Shown: positions 1 through 64,000 of the stretch, in pieces | Layout of the letters: each line of letters opens with the position of its first letter | Numbering within the stretch: position 1 is the stretch's first letter | Origin: Phallusia mammillata | Lineage: Eukaryota | Reading direction: 5' to 3' | DNA length: 64,000 nucleotides | NCBI GenBank assembly: GCA_965637545.1 | Contig: OZ281497.1 | Location: 20,956,001-21,020,000, forward strand | Notes under the pieces: model-generated | What the model saw: only the letters and a program-made list of their open reading frames with translations | Databases searched by the model: none | Told to the model about the DNA's origin: nothing | Translations under genes and position numbers: made by a program

Positions 1-74
1 AAAGTAAGTGACGTTGGCCTGAACAAAATAATAGGTGGAAAACATAAAGACCTTTAACAATGTGCGCTGTTTAG

Positions 75-1215
75 ATCGACTTTGCTAACTCTGCTAACGC
101 TGCAACTTCTACGAAGTTTCTTATCCTCACAACGGATGGTGCTGCAACAGACGCCCACTTATTGCCAACCAGGTTGGTGTTACACTATGACTATACGAGT
201 CGCCTGTATGGTAGGGTTGCCGGATGCCCGGAATTTTCTGGACAAGTCCGGAATTTAGACCTTGTTAAAGCGACCGGATCGCCCCAAAACTTTGTCGATC
301 AGATTTCGCGTGCTTTTTATCTCTGTAACAGTAATGCTATTTTGCCCAAAGTGGGACTGTTTGTAAAAGCATCAAGCCTGTTTGGGTTTGGGGTGGTTAC
401 ATGTAGCAACATGCTGTATAACACATGTTTGGTGTGGACAAAGATGTTTATTGATACCGTCCGAAGGTTTGCTCAGGCAGATATGGTAACCCTCATGCTA
501 TTTATACAGTCGTACTTAAGTTAAATATTTAGAACATATCAATACCACAACTATTGTATTTATTTTGACCAGTTACGGCTTCACCAGTAGCGCCAACATC
601 ACAGTGTACGCTATCGGAATTGGGTCTGAGGTTGTTCAAAGTGAGCTTCAAACCATTGCCAACAACGGCGTCAGCAACGACAGAGTCACAGTGTTGACCG
701 ATTTTTCAACTCTTGGTGAAACCCTAGTAAACATTTCGTCAAGCCTTATACCGGAAGGTAACTAAACTGATATAAAGTACGAAATCAGTTACCTTGTTTC
801 AGTTACAAAGGAAACGCTCCAGCGCGTGGTTTTAACCTTCGTAAACGTTTCTAAAATCAAACCGTTTTACCTCTGGTGTGGTCTACAATTATGACTTTCG
901 GAAAGTTTTTAAAATAGTTAATTGTAACGAAAAGTTAAAAAAAATTACGCATACAATTGCACAGTAGCAATTTTTTTTAATATTAAAGCGTGAAGAAATT
1001 TCACTCTTTCACAAATATGCCAAAAAGGTCTTTATGTTTATTGTGTCTAATGCCCCCCTGCTTTGTTGCTTCGGTACTCTAGGTCAAATTTTTAACTTTG
1101 ATTTTGCAGCACCAACAACGACACAACAAACAACAACAACAACAACGAGTACTACAACACCATCAACAACAATAACAACAATGACCCAAGTCGGTGCGAC
1201 GACTCCAACAGCAAC

Positions 1216-1276
<61 letters not shown>

Positions 1277-4200
1277 ACAGGTTTGTTCAAACTGTAAAAT
1301 GCGATGAAAATTCTAGTTGTTGGACTTCCTTTATTTTATAGCTAATTACGTTTTTTAAATTCTAAAAAAAGTAACAAAAAACTACAGATCAGTCGAATGG
1401 TTTTTATTTTGGGTGGCAGGTGCTGGAACAACGTTGCGACCAAGTTCGTTTCTAATCTTATTGGTCTGTGCTGTTTTGCTTTTTTAACTAGATACTATTG
1501 ACGATCTTTATTTCATTATTGCACCATTTACCAATTTTGTTATAGTTTTATAGTTTATATATTCCGATTTCCACAAAGTTCAGTTTGTAGACTTTTTGCT
1601 TGTGCTTATGTAGTATAACTACACGTATTTACGCTCTCCTGGATCTGTTCAAAAACCAATGCTTACAGCTATGACTGCCGCATATACTGCGCTTTGTTGA
1701 AATAACCCGTTCATCGATCTAAGTGTACAGAAGTGTGACTGAAAAACACTCTATAACGTGCACTGGAAATGCTTTTCGATTTTTGTTGGACTTTGTGGTG
1801 GTATAAATTGGTGAACGTAGTTGCGAAACACACCGCTAGATCTTGGGAAGATAATGGCGAAACAGCAACCCTCGTGTCTAGCACCACATGTATAGGTGCC
1901 GATACCTGCAGGAAAATTGAGCTACGGTATTTGTTACTGCGTTTTTTTAAAACATGTGTATTGAAGTTACCGTACCAATTGGGAAAGATTGGCCCCCGGA
2001 AAATTTTATTTCGTGTTGTTTGACGAATATTTAAAACAGGCAATTTCTAACATCTTATAACCAGATGTTGGGCGTCTGTTGAAAACGTACGACTTTCCTA
2101 TTTTTCATAAAAAGCATTTAATATTCTATACTACATTATCTTATGTTTTACACTTCGAAACCCATGGCATGGTCAACTGTCACATGCGTGCCGTATGTTA
2201 CCTTTTGAACGATCTTTGATCGCAATGAAATTTTGCTTTAGTTGCGACATTACTAAATTTGTATTGCAGCTGTACACTTCCATATACGGAGACCACGTTG
2301 GTCAGACAAAATAATAAATTAAGGGCTTGTTTGCTATTGTTAGTCAAAACGTATTTGTTGACTTAATGATTGTTTTTCTAGTTGTGTGGCAATGTTTTTA
2401 TATCTCATTTATTTTACGCTCCACTGCGTATTAATGATTGCGCAACTTCGTGATTGCGCAGCTATTAAATCAATTTATTTTCATTTTTGTCCACAAAATA
2501 ACACAGCAGTTTTTATTTACCTGCTAAAAGATTAGAGGCCAATCTTTTGTTATCGCGCGGTGATTTTGTTGCATTGTGACGTGCTTGTGTTCCATTCTTT
2601 TTACCTTTGTTTATGCACTGTACTAGTCGCATTCAGTGTTATTTACCCTGATGAAGACGACCTGTATAGGACGTCGAAACGTCGGAATAAAATTACATTT
2701 GCCAGAAGAGCTCTTTAAACTTGATACTATGCCTGGCAGCAATAGCTTATAAACCATCCCTTTTGTCGGGATTTAGGAGTTACATTTAGGTAGGCGAGCA
2801 ATATTTTGACAACATATTGTATTGCAAAATTTCAGCTCAACCTATCGACATTGTGTTTCTGGTGGACAGCACTTCATCAATAACAAATGCTCAGTTTGAA
2901 ACGTACAGGAATGCTTTTCTGACATTAGCTGATAGTCTTGGAACGGGGTTTGCCTCAAACCTTCTGCAAGTAGCTATTCTTCAGTACGGAAACAACAACA
3001 TTTTGGGGTAAATAGATTTTATGCATATAAAAATGATTTCTATGGACAGTGATAAATTCCTTGTATTTGAAATTATATACCTAAAAAAACAAATTTGCAG
3101 CCAAACAATTTCATGCATATCTCATTGACAGCCTTGACTACAACGACAACAGCTTTTACCAGAATCCTACCACTCTTGGAAATTGCACCACAGTCCAATG
3201 CTTCAGGAATGCTGTGACTACTAATATGCCCCATCTTCTGGCAGGAAACACCTTTACTGCAACCGCCATCGAGAGAGCTGTAAAAGTAAGTGACGTTGGC
3301 CTGAACAAAATAATAGGTGGAAAACATAAAGACCTTTAACAATGTGCGCTGTTTAGATCGACTTTGCTAACTCTGCTAACGCTGCAACTTCTACGAAGTT
3401 TCTTATCCTCACAACGGATGGTGCTGCAACAGACGCCCACTTATTGCCAACCAGGTTGGTGTTACACTATGACTATACGAGTCGCCTGTATGGTAGGGTT
3501 GCCGGATGCCCGGAATTTTCTGGACAAGTCCGGAATTTAGACCTTGTTAAAGCGACCGGATCGCCCCAAAACTTTGTCGATCAGATTTCGCGTGCTTTTT
3601 ATCTCTGTAACAGTAATGCTATTTTGCCCAAAGTGGGACTGTTTGTAAAAGCATCAAGCCTGTTTGGGTTTGGGGTGGTTACATGTAGCAACATGCTGTA
3701 TAACACATGTTTGGTGTGGACAAAGATGTTTATTGATACCGTCCGAAGGTTTGCTCAGGCAGATATGGTAACCCTCATGCTATTTATACAGTCGTACTTA
3801 AGTTAAATATTTAGAACATATCAATACCACAACTATTGTATTTATTTTGACCAGTTACGGCTTCACCAGTAGCGCCAACATCACAGTGTACGCTATCGGA
3901 ATTGGGTCTGAGGTTGTTCAAAGTGAGCTTCAAACCATTGCCAACAACGGCGTCAGCAACGACAGAGTCACAGTGTTGACCGATTTTTCAACTCTTGGTG
4001 AAACCCTAGTAAACATTTCGTCAAGCCTTATACCGGAAGGTAACTAAACTGATATAAAGTACGAAATCAGTTACCTTGTTTCAGTTACAAAGGAAACGCT
4101 CCAGCGCGTGGTTTTAACCTTCGTAAACGTTTCTAAAATCAAACCGTTTTACCTCTGGTGTGGTCTACAATTATGACTTTCGGAAAGTTTTTAAAATAGT

Positions 4201-4497
4201 TAATTGTAACGAAAAGTTAAAAAAAATTACGCATACAATTGCACAGTAGCAATTTTTTTTAATATTAAAGCGTGAAGAAATTTCACTCTTTCACAAATAT
4301 GCCAAAAAGGTCTTTATGTTTATTGTGTCTAATGCCCCCCTGCTTTGTTGCTTCGGTACTCTAGGTCAAATTTTTAACTTTGATTTTGCAGCACCAACAA
4401 CGACACAACAAACAACAACAACAACAACGAGTACTACAACACCATCAACAACAATAACAACAATGACCCAAGTCGGTGCGACGACTCCAACAGCAAC

Positions 4498-4540
<43 letters not shown>

Positions 4541-7500
4541 ACAGGTTTGTTCAAACTGTAAAATGCGATGAAAATTCTAGTTGTTGGACTTCCTTTATTT
4601 TATAGCTAATTACGTTTTTTAAATTCTAAAAAAAGTAACAAAAAACTACAGATCAGTCGAATGGTTTTTATTTTGGGTGGCAGGTGCTGGAACAACGTTG
4701 CGACCAAGTTCGTTTCTAATCTTATTGGTCTGTGCTGTTTTGCTTTTTTAACTAGATACTATTGACGATCTTTATTTCATTATTGCACCATTTACCAATT
4801 TTGTTATAGTTTTATAGTTTATATATTCCGATTTCCACAAAGTTCAGTTTGTAGACTTTTTGCTTGTGCTTATGTAGTATAACTACACGTATTTACGCTC
4901 TCCTGGATCTGTTCAAAAACCAATGCTTACAGCTATGACTGCCGCATATACTGCGCTTTGTTGAAATAACCCGTTCATCGATCTAAGTGTACAGAAGTGT
5001 GACTGAAAAACACTCTATAACGTGCACTGGAAATGCTTTTCGATTTTTGTTGGACTTTGTGGTGGTATAAATTGGTGAACGTAGTTGCGAAACACACCGC
5101 TAGATCTTGGGAAGATAATGGCGAAACAGCAACCCTCGTGTCTAGCACCACATGTATAGGTGCCGATACCTGCAGGAAAATTGAGCTACGGTATTTGTTA
5201 CTGCGTTTTTTTAAAACATGTGTATTGAAGTTACCGTACCAATTGGGAAAGATTGGCCCCCGGAAAATTTTATTTCGTGTTGTTTGACGAATATTTAAAA
5301 CAGGCAATTTCTAACATCTTATAACCAGATGTTGGGCGTCTGTTGAAAACGTACGACTTTCCTATTTTTCATAAAAAGCATTTAATATTCTATACTACAT
5401 TATCTTATGTTTTACACTTCGAAACCCATGGCATGGTCAACTGTCACATGCGTGCCGTATGTTACCTTTTGAACGATCTTTGATCGCAATGAAATTTTGC
5501 TTTAGTTGCGACATTACTAAATTTGTATTGCAGCTGTACACTTCCATATACGGAGACCACGTTGGTCAGACAAAATAATAAATTAAGGGCTTGTTTGCTA
5601 TTGTTAGTCAAAACGTATTTGTTGACTTAATGATTGTTTTTCTAGTTGTGTGGCAATGTTTTTATATCTCATTTATTTTACGCTCCACTGCGTATTAATG
5701 ATTGCGCAACTTCGTGATTGCGCAGCTATTAAATCAATTTATTTTCATTTTTGTCCACAAAATAACACAGCAGTTTTTATTTACCTGCTAAAAGATTAGA
5801 GGCCAATCTTTTGTTATCGCGCGGTGATTTTGTTGCATTGTGACGTGCTTGTGTTCCATTCTTTTTACCTTTGTTTATGCACTGTACTAGTCGCATTCAG
5901 TGTTATTTACCCTGATGAAGACGACCTGTATAGGACGTCGAAACGTCGGAATAAAATTACATTTGCCAGAAGAGCTCTTTAAACTTGATACTATGCCTGG
6001 CAGCAATAGCTTATAAACCATCCCTTTTGTCGGGATTTAGGAGTTACATTTAGGTAGGCGAGCAATATTTTGACAACATATTGTATTGCAAAATTTCAGC
6101 TCAACCTATCGACATTGTGTTTCTGGTGGACAGCACTTCATCAATAACAAATGCTCAGTTTGAAACGTACAGGAATGCTTTTCTGACATTAGCTGATAGT
6201 CTTGGAACGGGGTTTGCCTCAAACCTTCTGCAAGTAGCTATTCTTCAGTACGGAAACAACAACATTTTGGGGTAAATAGATTTTATGCATATAAAAATGA
6301 TTTCTATGGACAGTGATAAATTCCTTGTATTTGAAATTATATACCTAAAAAAACAAATTTGCAGCCAAACAATTTCATGCATATCTCATTGACAGCCTTG
6401 ACTACAACGACAACAGCTTTTACCAGAATCCTACCACTCTTGGAAATTGCACCACAGTCCAATGCTTCAGGAATGCTGTGACTACTAATATGCCCCATCT
6501 TCTGGCAGGAAACACCTTTACTGCAACCGCCATCGAGAGAGCTGTAAAAGTAAGTGACGTTGGCCTGAACAAAATAATAGGTGGAAAACATAAAGACCTT
6601 TAACAATGTGCGCTGTTTAGATCGACTTTGCTAACTCTGCTAACGCTGCAACTTCTACGAAGTTTCTTATCCTCACAACGGATGGTGCTGCAACAGACGC
6701 CCACTTATTGCCAACCAGGTTGGTGTTACACTATGACTATACGAGTCGCCTGTATGGTAGGGTTGCCGGATGCCCGGAATTTTCTGGACAAGTCCGGAAT
6801 TTAGACCTTGTTAAAGCGACCGGATCGCCCCAAAACTTTGTCGATCAGATTTCGCGTGCTTTTTATCTCTGTAACAGTAATGCTATTTTGCCCAAAGTGG
6901 GACTGTTTGTAAAAGCATCAAGCCTGTTTGGGTTTGGGGTGGTTACATGTAGCAACATGCTGTATAACACATGTTTGGTGTGGACAAAGATGTTTATTGA
7001 TACCGTCCGAAGGTTTGCTCAGGCAGATATGGTAACCCTCATGCTATTTATACAGTCGTACTTAAGTTAAATATTTAGAACATATCAATACCACAACTAT
7101 TGTATTTATTTTGACCAGTTACGGCTTCACCAGTAGCGCCAACATCACAGTGTACGCTATCGGAATTGGGTCTGAGGTTGTTCAAAGTGAGCTTCAAACC
7201 ATTGCCAACAACGGCGTCAGCAACGACAGAGTCACAGTGTTGACCGATTTTTCAACTCTTGGTGAAACCCTAGTAAACATTTCGTCAAGCCTTATACCGG
7301 AAGGTAACTAAACTGATATAAAGTACGAAATCAGTTACCTTGTTTCAGTTACAAAGGAAACGCTCCAGCGCGTGGTTTTAACCTTCGTAAACGTTTCTAA
7401 AATCAAACCGTTTTACCTCTGGTGTGGTCTACAATTATGACTTTCGGAAAGTTTTTAAAATAGTTAATTGTAACGAAAAGTTAAAAAAAATTACGCATAC

Positions 7501-7761
7501 AATTGCACAGTAGCAATTTTTTTTAATATTAAAGCGTGAAGAAATTTCACTCTTTCACAAATATGCCAAAAAGGTCTTTATGTTTATTGTGTCTAATGCC
7601 CCCCTGCTTTGTTGCTTCGGTACTCTAGGTCAAATTTTTAACTTTGATTTTGCAGCACCAACAACGACACAACAAACAACAACAACAACAACGAGTACTA
7701 CAACACCATCAACAACAATAACAACAATGACCCAAGTCGGTGCGACGACTCCAACAGCAAC

Positions 7762-7804
<43 letters not shown>

Positions 7805-10800
7805 ACAGGTTTGTTCAAACTGTAAAATGCGATGAAAATTCTAGTTGTTGGACTTCCTTTATTTTATAGCTAATTACGTTTTTTAAATTCTAAAAAAAGT
7901 AACAAAAAACTACAGATCAGTCGAATGGTTTTTATTTTGGGTGGCAGGTGCTGGAACAACGTTGCGACCAAGTTCGTTTCTAATCTTATTGGTCTGTGCT
8001 GTTTTGCTTTTTTAACTAGATACTATTGACGATCTTTATTTCATTATTGCACCATTTACCAATTTTGTTATAGTTTTATAGTTTATATATTCCGATTTCC
8101 ACAAAGTTCAGTTTGTAGACTTTTTGCTTGTGCTTATGTAGTATAACTACACGTATTTACGCTCTCCTGGATCTGTTCAAAAACCAATGCTTACAGCTAT
8201 GACTGCCGCATATACTGCGCTTTGTTGAAATAACCCGTTCATCGATCTAAGTGTACAGAAGTGTGACTGAAAAACACTCTATAACGTGCACTGGAAATGC
8301 TTTTCGATTTTTGTTGGACTTTGTGGTGGTATAAATTGGTGAACGTAGTTGCGAAACACACCGCTAGATCTTGGGAAGATAATGGCGAAACAGCAACCCT
8401 CGTGTCTAGCACCACATGTATAGGTGCCGATACCTGCAGGAAAATTGAGCTACGGTATTTGTTACTGCGTTTTTTTAAAACATGTGTATTGAAGTTACCG
8501 TACCAATTGGGAAAGATTGGCCCCCGGAAAATTTTATTTCGTGTTGTTTGACGAATATTTAAAACAGGCAATTTCTAACATCTTATAACCAGATGTTGGG
8601 CGTCTGTTGAAAACGTACGACTTTCCTATTTTTCATAAAAAGCATTTAATATTCTATACTACATTATCTTATGTTTTACACTTCGAAACCCATGGCATGG
8701 TCAACTGTCACATGCGTGCCGTATGTTACCTTTTGAACGATCTTTGATCGCAATGAAATTTTGCTTTAGTTGCGACATTACTAAATTTGTATTGCAGCTG
8801 TACACTTCCATATACGGAGACCACGTTGGTCAGACAAAATAATAAATTAAGGGCTTGTTTGCTATTGTTAGTCAAAACGTATTTGTTGACTTAATGATTG
8901 TTTTTCTAGTTGTGTGGCAATGTTTTTATATCTCATTTATTTTACGCTCCACTGCGTATTAATGATTGCGCAACTTCGTGATTGCGCAGCTATTAAATCA
9001 ATTTATTTTCATTTTTGTCCACAAAATAACACAGCAGTTTTTATTTGCTGTATATACAGGGATTAACAGCAATCTACAATTTTCATCTCCCAGTCAAGCA
9101 CAAAAACATAGATAATTTGCAATTGCAACTTAAATTTTTGTTTGAATACATAAAAATGAAGTTTTAAAAAGCAACACCTCGCTTTTGAAGGGTAAATCTT
9201 TGCTCTGCCTTATGACTTTATGGGACCGTCTTTCGTCAGTAGACTATGGTGGATATTCTGCGAAGGATTAGGCAAACAATGGGACAATAATGGTTCCAAA
9301 ATTTTCGAAGTGAAAAGCGTATTTTCGGCCTTTGTGTTGTCATTATAACCATGCGGCGACTGGATTTAATTCGAGGAATTGAACTAAATGTGCCAGGTTA
9401 ATACTTGAGTTCTTTGTGTTGATGTTGAAATTCCAGGAAAAGTCAAGGCTCATCCTTTTGGAATCACTCAAGCCCGAACATCAGCCTTTGACTATGATTC
9501 CCATTGTTGATTTTGTGAAGCCACGCAAAGATGCGAAACCGTTTAATCGTCGTGATGAAAGTTAATCTTTGGCATTATAAGCTTGAGTTACGTTCAATGC
9601 CTGACAAAACGGTTTTACCAAAAGCAATAGACCCAGTTTATAATGCTATCAATCCTTCTATTGTTTTATTGACACACAGTTAGACACATATTTACAAAGA
9701 CAATGGAAAAGTCTGTGGATTTTACGATTGATTAGTCGAAGTACTGGACGAAATTATGTCAGAACAATGTTTTCTCTAAGCTTTTCTGTTTGTATAACCC
9801 AGAGTTGTAAACGGGCCTGAAATTTGAGGCAAAACCCGACCCGAACCTCCATTTTTTTGTTCATTTATAAGAAGCCCGTTTAAGCCCTAAAGTTCGATTG
9901 ACAAGTCTATACAATTGCAGCGAGGAAAAACCAAGACAACAAACACAATAGACAATTCGTGTTGAAAAGGCGTTTTGGGGATTTTGGCATTAGGTCAGAT
10001 CCAGCAACTGTAACTACTTAGCTGGTTAAATTTATTCAAAAAAATACTGAACCAGAGTGTAAAGTCAGGCCCGAATTTAGGCTGTTTTTTTAGGAAAGCT
10101 GAACCCGAACCCGGCTCCAAAAGCGGCCAACTGATACAAATCATCCGACGTTTTGACGTTTTATGAGGCGTCTTTCCCAGGAAATATGCCTGACAACAAC
10201 ACTCTATTCATTAGGTTTTTCTTGTCTCTTCAAACATAAAATGCAGACGACTGATAGACACAAACAATTTGACGGAAATGTCAATTGGTCGTATTGTGCC
10301 ACAACTTTCCGCTATATGTGGCGTAGCCAATGATGCATATCTCCACGGATGCTTTCATGGTATTCAACGTTTCTATTAATAACCGTATATATTCGCCTTG
10401 GAAAAGTATGTTAAGGTATACAAGGGCAATGCCATAATACTACATTGCAGGACTTTGTAACGAACGAATGTGCCCTTCGTTATTTTTAAATTCGTTTCCC
10501 TGTCAACACACAATTTATAGGAAGTAAACAACCTTGAATAATGGGTTTGAGGCAAATCCTTTGAGTTATTTTTGAAAACATGTTTTATTTTTTATGCAAC
10601 TAAAAATTAGTTACGGCTTAATGGCACAGTTGTGGTAAACAGAGCCCCACCCCAACACTCGTCGCTATCATTTGCATCTCTTTGGAGATTCTGACATTCT
10701 AACCCATTCTATTTTTGTGGCCGTTGTCTTGCTTGACTGCAAACGCGTTCGAGAAATTTACCCTGCAAACCCAATGTCTCGTAGTGTTTGTTTCGCGGTC

Positions 10801-13800
10801 GAATGCAATCGACCTTTCGGTAAAATGCGGCGTTGTGCATTTTCGCACCAATCGTATAAGGTTATGATGTGTTTCCGTTATATATTTTTTAGTTTAAGAG
10901 ACTAAGTGTTTTCAAGCATAGTTGTTTTAGTTGATAGATTGCTTTTAAATACTTTGTTTAGAACACTTGTTCTTTAACATTCTTGTAGGTCTGCTCGTAT
11001 TTTTGACGCAATTACATTTTCAATTTGTTTTACCACATTGAAAGCGAAAAAATAGTCGTGTGGTTGTTAAAACAATCGATTTTACTAAATCTTTTAAATT
11101 CGAAATCCTAGTGTTGAGAAACATTATTCAGAGACAAAAATGGACAGAACCATAGGACTAGACCCAAAATGTAAACACCTAAATTTTTGTCGATGCAAGT
11201 ATTGCAAAAAACTCAACTTTTAACGACCAAATTTAACGAAGTACAAGCCACAAGCATTGACCTGAACGCTATGTATTGTTGGGCCAAACAAAAGGAAGTG
11301 CCATTTGAGGGAGCTTATACGTCGCATATATGATGAGTAACATTAAAATTTTGAGATTCAACTCTTTAGTTTAGTTCCACCCTTTTTATTTTGATTCACT
11401 ATTTTACAAGCCACCTGCAAGTTTGGTATTCTTGAATGGTTGATTGCACAGACGAGCCGGCCCACAATAGTCTGAAATCTGAGCAGTAACTCAATTATCA
11501 TGAAAGAAAATATGTAGACGAGTGCGTCACGCGATCACTGACGTCAGTGGTGGGTTGAGTACCGCTCGATCTCGACTGCACTGCCTAAAAGAGATTGACC
11601 TTACTTGCTGCCTAAAAGAGATTGATGACAAATGGAACCCGTAAAACAGTATGCTTTTGCGAATCGTTTTTAAAACTTATTATTTGGCAAGCGAAACATG
11701 CTGATGTTTTTGAAAAACTAAATGGCTTCACAATCCTTAAACCTCGCTAAATGGCTTCACAATCCTTAAACGTGTATGAATATAGTTTACAATGTAGTTA
11801 AGTACAGTTTTTATTCTTGTTTTCCTTGAGTTAGCAATTATCACATCTATAGGCAAATAATGCAAGTGTGTACAAATAGAAAAAAAAACTTGTCACCGTT
11901 TTAAACATACATACCAAATGATCATTAAACCTATATAATTTGCTTACAAAAATATTTGTAACTCATCGCCCTTTTCATGGATTTTGCAACTGCCTGAAAC
12001 TTGGCCTGATTAGGTCAAGTTTAACCACATTATTACATGTCAAAATTCTGTCAAATTTTCTGAAGGCGTTTAACTTGTACGCACCAAATCGTGTCCGCGA
12101 GAGATTTTATTGTTAGACTACATCACTACGATTTCCCGTCCGTTGTAAAATCGTCGTTTGTATACACAACACGTTCGTATCGATTTCAGCTTTGTGAGCA
12201 TTAAAAACATTTTAAAACAACACTCATTTTATCGAAGGTGGTTGGAGAGAAAGCAATATAAGGTAGTGGAAAGGCAGCGAAAAACGGACCGCAAATGTTA
12301 TACTTGACTTTTTCATTAGAGAAATTGAACAGATCAACTTATCAACCTATATATATGTGAAAATGTTTATGTCACATTAAACAGTATGAGTTTAGTAGGT
12401 GCCTGCCAAGCAATGAGGTATACTGTAAAACACTCGTAAATTTTACTGGTCATGATACGTTTAAATTTTATGAAAGACATGTAAAAAATAATAACAAGGG
12501 AATGCACATATATACTTGCGCATAAAATAAAAAGGTGACAAAAAAGTTTTTCACAGTAAATATTTTAACTGTGATATTATTCTCGCAAAATGCTATTTCA
12601 TCACAAGTGCGTCATCGTGTAAACTTTAACGTATGGAACCACGGGAATTTCCTGGTACGTTTAGGGTTCACTGAGTCAAGGTAAAAAACATTTGACAAAC
12701 TGACTCACGTTGCGCACCAATTCCTTTGTCTACGTACTTGGGGCTGTGACATTTACACCCAATCTATTTTCGCCCCGTTTTCTCGCTTGACTAAGGGTGC
12801 GTTTTCTTTCAACATCTGTGTGTTTTTAAGCTCATAGGGCAGCGATTGTGACCACGGGAGGTCATGTTCTAACTACTGCCTCTTACCGATGTTTAGGCTT
12901 ATTGTGTTTATTTCAGTTACAGGTTGTCTTGATTTAAATGAACTAATAAACAAATATGTCAAGGATTTTGTTGTGGATTGTTTCGACTTTGGTAGTTTTT
13001 CATGCCTCTTATGCCTCAGGTAAGGCGCTGTTAAAAGTAGGTGGCATAAACAGACTGTGCATCTCTGTGTTTGGTTGCGGCACAGTTTTTGCAAATTAAA
13101 CATAAGCATTCGCTTCTGATAAAACTTTTTAACGGTTTGTTTCCAACTTGTTTGGATAACACAGCCGCTCGTAATCGGTTATCAATTCCACATGAAAGCA
13201 TAGCCATTAAATTGATCTTGTGCATCACCAAGCGTAAGCGCGTACCAAAATTAATAAAAAATAACTGCACCAACTTCCTTATAGGTCCTTATAGGTTAAC
13301 TTTTTTAGTGGTAATTGCAAGTTATAAACCAACAACACATTTATTTTGATGTAGTTTACTGCTTTATCTTCATTTTGAAATTAACTCAAGCAGATATAAG
13401 TTATATATAGAAAATGTTTCGTATCCCACCATTTTCTTATCTCGCGTAAAGACTGTTGCTTTCCACGCGGCGGGTTTTCAAGTTTAGGTGTTACCTGCGT
13501 AACATCTTAAACGCTGCCACGAAATTTAAGTGTAACGTACTGTAGCGAAGGTGCAAATAATGACTTAAGCTACGTCTTCATCGACAGGTAATATAGTAAT
13601 ACATCTGAGAAATAATAATATGGCATTATTTTTATTCATTTTTTAACGTATAACAGCCGATCTACAGCCTCGTTTCCATTTTTAATCATAAACTTGATCA
13701 AAACCTTTGATACGTTTCCATAAAAACGCTATTCCAGCAATTTGGTAACATTTACACAAAATATGTAAAAGAATTAGTGCGGAGACAAGTAAAGTATGTG

Positions 13801-16488
13801 CAGAAACAATTAAGCTCATTGTTTTAGTTACGTTGTGTTATTTTATTGCTTTGTTTCTTGCTTTGTTAAGGGCCGGTGTACAGAAAGTATCTCCATAAAC
13901 TTGTTTCGTTTTTGTTTTCAGAAAATGTCACCACACCGATCGCAACAGCACCAGGTAATGTTATCTTTGCGAAAATACACAAATGTCGAAAGCTTAAAAC
14001 ATTTTTTTTCTTCTTATTTTGCAAATGAGTTGCCGACAGTAACTTCTGCTTTTTTACATATTATCAAGTTGCACCTATAACGATGACATACATCACAGCT
14101 GTGTATTTTAAATATTTGTTTTAAAGCATTTGGGCAATTATCATAACATAGAGTTAAAGTTTTTTTTTTCCAAATCAATGCGCAAATTACCACCCTTCTT
14201 CGTTTTATAGCAGAGATTTCTTCCACTTACCCACCAACAAGACCAGGTAAGTCCATTTTGAAAATATTTTCTGAAATGTTAAAGAAGCATCATGCCGTAC
14301 TAAACGTTAAACAAAGTTGTGGCACTAATAACGCTTGGCGCTTCTACCGCAACTAAGTCTAACAATTTTTTTAGGACTTTTTCTAAATTGCTATATTTTC
14401 TTCGATCTGTTCCAGGTCCTACTACCGTTCTACCTATTACTACCGTTCCACCAACTGCAGTACCAGCAGGTAACAAACATTTCTAAAGTATTTTTCAATA
14501 AATTAAAAGCAGGACCATGTAAACAAAGTTGTGTTCCATTCAGTTGCCGCTTCTTTTTTATCCAGGTTTAAAACATTAAAAACACATATTTATTACAGAA
14601 ATAAATGACAAGCAATAACATATTCATTACAGAAATGTTTTTTTTTTACTTTCGTACATGGCACGAGCAAAAAGACATCTATATATATATATTTATATAT
14701 AAGATATATTCTATTGTAATCGTCAGGTGTCGAAACGTTGTGATGTTTTAGACACAAATACTGGCTTGTACCTTTTTGCTTAGACCAGTGGACATTTTCA
14801 ATGGGCCACAGAGCCATTTGAACAGATTCTACTGTTTTGTTATACTATAAATATTATGCGCTTTGTTTTGAAAAACATAATATTTGCAATACAATAATTA
14901 TTTAGCAAGAAAGGTCATTGCTTCCTGTGATATTTGCTGTGTTCTGTCATCAACAGAGCCGAGAATTCTGAATCTTGTAGGCAAATTTCAGGAGCATGTA
15001 TTTCATTAAAAATAAATTGATAACACCATTTCGCCTGCTGATGCGTTAAATTTTCATAGAAATTGTTTTTGCCCAAATTTACAGCACGTGTTGAGCCACG
15101 AATCGCTATTAAATAGACATTCGGGCCACGGACCAAAAAAGTTTGGGAACCCCTGGCTTAGAGTATGGAACTGTGCATTGTTTACGTAAGTGTATAGCAT
15201 GATTTTTTTGCTGTGTTATAGACAATTCCAGCAGACCGACCAACACTTCACCAACTTTTCCACCACCCCCCGGTATACATGTTGCATAAAATCTTTCGTT
15301 GTCGAAACGTTGCGATGTTTTACACACAAATATTGGCTTGTACCTTTTAGCTCATATACGGAACCGTGCATTATATACCTAATTATAGAGCATGCTGTTT
15401 TGTGTTATAGGCAATACCAGCAGACCGACCAACTCATCATCAACGTTTCCACCACCGCCTGGTACATGTTGCATAAAATGCTGTTTTAAAGTAGTAAATA
15501 TTTGCTTCCCGGTGTAAAAAATCTCAAGCCTACTAATCTGTTTTCCATAACTTCGGGAATAGTTACACACGCGTTCCTACATAACATACTGTTGCATTAT
15601 GCGTAGAAAACGATTTTGTACTGTAAATGAAAAGGTGAAATAGGTTTTTAATCGTGAGGTGTTTTTATTGTAGGAAACTTTACTGTTCGTCCGACCAACA
15701 CTACCTCTACTTCCACATTTAGTCCAGGTACAAAATTTTTCCTGACCACTTTAATATTTATTGTTAAACAATCTGTAGATGTATACGCATTTCTGCATTA
15801 ACTTATTACGGATGAGATATGACTTGGTAAACGTTCTTGGTTTATGCACAGTCTGCAAAACTATTTGTACCAAATAAGGTACAAGTCGGAAAAAATTAAC
15901 CTGCAAAAAATAAATTTGAATTTTAGGAAACTTTACTTTTCGCCCAACAAACTTCACATTTACGACTCCACCACCGTCAACTGGTGCACCAGGTACGTTT
16001 CAATTTACTCAAACACTGCAATTACCACTTAAATCACTGCGACGTGTAAACTCCAGTGCGTTTTTAATCACACAATACATATCACTTCTAATTTACCTGC
16101 AATGCTTTAAACTTATTCTGTTGTAGGAGATTTTTGCACACGACAACAGTCCGCTTACCTGCGTCAGTTGAGACAGTACAGGACCATGCTTGTCGACTGG
16201 GACGGCTCTATTCAGAATTGCCTTGCCTGCGACAAACGCACTTGCTTGGCTGAGTACGAGCGTCAGCCCTTTACCGCCTACCTGTACAGGCTTGAGGCCT
16301 GGTTCATCTACTTCGACCAGTGGAAGCGTGAATATGAAAGTTTTGTGTACAGCCAGCAGGGTGGGTGGTCAAACGACTGCGCTCTTCGCGTAAGGCGCCA
16401 GTATTTAGAGTTCGTGTGTCTATGGAAAAGCAAGCTTGATCTGTGGAAATATGCATACAAGCAGTGGGTGGACTGTGGTAAATACTAA
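75..16488 (+). CDS. Multi-VWA-domain, mucin-like extracellular protein (5' end upstream of window), with Pro/Thr stalk and aromatic-rich C-terminal domain
   Basis: Hand-spliced, phase-compatible GT-AG exons: 75-172, 573-757, 1110-1280; 2836-3007, 3132-3285, 3357-3454, 3855-4039, 4392-4544; 6100-6271, 6396-6549, 6621-6718, 7119-7303, 7656-7808; micro-exons 13922-13954, 14211-14246, 14416-14469, 15222-15272, 15411-15461, 15674-15727, 15927-15992; last exon 16127-16488 (TAA). VWA hallmarks: IDIVFLVDSTSS, VAILQYG, GNTFTATAIERA, FLILTTDG, VYAIGIG. Confidence 0.85.
1110..1280 (+). repeat. Coding (ACA)n / (GCAACA)n repeat in the Thr-rich linker exon (also 4392-4544 and 7656-7808)
   Basis: Encodes PTTTQQTTTTTTSTTTPS...(TA)n, with 8 Thr-Ala repeats in the first copy and 5 in the other two (18-bp difference). 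Confidence 0.95.
2639..2690 (+). ncRNA. Minimal type-I hammerhead ribozyme-like motif (Penelope-like-element type), copy 1
   Basis: CTGATGA core 2648-2654; extra A; stem II GACG-A-CCT / AGG-A-CGTC with GTAT loop; GAAA 2676-2679; palindromic ACGT stem III; GTC triplet 2681-2683; stem I TTATT(TA)CC / GGAATAA; overlapping AATAAA downstream. Confidence 0.65.
5903..5954 (+). ncRNA. Minimal type-I hammerhead ribozyme-like motif, copy 2
   Basis: Identical to 2639-2690, offset 3264 (core CTGATGA starts at 5912). Confidence 0.65.
9800..10130 (+). mobile_element. Degenerate non-autonomous DNA transposon (same family as 38152-38513 and 60887-61083)
   Basis: Starts CAGAGTTGTAAACGGGCC, has internal CAGAGTGTAAAGTCAGGC and repeated CCCGAA/CCCGAC motifs shared with the other two copies. 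Right end and TSD not resolved. Confidence 0.55.
14786..15155. mobile_element. hAT-type MITE in an intron of the VWA gene
   Basis: Right end GTTTGGGAACCCCTG, degenerate left end CAGTGG, flanks GCTTAGAC / GCTTAGAG (7 of 8 match). The paralogous intron 15273-15410 lacks the insert. Confidence 0.75.
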
Positions 16489-19114
16489 AAAAGCTGAAAT
16501 TAACAACAAACCTGACATTTTTATTGTACGTTTTCGGCGTAGTTCCATCAGTTGATTTTAAATTGTACATTTTTCTTCAAAGTATGTCATACAGTTTGCA
16601 ATTAAATTGTACATTTTTCTTCAAAGTATCTTGTACAGTTTGCAATAACTAACCAAAGTGTTCTTGGATTATTTTTTTTGCATTTTTTTACGCACATTGA
16701 CGACATTTTGTTGAGTGAAGTGAGCGTTCTAATATGCAGACAACCAAGAAACTGTATATGTTTGTTTAAAATGAATTTCATTTTTGAACGGTTTTTTACG
16801 CAGTTGCCGAAATTAACTAACATATAACTTTTGGTCGAAGAAACCATTTTTTTTAAAGCTAGCTGGCCGGGACATGGTGCAGTTTTGCTTCAAAACGGCA
16901 ATCGCTCAACTGTAACGCATCACGTGCAGATGAAATGGGCATGTCAAAAGCTATTTTTTTGCACTGAAACATAAGACGTGACAATAGATGGTGTAGCCAG
17001 GAGATGCAGCTGCACGAATATCAAGCGTCTTAACTGATCTTGAATAAACTGTTCTGCTGGTCGACTTAGTTTCTTAGACTGCCCTATTCTTGATTCCTTC
17101 TAGTGTATTATATATGTCTCTTGAGATCATGATGCATTTATTTATTGCCATGATGCTTAAGGCCTGCTGGATAGGGACGACTTGATACACAAAACACCAC
17201 TTTTCCTGCCTGTTTATTCTGGTTATTCTGCACGCATAGAATCTCAGTAAACCCAGGGGAAGAATACACCCATAAAAAACAATAAAACACAAGCGTTTTA
17301 GACAGAAACTCATATTTCTTGCGAGTAAACTCTCGACGTCAATTGCACATATTCACGACATCGGAGTTCATAATGCTTATAATAGTATTTTATGCATTGA
17401 TCAACAATACGTCAACATGAACTCCCAGGAAAATCAGTTTACATCTTGTGATATTTTGTGCTTTAACTTTATCGTAGATATGTCAAACGACACCTAAAAG
17501 TCATAAGAATCAATGCCACACCACGAAAAAAGATTACATGATCATGTTGTCAAACCTCTAATGTTAGTAAGCTCAATCACATGTTGTTCAAACTTTGCAA
17601 CTTCGGGAAAAAGAACATATTCACGTATAAATCTCACACAAAAACACTGGGAAGTGCCATTTTTCACGACGGTGTATTCGTTCTGGAAATGAATATTGAT
17701 TTGAACCATCGATATGACCGCTAGGAACATTTTCACACAGTTTCCCATTGACGTTATGCTTGACAAGAAAGTCAGCAAGACATTTTGGCCTGTGTTACAC
17801 ATGTCAAAAACTGTTATGTTTTTTGTTCACACACATTTGCTAACATATTTCCTGCCAATAAGTGGACTGATAATGAAAAGCTAGATTTACCATATACTTT
17901 TGATGAGATAGATTTAAGGGTAGTTCTCAACCGTTTAAAAATTACGCACCCCTTGACAAAAATTACAAGGCAAATTAACCCCACACCAAAAAAATGGTTA
18001 ATACAAGTTAGGTTATATCAGTACATAAATAAGGGAATCTTAGCTCTTAAAAGTATAAAATATTTTCGACAGAACTCTGTTAAAGTGTATTACGTCAGTA
18101 AAGCGGCACAAAACGCGGCAGCCGAAGAGCATATACCGTGGGAATCGGAAACCAGGTTATCCAACCGCTCGGTCATAACAAGGTCGTGGCTTTGCAAACT
18201 GTCAGAGCGAATTGTGTTTTGTAGGTTTTAACTTGGTCGATCATTCTAAGCAAGTTTTAATTAAACTGCCGACTTTGAAATTGTTGCTATCAGTGCATGT
18301 AAACTGCTTAGGTTTTCTTAACTTACGCCGAAAACGAATTCGTTTTTAAAACCAACAAGCAGGTTAACAGTTTCAAAATAAAATAATTTTGTGTGGTAAG
18401 TTTTGTGACAATATCAGAACAAAAGTTCAATGTGTCTAATGCTATGTTTGCTAATATGTGCATAATGGCTCTCACAACAATGTCGAAACCTTTGTGCCTT
18501 TGATGCACTTTGACCGTTAACACCAATTGCGTTTGCATTCACTGCTTTCGTGTGAAATCATTTACATTACATCCGGACCATATGTGCTTCCTGTTTTTAA
18601 AACTATCACACATTCGCACGGCTGTGCTGCAGTTTTGCAGAACTGTACCGCAAGTTGTACACGCTACGTGGAATTAGGCTGTTAAGTTGATAAAAGTTAA
18701 GAATTTTTTTGTAGATAGGGCTTAAGGCAGGCAATGTTATTTATTACTCCCTTCTGAGAAAGGGCAGGGCCCATTTGGTGCGTTACTATGAGGACGGTAG
18801 ACTATTGTTGATGGCGCCAAACTGGCAAAAACCGCCTGAGGCTAGACATTTCGATACCAGCGGGAGAGTAATTGTGAAACAGGCCTCAGTGGGAGTCGCA
18901 AAGCAGACCAGAACACCAGACTACCGTATGTCTGTAAACGCTAGCAACAACTGGTTTATATCAAATCAAGCATTCTATTGCTGTTGACTTCACTAGGCCT
19001 TCGAATGGTTAATAATTTGAGTCATTATATTTTTTTGCAGATTTCTTACAGTTGTACCAAGGTGTTGCTCATGAGAGCATTTGATAGTAGAAACGGGCAA
19101 TATATTTAATCATC

Positions 19115-20637
19115 ATGTACGAGCGGGGAAGCGACATCAGACAGTTCTTTCTTGATATAACTAACGACGACAATTGGGAGCGTAGGTGGCTGCAATCGTT
19201 TCAAATAAATGGAAGAGAACTGTTTAAAGTGGAACCGATGCCGACATGGAACCAGCTCGGGAATGGAACGGTGTCATTTGGCTGTTGTGTACCAACCTGG
19301 AACGACATCACCCAAAGCCGTGTTCTGAAATCTGGTTTTAGAGACATTTACCGACAAATTTGGAACAGCAAACTTTCAGTCCAACAAGCACAGAAGATGA
19401 GCTTCAAAGCGTTTGTTCTGCTTCAATTTGAAGTGGTTCGACGCTGGGATGACGATATTGGTTGTTTATCCAAAGACGTCGTAGCTGAGGGAATAGATAT
19501 AGCGTTGCATTTGGACCACGCTCATGGCTATCACCTTATGACAGGAATTTTCCAGGGAACATTAGAGGAGAGGCAACTTTGTTTTGATGCTCTTAAAAAG
19601 TAAGTGTTCATAAAGAGCCATTTTTATTATTTTAGTAGCTTACAGCATGAGAATAGCAAGTTCTGTACTAGATTATTTTGGTCAATTTACGTTGCATTTT
19701 TTTAAAGCATGCCATTCAAAAGCAATAGTAATTTACAAAGCATGCATATTTTTTAGGAAGTATATACGCCAACGTTGCTCTCCAAAAAATATTTGGAAAC
19801 CAGTTTATCCAGTGGTAAGAGCTTCCGTAATCTGTACATTTTTTCTGTTAAAAACTATTTGATACCACACAAGTCGCGAAAAACACACCAGAAATGAATA
19901 ACACTTTAGATTAAAAAAATGCATTTTTTCTCATAATCGGTAATTCAGTAGCATCGCTTTTAATGTATCTTGCATTGTATTTAAACATAAGAATTCAGAG
20001 CCACACTAAAACGCAGCTGCAGTGGTCGGCAAACGCAGCGCCTATAACGAACTTCTCGCTGACCGACACCGGACCGCGGACCGGCGGTTGCCGACCACTG
20101 CATTAGGGCACCCTAAACGTTTCTGTTTGTTTGCAGTACATTCACCAACTCAAAAAACTACATGGCCATCAAATTCTGGATATATTTCTGGGGATCTTCA
20201 GTTCTGATAACGGATACGCCGATCACGATTTCCGGTTGGGTCGCAGAACTTTCTTCAACTTGAAGCTGCGGCCAAGTCCAAACCAACAAGGAAACGCTCG
20301 TCTACAATTTTATCCAAAACTTGACACGAGCGTTTGCTTTCAACAAGGGTTTGCTCGACATTACTCTACTTTATCTGATTGTATTTTGGGGCAATTTCGC
20401 CATGTGAATGACCACAATCCGGATTTTCAGGCATTTGTAACAATGCAGTTTGAGATAGCTCGACGATTTAAAAACGACTTTCACCAACTCACTACTCAAA
20501 TGGTGAGAGAGGGAATAGAATCTGCTTTGGATTTGGACGACGATGAGGGCTACGAGCTGATGCAGGGCATGTTTGAAGGTTATTACGACGACAAAATGGC
20601 TTGCTATTTGGAGCTCATGCAATATGAAGGATATTAA
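19115..20637 (+). CDS. Orphan protein built from two homologous ~160-aa units (exons about 19115-19599 and 20137- or 20202-20637)
   Basis: The two ORFs align over their length; the C-terminal 65-residue block has 28 identities without gaps by hand count (AFVxxQFExxRRxxxD...VxEGIxxALxLDxxxGYxLMxGxFxG...C). GTAAGT donor at 19600; polypyrimidine acceptor ending 20136. Exact junction and 5' end are uncertain. Confidence 0.7.
20020..20100. mobile_element. 81-bp internally deleted hAT-like element
   Basis: Inverted termini CAGTGGTCGGCAA / TTGCCGACCACTG; no matching TSD. Confidence 0.55.
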
Positions 20638-21367
20638 AGTTCAAATGAAACTGTTTTTGTACAACCAACACGGTTGGTCGCAAACTTTTAAGCTCAGCGC
20701 TCACGAGTCGTTTATGTTTTTCATATAAACAGTTGTGAATTGTATTGTAAATGTAAATACGTTTTTGACTCACAAAACCGAAATTTGTTTTGTTCGTATG
20801 TATAGTTCTTCAAAGCGATTTTGTAAATCGTTAATGCAGTTTTGAATGTGTAATACACCAGGGTTACTTGACAAGAATGGTGGTTTATTCGTTAAAATGT
20901 CGCATACGTTGCGGAGGATACTGCCAATAGTAATAACAATAACAAAAACATACGATTAGGATAGTACGAGTGTGAAAAAAGGCAGTTTAATAGGGTCGAA
21001 GTAGTATCAAATAACAAATAAAGACATGATTGAAACTTTTAAACAACAAAAGGGTACATGCTGCCTTTTTAAGTTAGTGTCGAATAATCAGGGTTAGGCA
21101 ACTTTTTTTGCACTGCGGACAGGCCTTCAAAAAACAGCGAATGTTCAGCAATGAACGTGTATCACTCCTCAAATAATTTATTTATTTAAACTGGCCGGCG
21201 CGGCCGTATGCAAGGATTGCATTACGTAAACATATAGCATTTAACCTGGAAAAGTATACATATTGGCAGCAAATTCCTCGCATACCGCCACCTCGACTAT
21301 TGATTTAAATAACGAACAAATACAACGATGGAAAATAACAAAAACTTCATCAATAATTTTGTCACGA

Positions 21368-22441
21368 TCAACTGTTGACCGAAGAATAGCCACAATACGA
21401 GAACGGAAACACGATGCTTTTCCAATTGGTGTAAGTGTACAGCAGGCAAAGGAGATTGAGAAGGATGTTGAGCTCGTACAGGACACTCAACGCTATCAAT
21501 GGTGTTGTCTGTGGGATCCATATTGCCACCAGAGCCCCTATGGCGTCAGTGCTTATTCCCACTGTTGAACTGAACAAAGCACGTTTGACGCATTTCATCA
21601 GTCGTTTTGAGGACTTGGCATTGGTAGAGGAGCGAGATCCATTTCTGGAAATCTTTCTGTCCGTGGGTGATTTCATATTTTTGTTGTGGCTAACAATCGG
21701 GTAGACAAACAGAAAGGTCAGGCAAGCTTGAACTGTTACTGTCGAGCTGGCCAGGAAAGCGAAAGGCACATAAGGCTGAACTTTCAACGAAGAAATTATT
21801 GGCGAACACCCATACACTCCGGCCCCGTAATCTCTCCACCACAAATGCAAGAAGAGGGCGGCACTGACAGACCCAAGCATAAGGAAGTATGTCAAAAAGC
21901 TAAACGCCTGTAGTCCTTTCGAGCGAATATGACGAAGCAACGGATTGCCGTAGAACGCCAGCTGGCGGCACCAGAGAAACACGTGACAAGAATGGATTGT
22001 GAGGGCCGTAATTACGATCATGGCTTTTCCGAGAACGTTGCAAGCTTCGTCAGATTGTATGCCGAGATACATAAGAAGTTGCTCCTCCAAGACCCGTACA
22101 AAGTTAAACGAGAACGACACCATCAGAAGAAGATACATCCACCTCCCTGGATCTTTCTTCCAGCTCTTGTAGTTAACTTTACCAACCGTTGCTCTTCTTT
22201 CGTTGCTGTAAGACTCCACCTCTGATGAGGCCGAATGCCCATTGGTGCTGCGCCGACCTGGCCGGTTCGCAAAACGTTCCAGGTGGCTGCTGGCGTTGAG
22301 GCGCATCTGACGACAGACGAACAAAGTGACGCAAAGAAGAAGATACACTGAGATGGTTGCCATGACGATTGACGAGGACGCGCAAGCGTACCAAACAATG
22401 TCGGTCATAGTTGCATTTCCGGTTACCAAAGGTCGTGACAT
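21368..22441 (-). CDS. Atypical 7-transmembrane (GPCR-like) receptor, 357 aa, uninterrupted ORF
   Basis: Seven hydrophobic segments; N-terminal NAT sequon; Cys at the top of TM3 (EACN) and in ECL2 (YGCS); FLWCRQLAFY where rhodopsin-class receptors have DRY; LFVYP at the end of TM5; basic ICL3. Confidence 0.8.
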   Translation of the reverse strand: MSRPLVTGNATMTDIVWYACASSSIVMATISVYLLLCVTLFVCRQMRLNASSHLERFANRPGRRSTNGHSASSEVESYSNERRATVGKVNYKSWKKDPGRWMYLLLMVSFSFNFVRVLEEQLLMYLGIQSDEACNVLGKAMIVITALTIHSCHVFLWCRQLAFYGNPLLRHIRSKGLQAFSFLTYFLMLGSVSAALFLHLWWRDYGAGVYGCSPIISSLKVQPYVPFAFLASSTVTVQACLTFLFVYPIVSHNKNMKSPTDRKISRNGSRSSTNAKSSKRLMKCVKRALFSSTVGISTDAIGALVAIWIPQTTPLIALSVLYELNILLNLLCLLYTYTNWKSIVFPFSYCGYSSVNS

Positions 22442-25400
22442 TGTTGAGTTACTTTAGATTATGTAACTTAATTGTAATCAAATGTGAGATGTCTGCAAAA
22501 AACAAAACTGTTTAAGTTGGTACTTATGCGGTCTAAGTCTGAACAAAATACCTGACCTTTAAAACAACGTTTAGCAAGCAGTTTGGTACTTAACTGGCTT
22601 TTAGTTAAACTTTGCTGATTGTAAGTAGCTGTTCACACTGAAACATATCCTATACCTCACTGTCTTTTGCCGAGATATTTTTGACATACTGCGGTGTTTC
22701 ATTGTCCTTGTAAAATGTGAAGCTAAAATGCTAAAGTCACAAAAGGTTGGCTTCGCGAAAAACTCGACTGAACTAAATTGAACCGAACCAACCTATCATG
22801 ACCCCCCGTTTATCGTCTCGACTAGCGCATTTTGTAACTGTCGAACTGTGGCCAACTGACCCGGAATAGTAATTAGTTGGACGTAATGACCAGTGCGCAT
22901 TAGGCAACAAGAAATAGTAAGAAACATTAGGTTGGTAATACATATTTGGAGGCGAAGCAAATCATTCCAACGGGTGGCGACTTACATATCTTACAACCGT
23001 CTGACTTTCTTGCCAATAACGGTGCGTTCCCGGCCGGTATTTTCGAAAAACCTTCGTCTATTATCTTCGTAAACAGTTTAACTAAAAGCACAAAACTTTT
23101 GCGTTTACCTTAATTTGTGTATACTTGCACCAATGTATTGAGAACATAAAAACAACTAAACAAATTCATCTGGCGTTTTTTTTGTCAAGATCTAAGGTCA
23201 AAAGAAATCTAAAACATTACTCCAACAGATTTAATTCAGTAAAATTGTCATCACTTTGAAAACCACAATAAAACTATTCAATTTATTTACGTGTAAGTTT
23301 TTAACCTGATTTGCACTACTACCAAAAAGCTCCTACAAAGCAGAATACACGTTAACCTTTATAACCAATTCTCCAAGAACTTATTTACAAGCCGTATAGG
23401 GGCGTGGGCAAGCGTGGCGAATCGTGTGGACTTCGTCACAAGCTTAAGATATCTAAAACTGCGTCAACGAAATTAATCAGTGTTGTATTAAACCAATGTT
23501 GCGCAATGCGTAGGTCTAAAGAAAATATTTTCTCTTCGTCGTAGCCTAATTGTGTTGCAATGATGACCAAACGCGCGCTTAGTCTAATAGCTGTATCAAT
23601 GAACGTATTTGGATTCGACACATTACCAATAGGTTCAAGCTAATGCAATTTAATTGCTAATAGTGGTAAAAAATATCGAAGAATGTATGTGTGACGTTTT
23701 ATATGCAAACGGTTTTGGTGGTTTATTAGCTGTTCTGCTTCAGATTTTTAATCGGCATAACCTACTTAACCTCACTGTCTGTAATCCAGAAAAATAACCA
23801 AAGGTCACAATATTTTGTTTCGTTGTTGACAAAAACGGACGCACGTTTTAGGTGATTAAGGATTTCTCTTCCAAGCAGTCATAACACGAACGTTTGCTTT
23901 TGGCGAGCTAAACGACACGACTTTTAAGGCAAAGAATGCACACATATCTGCTACTGACAATTAGCAACCCGCGTTGGACGAACGCTAGGAATTGTTGCAT
24001 TCTCACATCCCCAAATATGGAAATTCTTACATATTTACCCGTAGTTGACATCAGGCATTGTAAAACCTATAGTTGATGCCAAACCCAAATGATGTCGTCA
24101 GTGTGAAATAGGGTTCATTACAATTAGGGTTGGAAATAAATAGCTTATCTTATTTTACACTTGTATTTTAAATGTATGCGTATCAATTTTCATTTTATTG
24201 TAGAAAGTTATAAATAAGGAAAGTATTAATTAAAAACGAAACTACCGAAAAGGCTGCAAATAATTATCGTACAATCGCTTGGCAAACGTCAAAACAGCAA
24301 TTTTCGAAACATCTGCAAATATTAATTAGTTGTTTATTCAAGCTGCTTTGACTATTATTCAAATATAAATCTCGTTCTGAATCTGAAATACTATTAAAAG
24401 CTATTAAAAAAACAATAATAAACACAATTGAAAAATGACCTCGCCCCTAGGAAACTCTGCTCTGCCGCTGCGGTCAAAAGAACTTCGCAAACTAAGTGAG
24501 CCAAATCAGGCGCTCGTCAACTCGTATAAATCACGTGATCGAATTTGTTATGTGTTGCAATTTGTTGCACGTGACTCCAACCCATCGATAGACACACACG
24601 CAGAACACGAAAAGTATGGTGCAAGAAAGCAACAGTTGCAGCCGAATGATTCATGTAGTGCAATCAAAATTGCTAAAGTTACGTAATGCGTTGAATTTGC
24701 CAAAGTTAAAGGTTTTGGGAATACCCCGTTTGGCAATGAATTGCGTTAACGTAATGAAATCTTGAAGTAGTCATAAGTCGTCTACAGGCTACTCTAAACT
24801 TTAAGATGATTTCAATTTAGGAGTTTGGTTGCAACCCTGCAAATGACATAATTTGACAAGCATGTTTCTATTGATTTCCCTGTTTCTCATCGCATTTAAA
24901 AATTAAAGGCGCTCAAATGGTTGTCAAGATATGACAAATTTGTAAACTCGTATAATTATTTTTATGAGTCACCGTAGTGACTCAACAAAATATGAAGTCA
25001 CATGATTGGAAATGTCAATAGACTGTAAATTACAATGCTGTATTGTATAAGTCAGCATACAACTTTACATTTATATTATGCACCTTTACCATCTTACTTA
25101 TTTTGTTCCAGCAATAAATACACGATAACCTTGCTCGCGTTTTCCAAAATGGTGTGCAACGATTTTTGCAACCTTGTAAAGTTCGCTTTGAAAAAAACAC
25201 AACTTAAACAGTAAGTTGTTGAATTAAAAGTGACATTTCACGAACTCAATCAAATTTATGACACATAAACCAGAACTTCTTGACATATTTTTCTTGTAAA
25301 CAACCACAAACGATCACGACGTTAACATTTAAAAGGAAACTCAATTCATCACTTCTAACAGTCATTGCATGCTTCCGGTGCCTAAAACGCACGAGGCTAG

Positions 25401-26493
25401 CTGAACTTTTAATGAACCGCTTGTTTTGCTCAACAGTCATTCGCAGTTTAGACTTACACTTGAATGACTATGGTGTAATATAAAATTGTAATTATAGACC
25501 AGCATGTATAACAAGAGGTGTTTTGCGGTAAACTTGCAAGCTGGTTAGCTTGTCTACTCATCATCAATGGGATAATGTGCTTCATGTTTGTAATTGGAAA
25601 GTGTTAACTGAAACTTTGAATAATTTCTTTGAATGATGAAACAACATGTAGATAAGAAATTGACAAAGCCTGATTTAAACTACCACATAAAATGACCGCC
25701 TTTAAATTAAAATAATACTCGTTGACAATGATGCTGACTTTTGTTAGCTTATGATTGCAGCACATTATTATTAGTTTCAGTGTACAAGTACAAACTCCAA
25801 TTTCAGTCCCCTTAAAAATAATGGTCGTGTAGCCTTGACATTCATTTGCCAAGCAGGTTATCACAAACATATTACTTCCCTCAATGGCGGGTCATAGGAA
25901 GTTGCACATTAAACTCACGTCATCCTGTTTATATTTCCTGAGCAAGGCTGCAGCCTCATTGTAATACACCAACTCACAGATCAAACGACAATATGGAGTA
26001 AGAGAAAAGGTCTTGAACCATTTTTTCCTCTTGAATTTTTTGGTTTCGGTGTCACTGTAGGTCTATCTTTTTGATGCGGATTTTTATGTGAAAGCAATTT
26101 AAGGTATAGCAAAAAATTCATGTAATTTTGACATGGGTTTTAAAGTTACATACAAATCACGATAAATTTTTGTGCATGTTTTGTTCTGTGTCAAGCACTC
26201 CAAAACATTCAGCTAAAATCTGAAAAGCGCAAGCCTAATGTTTTTGGACTTCGTCGTTAACTTCCAGTTATGCGTGCAAAACGAAACTACAAAACGTAGC
26301 GCGCTTAAACATATTTGCAAATATATACCTCACATACGTTCTGCCACGCACACTTTACTTAAACCTTTGAAAATGTGTAAGTTAGTGGAATTCGACACAA
26401 AGCATTGTTTGCAACAAACCGATACACATATGTGTCACGAGTTCAACATAAACTTTATTGGTTATACAGTGACAAAATAATGCACCATAAATA

Positions 26494-27900
26494 TTAATGG
26501 AGAAGGCTTTGCCGTTCGTTATTAGCATTTCCATTTTCCTTTGGTTCTTCCATCTCGAAACGCCTGTACTCTGGAGACAAAAAGCAACTAAAAAACGCAC
26601 TAAGAAACAAATTGACAGCCTGGAAAATCACCACAGCCAGACCACCGAGGCTTTGGAATATAACACGTCCAATCTCACCATAGAAAACTCCCATTGGGGT
26701 CATAATGCCGATTAACCAAATCGTAACGAACGTTTCATCGACTGGGTACGTATGTTGAGTAACGATTTCGTAAATAGACACCATAGCAACTTGGGTGAAA
26801 AAACCAATGACCACGTTTGAAACGTAAATGGATACAACATTTGTAAACAAAACTCCTAAAACAACACCAACGGAGCCCAGAAAAGTCAGCAGAGTTCCGC
26901 ATATTGCAATTACCTTGTAGTTCTTGTACTTGTCGACCAACTTCGCAGCGGGAATCGTACCACAAATACTTCCAGCAGAGTAAAAGCATATAACGTAGCC
27001 ACCCATTGCATCATACCTTAATTGAGAGTCTGTTTTCTGCGCCCAAGCTTTGAAAATTTGCGACATCATTGTGAATTCGACTGTGGTTGCTTCAAATATA
27101 ATACCAAAGATGATACACGCCATGATAAAGGTTTTGTTGGTTAGAATGGATCCGGTTTGAAACCAGAACCTTGACGAATCTACGTTTGTTTGTTCAATAC
27201 TTTTTCGTGCTTGGGCGACTGTCGGTGGCTTGGGTGGAACGTCGGTAACCCAAATGCAAAGCAAAACGAGAATTAAAAAACAAATCCCAAAAGAGCAAGA
27301 GTAGATTTCAAGTAGAATATTGCGATTTCCAGTCAGCACTGTAGAGTTGTTGGTTGTGTTACTGGTATTAGATAAGGACAATAGGTTAGTCGGAAGCACG
27401 ACACCTAGACCGTACCCAGCAAAAACACCCATAAGATTAAGGCTTATTGCAGTTCCAATTTCGTTCTCTGCGAACCAAACCGCTCCGAATATCGACGGAG
27501 TTGCCATGAGAACTTGCGCTGCTAGACCATTCAAAGCCTGTCCAATGATGCTTAGGCCAAACAGATTAGGATGAATTAGGGAAAGCGCAAAAGAAGCATA
27601 CGCCCCAATCAACGCAAAGGCACAGAAAATTGTCAAGATTCTGATTTTTACGTATCTGCGATAAGTAAGCCAAGCAAATGGGACAGTCAGAACCAATGGC
27701 GGCACATCGAAAACCAACGTCATCCAATCGACTTGCACATAGGTCACGTGAAAATAGGAAACAAAAAAATTGCTGATTTGACCAAAGCATGAAAACGAAA
27801 ATCCGGATAAAACTTGAAGAAGTGTTAGCGCCAGCAGAAACACCCAACGTCGCTTGTACAGATGAACATCTTCCTTTCCATCTGGTACTTCTTCGGACAT
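26494..27900 (-). CDS. MFS transporter, SLC49 (FLVCR/DIRC2)-like, 468 aa, intronless ORF (copy 1)
   Basis: About 12 hydrophobic segments; YKRRW before TM1, PSIFGAVWFAENEIGTA and PPKPPTVAQA resemble recalled FLVCR-family motifs (YKRRW, PSxxAxVWFxxxExxTA, PxxPPSxAQ). Confidence 0.85.
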   Translation of the reverse strand: MSEEVPDGKEDVHLYKRRWVFLLALTLLQVLSGFSFSCFGQISNFFVSYFHVTYVQVDWMTLVFDVPPLVLTVPFAWLTYRRYVKIRILTIFCAFALIGAYASFALSLIHPNLFGLSIIGQALNGLAAQVLMATPSIFGAVWFAENEIGTAISLNLMGVFAGYGLGVVLPTNLLSLSNTSNTTNNSTVLTGNRNILLEIYSCSFGICFLILVLLCIWVTDVPPKPPTVAQARKSIEQTNVDSSRFWFQTGSILTNKTFIMACIIFGIIFEATTVEFTMMSQIFKAWAQKTDSQLRYDAMGGYVICFYSAGSICGTIPAAKLVDKYKNYKVIAICGTLLTFLGSVGVVLGVLFTNVVSIYVSNVVIGFFTQVAMVSIYEIVTQHTYPVDETFVTIWLIGIMTPMGVFYGEIGRVIFQSLGGLAVVIFQAVNLFLSAFFSCFLSPEYRRFEMEEPKENGNANNERQSLLH

Positions 27901-28237
27901 AATTTAAGTACAGTAGTTAAGGTCAAAGTTACAAAACTACACAACTCAAGGCTGCAAAATATAACGCCTGTTTGCAGAAATCGAGTAAGACAACAACAGA
28001 CACGTATAGACAATCATGAAGACATATGCTTCGCTTTTGTAGTTATTTGTACCGACGTCTGTTACCTTCCTGTTTAACGTTAAAATAATCAGATTCATTC
28101 GCCACATTGTTATGAACCAGCAGGAGCAAAAACAGTGAGAACAAAGAGCATAGAGCAAAGCTCACAACAAAAACACTTGCTGTAAAGTGCAGGACGATAA
28201 AGCAAAACAAAACGGACACAATACATGTTAGCATCGG

Positions 28238-28269
28238 AGATAACTTATCAGCAACTTATCAGTAGATAA
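28238..28269. promoter_or_regulatory. Cluster of four GATA-type sites upstream of SLC49-like copy 1
   Basis: AGATAA (28238), TTATCA (28245), TTATCA (28256), AGATAA (28264), about 340 bp 5' of the ATG. Function not shown; may simply be a short AACTTAT repeat. Confidence 0.3.
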
Positions 28270-31200
28270 CTTATTGGCATTGGAATTTATGACCTAAAAA
28301 GATGAATTTCTTACAAATTTGGCAACAGCAGTGTAGTTTGTGCTGTGGGTATAGGTAACAGATTGACTTGTTTAAACATAGTTGCCTGTCTTTTTACTTT
28401 TCCATTCTTCAGTATTAAACAATTTGCTAGTGTTGGTGGCATAAATACAATGGTAACTCTTATCAGTTAAAAATACAAATGATTATCACTGCAACATTAA
28501 AGTTTAGATATGCATGTCAGTTGATATGTCCTACTTGTTGCTCAATTATCCGGTTTTAAACTAATTAACTAATAAAACTGTTTTCGCGTTAGTCATCTCT
28601 ATTTTAAAGATTTGCTTCCCATCACGTTTGAAAACTGTTCTAAATAGCGTCGCCCGCCAAGTAAAGTTTTGTACAGGATAACCAGCCGCTATCTATCACT
28701 GTACACACAAGTTTCCTGCTTCAGACATAAGCGGGTTGCACATGTAAACCTCATCCTTTAGCACAAAAACCAGCAGATTCACTTAAGGCTTACACCTGCA
28801 CATTTACAAAGGTCTTTGAATTACAATTGTCCTGCCCTTTTGATTGCGCTTTTACCTTGCTTATCAGGCAAAGCGTGAACAAAAATGCGGCATGTTTGCC
28901 CTATGGCATGTTTAGGCCTAGCGCAGTTCTTCGAATGCTGCCGGAACTGAAGTTTCTTCGAATGCTACCGGAACTGAATGTTTACAATCAACAGCCGGAC
29001 CAAGTAAAATTTAGAAGGCGAATTCGTGTGATTTGCTGTATATCTAAGCAGTGGACTACAGTTTAGATACGTTTACAAGCTGAATATACACGCATGATAC
29101 ATCTCTTGTGAAAACAAACGTAAAGAAAATGGATGTAAGCGCAGGCATACGGTGACTTTCGATTGCGTGTAGCAGAATCAGGTTGAGATTGAAACACACA
29201 GACTCGTGAAACACGAATATATGTTATATTGTATACGGCGTTACGTGGGCATCTTAATCTGCAAATTTAGGAGTCTTACTTTACCGAATTGAAAAGGTAA
29301 TGTTGTAAATCGCATACCAATTACTTTTTCTATATTAACAAAAGACTCACGACAGATAACTGGCAATCAACCGCAGTCTATACCTGTGCTAAACACATAC
29401 TCTTGTTATGTATGTTCCTACCCCACCCTTTGCAAATGCTACCGCAGCAGCAGACATGATATAGAGCAAATCGAAAGGATGTATGACGACCTGCACCTAT
29501 TAATATCACTCTGCAGTGGGTCATAACCCACAACATGTAAAGGAAATAATAAGCAATAGTCATAGTTATAATTGTCATAATTACTACAATTTGGATTGAA
29601 CCGTGGTATAAATCATGTCGCAAACACAAAGTACAGGTCTTTGTAAACATCACACATTAAAATACCATGGGCGCAGACATATTTGGCCTTTTATACAGTA
29701 TACCGCACTAACCTCTTCCGCACCCAAATCCAGAATAACATACTTTACTTCTAACATATTCTAATTATAATATCTGTTCTTCGCCAACCCGAAAAAGTTT
29801 CTGCCGGCGCTCATGAAGCCAGAACATTACGACAGGTGCTTTATGTTTTCGCGTTTTCAGCACCAAAAAAACCTGTGGTGAGACAAGCAAATGCGGCCGC
29901 AGATACATATTCATGAGGCTGTGTCGCATTATGTAAGTTATATTGACGGGCGTGACTTGATTAAAGAACTCTTAGAAAAAAAGTTTTAAATGAGACATTC
30001 TGATATGTGATGAAATACGTCCAAGAAACGTACGTAACCTGCTTTTCCACACATTTTGTGTGCTTAGTGGACACACTGTCGACCGTTGGTGAAACTAAAG
30101 CTCGTGATAAGACCGAAAGTAGCAAAATGGTTATGTAGTGATTGGTTTATGTTATTGGTGGCAAATGAGTCTCAAGGTTATAACCTCGTCATTACAAATT
30201 TAAAGAGGTATACCACCGTCCCTAACCTCCCAAGCTCCTGGGCTTGTCAGGACCGAGTCCGTTTGTTTATTTCTTCTTGACGAAAGAAAAAGTCGCTGAT
30301 ATAAGCAAGCACGAGTCAAACAGAACGACCAAATAGTATGGCTAAAGAGATCGAACCAGTGCGGTTTGATAAATACCCCGGGAAAGGCGTTAAATCGTAT
30401 ACATGTGCTCTTGCGATTACCACACAAAGCAGTGTCCAATCACAGCACAGGACAAAGCACAAAGTTAAATTGCGTAACCACCATATCACATAGATGCATT
30501 TACATCCTAATTAACTGCAACACGAAATATTTCAAAGTTCAAACACGATTTTACAATCCAGTTGAATAAAACCGTTGCACCATTTGACTTCCTTGTGAGC
30601 CTTGATTTAGCAAGTTGAAAACGACCCAATTGCGTAACTACTATTTCGAAATTCGCACAAATTATATCTCAACGGCTACAGTTTTGTATCCCTGGTTTAC
30701 AGCATGCCACACACATGCTAAGGAAATTTAGCAATAAAGCAAAAAAACGAATATTTAAACTTGCTTTAAGCGCAGTTGATGTCTACCAAATGTGGGATAT
30801 TTTTAACTTTTAAGGTTTGAATTGTACAATACTATTTATTTCTGTAAAGCGGAGACGTAGTTTTTTTAGTCGTGGATAATGCACATTGCGTACAATTAAG
30901 CTGCAGAGATTCTTCAGGCAACCGGTATAGTTCTATAATAACCTGTGCCCTGCAAATAGAAATACTACTTAAGATAGCCATTTGCATCAACAATCAATGT
31001 AGATTAACAAATTTTGTGATTCGTCTTTGTCATTACAGTGTTGCATGAATGAAACATCATCTTGGAGACTGTCCTTTTCGTTATTAAGACTGCCCTTTTC
31101 TTTGATAAATAAATAAATAAATACTGTTTTTTAAAGCAATAAAACACACATCTGTTTTCGTCGAAATTGAAATTGAGGTGTACACAGCGTGTAAAACAAA

Positions 31201-31370
31201 TAATATCAATAATGTCAATTGCACTCTCTTTGCTTAAGAGGTAATTTGTTGAAAATTACACTTTGCACATGTTTCATAGTTTTGCCGGCAAATTGGTAAG
31301 TCAAAACCATAAACATTTTCAAAACAAACACCATGGCTTCCAATTGAAATCCCGAAACTTGAGAAATATG

Positions 31371-32777
31371 TTAATTGTCAATGAGTTGACTGGACTCGTC
31401 TTCTGAACAAGCACTTTCTTTATCTTTTTCTTCATCTGTTTGTTTGTGTTCCTTCCGAAGCGAGAGAGAGGAAATCAGAACGGTTGCAAATAGCATACAG
31501 CCGGCTTGGAATACAATAACGGCCACACCCCCTGAAGACCTAAACACAACACTGCCTATTTCGCCGAGAAAAATTCCCATGGGAGATATAATTCCAGAAA
31601 ACCACAAGGCAACGAAAGTCACATTCAAAGGGTTCGTCACGTAAGCGACCAGTTTGTAAATGGAAACCATTGCTAGTTGGGAGAAAATGCCCATCATAAT
31701 GTTGCAGGCGTATATGGAAGAAACGTTGGCAAACACCACCCCGAGGACGATTCCCCCGGAGAATGTGCATGACAAAAAGGTTGCCACTGTTGCGATTGCG
31801 CCAACATTTTTAATTCTGTTTACGAGAAACGCAGCTGGCGGAGTACCTACAATGTTCCCGAAAGCAAAGGAACCTATCACGTACCCGCCTTGTGCTTTTA
31901 CATTCATGAATGTAGCTCGACTTTGCACCCGGTCTTTAAAGATTTCATACATCATTGTGAACTCAACCTTAGTAGCCTGGAAGACGATTCCAAAAATAAT
32001 ACAAGTTGAAACAAAGCGCCACCTTTTAAAAAGATTTAAAATACTTGGCCAAAATTTGATCGAGTTTGCCGAATTTAATTGTAAGGCTCGAAGACTGGGG
32101 GGTTTGGGAGGTGCATCGGTGACCACTAGAAACAGGACAAGACATACCAATACTACCAGTACAAAGCACGAGCAATACGTGGTGAGTAGGTGATTTCTAT
32201 CTTCTATTAGCAACTGGGTTGATTCGTTTTTGCTGTCAGTAAATTCAGGTACGTGAGCAAGTAGATTGGTTGGAAGCAGGATGCCAACGATATAGCCGAA
32301 GTAAAGTCCCATTAAATTAACACCAATTGCGGTTCCAATTTCGTTATCAGCAAACCACACTGAACTGAAAATTGATGGAATCGCCATGAGAACCAGCGAT
32401 GCCAAACCGTTTAAAGTCTGTCCAATAACACCAAGCCAAAACAGTGTGCTGTTGATTAAGGAGATAGCAATACAGGCATAAGCTGCGGAAAGCGTCAAGG
32501 CAGAAAAAATAACCAATCTGCGAAAACCGAGTGTCGTACAGTGGGCCAACCAAGCAAACAGAACAGTCATCACTAAAAGAGGAAGTCCAAAAACTAAAGT
32601 CATCCAATCAACTTCGATATAGCTAACCTCGAAAAAGGCGACTAAAAAGTTGCTGATTTGTCCAAAACATGAAAACGACATCCCAGAAAGCATTTGCAAC
32701 AAAGTCAAGAGCGTAAGAATGAACCATCTTCTGCGAGTTAGCCCAATTTCACTTTCACTCTTAGTTTCAGAATCCAT
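31371..32777 (-). CDS. MFS transporter, SLC49 (FLVCR/DIRC2)-like, 468 aa, intronless ORF (copy 2)
   Basis: Colinear paralogue of 26494-27900 (RRW..L.LLTLLQ.LSG.SFSCFGQISNF, PSIFSSVWFADNEIGTA, DAPPKPPS). Confidence 0.85.
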   Translation of the reverse strand: MDSETKSESEIGLTRRRWFILTLLTLLQMLSGMSFSCFGQISNFLVAFFEVSYIEVDWMTLVFGLPLLVMTVLFAWLAHCTTLGFRRLVIFSALTLSAAYACIAISLINSTLFWLGVIGQTLNGLASLVLMAIPSIFSSVWFADNEIGTAIGVNLMGLYFGYIVGILLPTNLLAHVPEFTDSKNESTQLLIEDRNHLLTTYCSCFVLVVLVCLVLFLVVTDAPPKPPSLRALQLNSANSIKFWPSILNLFKRWRFVSTCIIFGIVFQATKVEFTMMYEIFKDRVQSRATFMNVKAQGGYVIGSFAFGNIVGTPPAAFLVNRIKNVGAIATVATFLSCTFSGGIVLGVVFANVSSIYACNIMMGIFSQLAMVSIYKLVAYVTNPLNVTFVALWFSGIISPMGIFLGEIGSVVFRSSGGVAVIVFQAGCMLFATVLISSLSLRKEHKQTDEEKDKESACSEDESSQLIDN

Positions 32778-34136
32778 AGTTTGCTTTGTAGTTTCGACCG
32801 TTATCTTACTTTAAAATAACGTAAGATACAAATTATTCGCTAAACAGTAACTCCATGCAGTTAAATGTAGACTCTTTGTGGTTCGTACTGATCTGGTGAA
32901 CTTAACTGTGTCCACGAACCTTTATACTTGCGCAATAGAAATATATAGCGCCTTTTACGTGCCTTGACGGCCGCTTATAGGCACAAGATATCATCATGTT
33001 ACTTAGACACGAGTTAGTATGTGAATGCAAATTACTTTGTAGTTATTGTTATCATAAGGTTGTATTAGATGATATTTAATGATTTGCTTTCAGCCGGCAA
33101 TGTCGTTGAGCACGTAGATATGGGCTTAGTACATATGTTTAAACATTCATTGTTATGCAACTCCCCTAGGACATCATGGAATGATTTTGTGTCAGATTTG
33201 AAATCGCAGTATGACTGCTGTGCATTAAATGTTTTACTTACATGGAAAAAGCTTCCTGAAAATTTTCATGAAAATAAGCCCAAACAGTTTTCAAAATCAG
33301 GTCAAGCCTAACATTTGTTGCGTAGAGCTGTAATAAAACTGGCGATACTCTAAACTTGTTAGTTTTAAAAACCCTGGTCCAGACACGAGTAATAGAGTAT
33401 TACACGAGTAATACCTGGTCCAGACACGAGTAAGAGTAATAAAAGCCAGCCAGACGATTCGGCCGAAGGTCGGGCGTGAACTTTGTTCCAGACTGCCATC
33501 CACGCCCGGTGCATTGCAACATGAACATCAACAAACGGCTGCATTGCTGTATAGTTCGCTGTGGTGTACATGTTAAGAACATGCTAGGCAATACAAGATA
33601 TAATCACGCGCTGACATTTCCCAAGTCATAAAATGTATTAAATTTGATCGCGCCCTGAAGGCAAGGTATTTCTTTGTTTAGACTTTCGCAATTTTACTTT
33701 TAATATTTTGGATTCGAATATAAAAAAGAAATTATTTACGTAAGTAACATGCATTATAGTGATTTTGTTTGTTTTTAAAAATACGTTAAAAATTGGATGC
33801 CATTGAACACAGATACAAAAGTTATACTGGAAAAAACTGAACGTAAGTTTTGATTTGCCGAAACGCCCGAAATCAATGGTTCTCGAAAGCGGGCACCAGC
33901 GCAATATCCGCAAGGGGTGCTCGAGAATAAATGGGAAATTGTGAGAGCTAGAACAAATCTGGGCGATTAGAACAGAATGCAGCTACAAGCGATTTGACAG
34001 TATCGTAAACTCGAATTTTAAATTTATACTCAAATTTCAAATTTATTTGTCCATATTATGTTTGTTCACATATTGCAAGATATCTGGAATAATATCTGGA
34101 ACAAAACTACAGCAAATCGACTACAATACAACCACG

Positions 34137-37100
34137 TTAATAATTAAAACTTTGTTGAAGGGATGCTAATAGAGCAACAACTACCGACAAATAAACGCCA
34201 TGCAGTTGTTGAGTAGAACTTGTTGTTTTGTCGGTTGTTGAGTCCGGACCAGAGCAACTGTTTGTCTCCACCAAGGGGAAATCAATTTTTGGCGGTTGAA
34301 CATACTTCTTGACCTGTTTTAATGCCATCACAAGGTTTCAAACTTGTGAGATAAATATTTACATCATCAACCCGGAATAAAATGGAAGTAGGCCATTCTA
34401 GTTTTCAACAATGATAAGAATATTTCCTACATAGTATCAATTGTAACAAATTCATTGCATTAAGTGCAGTACATGGATAAAACGAAGTATATACCTGCAC
34501 TACCCCTATACCCCATATGTCGTGCCTCACTTTGGGTACAAAACAAAAGGGTTTAGTTAGTTGGATGAGAACTGTTATTTCTTACCGGAAAGTTGGTGCA
34601 AAAGTTGGTTTGTGCAGAAGTGTTTACAGTAAACATAAATTTTAATAGGCCATATCTCACCCCGGCAGTTGGTTCTCTTTTGCTGATGCAATTCTGTACT
34701 CTGAGCATAGATCTTGCAGCTAAACTGAAGTCGTCAGCCGATTCCTCGTTCCAGTTCAGCTAAAATTAACAGGTATGTAAATTAGAGCGATTTTTTATGA
34801 TAGAAGTTGTTGCCTCTGATAGAGACTACAATGCATTTCCTTACGGAATTAAGAACTTCCATAACAGTTTTGTTCTCGTACTTCGGTGGTGATTGAATTA
34901 GAAGGTTGTTCAAATCCGGGATATAATCGTCACCGACGACCCTAAAGCAGCAAATATGTTTACATGTCCACAAACATATTTGAGGAAATTCGTACTAAAA
35001 AGCATATACCTGCTGACTTAAACCTATTTATATTTATATTAAAATATAGCTTTGTTCTAAAACTTAAACATAAAACACCGTGACTTACTTTACACGCCCT
35101 ATTCCAAAATATCGAAGTAAGGAAGTGGAATTTGGCATGGTTTCACAAAAGTCTAGTGACATCTTGGGATAGTAGTAAACAAAAGTCTGACACATTTCAT
35201 TTTCCGTGGACAGTCCACCCTAAAACAAAATTTAACCACGTAATTGCAGCAAATTAAAAACGGAGGAAGGTAAAATGCACATAACTAAAAAACGTAGCCT
35301 ATAGTTGACGAAAAGTGTATGTGCGTCTGTTACGAGCATGATAAAAAAAAAAAATTGTTCGTTTGTTATTAAAATGTGTTCCCTGTTGCAACCAATGGAC
35401 GTCCACAGCGTGTAAATATGGCCATACCACTGTAACATTTTCTCTTTTAAGCGTATTGTAGTTGCAAATCATCTGTATGGAATCTCCCGATTCCAAGACA
35501 CGTTCCTCTGGCAACATTCGATACTCTTGAAAATTAAAGTCGTATGAAGAATCCTTGGCAAAATACGGAAGCTCTGTGCCATTCCTGAAATAAAAACAGG
35601 CAGCAGGTTTCTAAATCACAGCTGTTATAAATGTGGAGCACAAATCTTTATCGAAATTTTCCTGCTTTGGGATTAAAAAGAATGCAGCATATAGCAGCAA
35701 AGCACTAATGTTATACTGGGTGGCAGTTTTAAAATTCAGCAAGCAGAGCTGAAAATTTCTTTACGGCCCATAAACAATGTTGACATCTTACCTTAAATGT
35801 CTAAGTGTCATTCCCTTGGCAAGCAAGTGACTGTGCAGCAAAACAGCAAACACGTTGATAGAGTCATGTCCTTCTGCCTTCAAAGTCTATGCAAATGACA
35901 ATTTCAACAATGTATTGGTATAAAGCGTAGAGCGTAGATTTAGAATATTATTTGAAAGGTGGGATTCGAATCTACGACAGGAGTCTTTTCGGGGCTCGCG
36001 CTCTACTACCCGAGTTACACAGGCTCATTGGTGAGCGTTTCGTAAGTCAAATTACAAGCACCGATGCCTGCTCCGTATGCTGCACATGTAAGCTTTTTTC
36101 GTAGTATAGGGCATCGTCGGATTATCCAGTAATCAGTAAGGAGTCATAAATGGGATCAGTCATATAAATCGTTTATGCAAACCAGCAATCACGGCACACT
36201 CATGTATAAATAGTATTGAAGGCCCATGAACCAGCCGGTCACCAAAGATTCCCATTTGGCAAGGCGCAAGCTAGAATAATTTAGTCTTGGGTTGGATTCG
36301 AATATCGTTTTATTTACCTCAACTTAGATTTTAAAAAAACATTTACAAACAGTGTGACAGTGACGAATCGACTGTGTTACAACACGGTGACGAATCTGTT
36401 AATGTAGAATCTTGATTATCCTTTTAATACTTTGATTCATATGTATACCTCCGATAGACAGTTCGCAGGGCATTCGCTGTAATCCAGAACGGATTCCGCA
36501 TTTGGAGGAATAATATGTTGAAGTCCGCTGATCCCGTGTCCAACCACCATAATACCCGCATCATATGTGCGTAGGTCTGGTGTGTATGTGAAGCGATAAC
36601 CGGAGGAGTCGACCATATCTAGATATTCACGTAAAAGAACATCCTGATTATCTCGTTATTTAGCATACAACGGTGAAAAACTAAATTAATTTTCTTCTGA
36701 CAGTTTTGCGACCCATTTAGCAACCCATTGTAACTTGCAAGCTCATCCAAAAAAATACCAAAAGTTTTGCGCATACTAAATTTAACACTTACTTTACACA
36801 AAAATGGGAAGGGTATCAGCTAGTCTTTTTGGCTTTTCTTTTGCAAAATTGAATAACCAGTCACATCACACTACCGGCATATTTTACTTCTAGTACACAA
36901 CCTTGTATTATCCAATTTAGTTTTACTATTTTCGTAATAAGTCATCTCTTAATGCAACAAAAACAAGTTTGAATAAAATGGTAGGATTAAGTTGCTTAAG
37001 TTCATATGTTTATTGTTTTTGTGCTTATATGCATGTTTTCTATTTTACTGATGACAGATATTTTGCTTTTGATTGTTTATTTAAAATTTCCCGACCCCCA

Positions 37101-40100
37101 GGTTAAAAACCACTATCGTTAATTAACGAAGCCCACCTGTTCTAATTTGTGGATTGTCATAGTGGGTTTGGAGTATAACAACCTTTGGATCGCCTGGAGT
37201 GCCCAGAGAAAATCCAGTATGTTTAGGAAAGTAGAACGCCTGGTGAACCAGCAAAAATGTTGGGTAATACTTTTACACTGCTACATATTCAACACCTCAA
37301 ATTAGTCACTTTGTTCCAGTTTGAAAGAACATTAAAAGTAATGTGTTGAAATAGTTAATTTATACAACAGTGGGAAAATTGGTTGTAGTTTGCTACATTA
37401 TATCCTATATGTTTGAAAAAGCGAAACGCCTAATAAAAACCGATTAAATTGTATGGTTATATGTACCCAACAGTGGGAAAATTGAGAGTTTCTAAAGTTT
37501 CGAAACTACAGTCTAAAAAACACTAAAATCATTGAAGAAGTGTGTTAGTTTGTACAACAGTAGCAAATATGATTGCAGTTTGCTAAATTACCCCTCCGCC
37601 GATGGACCAGGCTGCAACGGTTGACAGGCAGGAGTTAAAATCTTCGGGCATGCCGCTGGCAAAACATCTTGTATTCTCGTTGACGTTGGTCTGTGGATTA
37701 AAAATGTTGGTAGGTGGGTAAACGTTTTAAGTTGGGACCGGGGATGGATAAAATACACGAATAAAATGTAGTTCTCACAGACATATATACTGACTGTAAT
37801 GTGTTTGAACTGTTTTTTTTTATTCCTTAGTCCACGAAGCTTCTGGCTTAAGTAAAATCTCAACTCGGAAAGTACAATCATTGTAATTCGAAAATTTATT
37901 GATTTGTAAGTTTATTTTATTTGAAAGTTTGTTAAAGCATGCATTTGTCATTATACTGACAACCTTTGTTAACATTTTAAAGCAGTTCAAATCCGACAAG
38001 AAAATCATGTCTGTATCGCAAAGCACCAATGACACGAAAACCCTGGTGAGATATGAAGTGTAATAGACGTAAATTATTTAAAATATTTTCATTTTTGTCG
38101 ACAATAATGCTTAACAAAGTGTTATTTAACGCTTTAGAATCCTGTTGACACTCGAGGTTTAAAGTCAGGACGTTTTTTGGGGCCTTTTCGGGCCAGGTTA
38201 AGTTCCCTAAAAGAAACGGACTTGATTTAGGCCTGACGTCACACTCTGTGTCAGTATATTTTTTAAATAAATTTAACTAGCTAAGTAGCTAGTTGCTGAA
38301 CTAAACCTACAGCCCCGAAACGCCATTTTAAAAGACCATTGTTTGTTATTGTCTACTGTACTGCGTTTGTTGTATATTTGTCTTTCCGGAGACATCTTTG
38401 TATAGGCCTATCAATTAAATTTCGAGCTTCCCATCAACGATTCGGTTACAGGCCAGGTTTCGAGCTGTTACTCTCGGGTTTGGGTTCTAAATTTAGGGCC
38501 GTTTACAACTTTAGTTGACACAACAGCAATACTTACTGTGTTAAAGTTGTCTTTGCATCGGTAAACATCCATGTGATGAACATTAAGCTCATTTCCTTTC
38601 TGAATAATAGCTTCAACCTACAATAACACAGGCTCTCGGTAAATGTTTTCTACATTTTTTCTTACGCAGTTTTCATCCACACCTTTACTAAATGCTGCTT
38701 TGAAGGGAAGTCAGGAATCCTAAATAAACGGCAGTTATAGTAGGTGTCGACTGGTGGTACCAGAAAGTTGTTGTTAAAAATGTCAAATGTCAAATGTGTT
38801 TCTCCTTCCGGAAAGGCATCCCCATCAGTTTCGGGAAGATTAAAAAGCAGAAGTTTTTTCACTCCTGAAAACGTTTTTGTATTTAAGTTAGTTAAAATAT
38901 TTGTTCAAAAAATGTAGGCATTATTACAAAGATTAGGCTCATAGTTTTATGGGTCTACACATCTCCTACGTACTGTTTGCTAAAGGATAGATACTAAAAC
39001 AGCTTAGACGCATAGCAACGTAAAATACGTTGTCGCCATTGGTGAAACTCCACGAAAAATCCTTGTTGGCATTAGTTGAGCGACAAGCTTGTTATGTATG
39101 TTCTAAAGCCGCAAGCACCACAAGAAGATGTTTAACTTTGTCGGTAACGAACAGCAGGCCATAAGCGACCTGACAGACTCGGCATTTTGAAGGGCTGTAA
39201 TTTCTAAATCAATGTTACTGCTATAACGGCTGACAAGTCTCACTATTGGACATACTGTGTACTGCTCAATCGACAAATAACAAAGCGGAAAACGGTTTCT
39301 AAGCTTTCGTTATTTTTGTAAAAACAAGGTAAAAAGTAAAATGGTGGTTAATAAACTTAGCGTAACTCGCACACATAAAACAAACTGTAAACAGAAATCG
39401 TTCGAAGTCAATACAGTCTACCTTGTTACTAGACCACCTCTCGAAAAACGAGACCCACAAAAGACATCGCCCGTTTGTCAGGAATTCCCCGCGGGAAAAA
39501 AGCCTAATTGCAAGTGCCAAAGAAACTATCACCACAGTATTTGCAATCAGGGCAACGCGCTGAATTGCCAGGCGGTGCTTGAGTTCGAAACAGACAAATG
39601 TTGCTTATAATTATGATAAAAATTTAAATTTATTTTATTGTATGGGTGAAGTATTGGTCGTTACTGAAATTACAAAAACGCTTACCTCTATTAGTAAATT
39701 TATGTCGGTCATCTCCACTTAGATCATCTCCAGATGGATCTTCGTCACCCCAAGCGAAAATCATCTTTATAGTGTCATCCTGTAAGATATGTTGGTACAG
39801 TATTTCATTTTTAAATCATTTTTTCCGGGATTAAAAAACTTTTTTAATTTTTTTCACTGCACCTGTTTGTACGTAGATGTATGAATGGTTTCAAAAGCGG
39901 CATAATGTTTATTAAGGCAATTAGAAATGCTTGAAACCGAATAATCAAATCAACCACAAATGAGGGATCTATATAGCATTTACAGCCTGTTTCATACCGT
40001 TATGTCCAAGTCTTCACTGTCACAGGTGACGAGCAAACGTCGAAACTTGATCACAGTGTAACCATCGACTTCCATTCCCTCCAACAACTCAAGATTCTGA

Positions 40101-41445
40101 ACAGTGTCAACAGGTGGGAAACCGTTTTGGCTCCCGCCGTGACGATCCTGAAACGAAACTCGTCATGTCAAAATGTCAGAACGGCACGCACGCTAATATT
40201 TCCTGATCTATTGGGTTTACTAAACACCAATCTCATCAGAGTTCTTGTGATAAATGTAACTACCTTTTTCACGATTTCATCAGTTAGTGCATAAACTGTA
40301 ACTTATTTTTAAACGTAATTTGTTATTCGTAACTAAATTTATATGTTTACGTCACTTGAGGTTTTCACAAATTAAACACAGGTCAATTTTACTTTAGCAT
40401 ATTGATAGCGTGTCATGCTATGGGCCGGTTAATATTACTTTTTGACAGAATGTCGTGACTTTCGTATCAAAAGTCCTGTCAACATGCGTTCTACACTGTA
40501 ACAAGTTTTACACAGTCTGACGTTTCAATGCAAACACTACTTGCCGTAAGTACTGTTTTTCCGTTTTTCACCCAGCCAACAGCAATATCAGCGTCTGCCA
40601 TACTTCCTGATGGTGAAATGCCGATTCCAACCCATCCTTTCGTCTTGCCATGAACCTTAAACAAAGGGGGAGTTACTTTCGATTTTTCAAACCGAACTGC
40701 TAAGCAGTGGTTCTCAACTCCTCCCAAGAGAAATTTACTTTAATTTGTACATGTGGTTTGTGTGGTTAGCTCTGGATATGACCTGTGAAGATAATATGAG
40801 ACCTTATTTTAAATCAACTTTTTATACTACGCAACGCTAACTCTGAAGCAGTGGTTCCCAACCTGGGGTTCGCGGACCCCCAAAGGGTCCGTGAGATGGT
40901 TTCAGAGGGTCCGTGGAGGCAAACATTTTTAGTAGCATTAACAGCAGTACACTATTTTTAAGTTCCCTAACCGTTTTTACAATCTTGCATATGAGTGCAA
41001 ACCGCAAATTGTTAATATTTGCCCAATGTACAGATCGGAAATCCCCATGTACAGATAGAATTGGAATAGTAGTCAGGAAGCAAACAGCTGCTTTCCACGT
41101 GTAAACACCACTATTTCAACAAAATAAAGAAAACACAAGCAATGTATTAACTTTAAATGTAAAAACCAGTACTGTTACATGAACTTGTATACCACTGACA
41201 GATATATTTGCGATTTATATTGATACAATTGCCTTAAATTAATACGTTGTTTGCATCGTCAAACGAAACTAAGCTATTTTACCGACCTCAAAAGTGATGG
41301 AAGTGTCGTCGAAATTCCAATAGACTGTCATAACTTCATTCAAATCCAACACCATGTGGTAAGCAAAACTTTCTGTCGTACTGGGTTGGCATTGAGCAAA
41401 GAAAACCGACCACGAAAGAGTTAAAATTTGCAAAATGAAAAACAT
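34137..41445 (-). CDS. MOXD1: DBH-like copper monooxygenase (MOXD1-like) paralogue 1, 634 aa, predicted signal peptide, DOMON, Cu type II domains, GPI-type tail
   Basis: 15 exons: 41445-41287, 40655-40545 (GC donor), 40147-39998, 39779-39686, 38864-38683, 38617-38537, 37690-37592, 37239-37137, 36618-36449, 35886-35792, 35584-35428, 35219-35089, 34941-34845, 34759-34661, 34313-34137. Open frame throughout. CuH ligands VHH and THY; CuM ligands HSH and EMC. Symbol is family-level only. Confidence 0.92.
35955..36024 (-). mobile_element. tRNA-derived SINE-like head or tRNA pseudogene in intron 9 of MOXD1-like paralogue 1
   Basis: Minus strand GCCTGTGTAACTCGGGTAGTAGAGCGCG...GTAGATTCGAATCCCACC: A-box-like and B-box-like elements at tRNA-like spacing; no convincing acceptor stem or anticodon arm. 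Confidence 0.55.
38152..38513 (-). mobile_element. hAT-type MITE (362 bp) in intron 6 of paralogue 1
   Basis: Perfect 8-bp TSD GTTGACAC (38144-38151 and 38514-38521); imperfect TIRs resembling TAGAGTTGTAAA; family shared with 9800-10130 and 60887-61083. Confidence 0.8.
40849..40919 (+). mobile_element. Truncated hAT (Charlie-like) left end
   Basis: CAGTGGTTCCCAACCTGGGGTTCGCGGACCCC...; a second stub CAGTGGTTCTCAAC at 40705. Confidence 0.55.
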
Positions 41446-44400
41446 AGCGAATTTGAGGCAAGTCCAGCATATAGGTTAACTTAACAGAAAATGTGATTAT
41501 AGGTTAGTAATAGTTTAACAATCCCATTATACCACAAAACCACAAAGATTATACACTGTTATTATAGGATTGCCATATCTGCGAAGGCAAAATTCCAATC
41601 ACTATTCCGTTACAATGCTTTACAAAACGTTTCACAAGCTGTGGCCCTTTTAACAGAATATTGTCAGATGAATACACGCGGTAGGGTGCATCGCGTATCA
41701 AAATTAGCGCAGACAACCGTTGTAATGTCAACTTTTTAGTAGCCCTTTTAAAAAGAATTGTGAAAAGTGCTGTAGGTTAAGCGACTTGGCGTTAAAATAC
41801 CGGACATTTGGAGTATTTTTGCAATTTATTTCCGGACACATATTTCACGCCCTAATTCAGGATGTTCCGGAAGTTCTTTGATGCTTATGCATTTCTCGCA
41901 CCCCTCGCACCCTAAAGAAATATAAGCTTACATCACGACAGATTAGCAGCGGAAACGTTGAAGATTTAAAATAGTATTTATTTCACAATTTCCGCAGCAG
42001 CAATGCTTGGTCGCTGTGTTATAAAAAATGATAATAATGTGCTGGTCAATTGCAGTGAACTACGAAAACCTGATCTTATTTCTATTCTACTTCTATCAAG
42101 TGAGTCTCAACAACTACTTCTGACACAGTTAATAGTGCGGTTACTAATACAATTTGTTTTCAGTGTCTTTAAAGATACTCTTACATGAGAAGAACTGCTC
42201 ATACATAGTTACATAGAAAAAATACATTTGACAAGCACAGCTGTGACACAAGTTTGGCAGCGTAACGTCCAAAGGGAATATTAACCACAGCTGAACCGGT
42301 TGCACACGAGGACGCGCTTGGTCCCGATAATGAAAAAAATCGGTCGTCTACAGTCGCGAATATGTTCATTATCACGATTCCTAAAGCTTGCTGCACGGAA
42401 CCGGCATACTTCACATAAGAACAGTTTGGTTCCTGTCTTTTATTCTGGTTGCGCAACATACGCAATATCAAATATAATTTATTTTCAAGTATTGGAAGAA
42501 AATAAAATAAAGATCAAAACTAAAACAATGGCTTTCAAACTATGAAACACAAAAAAATCTGCTGCAATGGATTGCACAACTATTCGTAATAAGTGGTTTA
42601 CGCAACGGCCCATCTTAAAAGAACAGGAAACCGAGAACACGAATTGTGTGGAGACAGCGACACCGAATATGGACTTCCAATATTTGATACAGTAAAGCAA
42701 CACTGATCATCACCATATATCTCAAACAACATATGATTTTTGTGGGAACAAAAATCATGCTTGTAAAGGTGAAATTTTCCACTAGTTTATGTTTAGCCGA
42801 ACCAATGTGCCAAAACGATAGTTTAAAAGCACGTGGCCTCTATAAATACTCCGGCGCTACGAGGTATTAACTGGGTTATATATATATATATATATGAACA
42901 CAGGGGACACATGGTAGGAATCGTTGCGGTAAAAGCGTACAGTACAGTAGCAGAGGGACACGTGTTGGAGGCGCCACGTGTGTTAAAGGGGAAGTAGGAG
43001 ACATTTTGCGGTAAGTCGGAGGAGTAGAAGGAATGTTGTGGTGGTGTTGGGTGACAGAAACGTGGGAACAAGTGCAGGTACTACCCCTTTGGGAATGTGA
43101 AATCATTTTACCACTGACCTACTTCACAATTGAATGGCTGCACTTTCGCTGCGCGCTAAGAGTAATAAAAGCAGCGTTGCAATAAAAACGTTATTTTAAG
43201 CTGCATTAAAAAAAACTGACTCAAATAGAGGATTTCTTTAAATCACCACACCTCTTTAATCTATATTTTTAAACGTAGAAACTACTTTAAGCTAAAAGTC
43301 AAAAAACTACAAAAAAAGCCTTAAAAAAAATCAAAGTCAAAAGTCAAAAAAGTACTGAAACTATACCTTGCCGAAAAAACAAAAATACACAGTGGTAGGT
43401 GCTTTAAAATGAATTGCAACTAGGGAATTAAAAATCTCCCTTTTTGCAAAAGGAGATTATTACAATGTTTTCCTGTGGCCCCCGACAAGGACTGGCTAAA
43501 TGGCACCAGACACGGCACGTTTTAAGGAAGTGGGCAAGAAAACATACAATGACTTCAACAGTCAAACGTGCAGCCCTGGAGTCTTTCCTGCGGGACTAGA
43601 AGTAAAAAATAACTGAAAGCAGAGAGATTTTTATCAACTTTGTCACAAACGAGTTCAGATTGTATTCTTATCTACATATTTCGACAACGACGCATCTATC
43701 ATTGCCGATCAAATTTATGACAAAAAGACGTTGCAGCAAATGGGATGCGGTGCTAAAGATAAATCCGAGGCTTACCTACGCCAGGTTATCAAAAAACGCT
43801 AACGGCTGCGCAATCTACTATCCCAGGCAGAGCTTAATTGGTCGAGTGGTCAGAAAGCAAATGTTGAAAGCCTTATTTCAAAGCAGAGTCGAGTTTATGA
43901 TTTTCTCCAGAGTGGTCTTTCAGAATCTGGCTCTTGGTCAACTTTGTCCCAGTGGCATTGTGATCAACATACCTCTGGCAGTGTTTGCTGCGAGACCGCG
44001 TAAAGATTAATAGAAAATAACCTTCAGGCCACAAAGTGTTTTTTACCCCAATTGTGGCGTTTCAAAAAATCCGAAAGAGACGGCAAACTTAGAGTACAGA
44101 ACACGTGTTGCTGCATGTGACGACAACAGACAGCACATGTATCAAAACGCACTACTGGTAAACGCACAACAGAACTTGTTGGGGTGGTCGCTATTGTTTT
44201 ACAGCAGCTTACTCACCGCCGATAATTATCGAAAGCACATAAAGATGTAAAAGTTTCTTTCTAATCTGCTATTGAATGATCATGTGGAACTAAAAACAAT
44301 CGAACACTATTAAATACAAATTTAAAATTGATCCTCAAAACTTACTGTTGCAAAGATCACGCGAACAACTTTAGTAGAAACCGCTTAGTTGAAAAATGCA

Positions 44401-44540
44401 TCATGAAAACAACATCACCTTTTGTGTTAAAAATAACATCGTACTGAAAGATTCAAGTGACATAACAGCAATTTCAATTGGAGTTGAGGCCACAATTTCG
44501 GTCACACCAAGCACAGTTTTCTTGGACACACAATCATTGC

Positions 44541-44656
44541 ATTAAAAACCGTTGAAATTTTAAGACTCTCAACACAAACAAAATCAAAAATGATTGCATG
44601 GGAGTTTCGTAGCAGAGCTAGTCATTTCTCCTTCTTGAATAGCAGGACTCGTTTTC
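44541..44656 (-). pseudogene. Decayed copy of a paralogue-3-type terminal (GPI-signal) exon
   Basis: Matches 53936-54065 (agtttcgtagcagagctagtc..ttct.cttcttgaatag; aaaaaccgttgaaa) and translates KTSPAIQEGEMTSSATKL before frameshifting; in-frame stops on both sides. Confidence 0.75.
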
Positions 44657-44981
44657 TAATTTGTTGCATTGAAAGTTTGTTGCCTTTTAACGCAGATACA
44701 GAAAGTCCCACCGCATTTGAATTAACAAAAGTGTGATTTGTCTTTCGCGGTTGATCTTTAATGTGGGCACCAGCGTCACTCTGTGGCGGTTGCAATAACC
44801 AAGGGGCGTTCGAGAATCAATGGAAAATTGTCGGAGCTCGAATAAACCTTGACAGTTGAAACAAAATACAGCAATTTAGCCACATAGTAAACTCAACTTC
44901 AATGATGTTTGTTGACACATGGTAAAATATCTGGAATTAAACTGCAGCAAATTACCTACAACCTTTACGCATACAACGACG

Positions 44982-47900
44982 TTAATAAACAAAACTTTGT
45001 TGTAGGGCTGCTAACAGAGAAGCAACCACGAACAAATAAACGCCATGCAGTCTTTCAGCAGAACTTGTTGTTTTCTTAGCTTCGAAATCGGTGTTGGTTT
45101 GCATTTCCAAAGTTGTTGCTGTCTGCATGTCGGCTGTGGTGCCTGTTGTGGGAGATGTTGGTTCGGAGCAATTGTTTGTCTCCTCAACGTAAGGAAAATC
45201 AATTTTTGGCGCTGGGACATGCTTCTCTACCTGTAATTTCATCACAAGGTTCCGAAAAGAAATTAGGTAGTTTGAACAACTTTAAGGCATTCAGAATGAC
45301 GTGAAAGTTCGCATGGTAACGAATTATAATTGCGTTGGGAGGATGAAAACTACGAAGATGGAAAAATAATGTATACAATTACACCGACTTTACGCCATGT
45401 GTCACTTTTGGTACAAAAACAAAACGTGTTTGTTAGTTGGAAACACCTTTCAATTTACCGTATAAGTTTTTGCGCACGTTTTTATAATAAACATAAATAT
45501 TCAATTATGCCATATCTAACCCCGGCAGGTGGTTCCCCTTTGCTGAAGCAACCCTGAACTCTGAGCATAGATTTTGCAGCTAAACTGAAGTCATCAGCCG
45601 ATTTCTGGTCCCAGTTCAGCTAAAAATATCAGGTTTGTGAATTCAGCCGATTTTTTTTTCGTTTAGACGTTTTTGCCTCCAGTAGAGACTACAATGCATT
45701 TGCTTACGGAATTAAGAACTTCCATAACAGTTTTGTTTTCGTACTCTGGCGGTGAATGAATTAGAAGGTTGTTCAAATCCGGATCATAATCGTCACCGAC
45801 GAACCTAAAGCGATAAATATGTTTATATGTCCAATAATATATATATATGAGAAAATTCGTACTATAAAGCATATGCTGACTTATTATACCTTTTTATGCA
45901 AACCCATCACATAAAGCATATCTGCTGATTTAAGACACTGCTTTAAACTTCATACCCGTTACAAACTTAAACACAAAACACCGTGACTTACTCGACACGC
46001 CCGATTCCAAAATATCGAAGCAAGGAAACTGCATTTGGCACAGTTTCACAAGTGGGTAGTGCAATCTTGGGATAGTAGTAAACAAAAGACAGACACATCT
46101 CCTTGTCGGTGGACAGTCCACCCTAGAATTAATGTGACAACTGCATAAAATAGACACACAGTAGAAAGGTACCTAATATGATCCTAGTTCATAAAAAATT
46201 GGTACTTTTGTAATCTTCGTTTAACATGCGGCCTGTACTTTGTTGCAACCTTTTTTCTAAGCATTAAAGATGAATGCTGAAACGATGCCTTACCACTGTA
46301 ACGTTTTCTTTTCCCAGCGAATTGTAGTTGCAAACCATCTGCATGGTATCTCCCGACATCAAGGCACGTTCCTCAGGCAGTATTCGAATCTCTTGAAAGT
46401 TGAAATCATACGAAGAATCTTTGGCCAAGTACGGAAGTTCTGTACCATTTCTAAAATAGCAGGTAACATACAAAAATACCCTACTAGAACGTAAGAAGAG
46501 CGTCAGTAGTCAGTACAATGTTTTATTTGCAGAAATGTTAATTTTGCATATTTAGAAGGCATCAGTTTCGTCTAAAGGAAAAGAACAATAAAAAGAAACA
46601 GAAAAAGTATCGATATACTTTGTATATTTGATAAGTGAAGACAGATCTGTTAGTCACCACCCTGTTGTACAGGATGATCTATGACATTACACTTATAAAA
46701 GATAACGTGTTTACAGCCTTCTAGGGCACAATATTCGCTTTAAGTATTTCACATTTTTCTGTTCGTGACCAAAAAATGCAGCATGCCAGCCAAGTTCTAC
46801 AAGTGTTGCACTGGCTGACATACTTTGAAATTCACCCAGTAGATCTTAACATCTCTTTGTGGGAGATATACAATGTTGCAATCTTACCTTATATGTCTAA
46901 GAGTCAGTCCCCTGCCAAGCAAGTGACTGTGTAGCACAACAGCAAACACGTTAATAGAGTCATGTCCTTCTGCTTTCAAGTGCTATGCAAATGATAATTT
47001 CGATATTACATGGGTATAGTTTCGACGGATAATAAAATAAATGGGGTAAAATGACCACGGTAGAACCCAATTCAAAACCCATTACTACTAATTGTAACAC
47101 TTTTTTTTTTTCATTTCAGCATAAAATCTAAACTATCGTTTCAATATTTTTTGTGCTTGTACCTCTGATAAACAGTTTGCAGAGCACTCGCCGTAATCCA
47201 GAAAGGTTTCCGCATTTGGAGGAATAATATGTTGATATCCACTGACACCGTGTCCAACCTCCATTACTGCTGCATCGTATGTACGAATCTGTGGTGTGTA
47301 GTAGAAGCGAAGACCGGAGGAGTCGACGATATCTAACAGACATATAAAAAGTACAACCTCATCGAATATAGTTAAAGCAATGTGTGGAATATTGGATCGT
47401 TTGTCAAAGCCTTAAAACGATTTATTTTTGTTTTGATTTAACACCGCAATTGGCGTTTTATGAACTCGATGAACTTGTGCAGGACGCGTCATATATACAG
47501 ACCTAAACACATGTTGGTAGTCGGTAATAATGCATCATATCTTTTAACCATGGACAAAACCGTTTTTTTTTTGCGCTGGCATATCCCATAGGTTTTTGTG
47601 AAATTTCTTTCCATACTTCTCTATACCATAACTGGCAGAAGTAAGTCGACTTGGGCAGTGCCGGATTAAGGGTCTGCTGGCCTGTAGGTACATTTTATAA
47701 GTGGCCCGAAAATCAGGGTTGCCAACTAAAAAATTAGAATTATCAGTATTGCCAAATCAATGTCACAAAGATCGTTGTTGCAACTATAACTCAGGCTACC
47801 ATGCAAAAACCTGGTGATATGCCTAACTAAATCACAACTTTGCGCGTTTTGGCCATTGAAAACGCGTTAACTAGTTTTTGGAGATCAATCTTACGGAGAT

Positions 47901-50900
47901 CGCTTTCAATACACACAATAATTATTTTGAAAACATGACTAAGTTTCTATGATTTTAAAGAGGCCTGGATTTTTGACTAGCCTGTAGGCACGACACGTGC
48001 CTACTTTGCCTAATGGTTAATCCATCACTGGACTTGGGGCAAACTGACAATTTTTGATAAAAAATTTATTGCTTTTTCATATTACGTCTGTTTTATATAT
48101 GCTGTTCGTTAAATGTTTTCAAAAACACTGGACTTTATTTACAAATAAGCCCAAACTGCAATTATTTTGAAATCCTTTTTCGTACCCCGAGCTTTGGCGA
48201 TTTGCACCCCTGTGGGTTGGGGGTGCTCTAGGGAGTGGTTAAAACCCCTGGGCTAAATATTTCCAAAAAATTTACAGACATTAAAAAAGGTTTGCCTCCT
48301 GCATTTTTCTTTTCGATACAGGGTATATTATACACTTATGTTTACATGCTTGCGAGATCGCAACGACAACACATGAATTAAAGCCTTTCATTTAAGCAAA
48401 AGAAGCTCACCTGCTCTGATTTTCGGATTGTCATAGTGGGTTTCCATCACAACATACTTTGGGTCGCCTGGAGTGCCTAAAGAGTATCCGGTATGCTTGG
48501 GAAAGTGGAACGCCTAGTGAAACGGCAAATGAAAAAAAATAGTCACTTTGTTCCAGAATAAAACAGTTGCGCGCAAATTTATACATCAGTGAGAAAATGA
48601 ATGGTGGTTTCCTAAATTACCCCTCCGCCGATGGCCCATGCAGCAACGATTGACTGACAGGTTTGAAAATCTTCGGGCATATTGCTTCCATAGCATCTTG
48701 TATCCTGATTTACATTGGTCTGTGGATAAGAAAAAGACTGGTTGGTGGGCGCACCTATCAAGTTGGAAACGGGGACGAATGTGTACAACACACGAATGAA
48801 AGGAAGTTCTCACAGAAACATATAGTTATATTGTGTTTGAACTGTTTCTGTTGAACTGCGTTTCTTTACCCCGAGTACACAAACCTAAATTGCAAAGTAC
48901 AAGAATACTTATGTTTAATTTGCCGTTTGTTATTGACTTGCAATTGTAAGTAGTTACATTCTTTATTAGAATTTAAAAGCAGTTTATAAAATCTGACAGA
49001 AAAACCATGATTGTCACGCTAAGTACCAATCACAACCACGCGTTCTCCAACACTGCCACGTCAGTTCAACACACGGAAACACTGGTGAACCATGAGTGAG
49101 TGCGACCATAGGCGTCGATTTAGGGGTGACCGGGGTGACATGTCTCCCCTCCTGAAAAAACAGGGGTGACAACATATGTATTGTCTCCCCTGTTTTTGTT
49201 TAAAATAAAGTATTTCCAGAAAGACCACATACACGTCTATACCGTAAAGTAGTTGAAACCGGCTGTTTGTAAGATTGAAGGTCACAATCAATGACAAACG
49301 CAAGTGTCTCGTGGTTTGTTACGTAACGTAACAATGGTTGCAGTTACAATCGGCATTGTTATGTGATTGTTTTATTCCCAGTACTGGCTGGTTGTTCAAG
49401 TATCTTATATTTGCTTTATGTTAACTGCAGGAATGACTAGTCAAACAAATATTATAGGCATTTTTGCAGCCAAAACGCAAGCAACTCTCGAATAAGACGT
49501 TGCCAGTTTAATGTTGAGTAGTTTAGTTTAAAAATCGTCACATACAATGTAAATGAACATCTTGAACAATGTTTACTTAATTCCTGTGGCAACTTCACTA
49601 TCTGTCTGTGCGGAAGTTTGCTATATCTGCAAACTTTGTTTCGTTTGTTTAACCCAGGGGTCACCAAACTACGGCCCACATTTTTTTGGATTCATAGGAT
49701 TACAACGCCCAAAATAGACCACAACCAATTTGTTACGTCACAGACGAGACTACAAGTGTTAATTGTGCGCGAACAATTGCATTCTTTTGTTACTTGTGAC
49801 GTAATATACGAGCATTGCTCGTCAGTTGATGCTAACTATACAATTTAACAGTCGGATCACCAGATTTTAAATGGGATTGTAGAAAGACCATATTTTGGCC
49901 CACCTATGAAAATCGCATCGCGGGCTAAGTATGGAAAGACGGCGCTAGAACATGTTAACTATGCGGCTCGCGCGAATCGTTATTAAAGTTATCCGGCCCG
50001 CAGTGTAAAACGTTTAGTGACCCCTGGTTTAACCGAATAAGGGTCATAACCTAGATCGTGCGGTCGCCAGGGCAACGGAGCAGTTAACGCAACTGCTTTG
50101 TGTTCCTAAGATTGTGGGTTTTAACGGCTGATGGATGTTTCCAAAACATGGAAAGGTCTCCCCTAAAATTTTGCAAATAATTAAAAAATCGACGCCTATG
50201 AGTGCGACATAATAATAATTTGTTAACACATTTATTTGAGTTGGCCTCTAGTTATGCTGAAGAAAGTGTGCAATGCATTTTATTAAAGCCCCAGAAGCAT
50301 GTTTACATAACAGCATACTTACTATGTTGACGTCGTCTTTGCATTGATAAACAAGCATGTGATGAACGTTAAGCTCATTTCCGTTTTGGATAAAGGGTTC
50401 AATCTATACAGAATAAATAACACAGAAAAAATATTATATACAATATATCTATTAACGCATTTTTTATTATCTTGCACACCTTCACCAAATGGTGCTTTGA
50501 AGTTATTTCAGGAAGCTTGAACATGCGACAGTTATAGTACGTGTCCATAGCTGGTATCAGGAAGTTGTGATTGAGCAGATCAAATGAGAGATGTGTTTCC
50601 CCTTCTGGAAAGGCATCTTCATCACTTTCGGTAGGATTTAACAGCAGAAGGTTTTTAACCCCTAAAAAGTTTTCGTAGTTAGGAAAACTAATTGTAAAGG
50701 TAATGTAAGCAGTGTAGTGAAGATTAGGTTCATATGGCAGTAATGTCGATTTCCCTATTTCATTTTGGATTACCGTGTGCTCGCCAATTCAAGGGATGTT
50801 ATTTCTGCAATAACTTCATAAGGTCGCTTCTTTACCGACTAGTCGGAAAAAGTATTGGAATGCCTGTGGGCTGTCCTCAAGCTTTTTCGGCGAAACCAAA

Positions 50901-52893
50901 TGCGGAAAGCGCTTTCTAAACTTTTCTACATATTTTCAAAAGATGAAAAGTGTATATAGCGCGCCACAAAACTGAGCGTAAGTTGCACTTTCCGTTCAAA
51001 CTACAAAAAAAGAAATCATTTTGCTGAAATACAGTTCACCATGCTACCAGAGCACCTGCCGAAAAAACAGACTTGCCAAAAGACAACGCGCGCTTGTTAG
51101 GGGTAGGAAAAAGCTATACATTTGAAAAAGTTAATTGCTAATAGTGCTCAAGGCAGAGCGTTGGAATGCCACGGGGTGTTTGAGTCCAAACACATGTAAG
51201 TAAAAAGTTTCAAACCCGCCTACCTCTATCAGTAAATTTATGTTGGTCGCCTTCACTTAGGTCATTTCCAGATGGATCTTCGTCACCCCAAGCGAATATC
51301 AGTTTTACCGTGTCAGCCTAACATAGTACAATATATGAAGTATTTTATACATGTAAAAAAGTGTTAAAAACTCCTTAAGCTGTTTATTACCTATTTGTAC
51401 TCTAATGTTAGCATGGTTTTATTAACGGCACAATGTTTGCTTAGGGCTTACCTTAGGCAATCAAAACTGCTTGTGTCATCGGACTATATTTAGACAGGTT
51501 CAATAGTTTCGATACATGGGTCGTGATAATACTGTTTGCGATGATTTGGACTTTAAACGCCGCGTTTCACGTGACAAACAAGCTACAACGCTATACTTGG
51601 CTATAAAGAGGTAGAATATGAAGCATAACAATACCATTTCATACCGTTATATCAACATCTTCGCTATCACAGGGGACGAGTAAACGACGAAACTTGATCA
51701 CAGTGTAACCATCGACTTCAATTCCCTCCAAAAACTCAATATTCTGAAGTGTGTCTAAAGATGGGTATCCATTGTAGCTCAAGCCATGACGATCCTAAAA
51801 TGAAACTCGAAGTTACAAAATGTCTGGAACTGCATGCTAATAGTTCTAAATCAATTGGGATTACTAAATACAAATCTGATCACTATTCCTGCGATAATTT
51901 TTCATCATTTGTTGCCTAAACTTTGAGCTGAATTGAGTTTATTTCGCCGTGTGAAGCAAATCGTGGGAGCAAAATTGAGCTAAAATGTTCACCAAGCTGG
52001 AAATTGAATAATAATGTTATTTTTCCATCACTTGTCACAAACTAACACAGGTAAATTTTACATCAGCATGTTGAAAGCGTGACATGGACCGGTTACTAGA
52101 ACTTTTTGACAGAATGTCGTGATCTTCAAATTAAAAGTCCTATTGTCATTCGTTCTACACACTCACAAGTCTGCAGATGTTTGCTGGCATTCGCAATTGT
52201 TGTAGTCAGTCACACAAACATTACTTACCGTAAGTATTGCCATCTCATTTTTCACCCAGCCGACAACAATATCAGCGTCTGCCATACTTCCTGATGGTGA
52301 AATGCCTATTCCAACCCAGCCCTGTGTCTTGCAATGAACCTTAAATAAAGGTGGAGTTACTTTAGGTTTTTGAAACTGATCTGTTGATGTTTGCCACTGT
52401 GACATCACAATCGTTGACAATTACAATAATGGAGTTGTCGAATGCGATATTGTGCATGCTACAGTATACTAATCACAATGCCAACAGTAATATTATAAAC
52501 GTATTTTTTATTTCAGCAACGTCTAAGTCAATAGTAAACAGGCTTTTAAACGCAAGTGTTAATTTACGACATCTATCAACTTTTTGCCCAAAACAGCGAT
52601 CGAAAACTGATTCAAATAGTAGTCAGCAAGCCAATGGCTTCGCAGTGCTATTACAACATATTAAATAATTAAAACAAGCACAAGCATTTTGTTTCAATTA
52701 TTACGAACAGGCGAAATCTAGCCTATTTACCGACCTCGAAAGTGATAGTAGTGTTGTCAAAGTTCCAATATAGCATCATAACTTGGTTCTCGTCCAATAC
52801 CACGTGGTGTGCAAAACTTTCTGTCGTATTGGGTTGGCACTGAGTCAAGCCAAGCAAACACAAAACAGTTAGAATTTGCAAATGGGAAACCAT
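44982..52893 (-). CDS. MOXD1: DBH-like copper monooxygenase (MOXD1-like) paralogue 2, 658 aa
   Basis: 15 exons: 52893-52735, 52339-52229, 51794-51645, 51317-51224, 50661-50480, 50403-50323, 48719-48621, 48513-48411, 47332-47163, 46982-46888, 46450-46294, 46122-45992, 45804-45708, 45619-45521, 45230-44982. All GT-AG, open frame. VHH, ETHY, HSH and EMC intact. Symbol is family-level only. Confidence 0.92.
47656..48030. mobile_element. hAT-type MITE (375 bp) in intron 8 of paralogue 2
   Basis: TIR CAGTGCCGGATTAA / TTAATCCATCACTG (12 of 14); perfect 8-bp TSD GACTTGGG. Confidence 0.85.
49107..50200. mobile_element. hAT-type non-autonomous element (host of a nested MITE) in intron 6 of paralogue 2
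   Basis: Perfect 15-bp TIR CATAGGCGTCGATTT; perfect 8-bp TSD AGTGCGAC (49099-49106 and 50201-50208). Confidence 0.9.
49655..50026. mobile_element. hAT-type MITE (372 bp) nested inside 49107-50200
   Basis: TIR CAGGGGTCACCAAAC / GTTTAGTGACCCCTG (14 of 15); perfect 8-bp TSD GTTTAACC. Confidence 0.9.
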
Positions 52894-53935
52894 GGCGGAT
52901 TATGCCAAGTGCTATAACGGCCTACCTGAGGCACAAAGCTACAACTAGTTATATACGCGAGATTTTATTGCAGTCACGCGACGAAGCAACTCGAGCAGAA
53001 CAACAAACAATCGAATCACATAGCTTCGACGTCGCTTATTTCCAGGTTACAGGTTAAGTTAACAGCGCATTGATGATTACATAATTTTACACCTCACGCT
53101 ATTTTAGGCTGGTGCCGATGTTTTATCAGGAGTTAATAAGAAGCCCAAGTTCGCGTATGTTTGCGGTTCAGTGCACACAATTCACGAGGTGAAATAGGTG
53201 AGGCCAAACAAAACAGCCTTTATCTGAGGTCAAACAGTACCAAACCTAAATGTAACACAGCAATATTCTTTGTCGACATTATAGTGTAACGGTGTTTTAA
53301 ACTGCCAGTAAAAATGCATTCGTTAGCGTTATTTTTTGCCTAATGTTTATTTGAGAAACCACTGGTTGATAACTTGCATGATAATCTTAAACATTCCTCT
53401 GCAATACGTCAATCATCCTGGCTTTCTGCAACAGAACAATGTCGCGTACATATCCCAAAGGTAAATTACGTAAAGTTTATTTATAACCACTACGCCGGTG
53501 CTACCATGTACGTATTACACTGTTTGCTAAAAGTGATTGCAGCTTTCAAAGTCCAATTAAATATATTTCAGAAAAATGCATCATTGAAATGACATCATCC
53601 TCGTCATATAACGTGTTTATAGAAGGTTAAACTTAATTGTATACTTTTGATGTGAGCATATAGTAACCGTACGATTGCTCTTTTTCTAATGACATTTAAA
53701 CAATTAAACTTAGTTACTGTGTGTAACCAAATTGTTTTTTTTAACAATTTAGGCCTTTACAGTAAAGTTGGTAGTTTAGCGTATGTTTGTAGAAAGTATT
53801 AATATTGTTATAAAATATAATTGGCTGGCATAAATTATACAGTGTGTAAACAGTTGAAGTGAGGGATATTAAATTAACCGTCGAAATCAAAAAGAAACAA
53901 CAAACCCAGATTATCTACTGAGACACTCATTGCAT

Positions 53936-56900
53936 TTAAAAACCGTTGAAAGTTTGAAAAACGATTAACACAAACACAGTCACAAATGAAAACATGGATG
54001 TAAGTTTCGTAGCAGAGCTAGTCGTTTCTTCTTCTTGAATAGGAGTAATAGGAGTAGTCGTTTTCATAGTTGTTGTGTTATCGGGAAGATGAGTTGTAAT
54101 GGTATCATGAATAGGAGTTGTAGTGAAAGAGTTGCTTGAACTGTCGGTGGTTGTGTCAGGAGTTAAATCGGAGCAGTTGTTTGTAGGCTCAACATACGGA
54201 TGGTCGATTTTTGGAGGCGGCCAAACCGGTACAATCTTCAAACATGTGAGTTTTTTTATAGTTGGAATTTCAAGAAGTTTTAGACAATTCAAAAGTTTTG
54301 AGACAAAAGTACTACTATTTAAAAGACAAAAAAGTTCGATTGAGTAAAGTTGGTAATCAAACATAATCGAGCTCTTGAAATTGTTAATTATTATAAGCGA
54401 TAGAAATGACCAACCTCGGAAGGATATTCTCCGGTGGAATAACAGTTTTGTCTTCTCGCCATTGATTTTACAGCTAAGCTAAAATCATCAGCAGATTGTT
54501 CGTCCCAGTTTATCTAAATAAAATAAAATAAAATCAATAAGATCCTGCACACAAGCAGTGAATATGAGTTCTAACACTTCAGAGCTAGATAACTTCTCAA
54601 ATAGTATACAACTTAACTTAGGAGAGAGGATAGAAATTTTAACTTTTAAACCTAGATACTGTCTTCTTTTACGATAACGTACCGAATTAAGAACTTCCAA
54701 TACTGTTAGATTGGCGTATTCAGGGGGAGTCAGTATCACCAAATCACCCAAGGTCGGCATATCAACTCCTTCTGGTAAACTTCAAAAATACGAATTTGCG
54801 CTGTGAGGTGCCTGAAAGTATCTCACTAAAGGCAGTTTTTTATTATTTCAAACCGTTAAGTGTTTTACCTCACTAGGCCAATCCCGAAATATGGAAGCAA
54901 ATCAAACATGGCCGGTTGTGTTTCACAAAAGGCCAACGCTATTCTTGGATAGTAATAAACGTAAGAAACGCACATCTCTTCACTGGTCGACAGTCCTCCC
55001 TGAATAATTAAACAGATGCAACATTTGTGATCTAGGTTTAGAGACATACAAATACCTACACTTTTCTACTACTTACTACTGTCACGTCGGTCCTGCCAAG
55101 CGAATTAGAGTTGCAAACCATCTGCAATGAGTCACCCATCTTAACTACCCTTTCCTCCGGTAAAAACCGAGTCTCTTGAAAGTTAAAGTCGTATGAAGAA
55201 TCTTTGGCTAAGTAGGGAAGTTCCGTGCCATTCCTTGAAAAAATCAATAAGTCTTAACAAGATGCCAAACCAACGCTTGCAGTCTTTACAGTTCGCACAG
55301 TTGTTAATTATTCCTCAAAAATAACAACATCAGAATTAGGAGAAACTAACTTAAAAGTCAAAGAAATGGCGAGGGTCTTACCTGACATGCCTCAATGTAA
55401 GAGCATGGCCCAGCAAGTGACTGTGTAACATAACTGCAAACACATTCAAGGAGTCTTTACCTTCCCTCTTGAAATGCTGCGTTCAAAAAATAGAATATTC
55501 GTTTTTTTTTATTTCCATATCAAACTATTTATGTTCTTACTGTATCCAAACAGTTGCTAGAGCACTCGCCGTAATCGAGAAACGATTCGGCGTTTGGTGG
55601 TATAATGTGAGAAAAACCGCTGACAATATGTCCGACTTCAAGTATACCGGCGTCATATGTGCGCAGGTCAGGTGTGTAGTAAAAGCGTAATCCAGATGAG
55701 TCGACGATATCTATTATGATATAACGAAAGGTAGCACTTGGGTGAATATAGATAAGTGCCTGTATGATATTTTTTTTATTCACAACAATATACATGCATC
55801 AACATTCTTTTAAACATCCACCTGCTTTGATTTCGGGATTGTCATAATGAGTTTCCAAAACAACATATTTGGGTGCGCCTGGGCTTCCCAATGGATATCC
55901 AGCGTGTTTAGGATAATGAAACGCCTAAAGTAAAACACAAAATATATATTATCCAAACCCCTTCACGAATTACAAACAGCTTATTAAACATCATCAAAGG
56001 TTTATTTTGCAATTACTTACGGCTCCTCCGATTGCCCAAGCCACAACAGGAAACGAGCAACTGTGAAAATCTTCCGGCATGTTGCTGGTGTAACATTTCG
56101 CGTCTTCGTTAATAAGAGTCTGGGAAAAGTCTTAAATATTAAAACCTACGAAGTATTGATAAATACCCTTTATAGCACATTGTATTAAACATTAAGCAAT
56201 ATTAACGTGAAGCAGCATATAGCACTTTTATAAACATAAAACCTACTATATTGGCGTCATCGGTGCAGTGGTATACCAGTATGTGGTGAACATTGAGTTC
56301 GTGGCCTGCCTGAATAATTGGCTCCACCTATAACAACAGCAACTCAATAATAAAATCAGGCACTGCATTGTTGTCAAGGGTTAAACAACCTTGACCAAGT
56401 GATGTTTGGCTGGCATGTCAGGTATTTTTAGTAAATGACAATTATAATAAGTATCCACAGCTGGAACGTGAAAGTTGTCGTTGAGAAGGTCAAATGTCAA
56501 ATGGGTTTCTCCTTCTGGAAACATGACTTCGTCTCTTCCCGCTGGATTGAGAAGCAACATGCTTTTGACTCCTAAAATTTTGTCGAAGAATTTACATTTT
56601 GGAAATAGAAATAGATTCAACCATTGCCGAGAATATTAAATCCAAAAAAGTGCATCATTTTTGCCCACAGAATCAAAAAATGCAGCATTATTGCCTATAC
56701 CCTATTAACTTAGTTTTACATAGAAAACGGATTATGATGGTAGTGGTTATAAACCGGCACTGAATGCCTAAGTTTACTGCTTATTTATTATTCAGGTATT
56801 TGTTATACATTTTTACAAGTTCCTTTCAGTAATCAATAGCGAGTTTAGCATCAATTTCCATCCAAACTATTGTAAAAAAAAAGTTAAATTGTTGGTAACA

Positions 56901-58226
56901 AACTGTGCTTTATTTGTCATATTCACCTAAAACTTTTAGTATACTGGAATCAGTCTGTGATATTGGTTAGGCAATGTACTAAAAATCGATTTCGTTACGG
57001 GTATGTTGGCAACATCAGTTCTAAACAAGTCAGTTATAAGCTAAATAACGTAACTTTTTGAACCATTTAGGGCAATTTTATGGTCTAACCTTTGTTGGTC
57101 GCAGCATGTTGGTCACTAAAAGTTAAATCATCTCCTGTTGGATCGTCAACTCCCCAAGCATATATCATCTTTATCGTGTCAGTCTAGAATTTGTGGTAAA
57201 GTTTAACCAATGATTAAGCTTTGTCGCGATGATTTTACCTCATTCAATTAATCTTTAACTCTGAACAAATTTGCTTATTCGGCAATTCCATTGCTACTAA
57301 ATCGATATTTCATTTGAGCCGAAAAAATGTTTTCTTCGGCATAATGGTACAACCTGCCCTTTTATTGTCGCCTAGCTCAAAAACGTTAATAATAAACAAG
57401 CCATGGGCAGCAGTGCTAACCGTTATGTCAACGTCTTCGCTGTCACAGGTGGCGAGCAAACGGCGAAATTTGATCACAGTGTAACCATCGACTTCCATTC
57501 CCTCCAACAACGCAACATCTCGGACTGTATCCTGAGGTGGGTAACCGTTGCTTTGCCCACCATGGCGATCCTGAAGTACAATAGTCATATGTACAAATTT
57601 ATTTACTTCAGGAGTATGTCTACTTACTGTCAGTGTTGCCACTCCGTTTTTCACCCATCCGACTATAATATCGGCATTAGCCATGCTTCCAGATGGTGAA
57701 AAGCCGATGCCAACCCATCCTTCGGTTTTACCGTGTATCTAAAAATGTAAAAATGCAAGTGTTAATAAATTTTTGGCCGAAAAATATATGCAATATTGCA
57801 TCTAATCTGTAATTTAGAACAAAGTTGTCAAACTAACAAAAAATGTAAATTTCGGCCCAACGGGTTTGCTAAACATAAGCGATAATTGACTCTGAAATGA
57901 TGTAATAACATATTATCTACGTTCGTGCAGAGAAAGAGTAACTAGATGAGAGGCTCATTGCACAAGGGCATTTTGCCTCATTGGTTGTTTTACCTCCGCC
58001 AAAGGTCTCAAAAAGTCAATACACGATAATTCGAATTATGAATCAGCTCAGATAAAAACGTTTTCACCTCAAATGTAATAGAAGTGTCGTTAAAGTTCCA
58101 GTACAGCGTCATAACATCGCCTGCATCGAGAACAGCACTATGGGTAAAAGCCTCTGTCGTGTTGGGTTGGCATTGCGCCATAGTAACCAAACACAAAACA
58201 GCATAAAATTGCAGCCAACACAACAT
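53936..58226 (-). CDS. MOXD1: DBH-like copper monooxygenase (MOXD1-like) paralogue 3, 675 aa
   Basis: 15 exons: 58226-58068, 57738-57628, 57570-57421, 57183-57090, 56571-56390, 56327-56247, 56119-56021, 55924-55822, 55710-55541, 55476-55382, 55233-55077, 54999-54869, 54779-54683, 54513-54415, 54235-53936. Open frame; all Cu ligands present; long Ser/Thr stalk and hydrophobic tail. Symbol is family-level only. Confidence 0.92.
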
Positions 58227-58896
58227 ATTGAAGTGACGACTTCGGTTAAGTTAATTCTAAAACGACAACCTGCACAAAGCAATGATTCACTCAAATGTAT
58301 TTTCATAAACTAAAAACAATACTAATTGCTATCAAAAAAAATCTATCATTCAATTGTTTTTAGAAAACATGTCTTTAAGTAAAAAAAAATCACAACAGCA
58401 TTGTCAACTGGTGTACAAGTATTGTAGCAATAGTTGCCCCGTAAATGCTAACGAGCATCTTTTTATGCCGGCAAGCGTTGCAAGCATCACATGATATGTC
58501 ACCTGATCCCAAGAACAAACAATACCGCATTTACCTCATGATCAAGCGACGTAATGTCTTTCCGCAACCGTTAAAGATAAACATTTTCTTACCCGGCGTA
58601 CCACAGGTTACTTGTTTTTTCACGGGACCTCTAGTTAATAAACAGCAACTTTTAGTGTTATAACGACGTAATTATTGGTCAGTAATATAAAAATAACGCT
58701 ATACGACCTGTTGTCGATTTTAAGCAGAGTATTCAAGTAAATTACGTTTTAGCACAAAGTTTAGTGGCGTTTTCGGACAGAAGATTTTCCGTTTTGTGTC
58801 ACATTTACCGTGTAACTATCGTGAATGTTTTTAAAAAAGGCCTAAAACTGAGTTAACCTTATAGCACATTCAGTGCCCAAACCATATATTGAGCTA

Positions 58897-59080
58897 CTGT
58901 AAACTTAGGTTGAACTGGATTCGGTTAATACAGATCTCCGCCTAATTCGGACAAAACTCAAAGTACAAATGATTTTAATGTGGTTGGGCTTGAACTAATC
59001 GACAACGGTTATTTCGGATCTTCGCCTGATCCGGTCAATTTTTTTGGTCCAAAGGGGTCCAGATTAATCGACGTTTACTG
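58897..59080. mobile_element. Old pogo/Tigger-like MITE
   Basis: TA on both sides; termini tactgtaaacttaggttgaactgg versus reverse complement tacagtaaacgtcgattaatctgg (18 of 24). Confidence 0.6.
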
Positions 59081-59248
59081 TAATTCTATCGCTTTACAGT
59101 ACCAAAATCTTGACAAATCACCTTCCAGGATGAGCATGTATTGCAGTATTTTGTAACACTTAATCACCTGTTCTGGACAAAATGCTAAAACAAAAATGAT
59201 TGTCCTAATAGTTCGTTATATTAAAATTTATTTCACAATGATTTAGGG

Positions 59249-59463
59249 CAGTGGTTCTCAAACTTTTTTATTGTCGGGGCCAAATGGTATTTTTTAAGTG
59301 TGTAGAGAGCCGCAAAAAACGAAACCTTGAGAAAATCACTAAAGATTATTACTTTGAAAGATAAAATAGCAATGTTTGGTGGTTTTCTGAGGTCTGGTGC
59401 GAGCCGCAAAATAAGTAGTTGGGAGCCGCAAGCGGCCCCGAAAACCGAGTTTGAGAACCACTG
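59249..59463. mobile_element. hAT (Charlie-like) MITE, 215 bp
   Basis: Perfect 16-bp TIR CAGTGGTTCTCAAACT; perfect 8-bp TSD ATTTAGGG. Confidence 0.92.
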
Positions 59464-59873
59464 ATTTAGGGTGACTAAAGCGTATCGCTAAAATGTCCGA
59501 ATATATACTCAGCCACAAGATTGCAACATTATAATAAAAGTGTGTAAAGTAAAAATGAACACTGTAAGTGATTTGCCAAGTGATTCATTCGAAAAGATAA
59601 ATTTAGAGATTCTGAAATGGTTGCGAGACGTTTTGATCAGAAAAATTAAAGGCCAAATGTAAAACAATTAAAAGGAAACTTGTTGTTTACAGGATGTTTA
59701 AATGCACTAAACGAGCTGAATGATCATGATATTTAAATGCCACATTTTTGTCCGGTTGGCAGAATAGCTAAATTAAAAATATACCATATATCCGTTATCC
59801 GGATAGTAGAAATTATTCACTTTCGAACAAACCCTATGTACGAGTTCTTTTTTGGGGACTTTTGAAAGATAAA

Positions 59874-62800
59874 TTAAACACCGTTGATATTTTGCAAGGC
59901 AGCTGCTACAAACAAAATAACAAAGAAATAAGTGCAATTTAACTTTACAGCAGCACTAGTTGTTTCCTCTTCTTGAATTGGGGTGTTCGATGTGGGAGTC
60001 GTAGTTGTTGCAGCGGTGGGTTTATCAGTTGGGCGGTCAGTGGGAGTGTTGGTGGTGACTTGAGGACAGTTGGGTGTATCGTTCACATAAGGAATGTCGA
60101 TTTCTAATGCAGGCCAACTATATTCAACCTGAGAATTTGACGCACGTTTTACCAGAAATTAATTTTTGAGGGATCCATCTTTTTACACAAGTATGAAATC
60201 GGATGTTGCATTGGAACTTAGAACATAACAAAAGTTTTTGGCCAAAACGTAAGAAAATGACCCTATCCAGCTTTCAAATATTCATGTGATAGTAATCGAG
60301 CTTCCTTTCTAAATACTTTTTTCGGTTAAAGTTACTCAGATCTGTGATAATCCGTTTGAAAAAAAGTTGACAAAAGGAAAAAAGAAATCATATAAATCGA
60401 ATAATCACTATTACCTCCACGGGATTGCCTTTGGTTGAATAGCAATTTTGAGTTCTCGTCATCATTTTGGCTGCTGAGCTAAAATCGTCGGCCGATGCTT
60501 CATCCCAATTAAGCTGAAAATATGTATGTGTCCCCACAAAGCGAGGGTATTGCCAAAATTACATAGTTGGCCTTTAGCCAATTTACAATGTTACTCTATC
60601 AACTGTGCCAAGGATTTTTTCTCTTTGTCAGAATAAAAGTGTCTGAACATTTGATTTAGTCTGAAATAAACTTTATGAGACACAACGTGATCATTTTATA
60701 CTGCTATTTTACCGAATTGAGAAATTCCAGGACAGTTTGATTGGCGTATTCGGGGGGAGACTCGATCATGAAGTTGTTTAAATTAGGAACATCGGCATCG
60801 CCTACAAAGCTTTAAACAAATAATGTGTGTTTGTATTGCCTTGAGATAAAAATAAAAACTTCAGTAGTAAGTTTTATACTTTAAACCGGAGTTGTAGAAG
60901 GGCCAAACAGGGCCTGAACCTAAGAATAAAAGCTCAAAACTGACCAGAAAAATAAGCCAGAAAAAAATAAAAAGTAACAAATCGCGCAAAACAATGCCGA
61001 GTGTAAAGTCAGGCTCGAACCAAGTCCGTCTTATTGAAACTTTAAGCATGGACCATAAAAACTTGGCTCGACGTACATCTCTGTATCAAACCCTAAAATA
61101 CTTGTATTTAATAGCTTGTACCTTACCTCACCATGACGATGCCAAAGTAATTTAGCAGTTCACGTAAATCCGCTCCTGTTTCACAAAATCCCAAAGACAT
61201 TTTTGGATAGTAATAGACATAGGATAAACACATTTCCTCACTGGTCGACAGTCCACCCTAAAACGAGAACAACAAGAGATGAATAAACGAAAAAACACAA
61301 TTTATAAAACATATTTACTGCAACTAAATCAGTCCTTTTATAGCGCGTATTTTTCATTGGCTTTGTACACTTGACAACAAAATTTGAAAAATGCAGTCTT
61401 GGTCAATAATAATTCTATTCTAAACCCTATATTTGGGTATTGGTACCACGACCTTTTTAACCAAAACTAGGTTTAGAAAATGCAACCTTTTAGGCAGCTG
61501 TAATTACAATAGTCTTTTGATAAATGAGCAAAACAATCATGTCCACTTACCAACGTGACATCGGATTTTGTTAAAGAATTGTAATTGCAAATCATCTGCA
61601 TGGAGTCGCCCTGCTTAATCACACGTTCTTCCAATAAAAATCGAGTCTCTTGAAAGTTAAAGTCATATGAAGAATCTTTGGCCACGTATGGAAGTTCCGT
61701 GCCGTTCCTAAAACAAATCCATAATTAAACTCAAAATTCACATATATTTGAACCTTCGTGTTGAAAGATAGCACAAAATGGTCGCATTTACCTCACATGT
61801 TTCAGCGTAAGTTCCTTGCCCAACAAATGACTGTGCAATAACACTGCAAACACATTCAAAGAGTCCTGACCTTCCGATATCATGTGCTGCGTTACAAAAT
61901 AATGCAACACTGTTTTAGTGATTTACCAATCTTTTCCACGATCAGTTGCAGTTTTATTTTGCTTACCGATCCTAAACAATTGTCTGTGCATTCGCTGTAA
62001 TCGAGAAAGGTTTCAGCGCGTGGTGGAATGATATGAGAAACACCACTAACAGTATGACCGACTTCTAGTATACCGGAATCATGTGTGCGCAAGTCAGGGG
62101 TATAATAGAACCGCAGGCCCGAAGAATCGACAATATCTAATAAGATGTAGAGAAGGGTTAAATAAAATAAAGCATGTGATTTGTTTTCCATCGGTCCGGT
62201 ATCCAAAATTAAAATACGTGTACGATTTACCAATATATTCATATACACGTATTATTAAACGTCAAGATAAAATAACGAACGTGAATACCTCAAATTGTAA
62301 TAAATTTATATTTTCTGTATGTACGTAATCATTTAGAAAATTGTAACTACTATATCGTAAGGAAATTAAGTGCACTAGTGGTGTGCGTTGAGCTAAAAAC
62401 GTGAAAAGTACAGAATTTAACACGATATAACCTGGTTTGATTTCAGGATTGTCGTAATGAGTTTCCAATACGACGTACTTCGGTGCGTCTGGTGTTCCCA
62501 AAGGATATCCAGTATGTTTAGGAAAGTGGAAGGCCTGGAGTAAAAAACACTGTAAAACTGGAGTAGGTACCAGACATTAGGTCAGTCTGTGTATTTTGTT
62601 GTTATACAAGATAAGTTCATTTCGAGCATCGTCAGTGTCTAAAAAGCAAAGAGTGTATTAAAGGTACATATCAATTTTCTTGATTTTCACTTACCCCTCC
62701 CCCGATAGCCCAGGCAATGATAACAAACTCGCAGCTGTGAAAGTCTTCAGGCATATTGCTGCTGTAACATTTCGCGTCTTCGTTAACAAGGGTCTGTAAA

Positions 62801-64000
62801 AAGTTAGATATAATATCAACATCTTTATATCGTAGTGAGTGTGTTAATTGATAAAAAGCTCCTCTGGCTATTTTTCTCCCTTTTACAACCGATACTGTGA
62901 ATCCAAGCGCTCTTATTATTGATGTAGCAAGAGTTTTTTGGCCGTTTATGTACAAATAAGAATATTAAGCTGGAAAAACTGAATCGCAAATCTATTTTTA
63001 AGGTAACGAAAATAATTTAAAGAATTGGATCAGACGATATCAACCACACAAACCGAAAATTACTGCAGTAATTTTATGTTGGTGTAAAGTTAATCAGCAA
63101 ACCTTTAGCGTAAAAACAAAAAATCCAATTAACAAACTTACTATATTGGCGTCGTCAGTGCAATGGTAAACCAACATGTGGTGAACGGCGAGTTCGTTCC
63201 CTGGCTGAACTATGGGTTCCACCTAGGACAAAAACAAACGCATAAAATCAAAAATATTATTGCTATAAAAAATGTTGTTCAACCTTGACTAAGTGATGTT
63301 TTTGTGTCATGTCAGGTATCTTTAGTAAACGACAATTGTAATAAGTATCCTCAGCTGGAGCATGAAAGTTGTCGTTGAGAAGGTCAAATGTCAAATGGGT
63401 TTCTCCTTCTGGAAACATGCTTTCGTCACTTCCCGCTGGATTAAGCAGCATAATGCTCTTCACGCCTAAACGAAATTGAATCGAGCTTTTGAAATATTGC
63501 TTTAAAAAAACCCTGTATGAAAGTAAAGGTGTAGATAGTACTTTTAACAAATATCAGTGCCACGTTGAAGCAGCTTGTTCTTTTAATGTTATGTCGACAA
63601 TGTTACTACCTCTGTTGGTGGTTGCATGTTGGTCTTCAAAACCGAAATCATCTCCGGCAGGATCGACGATTCCCCACGCGTATATCATTTGCAGCGTGTC
63701 GGCCTTGAATTCAATAGTTGGTTGTGGTAAAGCATTAACTTTAATGCTGAACTTCGTTTGTTACTGCGCCTTTTTAAACACCGCATTTCCAGGACAAACA
63801 TGCTATAACACTACTAACCGAAATATCAAGCAAAACTAAAGTCACAACCACAAGAAACAGGTGATTATATAGCACAATTGCTTCTGAAGAAGACCATTTC
63901 ATACCGTTATATCGACATCTTCATTATCACAAGTGACAAGCAGACGCCGAAACTTAATCACAGTGTAACCATCAACTTCCATTCCCTCCAATAACTCAAT
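59874..64000 (-). CDS. MOXD1: DBH-like copper monooxygenase (MOXD1-like) paralogue 4, 5' end beyond window
   Basis: Exons 64000-63905 (partial exon 3), 63703-63610, 63465-63284, 63222-63142, 62793-62695, 62534-62432, 62136-61967, 61886-61792, 61707-61551, 61257-61127, 60809-60713, 60513-60415, 60128-59874. Same exon sizes as the paralogues; VHH, ETHY, HSH and EMC intact. Symbol is family-level only. Confidence 0.9.
60887..61083 (+). mobile_element. Degenerate MITE of the 38152-38513 family in intron 12 of paralogue 4
   Basis: CGGAGTTGTAGAAGGGCC start, internal CCGAGTGTAAAGTCAGGCTCGAACCC, end GTACATCTCTG; flanks match only 5 of 8. Confidence 0.55.

What the first reader, a model, noticed from the sequence alone, without database searches (positions are those of the whole stretch)
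16127..16488. Unrecognised C-terminal domain with three helical Trp/Tyr heptad stripes; candidate new cellulose-binding or zipper module
Seen: 120 aa with 12 Tyr, 7 Trp and 7 Cys, in three segments with aromatics exactly 7 apart: YLRQLRQYRTMLVDW, YLYRLEAWFIYFDQW and YLEFVCLWKSKLDLWKYAYKQW, separated by Cys-containing turns. Established: 7 helical residues rise about 10.5 angstrom, close to the cellobiose repeat, and type A carbohydrate-binding modules stack coplanar aromatics on crystalline cellulose; tunicates make a cellulose tunic. Inference: this domain may anchor a multi-VWA glycoprotein to tunic cellulose. Alternatives are an aromatic-zipper oligomerisation bundle or Tyr/DOPA cross-linking sites.
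Basis: partly seen in the sequence, partly recalled or inferred. Interest (0 to 1): 0.72.

Follow-up and report, generated by a model that had tools for sequence, protein, structure and literature searches.

The report
Aromatic-core three-helix tail domain
The last exon of a sea-squirt (Phallusia mammillata) secreted-protein gene encodes a real 119-residue domain with no detectable relatives, built from three copies of a 41-residue helix whose tryptophans and tyrosines most likely form the buried core of a small helical bundle and not an exposed cellulose-binding surface.

Summary
Window 16127-16488 (+) is a phase-1 terminal exon of 119 codons plus a stop, with 12 Tyr, 7 Trp and 7 Cys, and three Tyr/Trp ladders spaced exactly 7 apart. 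I add three points. (1) The ladders start exactly 41 residues apart, so the domain is a gapless triplication of a 41-residue unit (P about 0.001). (2) The ladders are the d positions of ordinary a/d heptads: 11 of 12 d positions are aromatic, all 9 internal a positions are hydrophobic, and polar residues lie on the opposite face. (3) AlphaFold from the single sequence gives an up-down-up three-helix bundle of spectrin-repeat size (pLDDT 71), with only generic fold matches.

Pfam, NCBIfam, PDB sequences, a word search, an exhaustive scan of 1.84 billion proteins and a metagenome scan found no true relative.

A sharp GC step (0.50 against 0.33-0.35) and seven upstream phase-1 mini-exons encoding a glycosylated Pro/Thr stalk support a real coding exon. 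No RNA evidence was obtained, and the join to the VWA-mucin cassettes is inferred.

Best reading: a disulfide-stapled bundle with an aromatic core that serves as a C-terminal assembly knob. Its odd cysteine count suggests covalent pairing. The cellulose-binding idea is not supported, though it is not excluded.

The parts
16127..16488 (+). Terminal coding exon: phase-1 acceptor, 119 full codons from 16129, TAA stop at 16486-16488.
   Evidence: GC is 0.50 against 0.35 upstream and 0.33 downstream, with sharp edges at both exon ends, and GC3 is 0.64.
16129..16251 (+). Repeat 1 (residues 1-41): helix with d positions Y10, Y17, W24, C31 and a positions L14, L21, I28, followed by C31-x2-C34-x4-C39.
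16252..16374 (+). Repeat 2 (residues 42-82): the most hydrophobic helix, with d positions Y51, W58, W65, F72 and a positions L55, F62, Y69.
16375..16485 (+). Repeat 3 (residues 83-119): d positions Y92, W99, W106, W113 and a positions V96, L103, Y110; cysteines C84, C97, C116.
15927..15992 (+). Phase 1-1 mini-exon (NFTFRPTNFTFTTPPPSTGAP). Its last base, with 16127-16128, forms the Gly codon at the junction.
15674..15727 (+). Phase 1-1 mini-exon (NFTVRPTNTTSTSTFSP), homologous to the exons at 15927, 15411 and 15222.
15411..15461 (+). Phase 1-1 mini-exon (NTSRPTNSSSTFPPPP).
15222..15272 (+). Phase 1-1 mini-exon (NSSRPTNTSPTFPPPP).
14416..14469 (+). Phase 1-1 mini-exon (PTTVLPITTVPPTAVPA).
14211..14246 (+). 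Phase 1-1 mini-exon (EISSTYPPTRP).
13922..13954 (+). Phase 1-1 mini-exon (NVTTPIATAP).
16601..16606 (+). ATTAAA, a candidate polyadenylation signal 113 nt after the stop, inside a 44-bp unit repeated twice (16558-16646).
1..9046 (+). Context: tandem 3264-bp cassettes encoding VWA domains plus Thr-rich mucin linkers. This is the presumed upstream part of the same gene; the link is inferred.
   Evidence: Pfam VWA matches at E 3.6e-7 and 5.5e-4.

Best explanation
This is a genuine terminal coding exon. It encodes an extracellular domain, restricted to this lineage as far as the searches could see, that arose by triplication of a 41-residue helix-plus-turn unit. Each unit contributes one helix of four heptads. 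The Tyr/Trp ladder is the d position and Leu/Ile/Val/Phe/Tyr the a position. The three helices therefore pack up-down-up into a bundle of spectrin-repeat size, whose core is made of stacked aromatic layers (Y-F-Y, Y-W-W, W-W-W, C-Y-W). Helices 1 and 3 run parallel and carry cysteines at equivalent repeat positions (C3/C84 and C34/C116), so disulfide staples at both ends of the bundle are plausible. With seven cysteines, at least one is left unpaired; C97, at a surface b position, is the likeliest. The domain sits at the end of a glycosylated Pro/Thr stalk, probably on a (VWA-mucin)n matrix protein. I propose that it acts as a compact C-terminal assembly knob that pairs or cross-links chains. 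That is the role played by the coiled coil of matrilins and the C-terminal knot of VWF and mucins. What is shown: the exon anatomy, the residue counts, the 41-residue repeat, the a/d pattern and the absence of relatives. What is predicted: the bundle fold. What is inferred: the disulfide pairing, the oligomerisation role and the link to the VWA gene.
For: Coding exon: the GC step coincides with the ORF (0.50 against 0.33-0.35; GC3 0.64). The acceptor is phase 1 and matches seven upstream phase 1-1 mini-exons with canonical splice sites. ATTAAA lies downstream.

Triplication: the self-similarity scores at offsets 41 and 82 are the two highest of all offsets from 5 to 89, with z about 5, and P(any offset reaches that score) = 0.0014. 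Y10, L11 and W24 are invariant in a gapless alignment of the three units.

Core reading: the d positions read YYWC/YWWF/YWWW and the a positions LLI/LFY/VLY. The chance that all nine a positions are hydrophobic is 1.5e-5. The mean direction of polar residues is 148-180 degrees from the stripe in every helix, and aliphatic residues lie 35-76 degrees from it. No helix has a second non-polar face that could form a core while leaving the stripe exposed.

Fold: AlphaFold2 without an alignment gives pLDDT 71.3 and pTM 0.61, with helices at 5-32, 36-43, 47-74 and 82-115; three of the five models agree. VIA-align gives Z 10-11 and rmsd about 3 A over 106-115 residues to spectrin, plakin and alpha-actinin repeats. 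Foldseek's best matches are spectrin repeats and syntaxin Habc.

Context: VWA domains lie upstream. Matrilins combine A-domains with a C-terminal oligomerising coiled coil (PMC2726956).
Against: No transcript evidence was obtained. The only runs holding the exon are genomic DNA, and the putative RNA runs have no contigs over it.

The fold comes from a single sequence at moderate confidence. The tool warns that Z below about 13 for helical bundles may reflect only a common arrangement. I could not read coordinates, so burial and Cys-Cys distances were reasoned from heptad geometry and not measured.

Three tryptophans in one layer of a three-helix bundle is tight packing. From my own knowledge, bulky aromatic cores can favour larger assemblies, as in Trp- and Phe-zipper pentamers.

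No exon was recognised between about 7810 and 13922, so the stalk plus this domain might be a separate gene.

The assembly role rests only on analogy and on the odd cysteine count.
Confidence: 0.55

Rival explanations
1. Inter-chain coiled coil or domain-swapped bundle. The three helices do not close on themselves. They interdigitate with helices of other chains, giving a larger aromatic-zipper oligomer locked by the C31-x2-C34 pair, as in matrilin, COMP and thrombospondin.
For: The heptads are canonical. A CxxC pair sits directly at the end of helix 1; from memory, COMP ends its coiled coil with a similar Cys-x-x-Cys ring. Bulky aromatic cores favour wider bundles (own knowledge). The triplication suggests an ancestor that was a self-associating single helix (inference). 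Two of the five AF2 models did not converge, with pLDDT 47 and 33.
Against: The three helices have equal length, four heptads each. The short connecting turns (about 14 and 8 residues) suit an intramolecular up-down-up bundle, and AF2 closes it as a monomer. There is no profile match to the matrilin or COMP coiled-coil families.
Confidence: 0.2
2. One reading: a helical polysaccharide-binding module. The heptad-spaced Trp/Tyr (about 10.5 A apart) lie exposed and stack on the pyranose rings of crystalline tunic cellulose, or of chitin, and so anchor the glycoprotein.
For: The spacing arithmetic is right, and the animal makes a cellulose tunic (species). The domain is 21% aromatic and basic, with pI 8.7. 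Tunicate cellulose-associated matrix proteins are lineage-specific and poorly known (PMC3390340). No search contradicts the idea by assigning another function.
Against: The stripes sit in the only non-polar seam, next to the aliphatic a positions and opposite the polar face, so they are what a bundle buries. Exact heptads drift 20 degrees per step on a straight helix, 60 degrees over the four-rung ladder, and so imply supercoiled helix packing and not a flat platform (established coiled-coil geometry). From my own knowledge, known type A cellulose-binding modules are beta folds; the model here is all-alpha and there is no CBM profile match. Unchecked earlier notes of this scan report conventional CBM2-like modules elsewhere in this genome.
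Confidence: 0.07
3. Cross-linking substrate. The many tyrosines are sites for DOPA, dityrosine or tunichrome-type oxidative cross-links that harden the matrix, and the helical pattern is secondary.
For: There are 12 Tyr in 119 residues. Y53, Y74 and Y108 point 140-170 degrees away from the core stripe and are predicted to be exposed. Another note on this genome describes a Trp-Tyr-Asp repeat matrix candidate (unchecked).
Against: Most of the Tyr occupy a or d core positions. The strict 41-residue and 7-residue order argues for a folded domain and not a flexible substrate. No modifying enzyme or modification is shown.
Confidence: 0.05
4. The exon is not part of a working VWA gene. It is either unexpressed or decaying, or it belongs with the mini-exons to a separate small stalk-plus-knob gene.
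For: There is no RNA support. A gap of about 6 kb has no recognisable exon between the last mucin exon (about 7810) and the first mini-exon at 13922. The exon's GC3 (0.64) differs from that of a VWA exon (0.43). This species' database proteins do not include the exon.
Against: The ORF is intact and coextensive with the GC block. The a/d pattern is preserved across three old, diverged repeats, which implies long-term selection on the protein. The splice phase is compatible throughout. Two DNA runs show no variants inside the exon, while variants cluster in the flanks (weak evidence).
Confidence: 0.1

Closest known systems
Spectrin repeat (spectrin / plakin / alpha-actinin three-helix bundle)
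   Same: Similar size (106-119 residues), three heptad-patterned helices packed up-down-up, and tryptophans in the core. It gives the best structural matches: Z 10-11, rmsd about 3 A over 106-115 residues.
   Different: There is no sequence or profile similarity. Spectrin repeats are cytoskeletal, cysteine-poor and occur in long arrays. This domain is a single copy at the C-terminus of a glycosylated stalk, holds 7 Cys, has aromatic residues at nearly all d positions, and is itself an internal triplication.
C-terminal coiled-coil oligomerisation modules of VWA-containing matrix proteins (matrilins; also COMP and thrombospondin)
   Same: A heptad-repeat helical module with adjacent cysteines at the C-terminal end of a protein carrying VWA (A) domains. 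In matrilins it drives oligomerisation (PMC2726956).
   Different: Matrilin and COMP use one helix per chain with an aliphatic core. Here three helices lie in one chain with an aromatic core. There is no profile match, and the oligomeric state is unknown.
Type A carbohydrate-binding modules (for example CBM1, CBM2a, CBM3a)
   Same: Several aromatic side chains about 10.4 A apart would match the cellobiose repeat. The organism has crystalline cellulose.
   Different: From my own knowledge, those modules are beta folds with a flat, solvent-exposed aromatic strip. This domain is predicted to be all-alpha, with the aromatics in the non-polar seam. There is no CBM profile match.
Natural and designed aromatic zippers (Phe-zipper dimerisation domain of SH2B/APS; Trp- and Phe-zipper coiled coils). 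Recalled from memory, not tested here.
   Same: Aromatic residues at successive heptad core positions stack along the axis of a helical bundle.
   Different: Those are intracellular or synthetic and have no disulfides. No Pfam match, including to the Phe_ZIP family, was returned.

Membership tests
Spectrin repeat (Pfam PF00435) | Significant match to the family profile | tested here: not met
   hmmscan against Pfam-A at E up to 10 returned no family. phmmer against PDB sequences found nothing.
Spectrin repeat (Pfam PF00435) | Up-down-up left-handed three-helix bundle of about 106 residues | tested here: inconclusive
   The AF2 single-sequence model (pLDDT 71) aligns at Z 10-11 and rmsd about 3 A. 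The tool notes that Z below about 13 is common for helical bundles.
Type A cellulose-binding CBMs | Match to a CBM family profile | tested here: not met
   No Pfam or NCBIfam hit.
Type A cellulose-binding CBMs | Flat, solvent-exposed strip of coplanar aromatic residues | tested here: not met
   This is a test at the level of prediction only. The model is all-helical. The aromatic ladders are heptad d positions inside the sole non-polar seam, opposite the polar face. Coordinates and solvent exposure could not be read.
Type A cellulose-binding CBMs | Binding to crystalline cellulose | not testable with these tools
   This needs a pull-down or depletion isotherm with recombinant protein.
Matrilin / COMP-type coiled-coil oligomerisation domain | Match to the Matrilin_ccoil or COMP profile | tested here: not met
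   No Pfam hit at E up to 10.
Matrilin / COMP-type coiled-coil oligomerisation domain | Canonical a/d heptad repeats with flanking cysteines | tested here: met
   There are 12 d and 9 a positions as listed, and C31-x2-C34 lies at the end of helix 1.
Matrilin / COMP-type coiled-coil oligomerisation domain | Forms disulfide-linked homo-oligomers | not testable with these tools
   No multimer prediction or biochemistry is available here.
VWA domain (upstream cassettes, context only) | Match to Pfam PF00092 | tested here: met
   Exon pieces 2790-3008 (E 3.6e-7, above the gathering score) and 3802-4044 (E 5.5e-4) match profile positions 1-48 and 129-170.

The most novel reading that the evidence does not exclude
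The heptad-spaced Trp/Tyr ladders are, at least in part, surface-exposed in a non-canonical assembly and dock onto crystalline tunic cellulose. That would make this the first all-helical cellulose-binding module of animal origin, tying a VWA-mucin matrix protein to the tunic.
Probability: 0.06. Interest if true: 0.8.

Novelty: new variant of a known kind. Interest (0 to 1): 0.3.

Why it matters
If the reading is right, ascidians have built their own C-terminal assembly module for a VWA-mucin matrix protein. It would be a disulfide-stapled three-helix bundle with an almost purely aromatic core, made by triplicating a single helix, in the position where vertebrate matrilins use a coiled coil and mucins and VWF use a cystine knot. 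That is a neat case of convergent matrix-protein design and of a domain born from a repeat. The bundle's aromatic layers could also interest protein designers. It is not a breakthrough. The domain is known from one genome, has no expression data, and the more exciting cellulose-anchor idea is disfavoured by the sequence pattern itself.

Tried and rejected
- **Family scans.** Pfam-A and NCBIfam on the exon peptide gave nothing. One NCBIfam row at E 0.16 is noise.
- **PDB sequence searches.** The single sequence found nothing. A profile of the three repeats gave only 17-20 residue matches to MBT-domain proteins at E 0.01 or above, which I judged to be chance.
- **Word-index protein search.** No hit.
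- **Exhaustive phmmer against 1.84 billion representatives.** Three hits with E between 1e-8 and 9e-4. All are bacterial or junk repeat proteins, in which 5-8 weak repeated stretches such as 'VDWDGSVIS' add up. I rejected them as false positives.
- **Metagenome scan.** One locus, L001, shares the 11-residue string 'TCLAEYERQPF', but in a reading frame that overlaps a real bacterial gene read in another frame. I rejected it as a chance product of pattern seeding.
- **Reads.** X1 and X2 are genomic DNA, with contiguous coverage across introns and no splice joints. The guessed RNA runs X3 and X8 have nothing on the exon. So there is no expression evidence either way.
- **Missing exons.** I looked at the GC-rich patches between 7810 and 13922 and found nothing convincing.
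- **Foldseek against the PDB.** No match with E below 1.
Full report
**1. What is in the sequence**

The finding's coordinates are a clean exon. A pyrimidine-rich acceptor (…ctgttgtag) ends at 16126 and the exon begins at 16127. Its first two bases complete a split codon, and the frame from 16129 runs for 119 codons to a TAA at 16486-16488.

The peptide has 12 Tyr, 7 Trp, 7 Cys and 6 Phe.
- Y10-Y17-W24
- Y51-W58-W65
- Y92-W99-W106-W113

In 20,000 shuffles of the same residues, three chains of at least three W/Y at spacing 7 appeared in 0.085% of cases.

**2. Is it a real coding exon?**

- GC content is 0.50 inside 16127-16488, against 0.35 in the 500 bases upstream and 0.33 downstream. The step falls within one 120-base bin of both exon ends. 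Third-position GC is 0.64.
- Upstream lie seven mini-exons: 13922-13954, 14211-14246, 14416-14469, 15222-15272, 15411-15461, 15674-15727 and 15927-15992. All are flanked by polypyrimidine-AG and GTA, all have lengths divisible by three, and all are in phase 1. They encode Pro/Thr/Ser-rich peptides with N-x-S/T sequons, such as NSSRPTNTSPTFPPPP and NFTFRPTNFTFTTPPPSTGAP. The last four are visibly homologous to each other.
- The terminal exon's phase-1 acceptor fits this chain, giving …GAP-G-DFCTRQQ….
- An ATTAAA lies 113 nt after the stop.
- The C-terminus has no hydrophobic tail, so there is no GPI or membrane anchor.
- The domain contains no N-glycosylation sequon.

Further upstream, 1-9046 holds tandem 3264-bp cassettes whose exons match Pfam VWA (E 3.6e-7 and 5.5e-4) plus a Thr-rich mucin exon. 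An earlier first-reader note on this window also describes them as phase-1 cassettes.

I found no convincing exon between about 7810 and 13922. Strand, order and phase therefore support the statement 'C-terminus of the multi-VWA glycoprotein', but no transcript shows it.

The only public runs that hold the exon are genomic DNA: they give contiguous coverage across introns and no joints. The putative RNA runs have no contig on it. Expression is therefore open. No variant was reported inside the exon in the two DNA runs, while variants cluster in the flanks. That is a weak hint of constraint.

**3. New anatomy: a triplicated 41-residue unit**

The three ladders begin at residues 10, 51 and 92, exactly 41 apart. 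I scored the sequence against itself at every offset from 5 to 89 with BLOSUM62. Offsets 82 and 41 are the two best (+26 and +25), against shuffle means of -37 and -77, which is z about 5. Only 0.14% of shuffles reach that score at any offset.

A gapless alignment of the three units keeps Y10, L11 and W24 invariant. The motif is Y-L-x2-[LV]-x2-[YW]-x3-[LF]-x2-W-x3-[IY]-x2-[CFW]-[LV].

Identity between units is only 12-22%, so the triplication is old. What has been preserved is the hydrophobic pattern. That preservation is itself evidence of selection on a folded protein.

**4. What the stripes are**

Taking the ladders as heptad position d:
- The twelve d positions read YYWC / YWWF / YWWW.
- The nine internal a positions (d+4) read LLI / LFY / VLY.
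- The chance that all nine a positions are hydrophobic is 1.5e-5.
- Positions b, c and f are mostly charged or polar.

On a helical wheel, the mean direction of the polar residues lies 148-180 degrees from the stripe in each helix, and the aliphatic residues lie 35-76 degrees from it. Each helix thus has a single non-polar seam, and the aromatic ladder runs through it. No second hydrophobic face exists that could make a core while leaving the ladder exposed.

Established coiled-coil geometry points the same way. On a straight alpha-helix, residues i and i+7 are offset by -20 degrees, so a four-rung ladder winds by 60 degrees. Exact heptads are the signature of supercoiled helix-helix packing. 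Helices that lie on flat surfaces use 11- or 18-residue periodicity.

**5. Predicted fold**

AlphaFold2 without an alignment gives pLDDT 71.3 and pTM 0.61. The helices are at 5-32, 36-43 (short), 47-74 and 82-115. Three of the five models agree; the other two failed to converge.

- Foldseek against the PDB finds nothing better than E about 1. The top rows are utrophin and dystrophin spectrin repeats and the syntaxin Habc domain.
- The Foldseek-independent scan gives Z 10-11.3 and rmsd 2.8-3.6 A over 106-115 residues to plakin, spectrin and alpha-actinin repeats. The tool warns that such values are common for helical bundles.

I read this as a generic up-down-up three-helix bundle of spectrin-repeat size, and not as homology. 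Each helix has four d positions, so the bundle would have four aromatic layers.

I could not access coordinates. Burial and disulfide geometry are therefore reasoned and not measured.

**6. Cysteines (inference)**

Helices 1 and 3 are parallel in this topology and carry cysteines at equivalent repeat positions: C3 and C84 at one end, C34 and C116 at the other. This suggests two staples. C31 and C39 lie in the first turn. C97 is at a surface b position. Seven cysteines cannot all pair within one domain, so a free or inter-chain cysteine is expected.

**7. Relatives**

- Pfam-A, NCBIfam and PDB sequences: nothing.
- Word-index search: nothing.
- Exhaustive phmmer over 1.84 billion representatives: three hits. 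All are repeat proteins in which 5-8 weak stretches add up, for example a bacterial protein with many 'VTFVDWDGSVISSQQVDYG' units. I reject them.
- Metagenome scan: one chance 11-residue identity, in a frame overlapping a real bacterial gene.

As a control for database coverage, an intronless MFS gene in this window (26497-27903, minus strand) matches a UniRef/nr entry of Phallusia mammillata at 100%. This identifies the genome and shows that only part of this species' proteome is in the library, because our exon did not even find itself.

'No relatives' therefore means none among annotated proteins, including those of other ascidians that the library holds. It does not prove that the domain is absent from other ascidian genomes.

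The length-windowed search for long relatives was therefore not run.

**8. Interpretation**

My estimates for the preferred reading are:
- real coding exon: about 0.9
- aromatic-core helical bundle: about 0.65
- assembly or cross-linking role: about 0.35

The preferred reading is a disulfide-stapled, aromatic-core three-helix bundle at the tip of a glycosylated stalk. It would act as a C-terminal assembly knob, by analogy with matrilins (A-domains plus an oligomerising coiled coil; PMC2726956) and with the C-terminal dimerising knots of VWF and mucins (own knowledge).

The main rival is that the helices pack between chains rather than within one chain. Bulky aromatic cores and the CxxC after helix 1 make this plausible.

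The animal makes cellulose, and tunicate cellulose-associated proteins are lineage-specific (PMC3390340). But the a/d pattern, the polar back face and the all-helical prediction all disfavour it. Unchecked notes of this scan also report conventional CBM2-like modules elsewhere in this genome.

Tyrosine cross-linking could involve the few predicted exposed tyrosines (Y53, Y74, Y108), but it does not explain the architecture.

**9. Verdict**

The domain is an orphan and, by fold, a new variant of a familiar kind. Interest is modest (0.3) until expression, conservation or binding data exist.

Noticed in passing
window 14790-15160: High-copy interspersed repeat inside the intron between mini-exons. 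Contig depth rises from about 76-100 to more than 20,000 in X1, and from about 200-400 to more than 100,000 in X2. Contigs break at its edges.
   Followed up: no
window 15222-15992: Four homologous phase-1 mini-exons (N-x-S/T-x-RPTN…PPP), each with its own acceptor and GTA donor, spaced 190-255 bp apart. This is a small tandem mini-exon array that lengthens an N- and O-glycosylated stalk. Tandem Repeats Finder did not detect it because the copies have diverged too far.
   Followed up: partly
window 16558-16646: A 44-bp unit repeated twice (93% match) in the presumed 3' UTR. It carries the ATTAAA at 16601.
   Followed up: no
window 26497-27903 (-) and 31374-32810 (-): Two intronless MFS transporter genes of 469 and 479 codons. 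The first is 100% identical to a UniRef entry named FLVCR2-like from Phallusia mammillata, which identifies the genome.
   Followed up: partly
window 16127-16488 compared with 2847-3008: The terminal exon is markedly GC-richer than a VWA exon presumed to belong to the same gene (GC 0.50 and GC3 0.64, against GC 0.42 and GC3 0.43). This is unexplained. It may reflect a different origin or age of the exon, or a separate gene.
   Followed up: no
P0001-P0003 and L001:524-604: Search artefacts to be aware of. phmmer E-values down to 1e-8 arose purely from summing 5-8 weak matches to repeat proteins. The pattern-seeded metagenome scan returned an 11-residue exact match in a non-coding frame of a bacterial contig.
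   Followed up: yes
window 7810-13922: About 6 kb with no recognisable exon on the + strand, between the last mucin exon of the VWA cassettes and the first mini-exon. This is much longer than the other introns of the gene, and several GC-rich patches in it have no open frame.
   Followed up: partly
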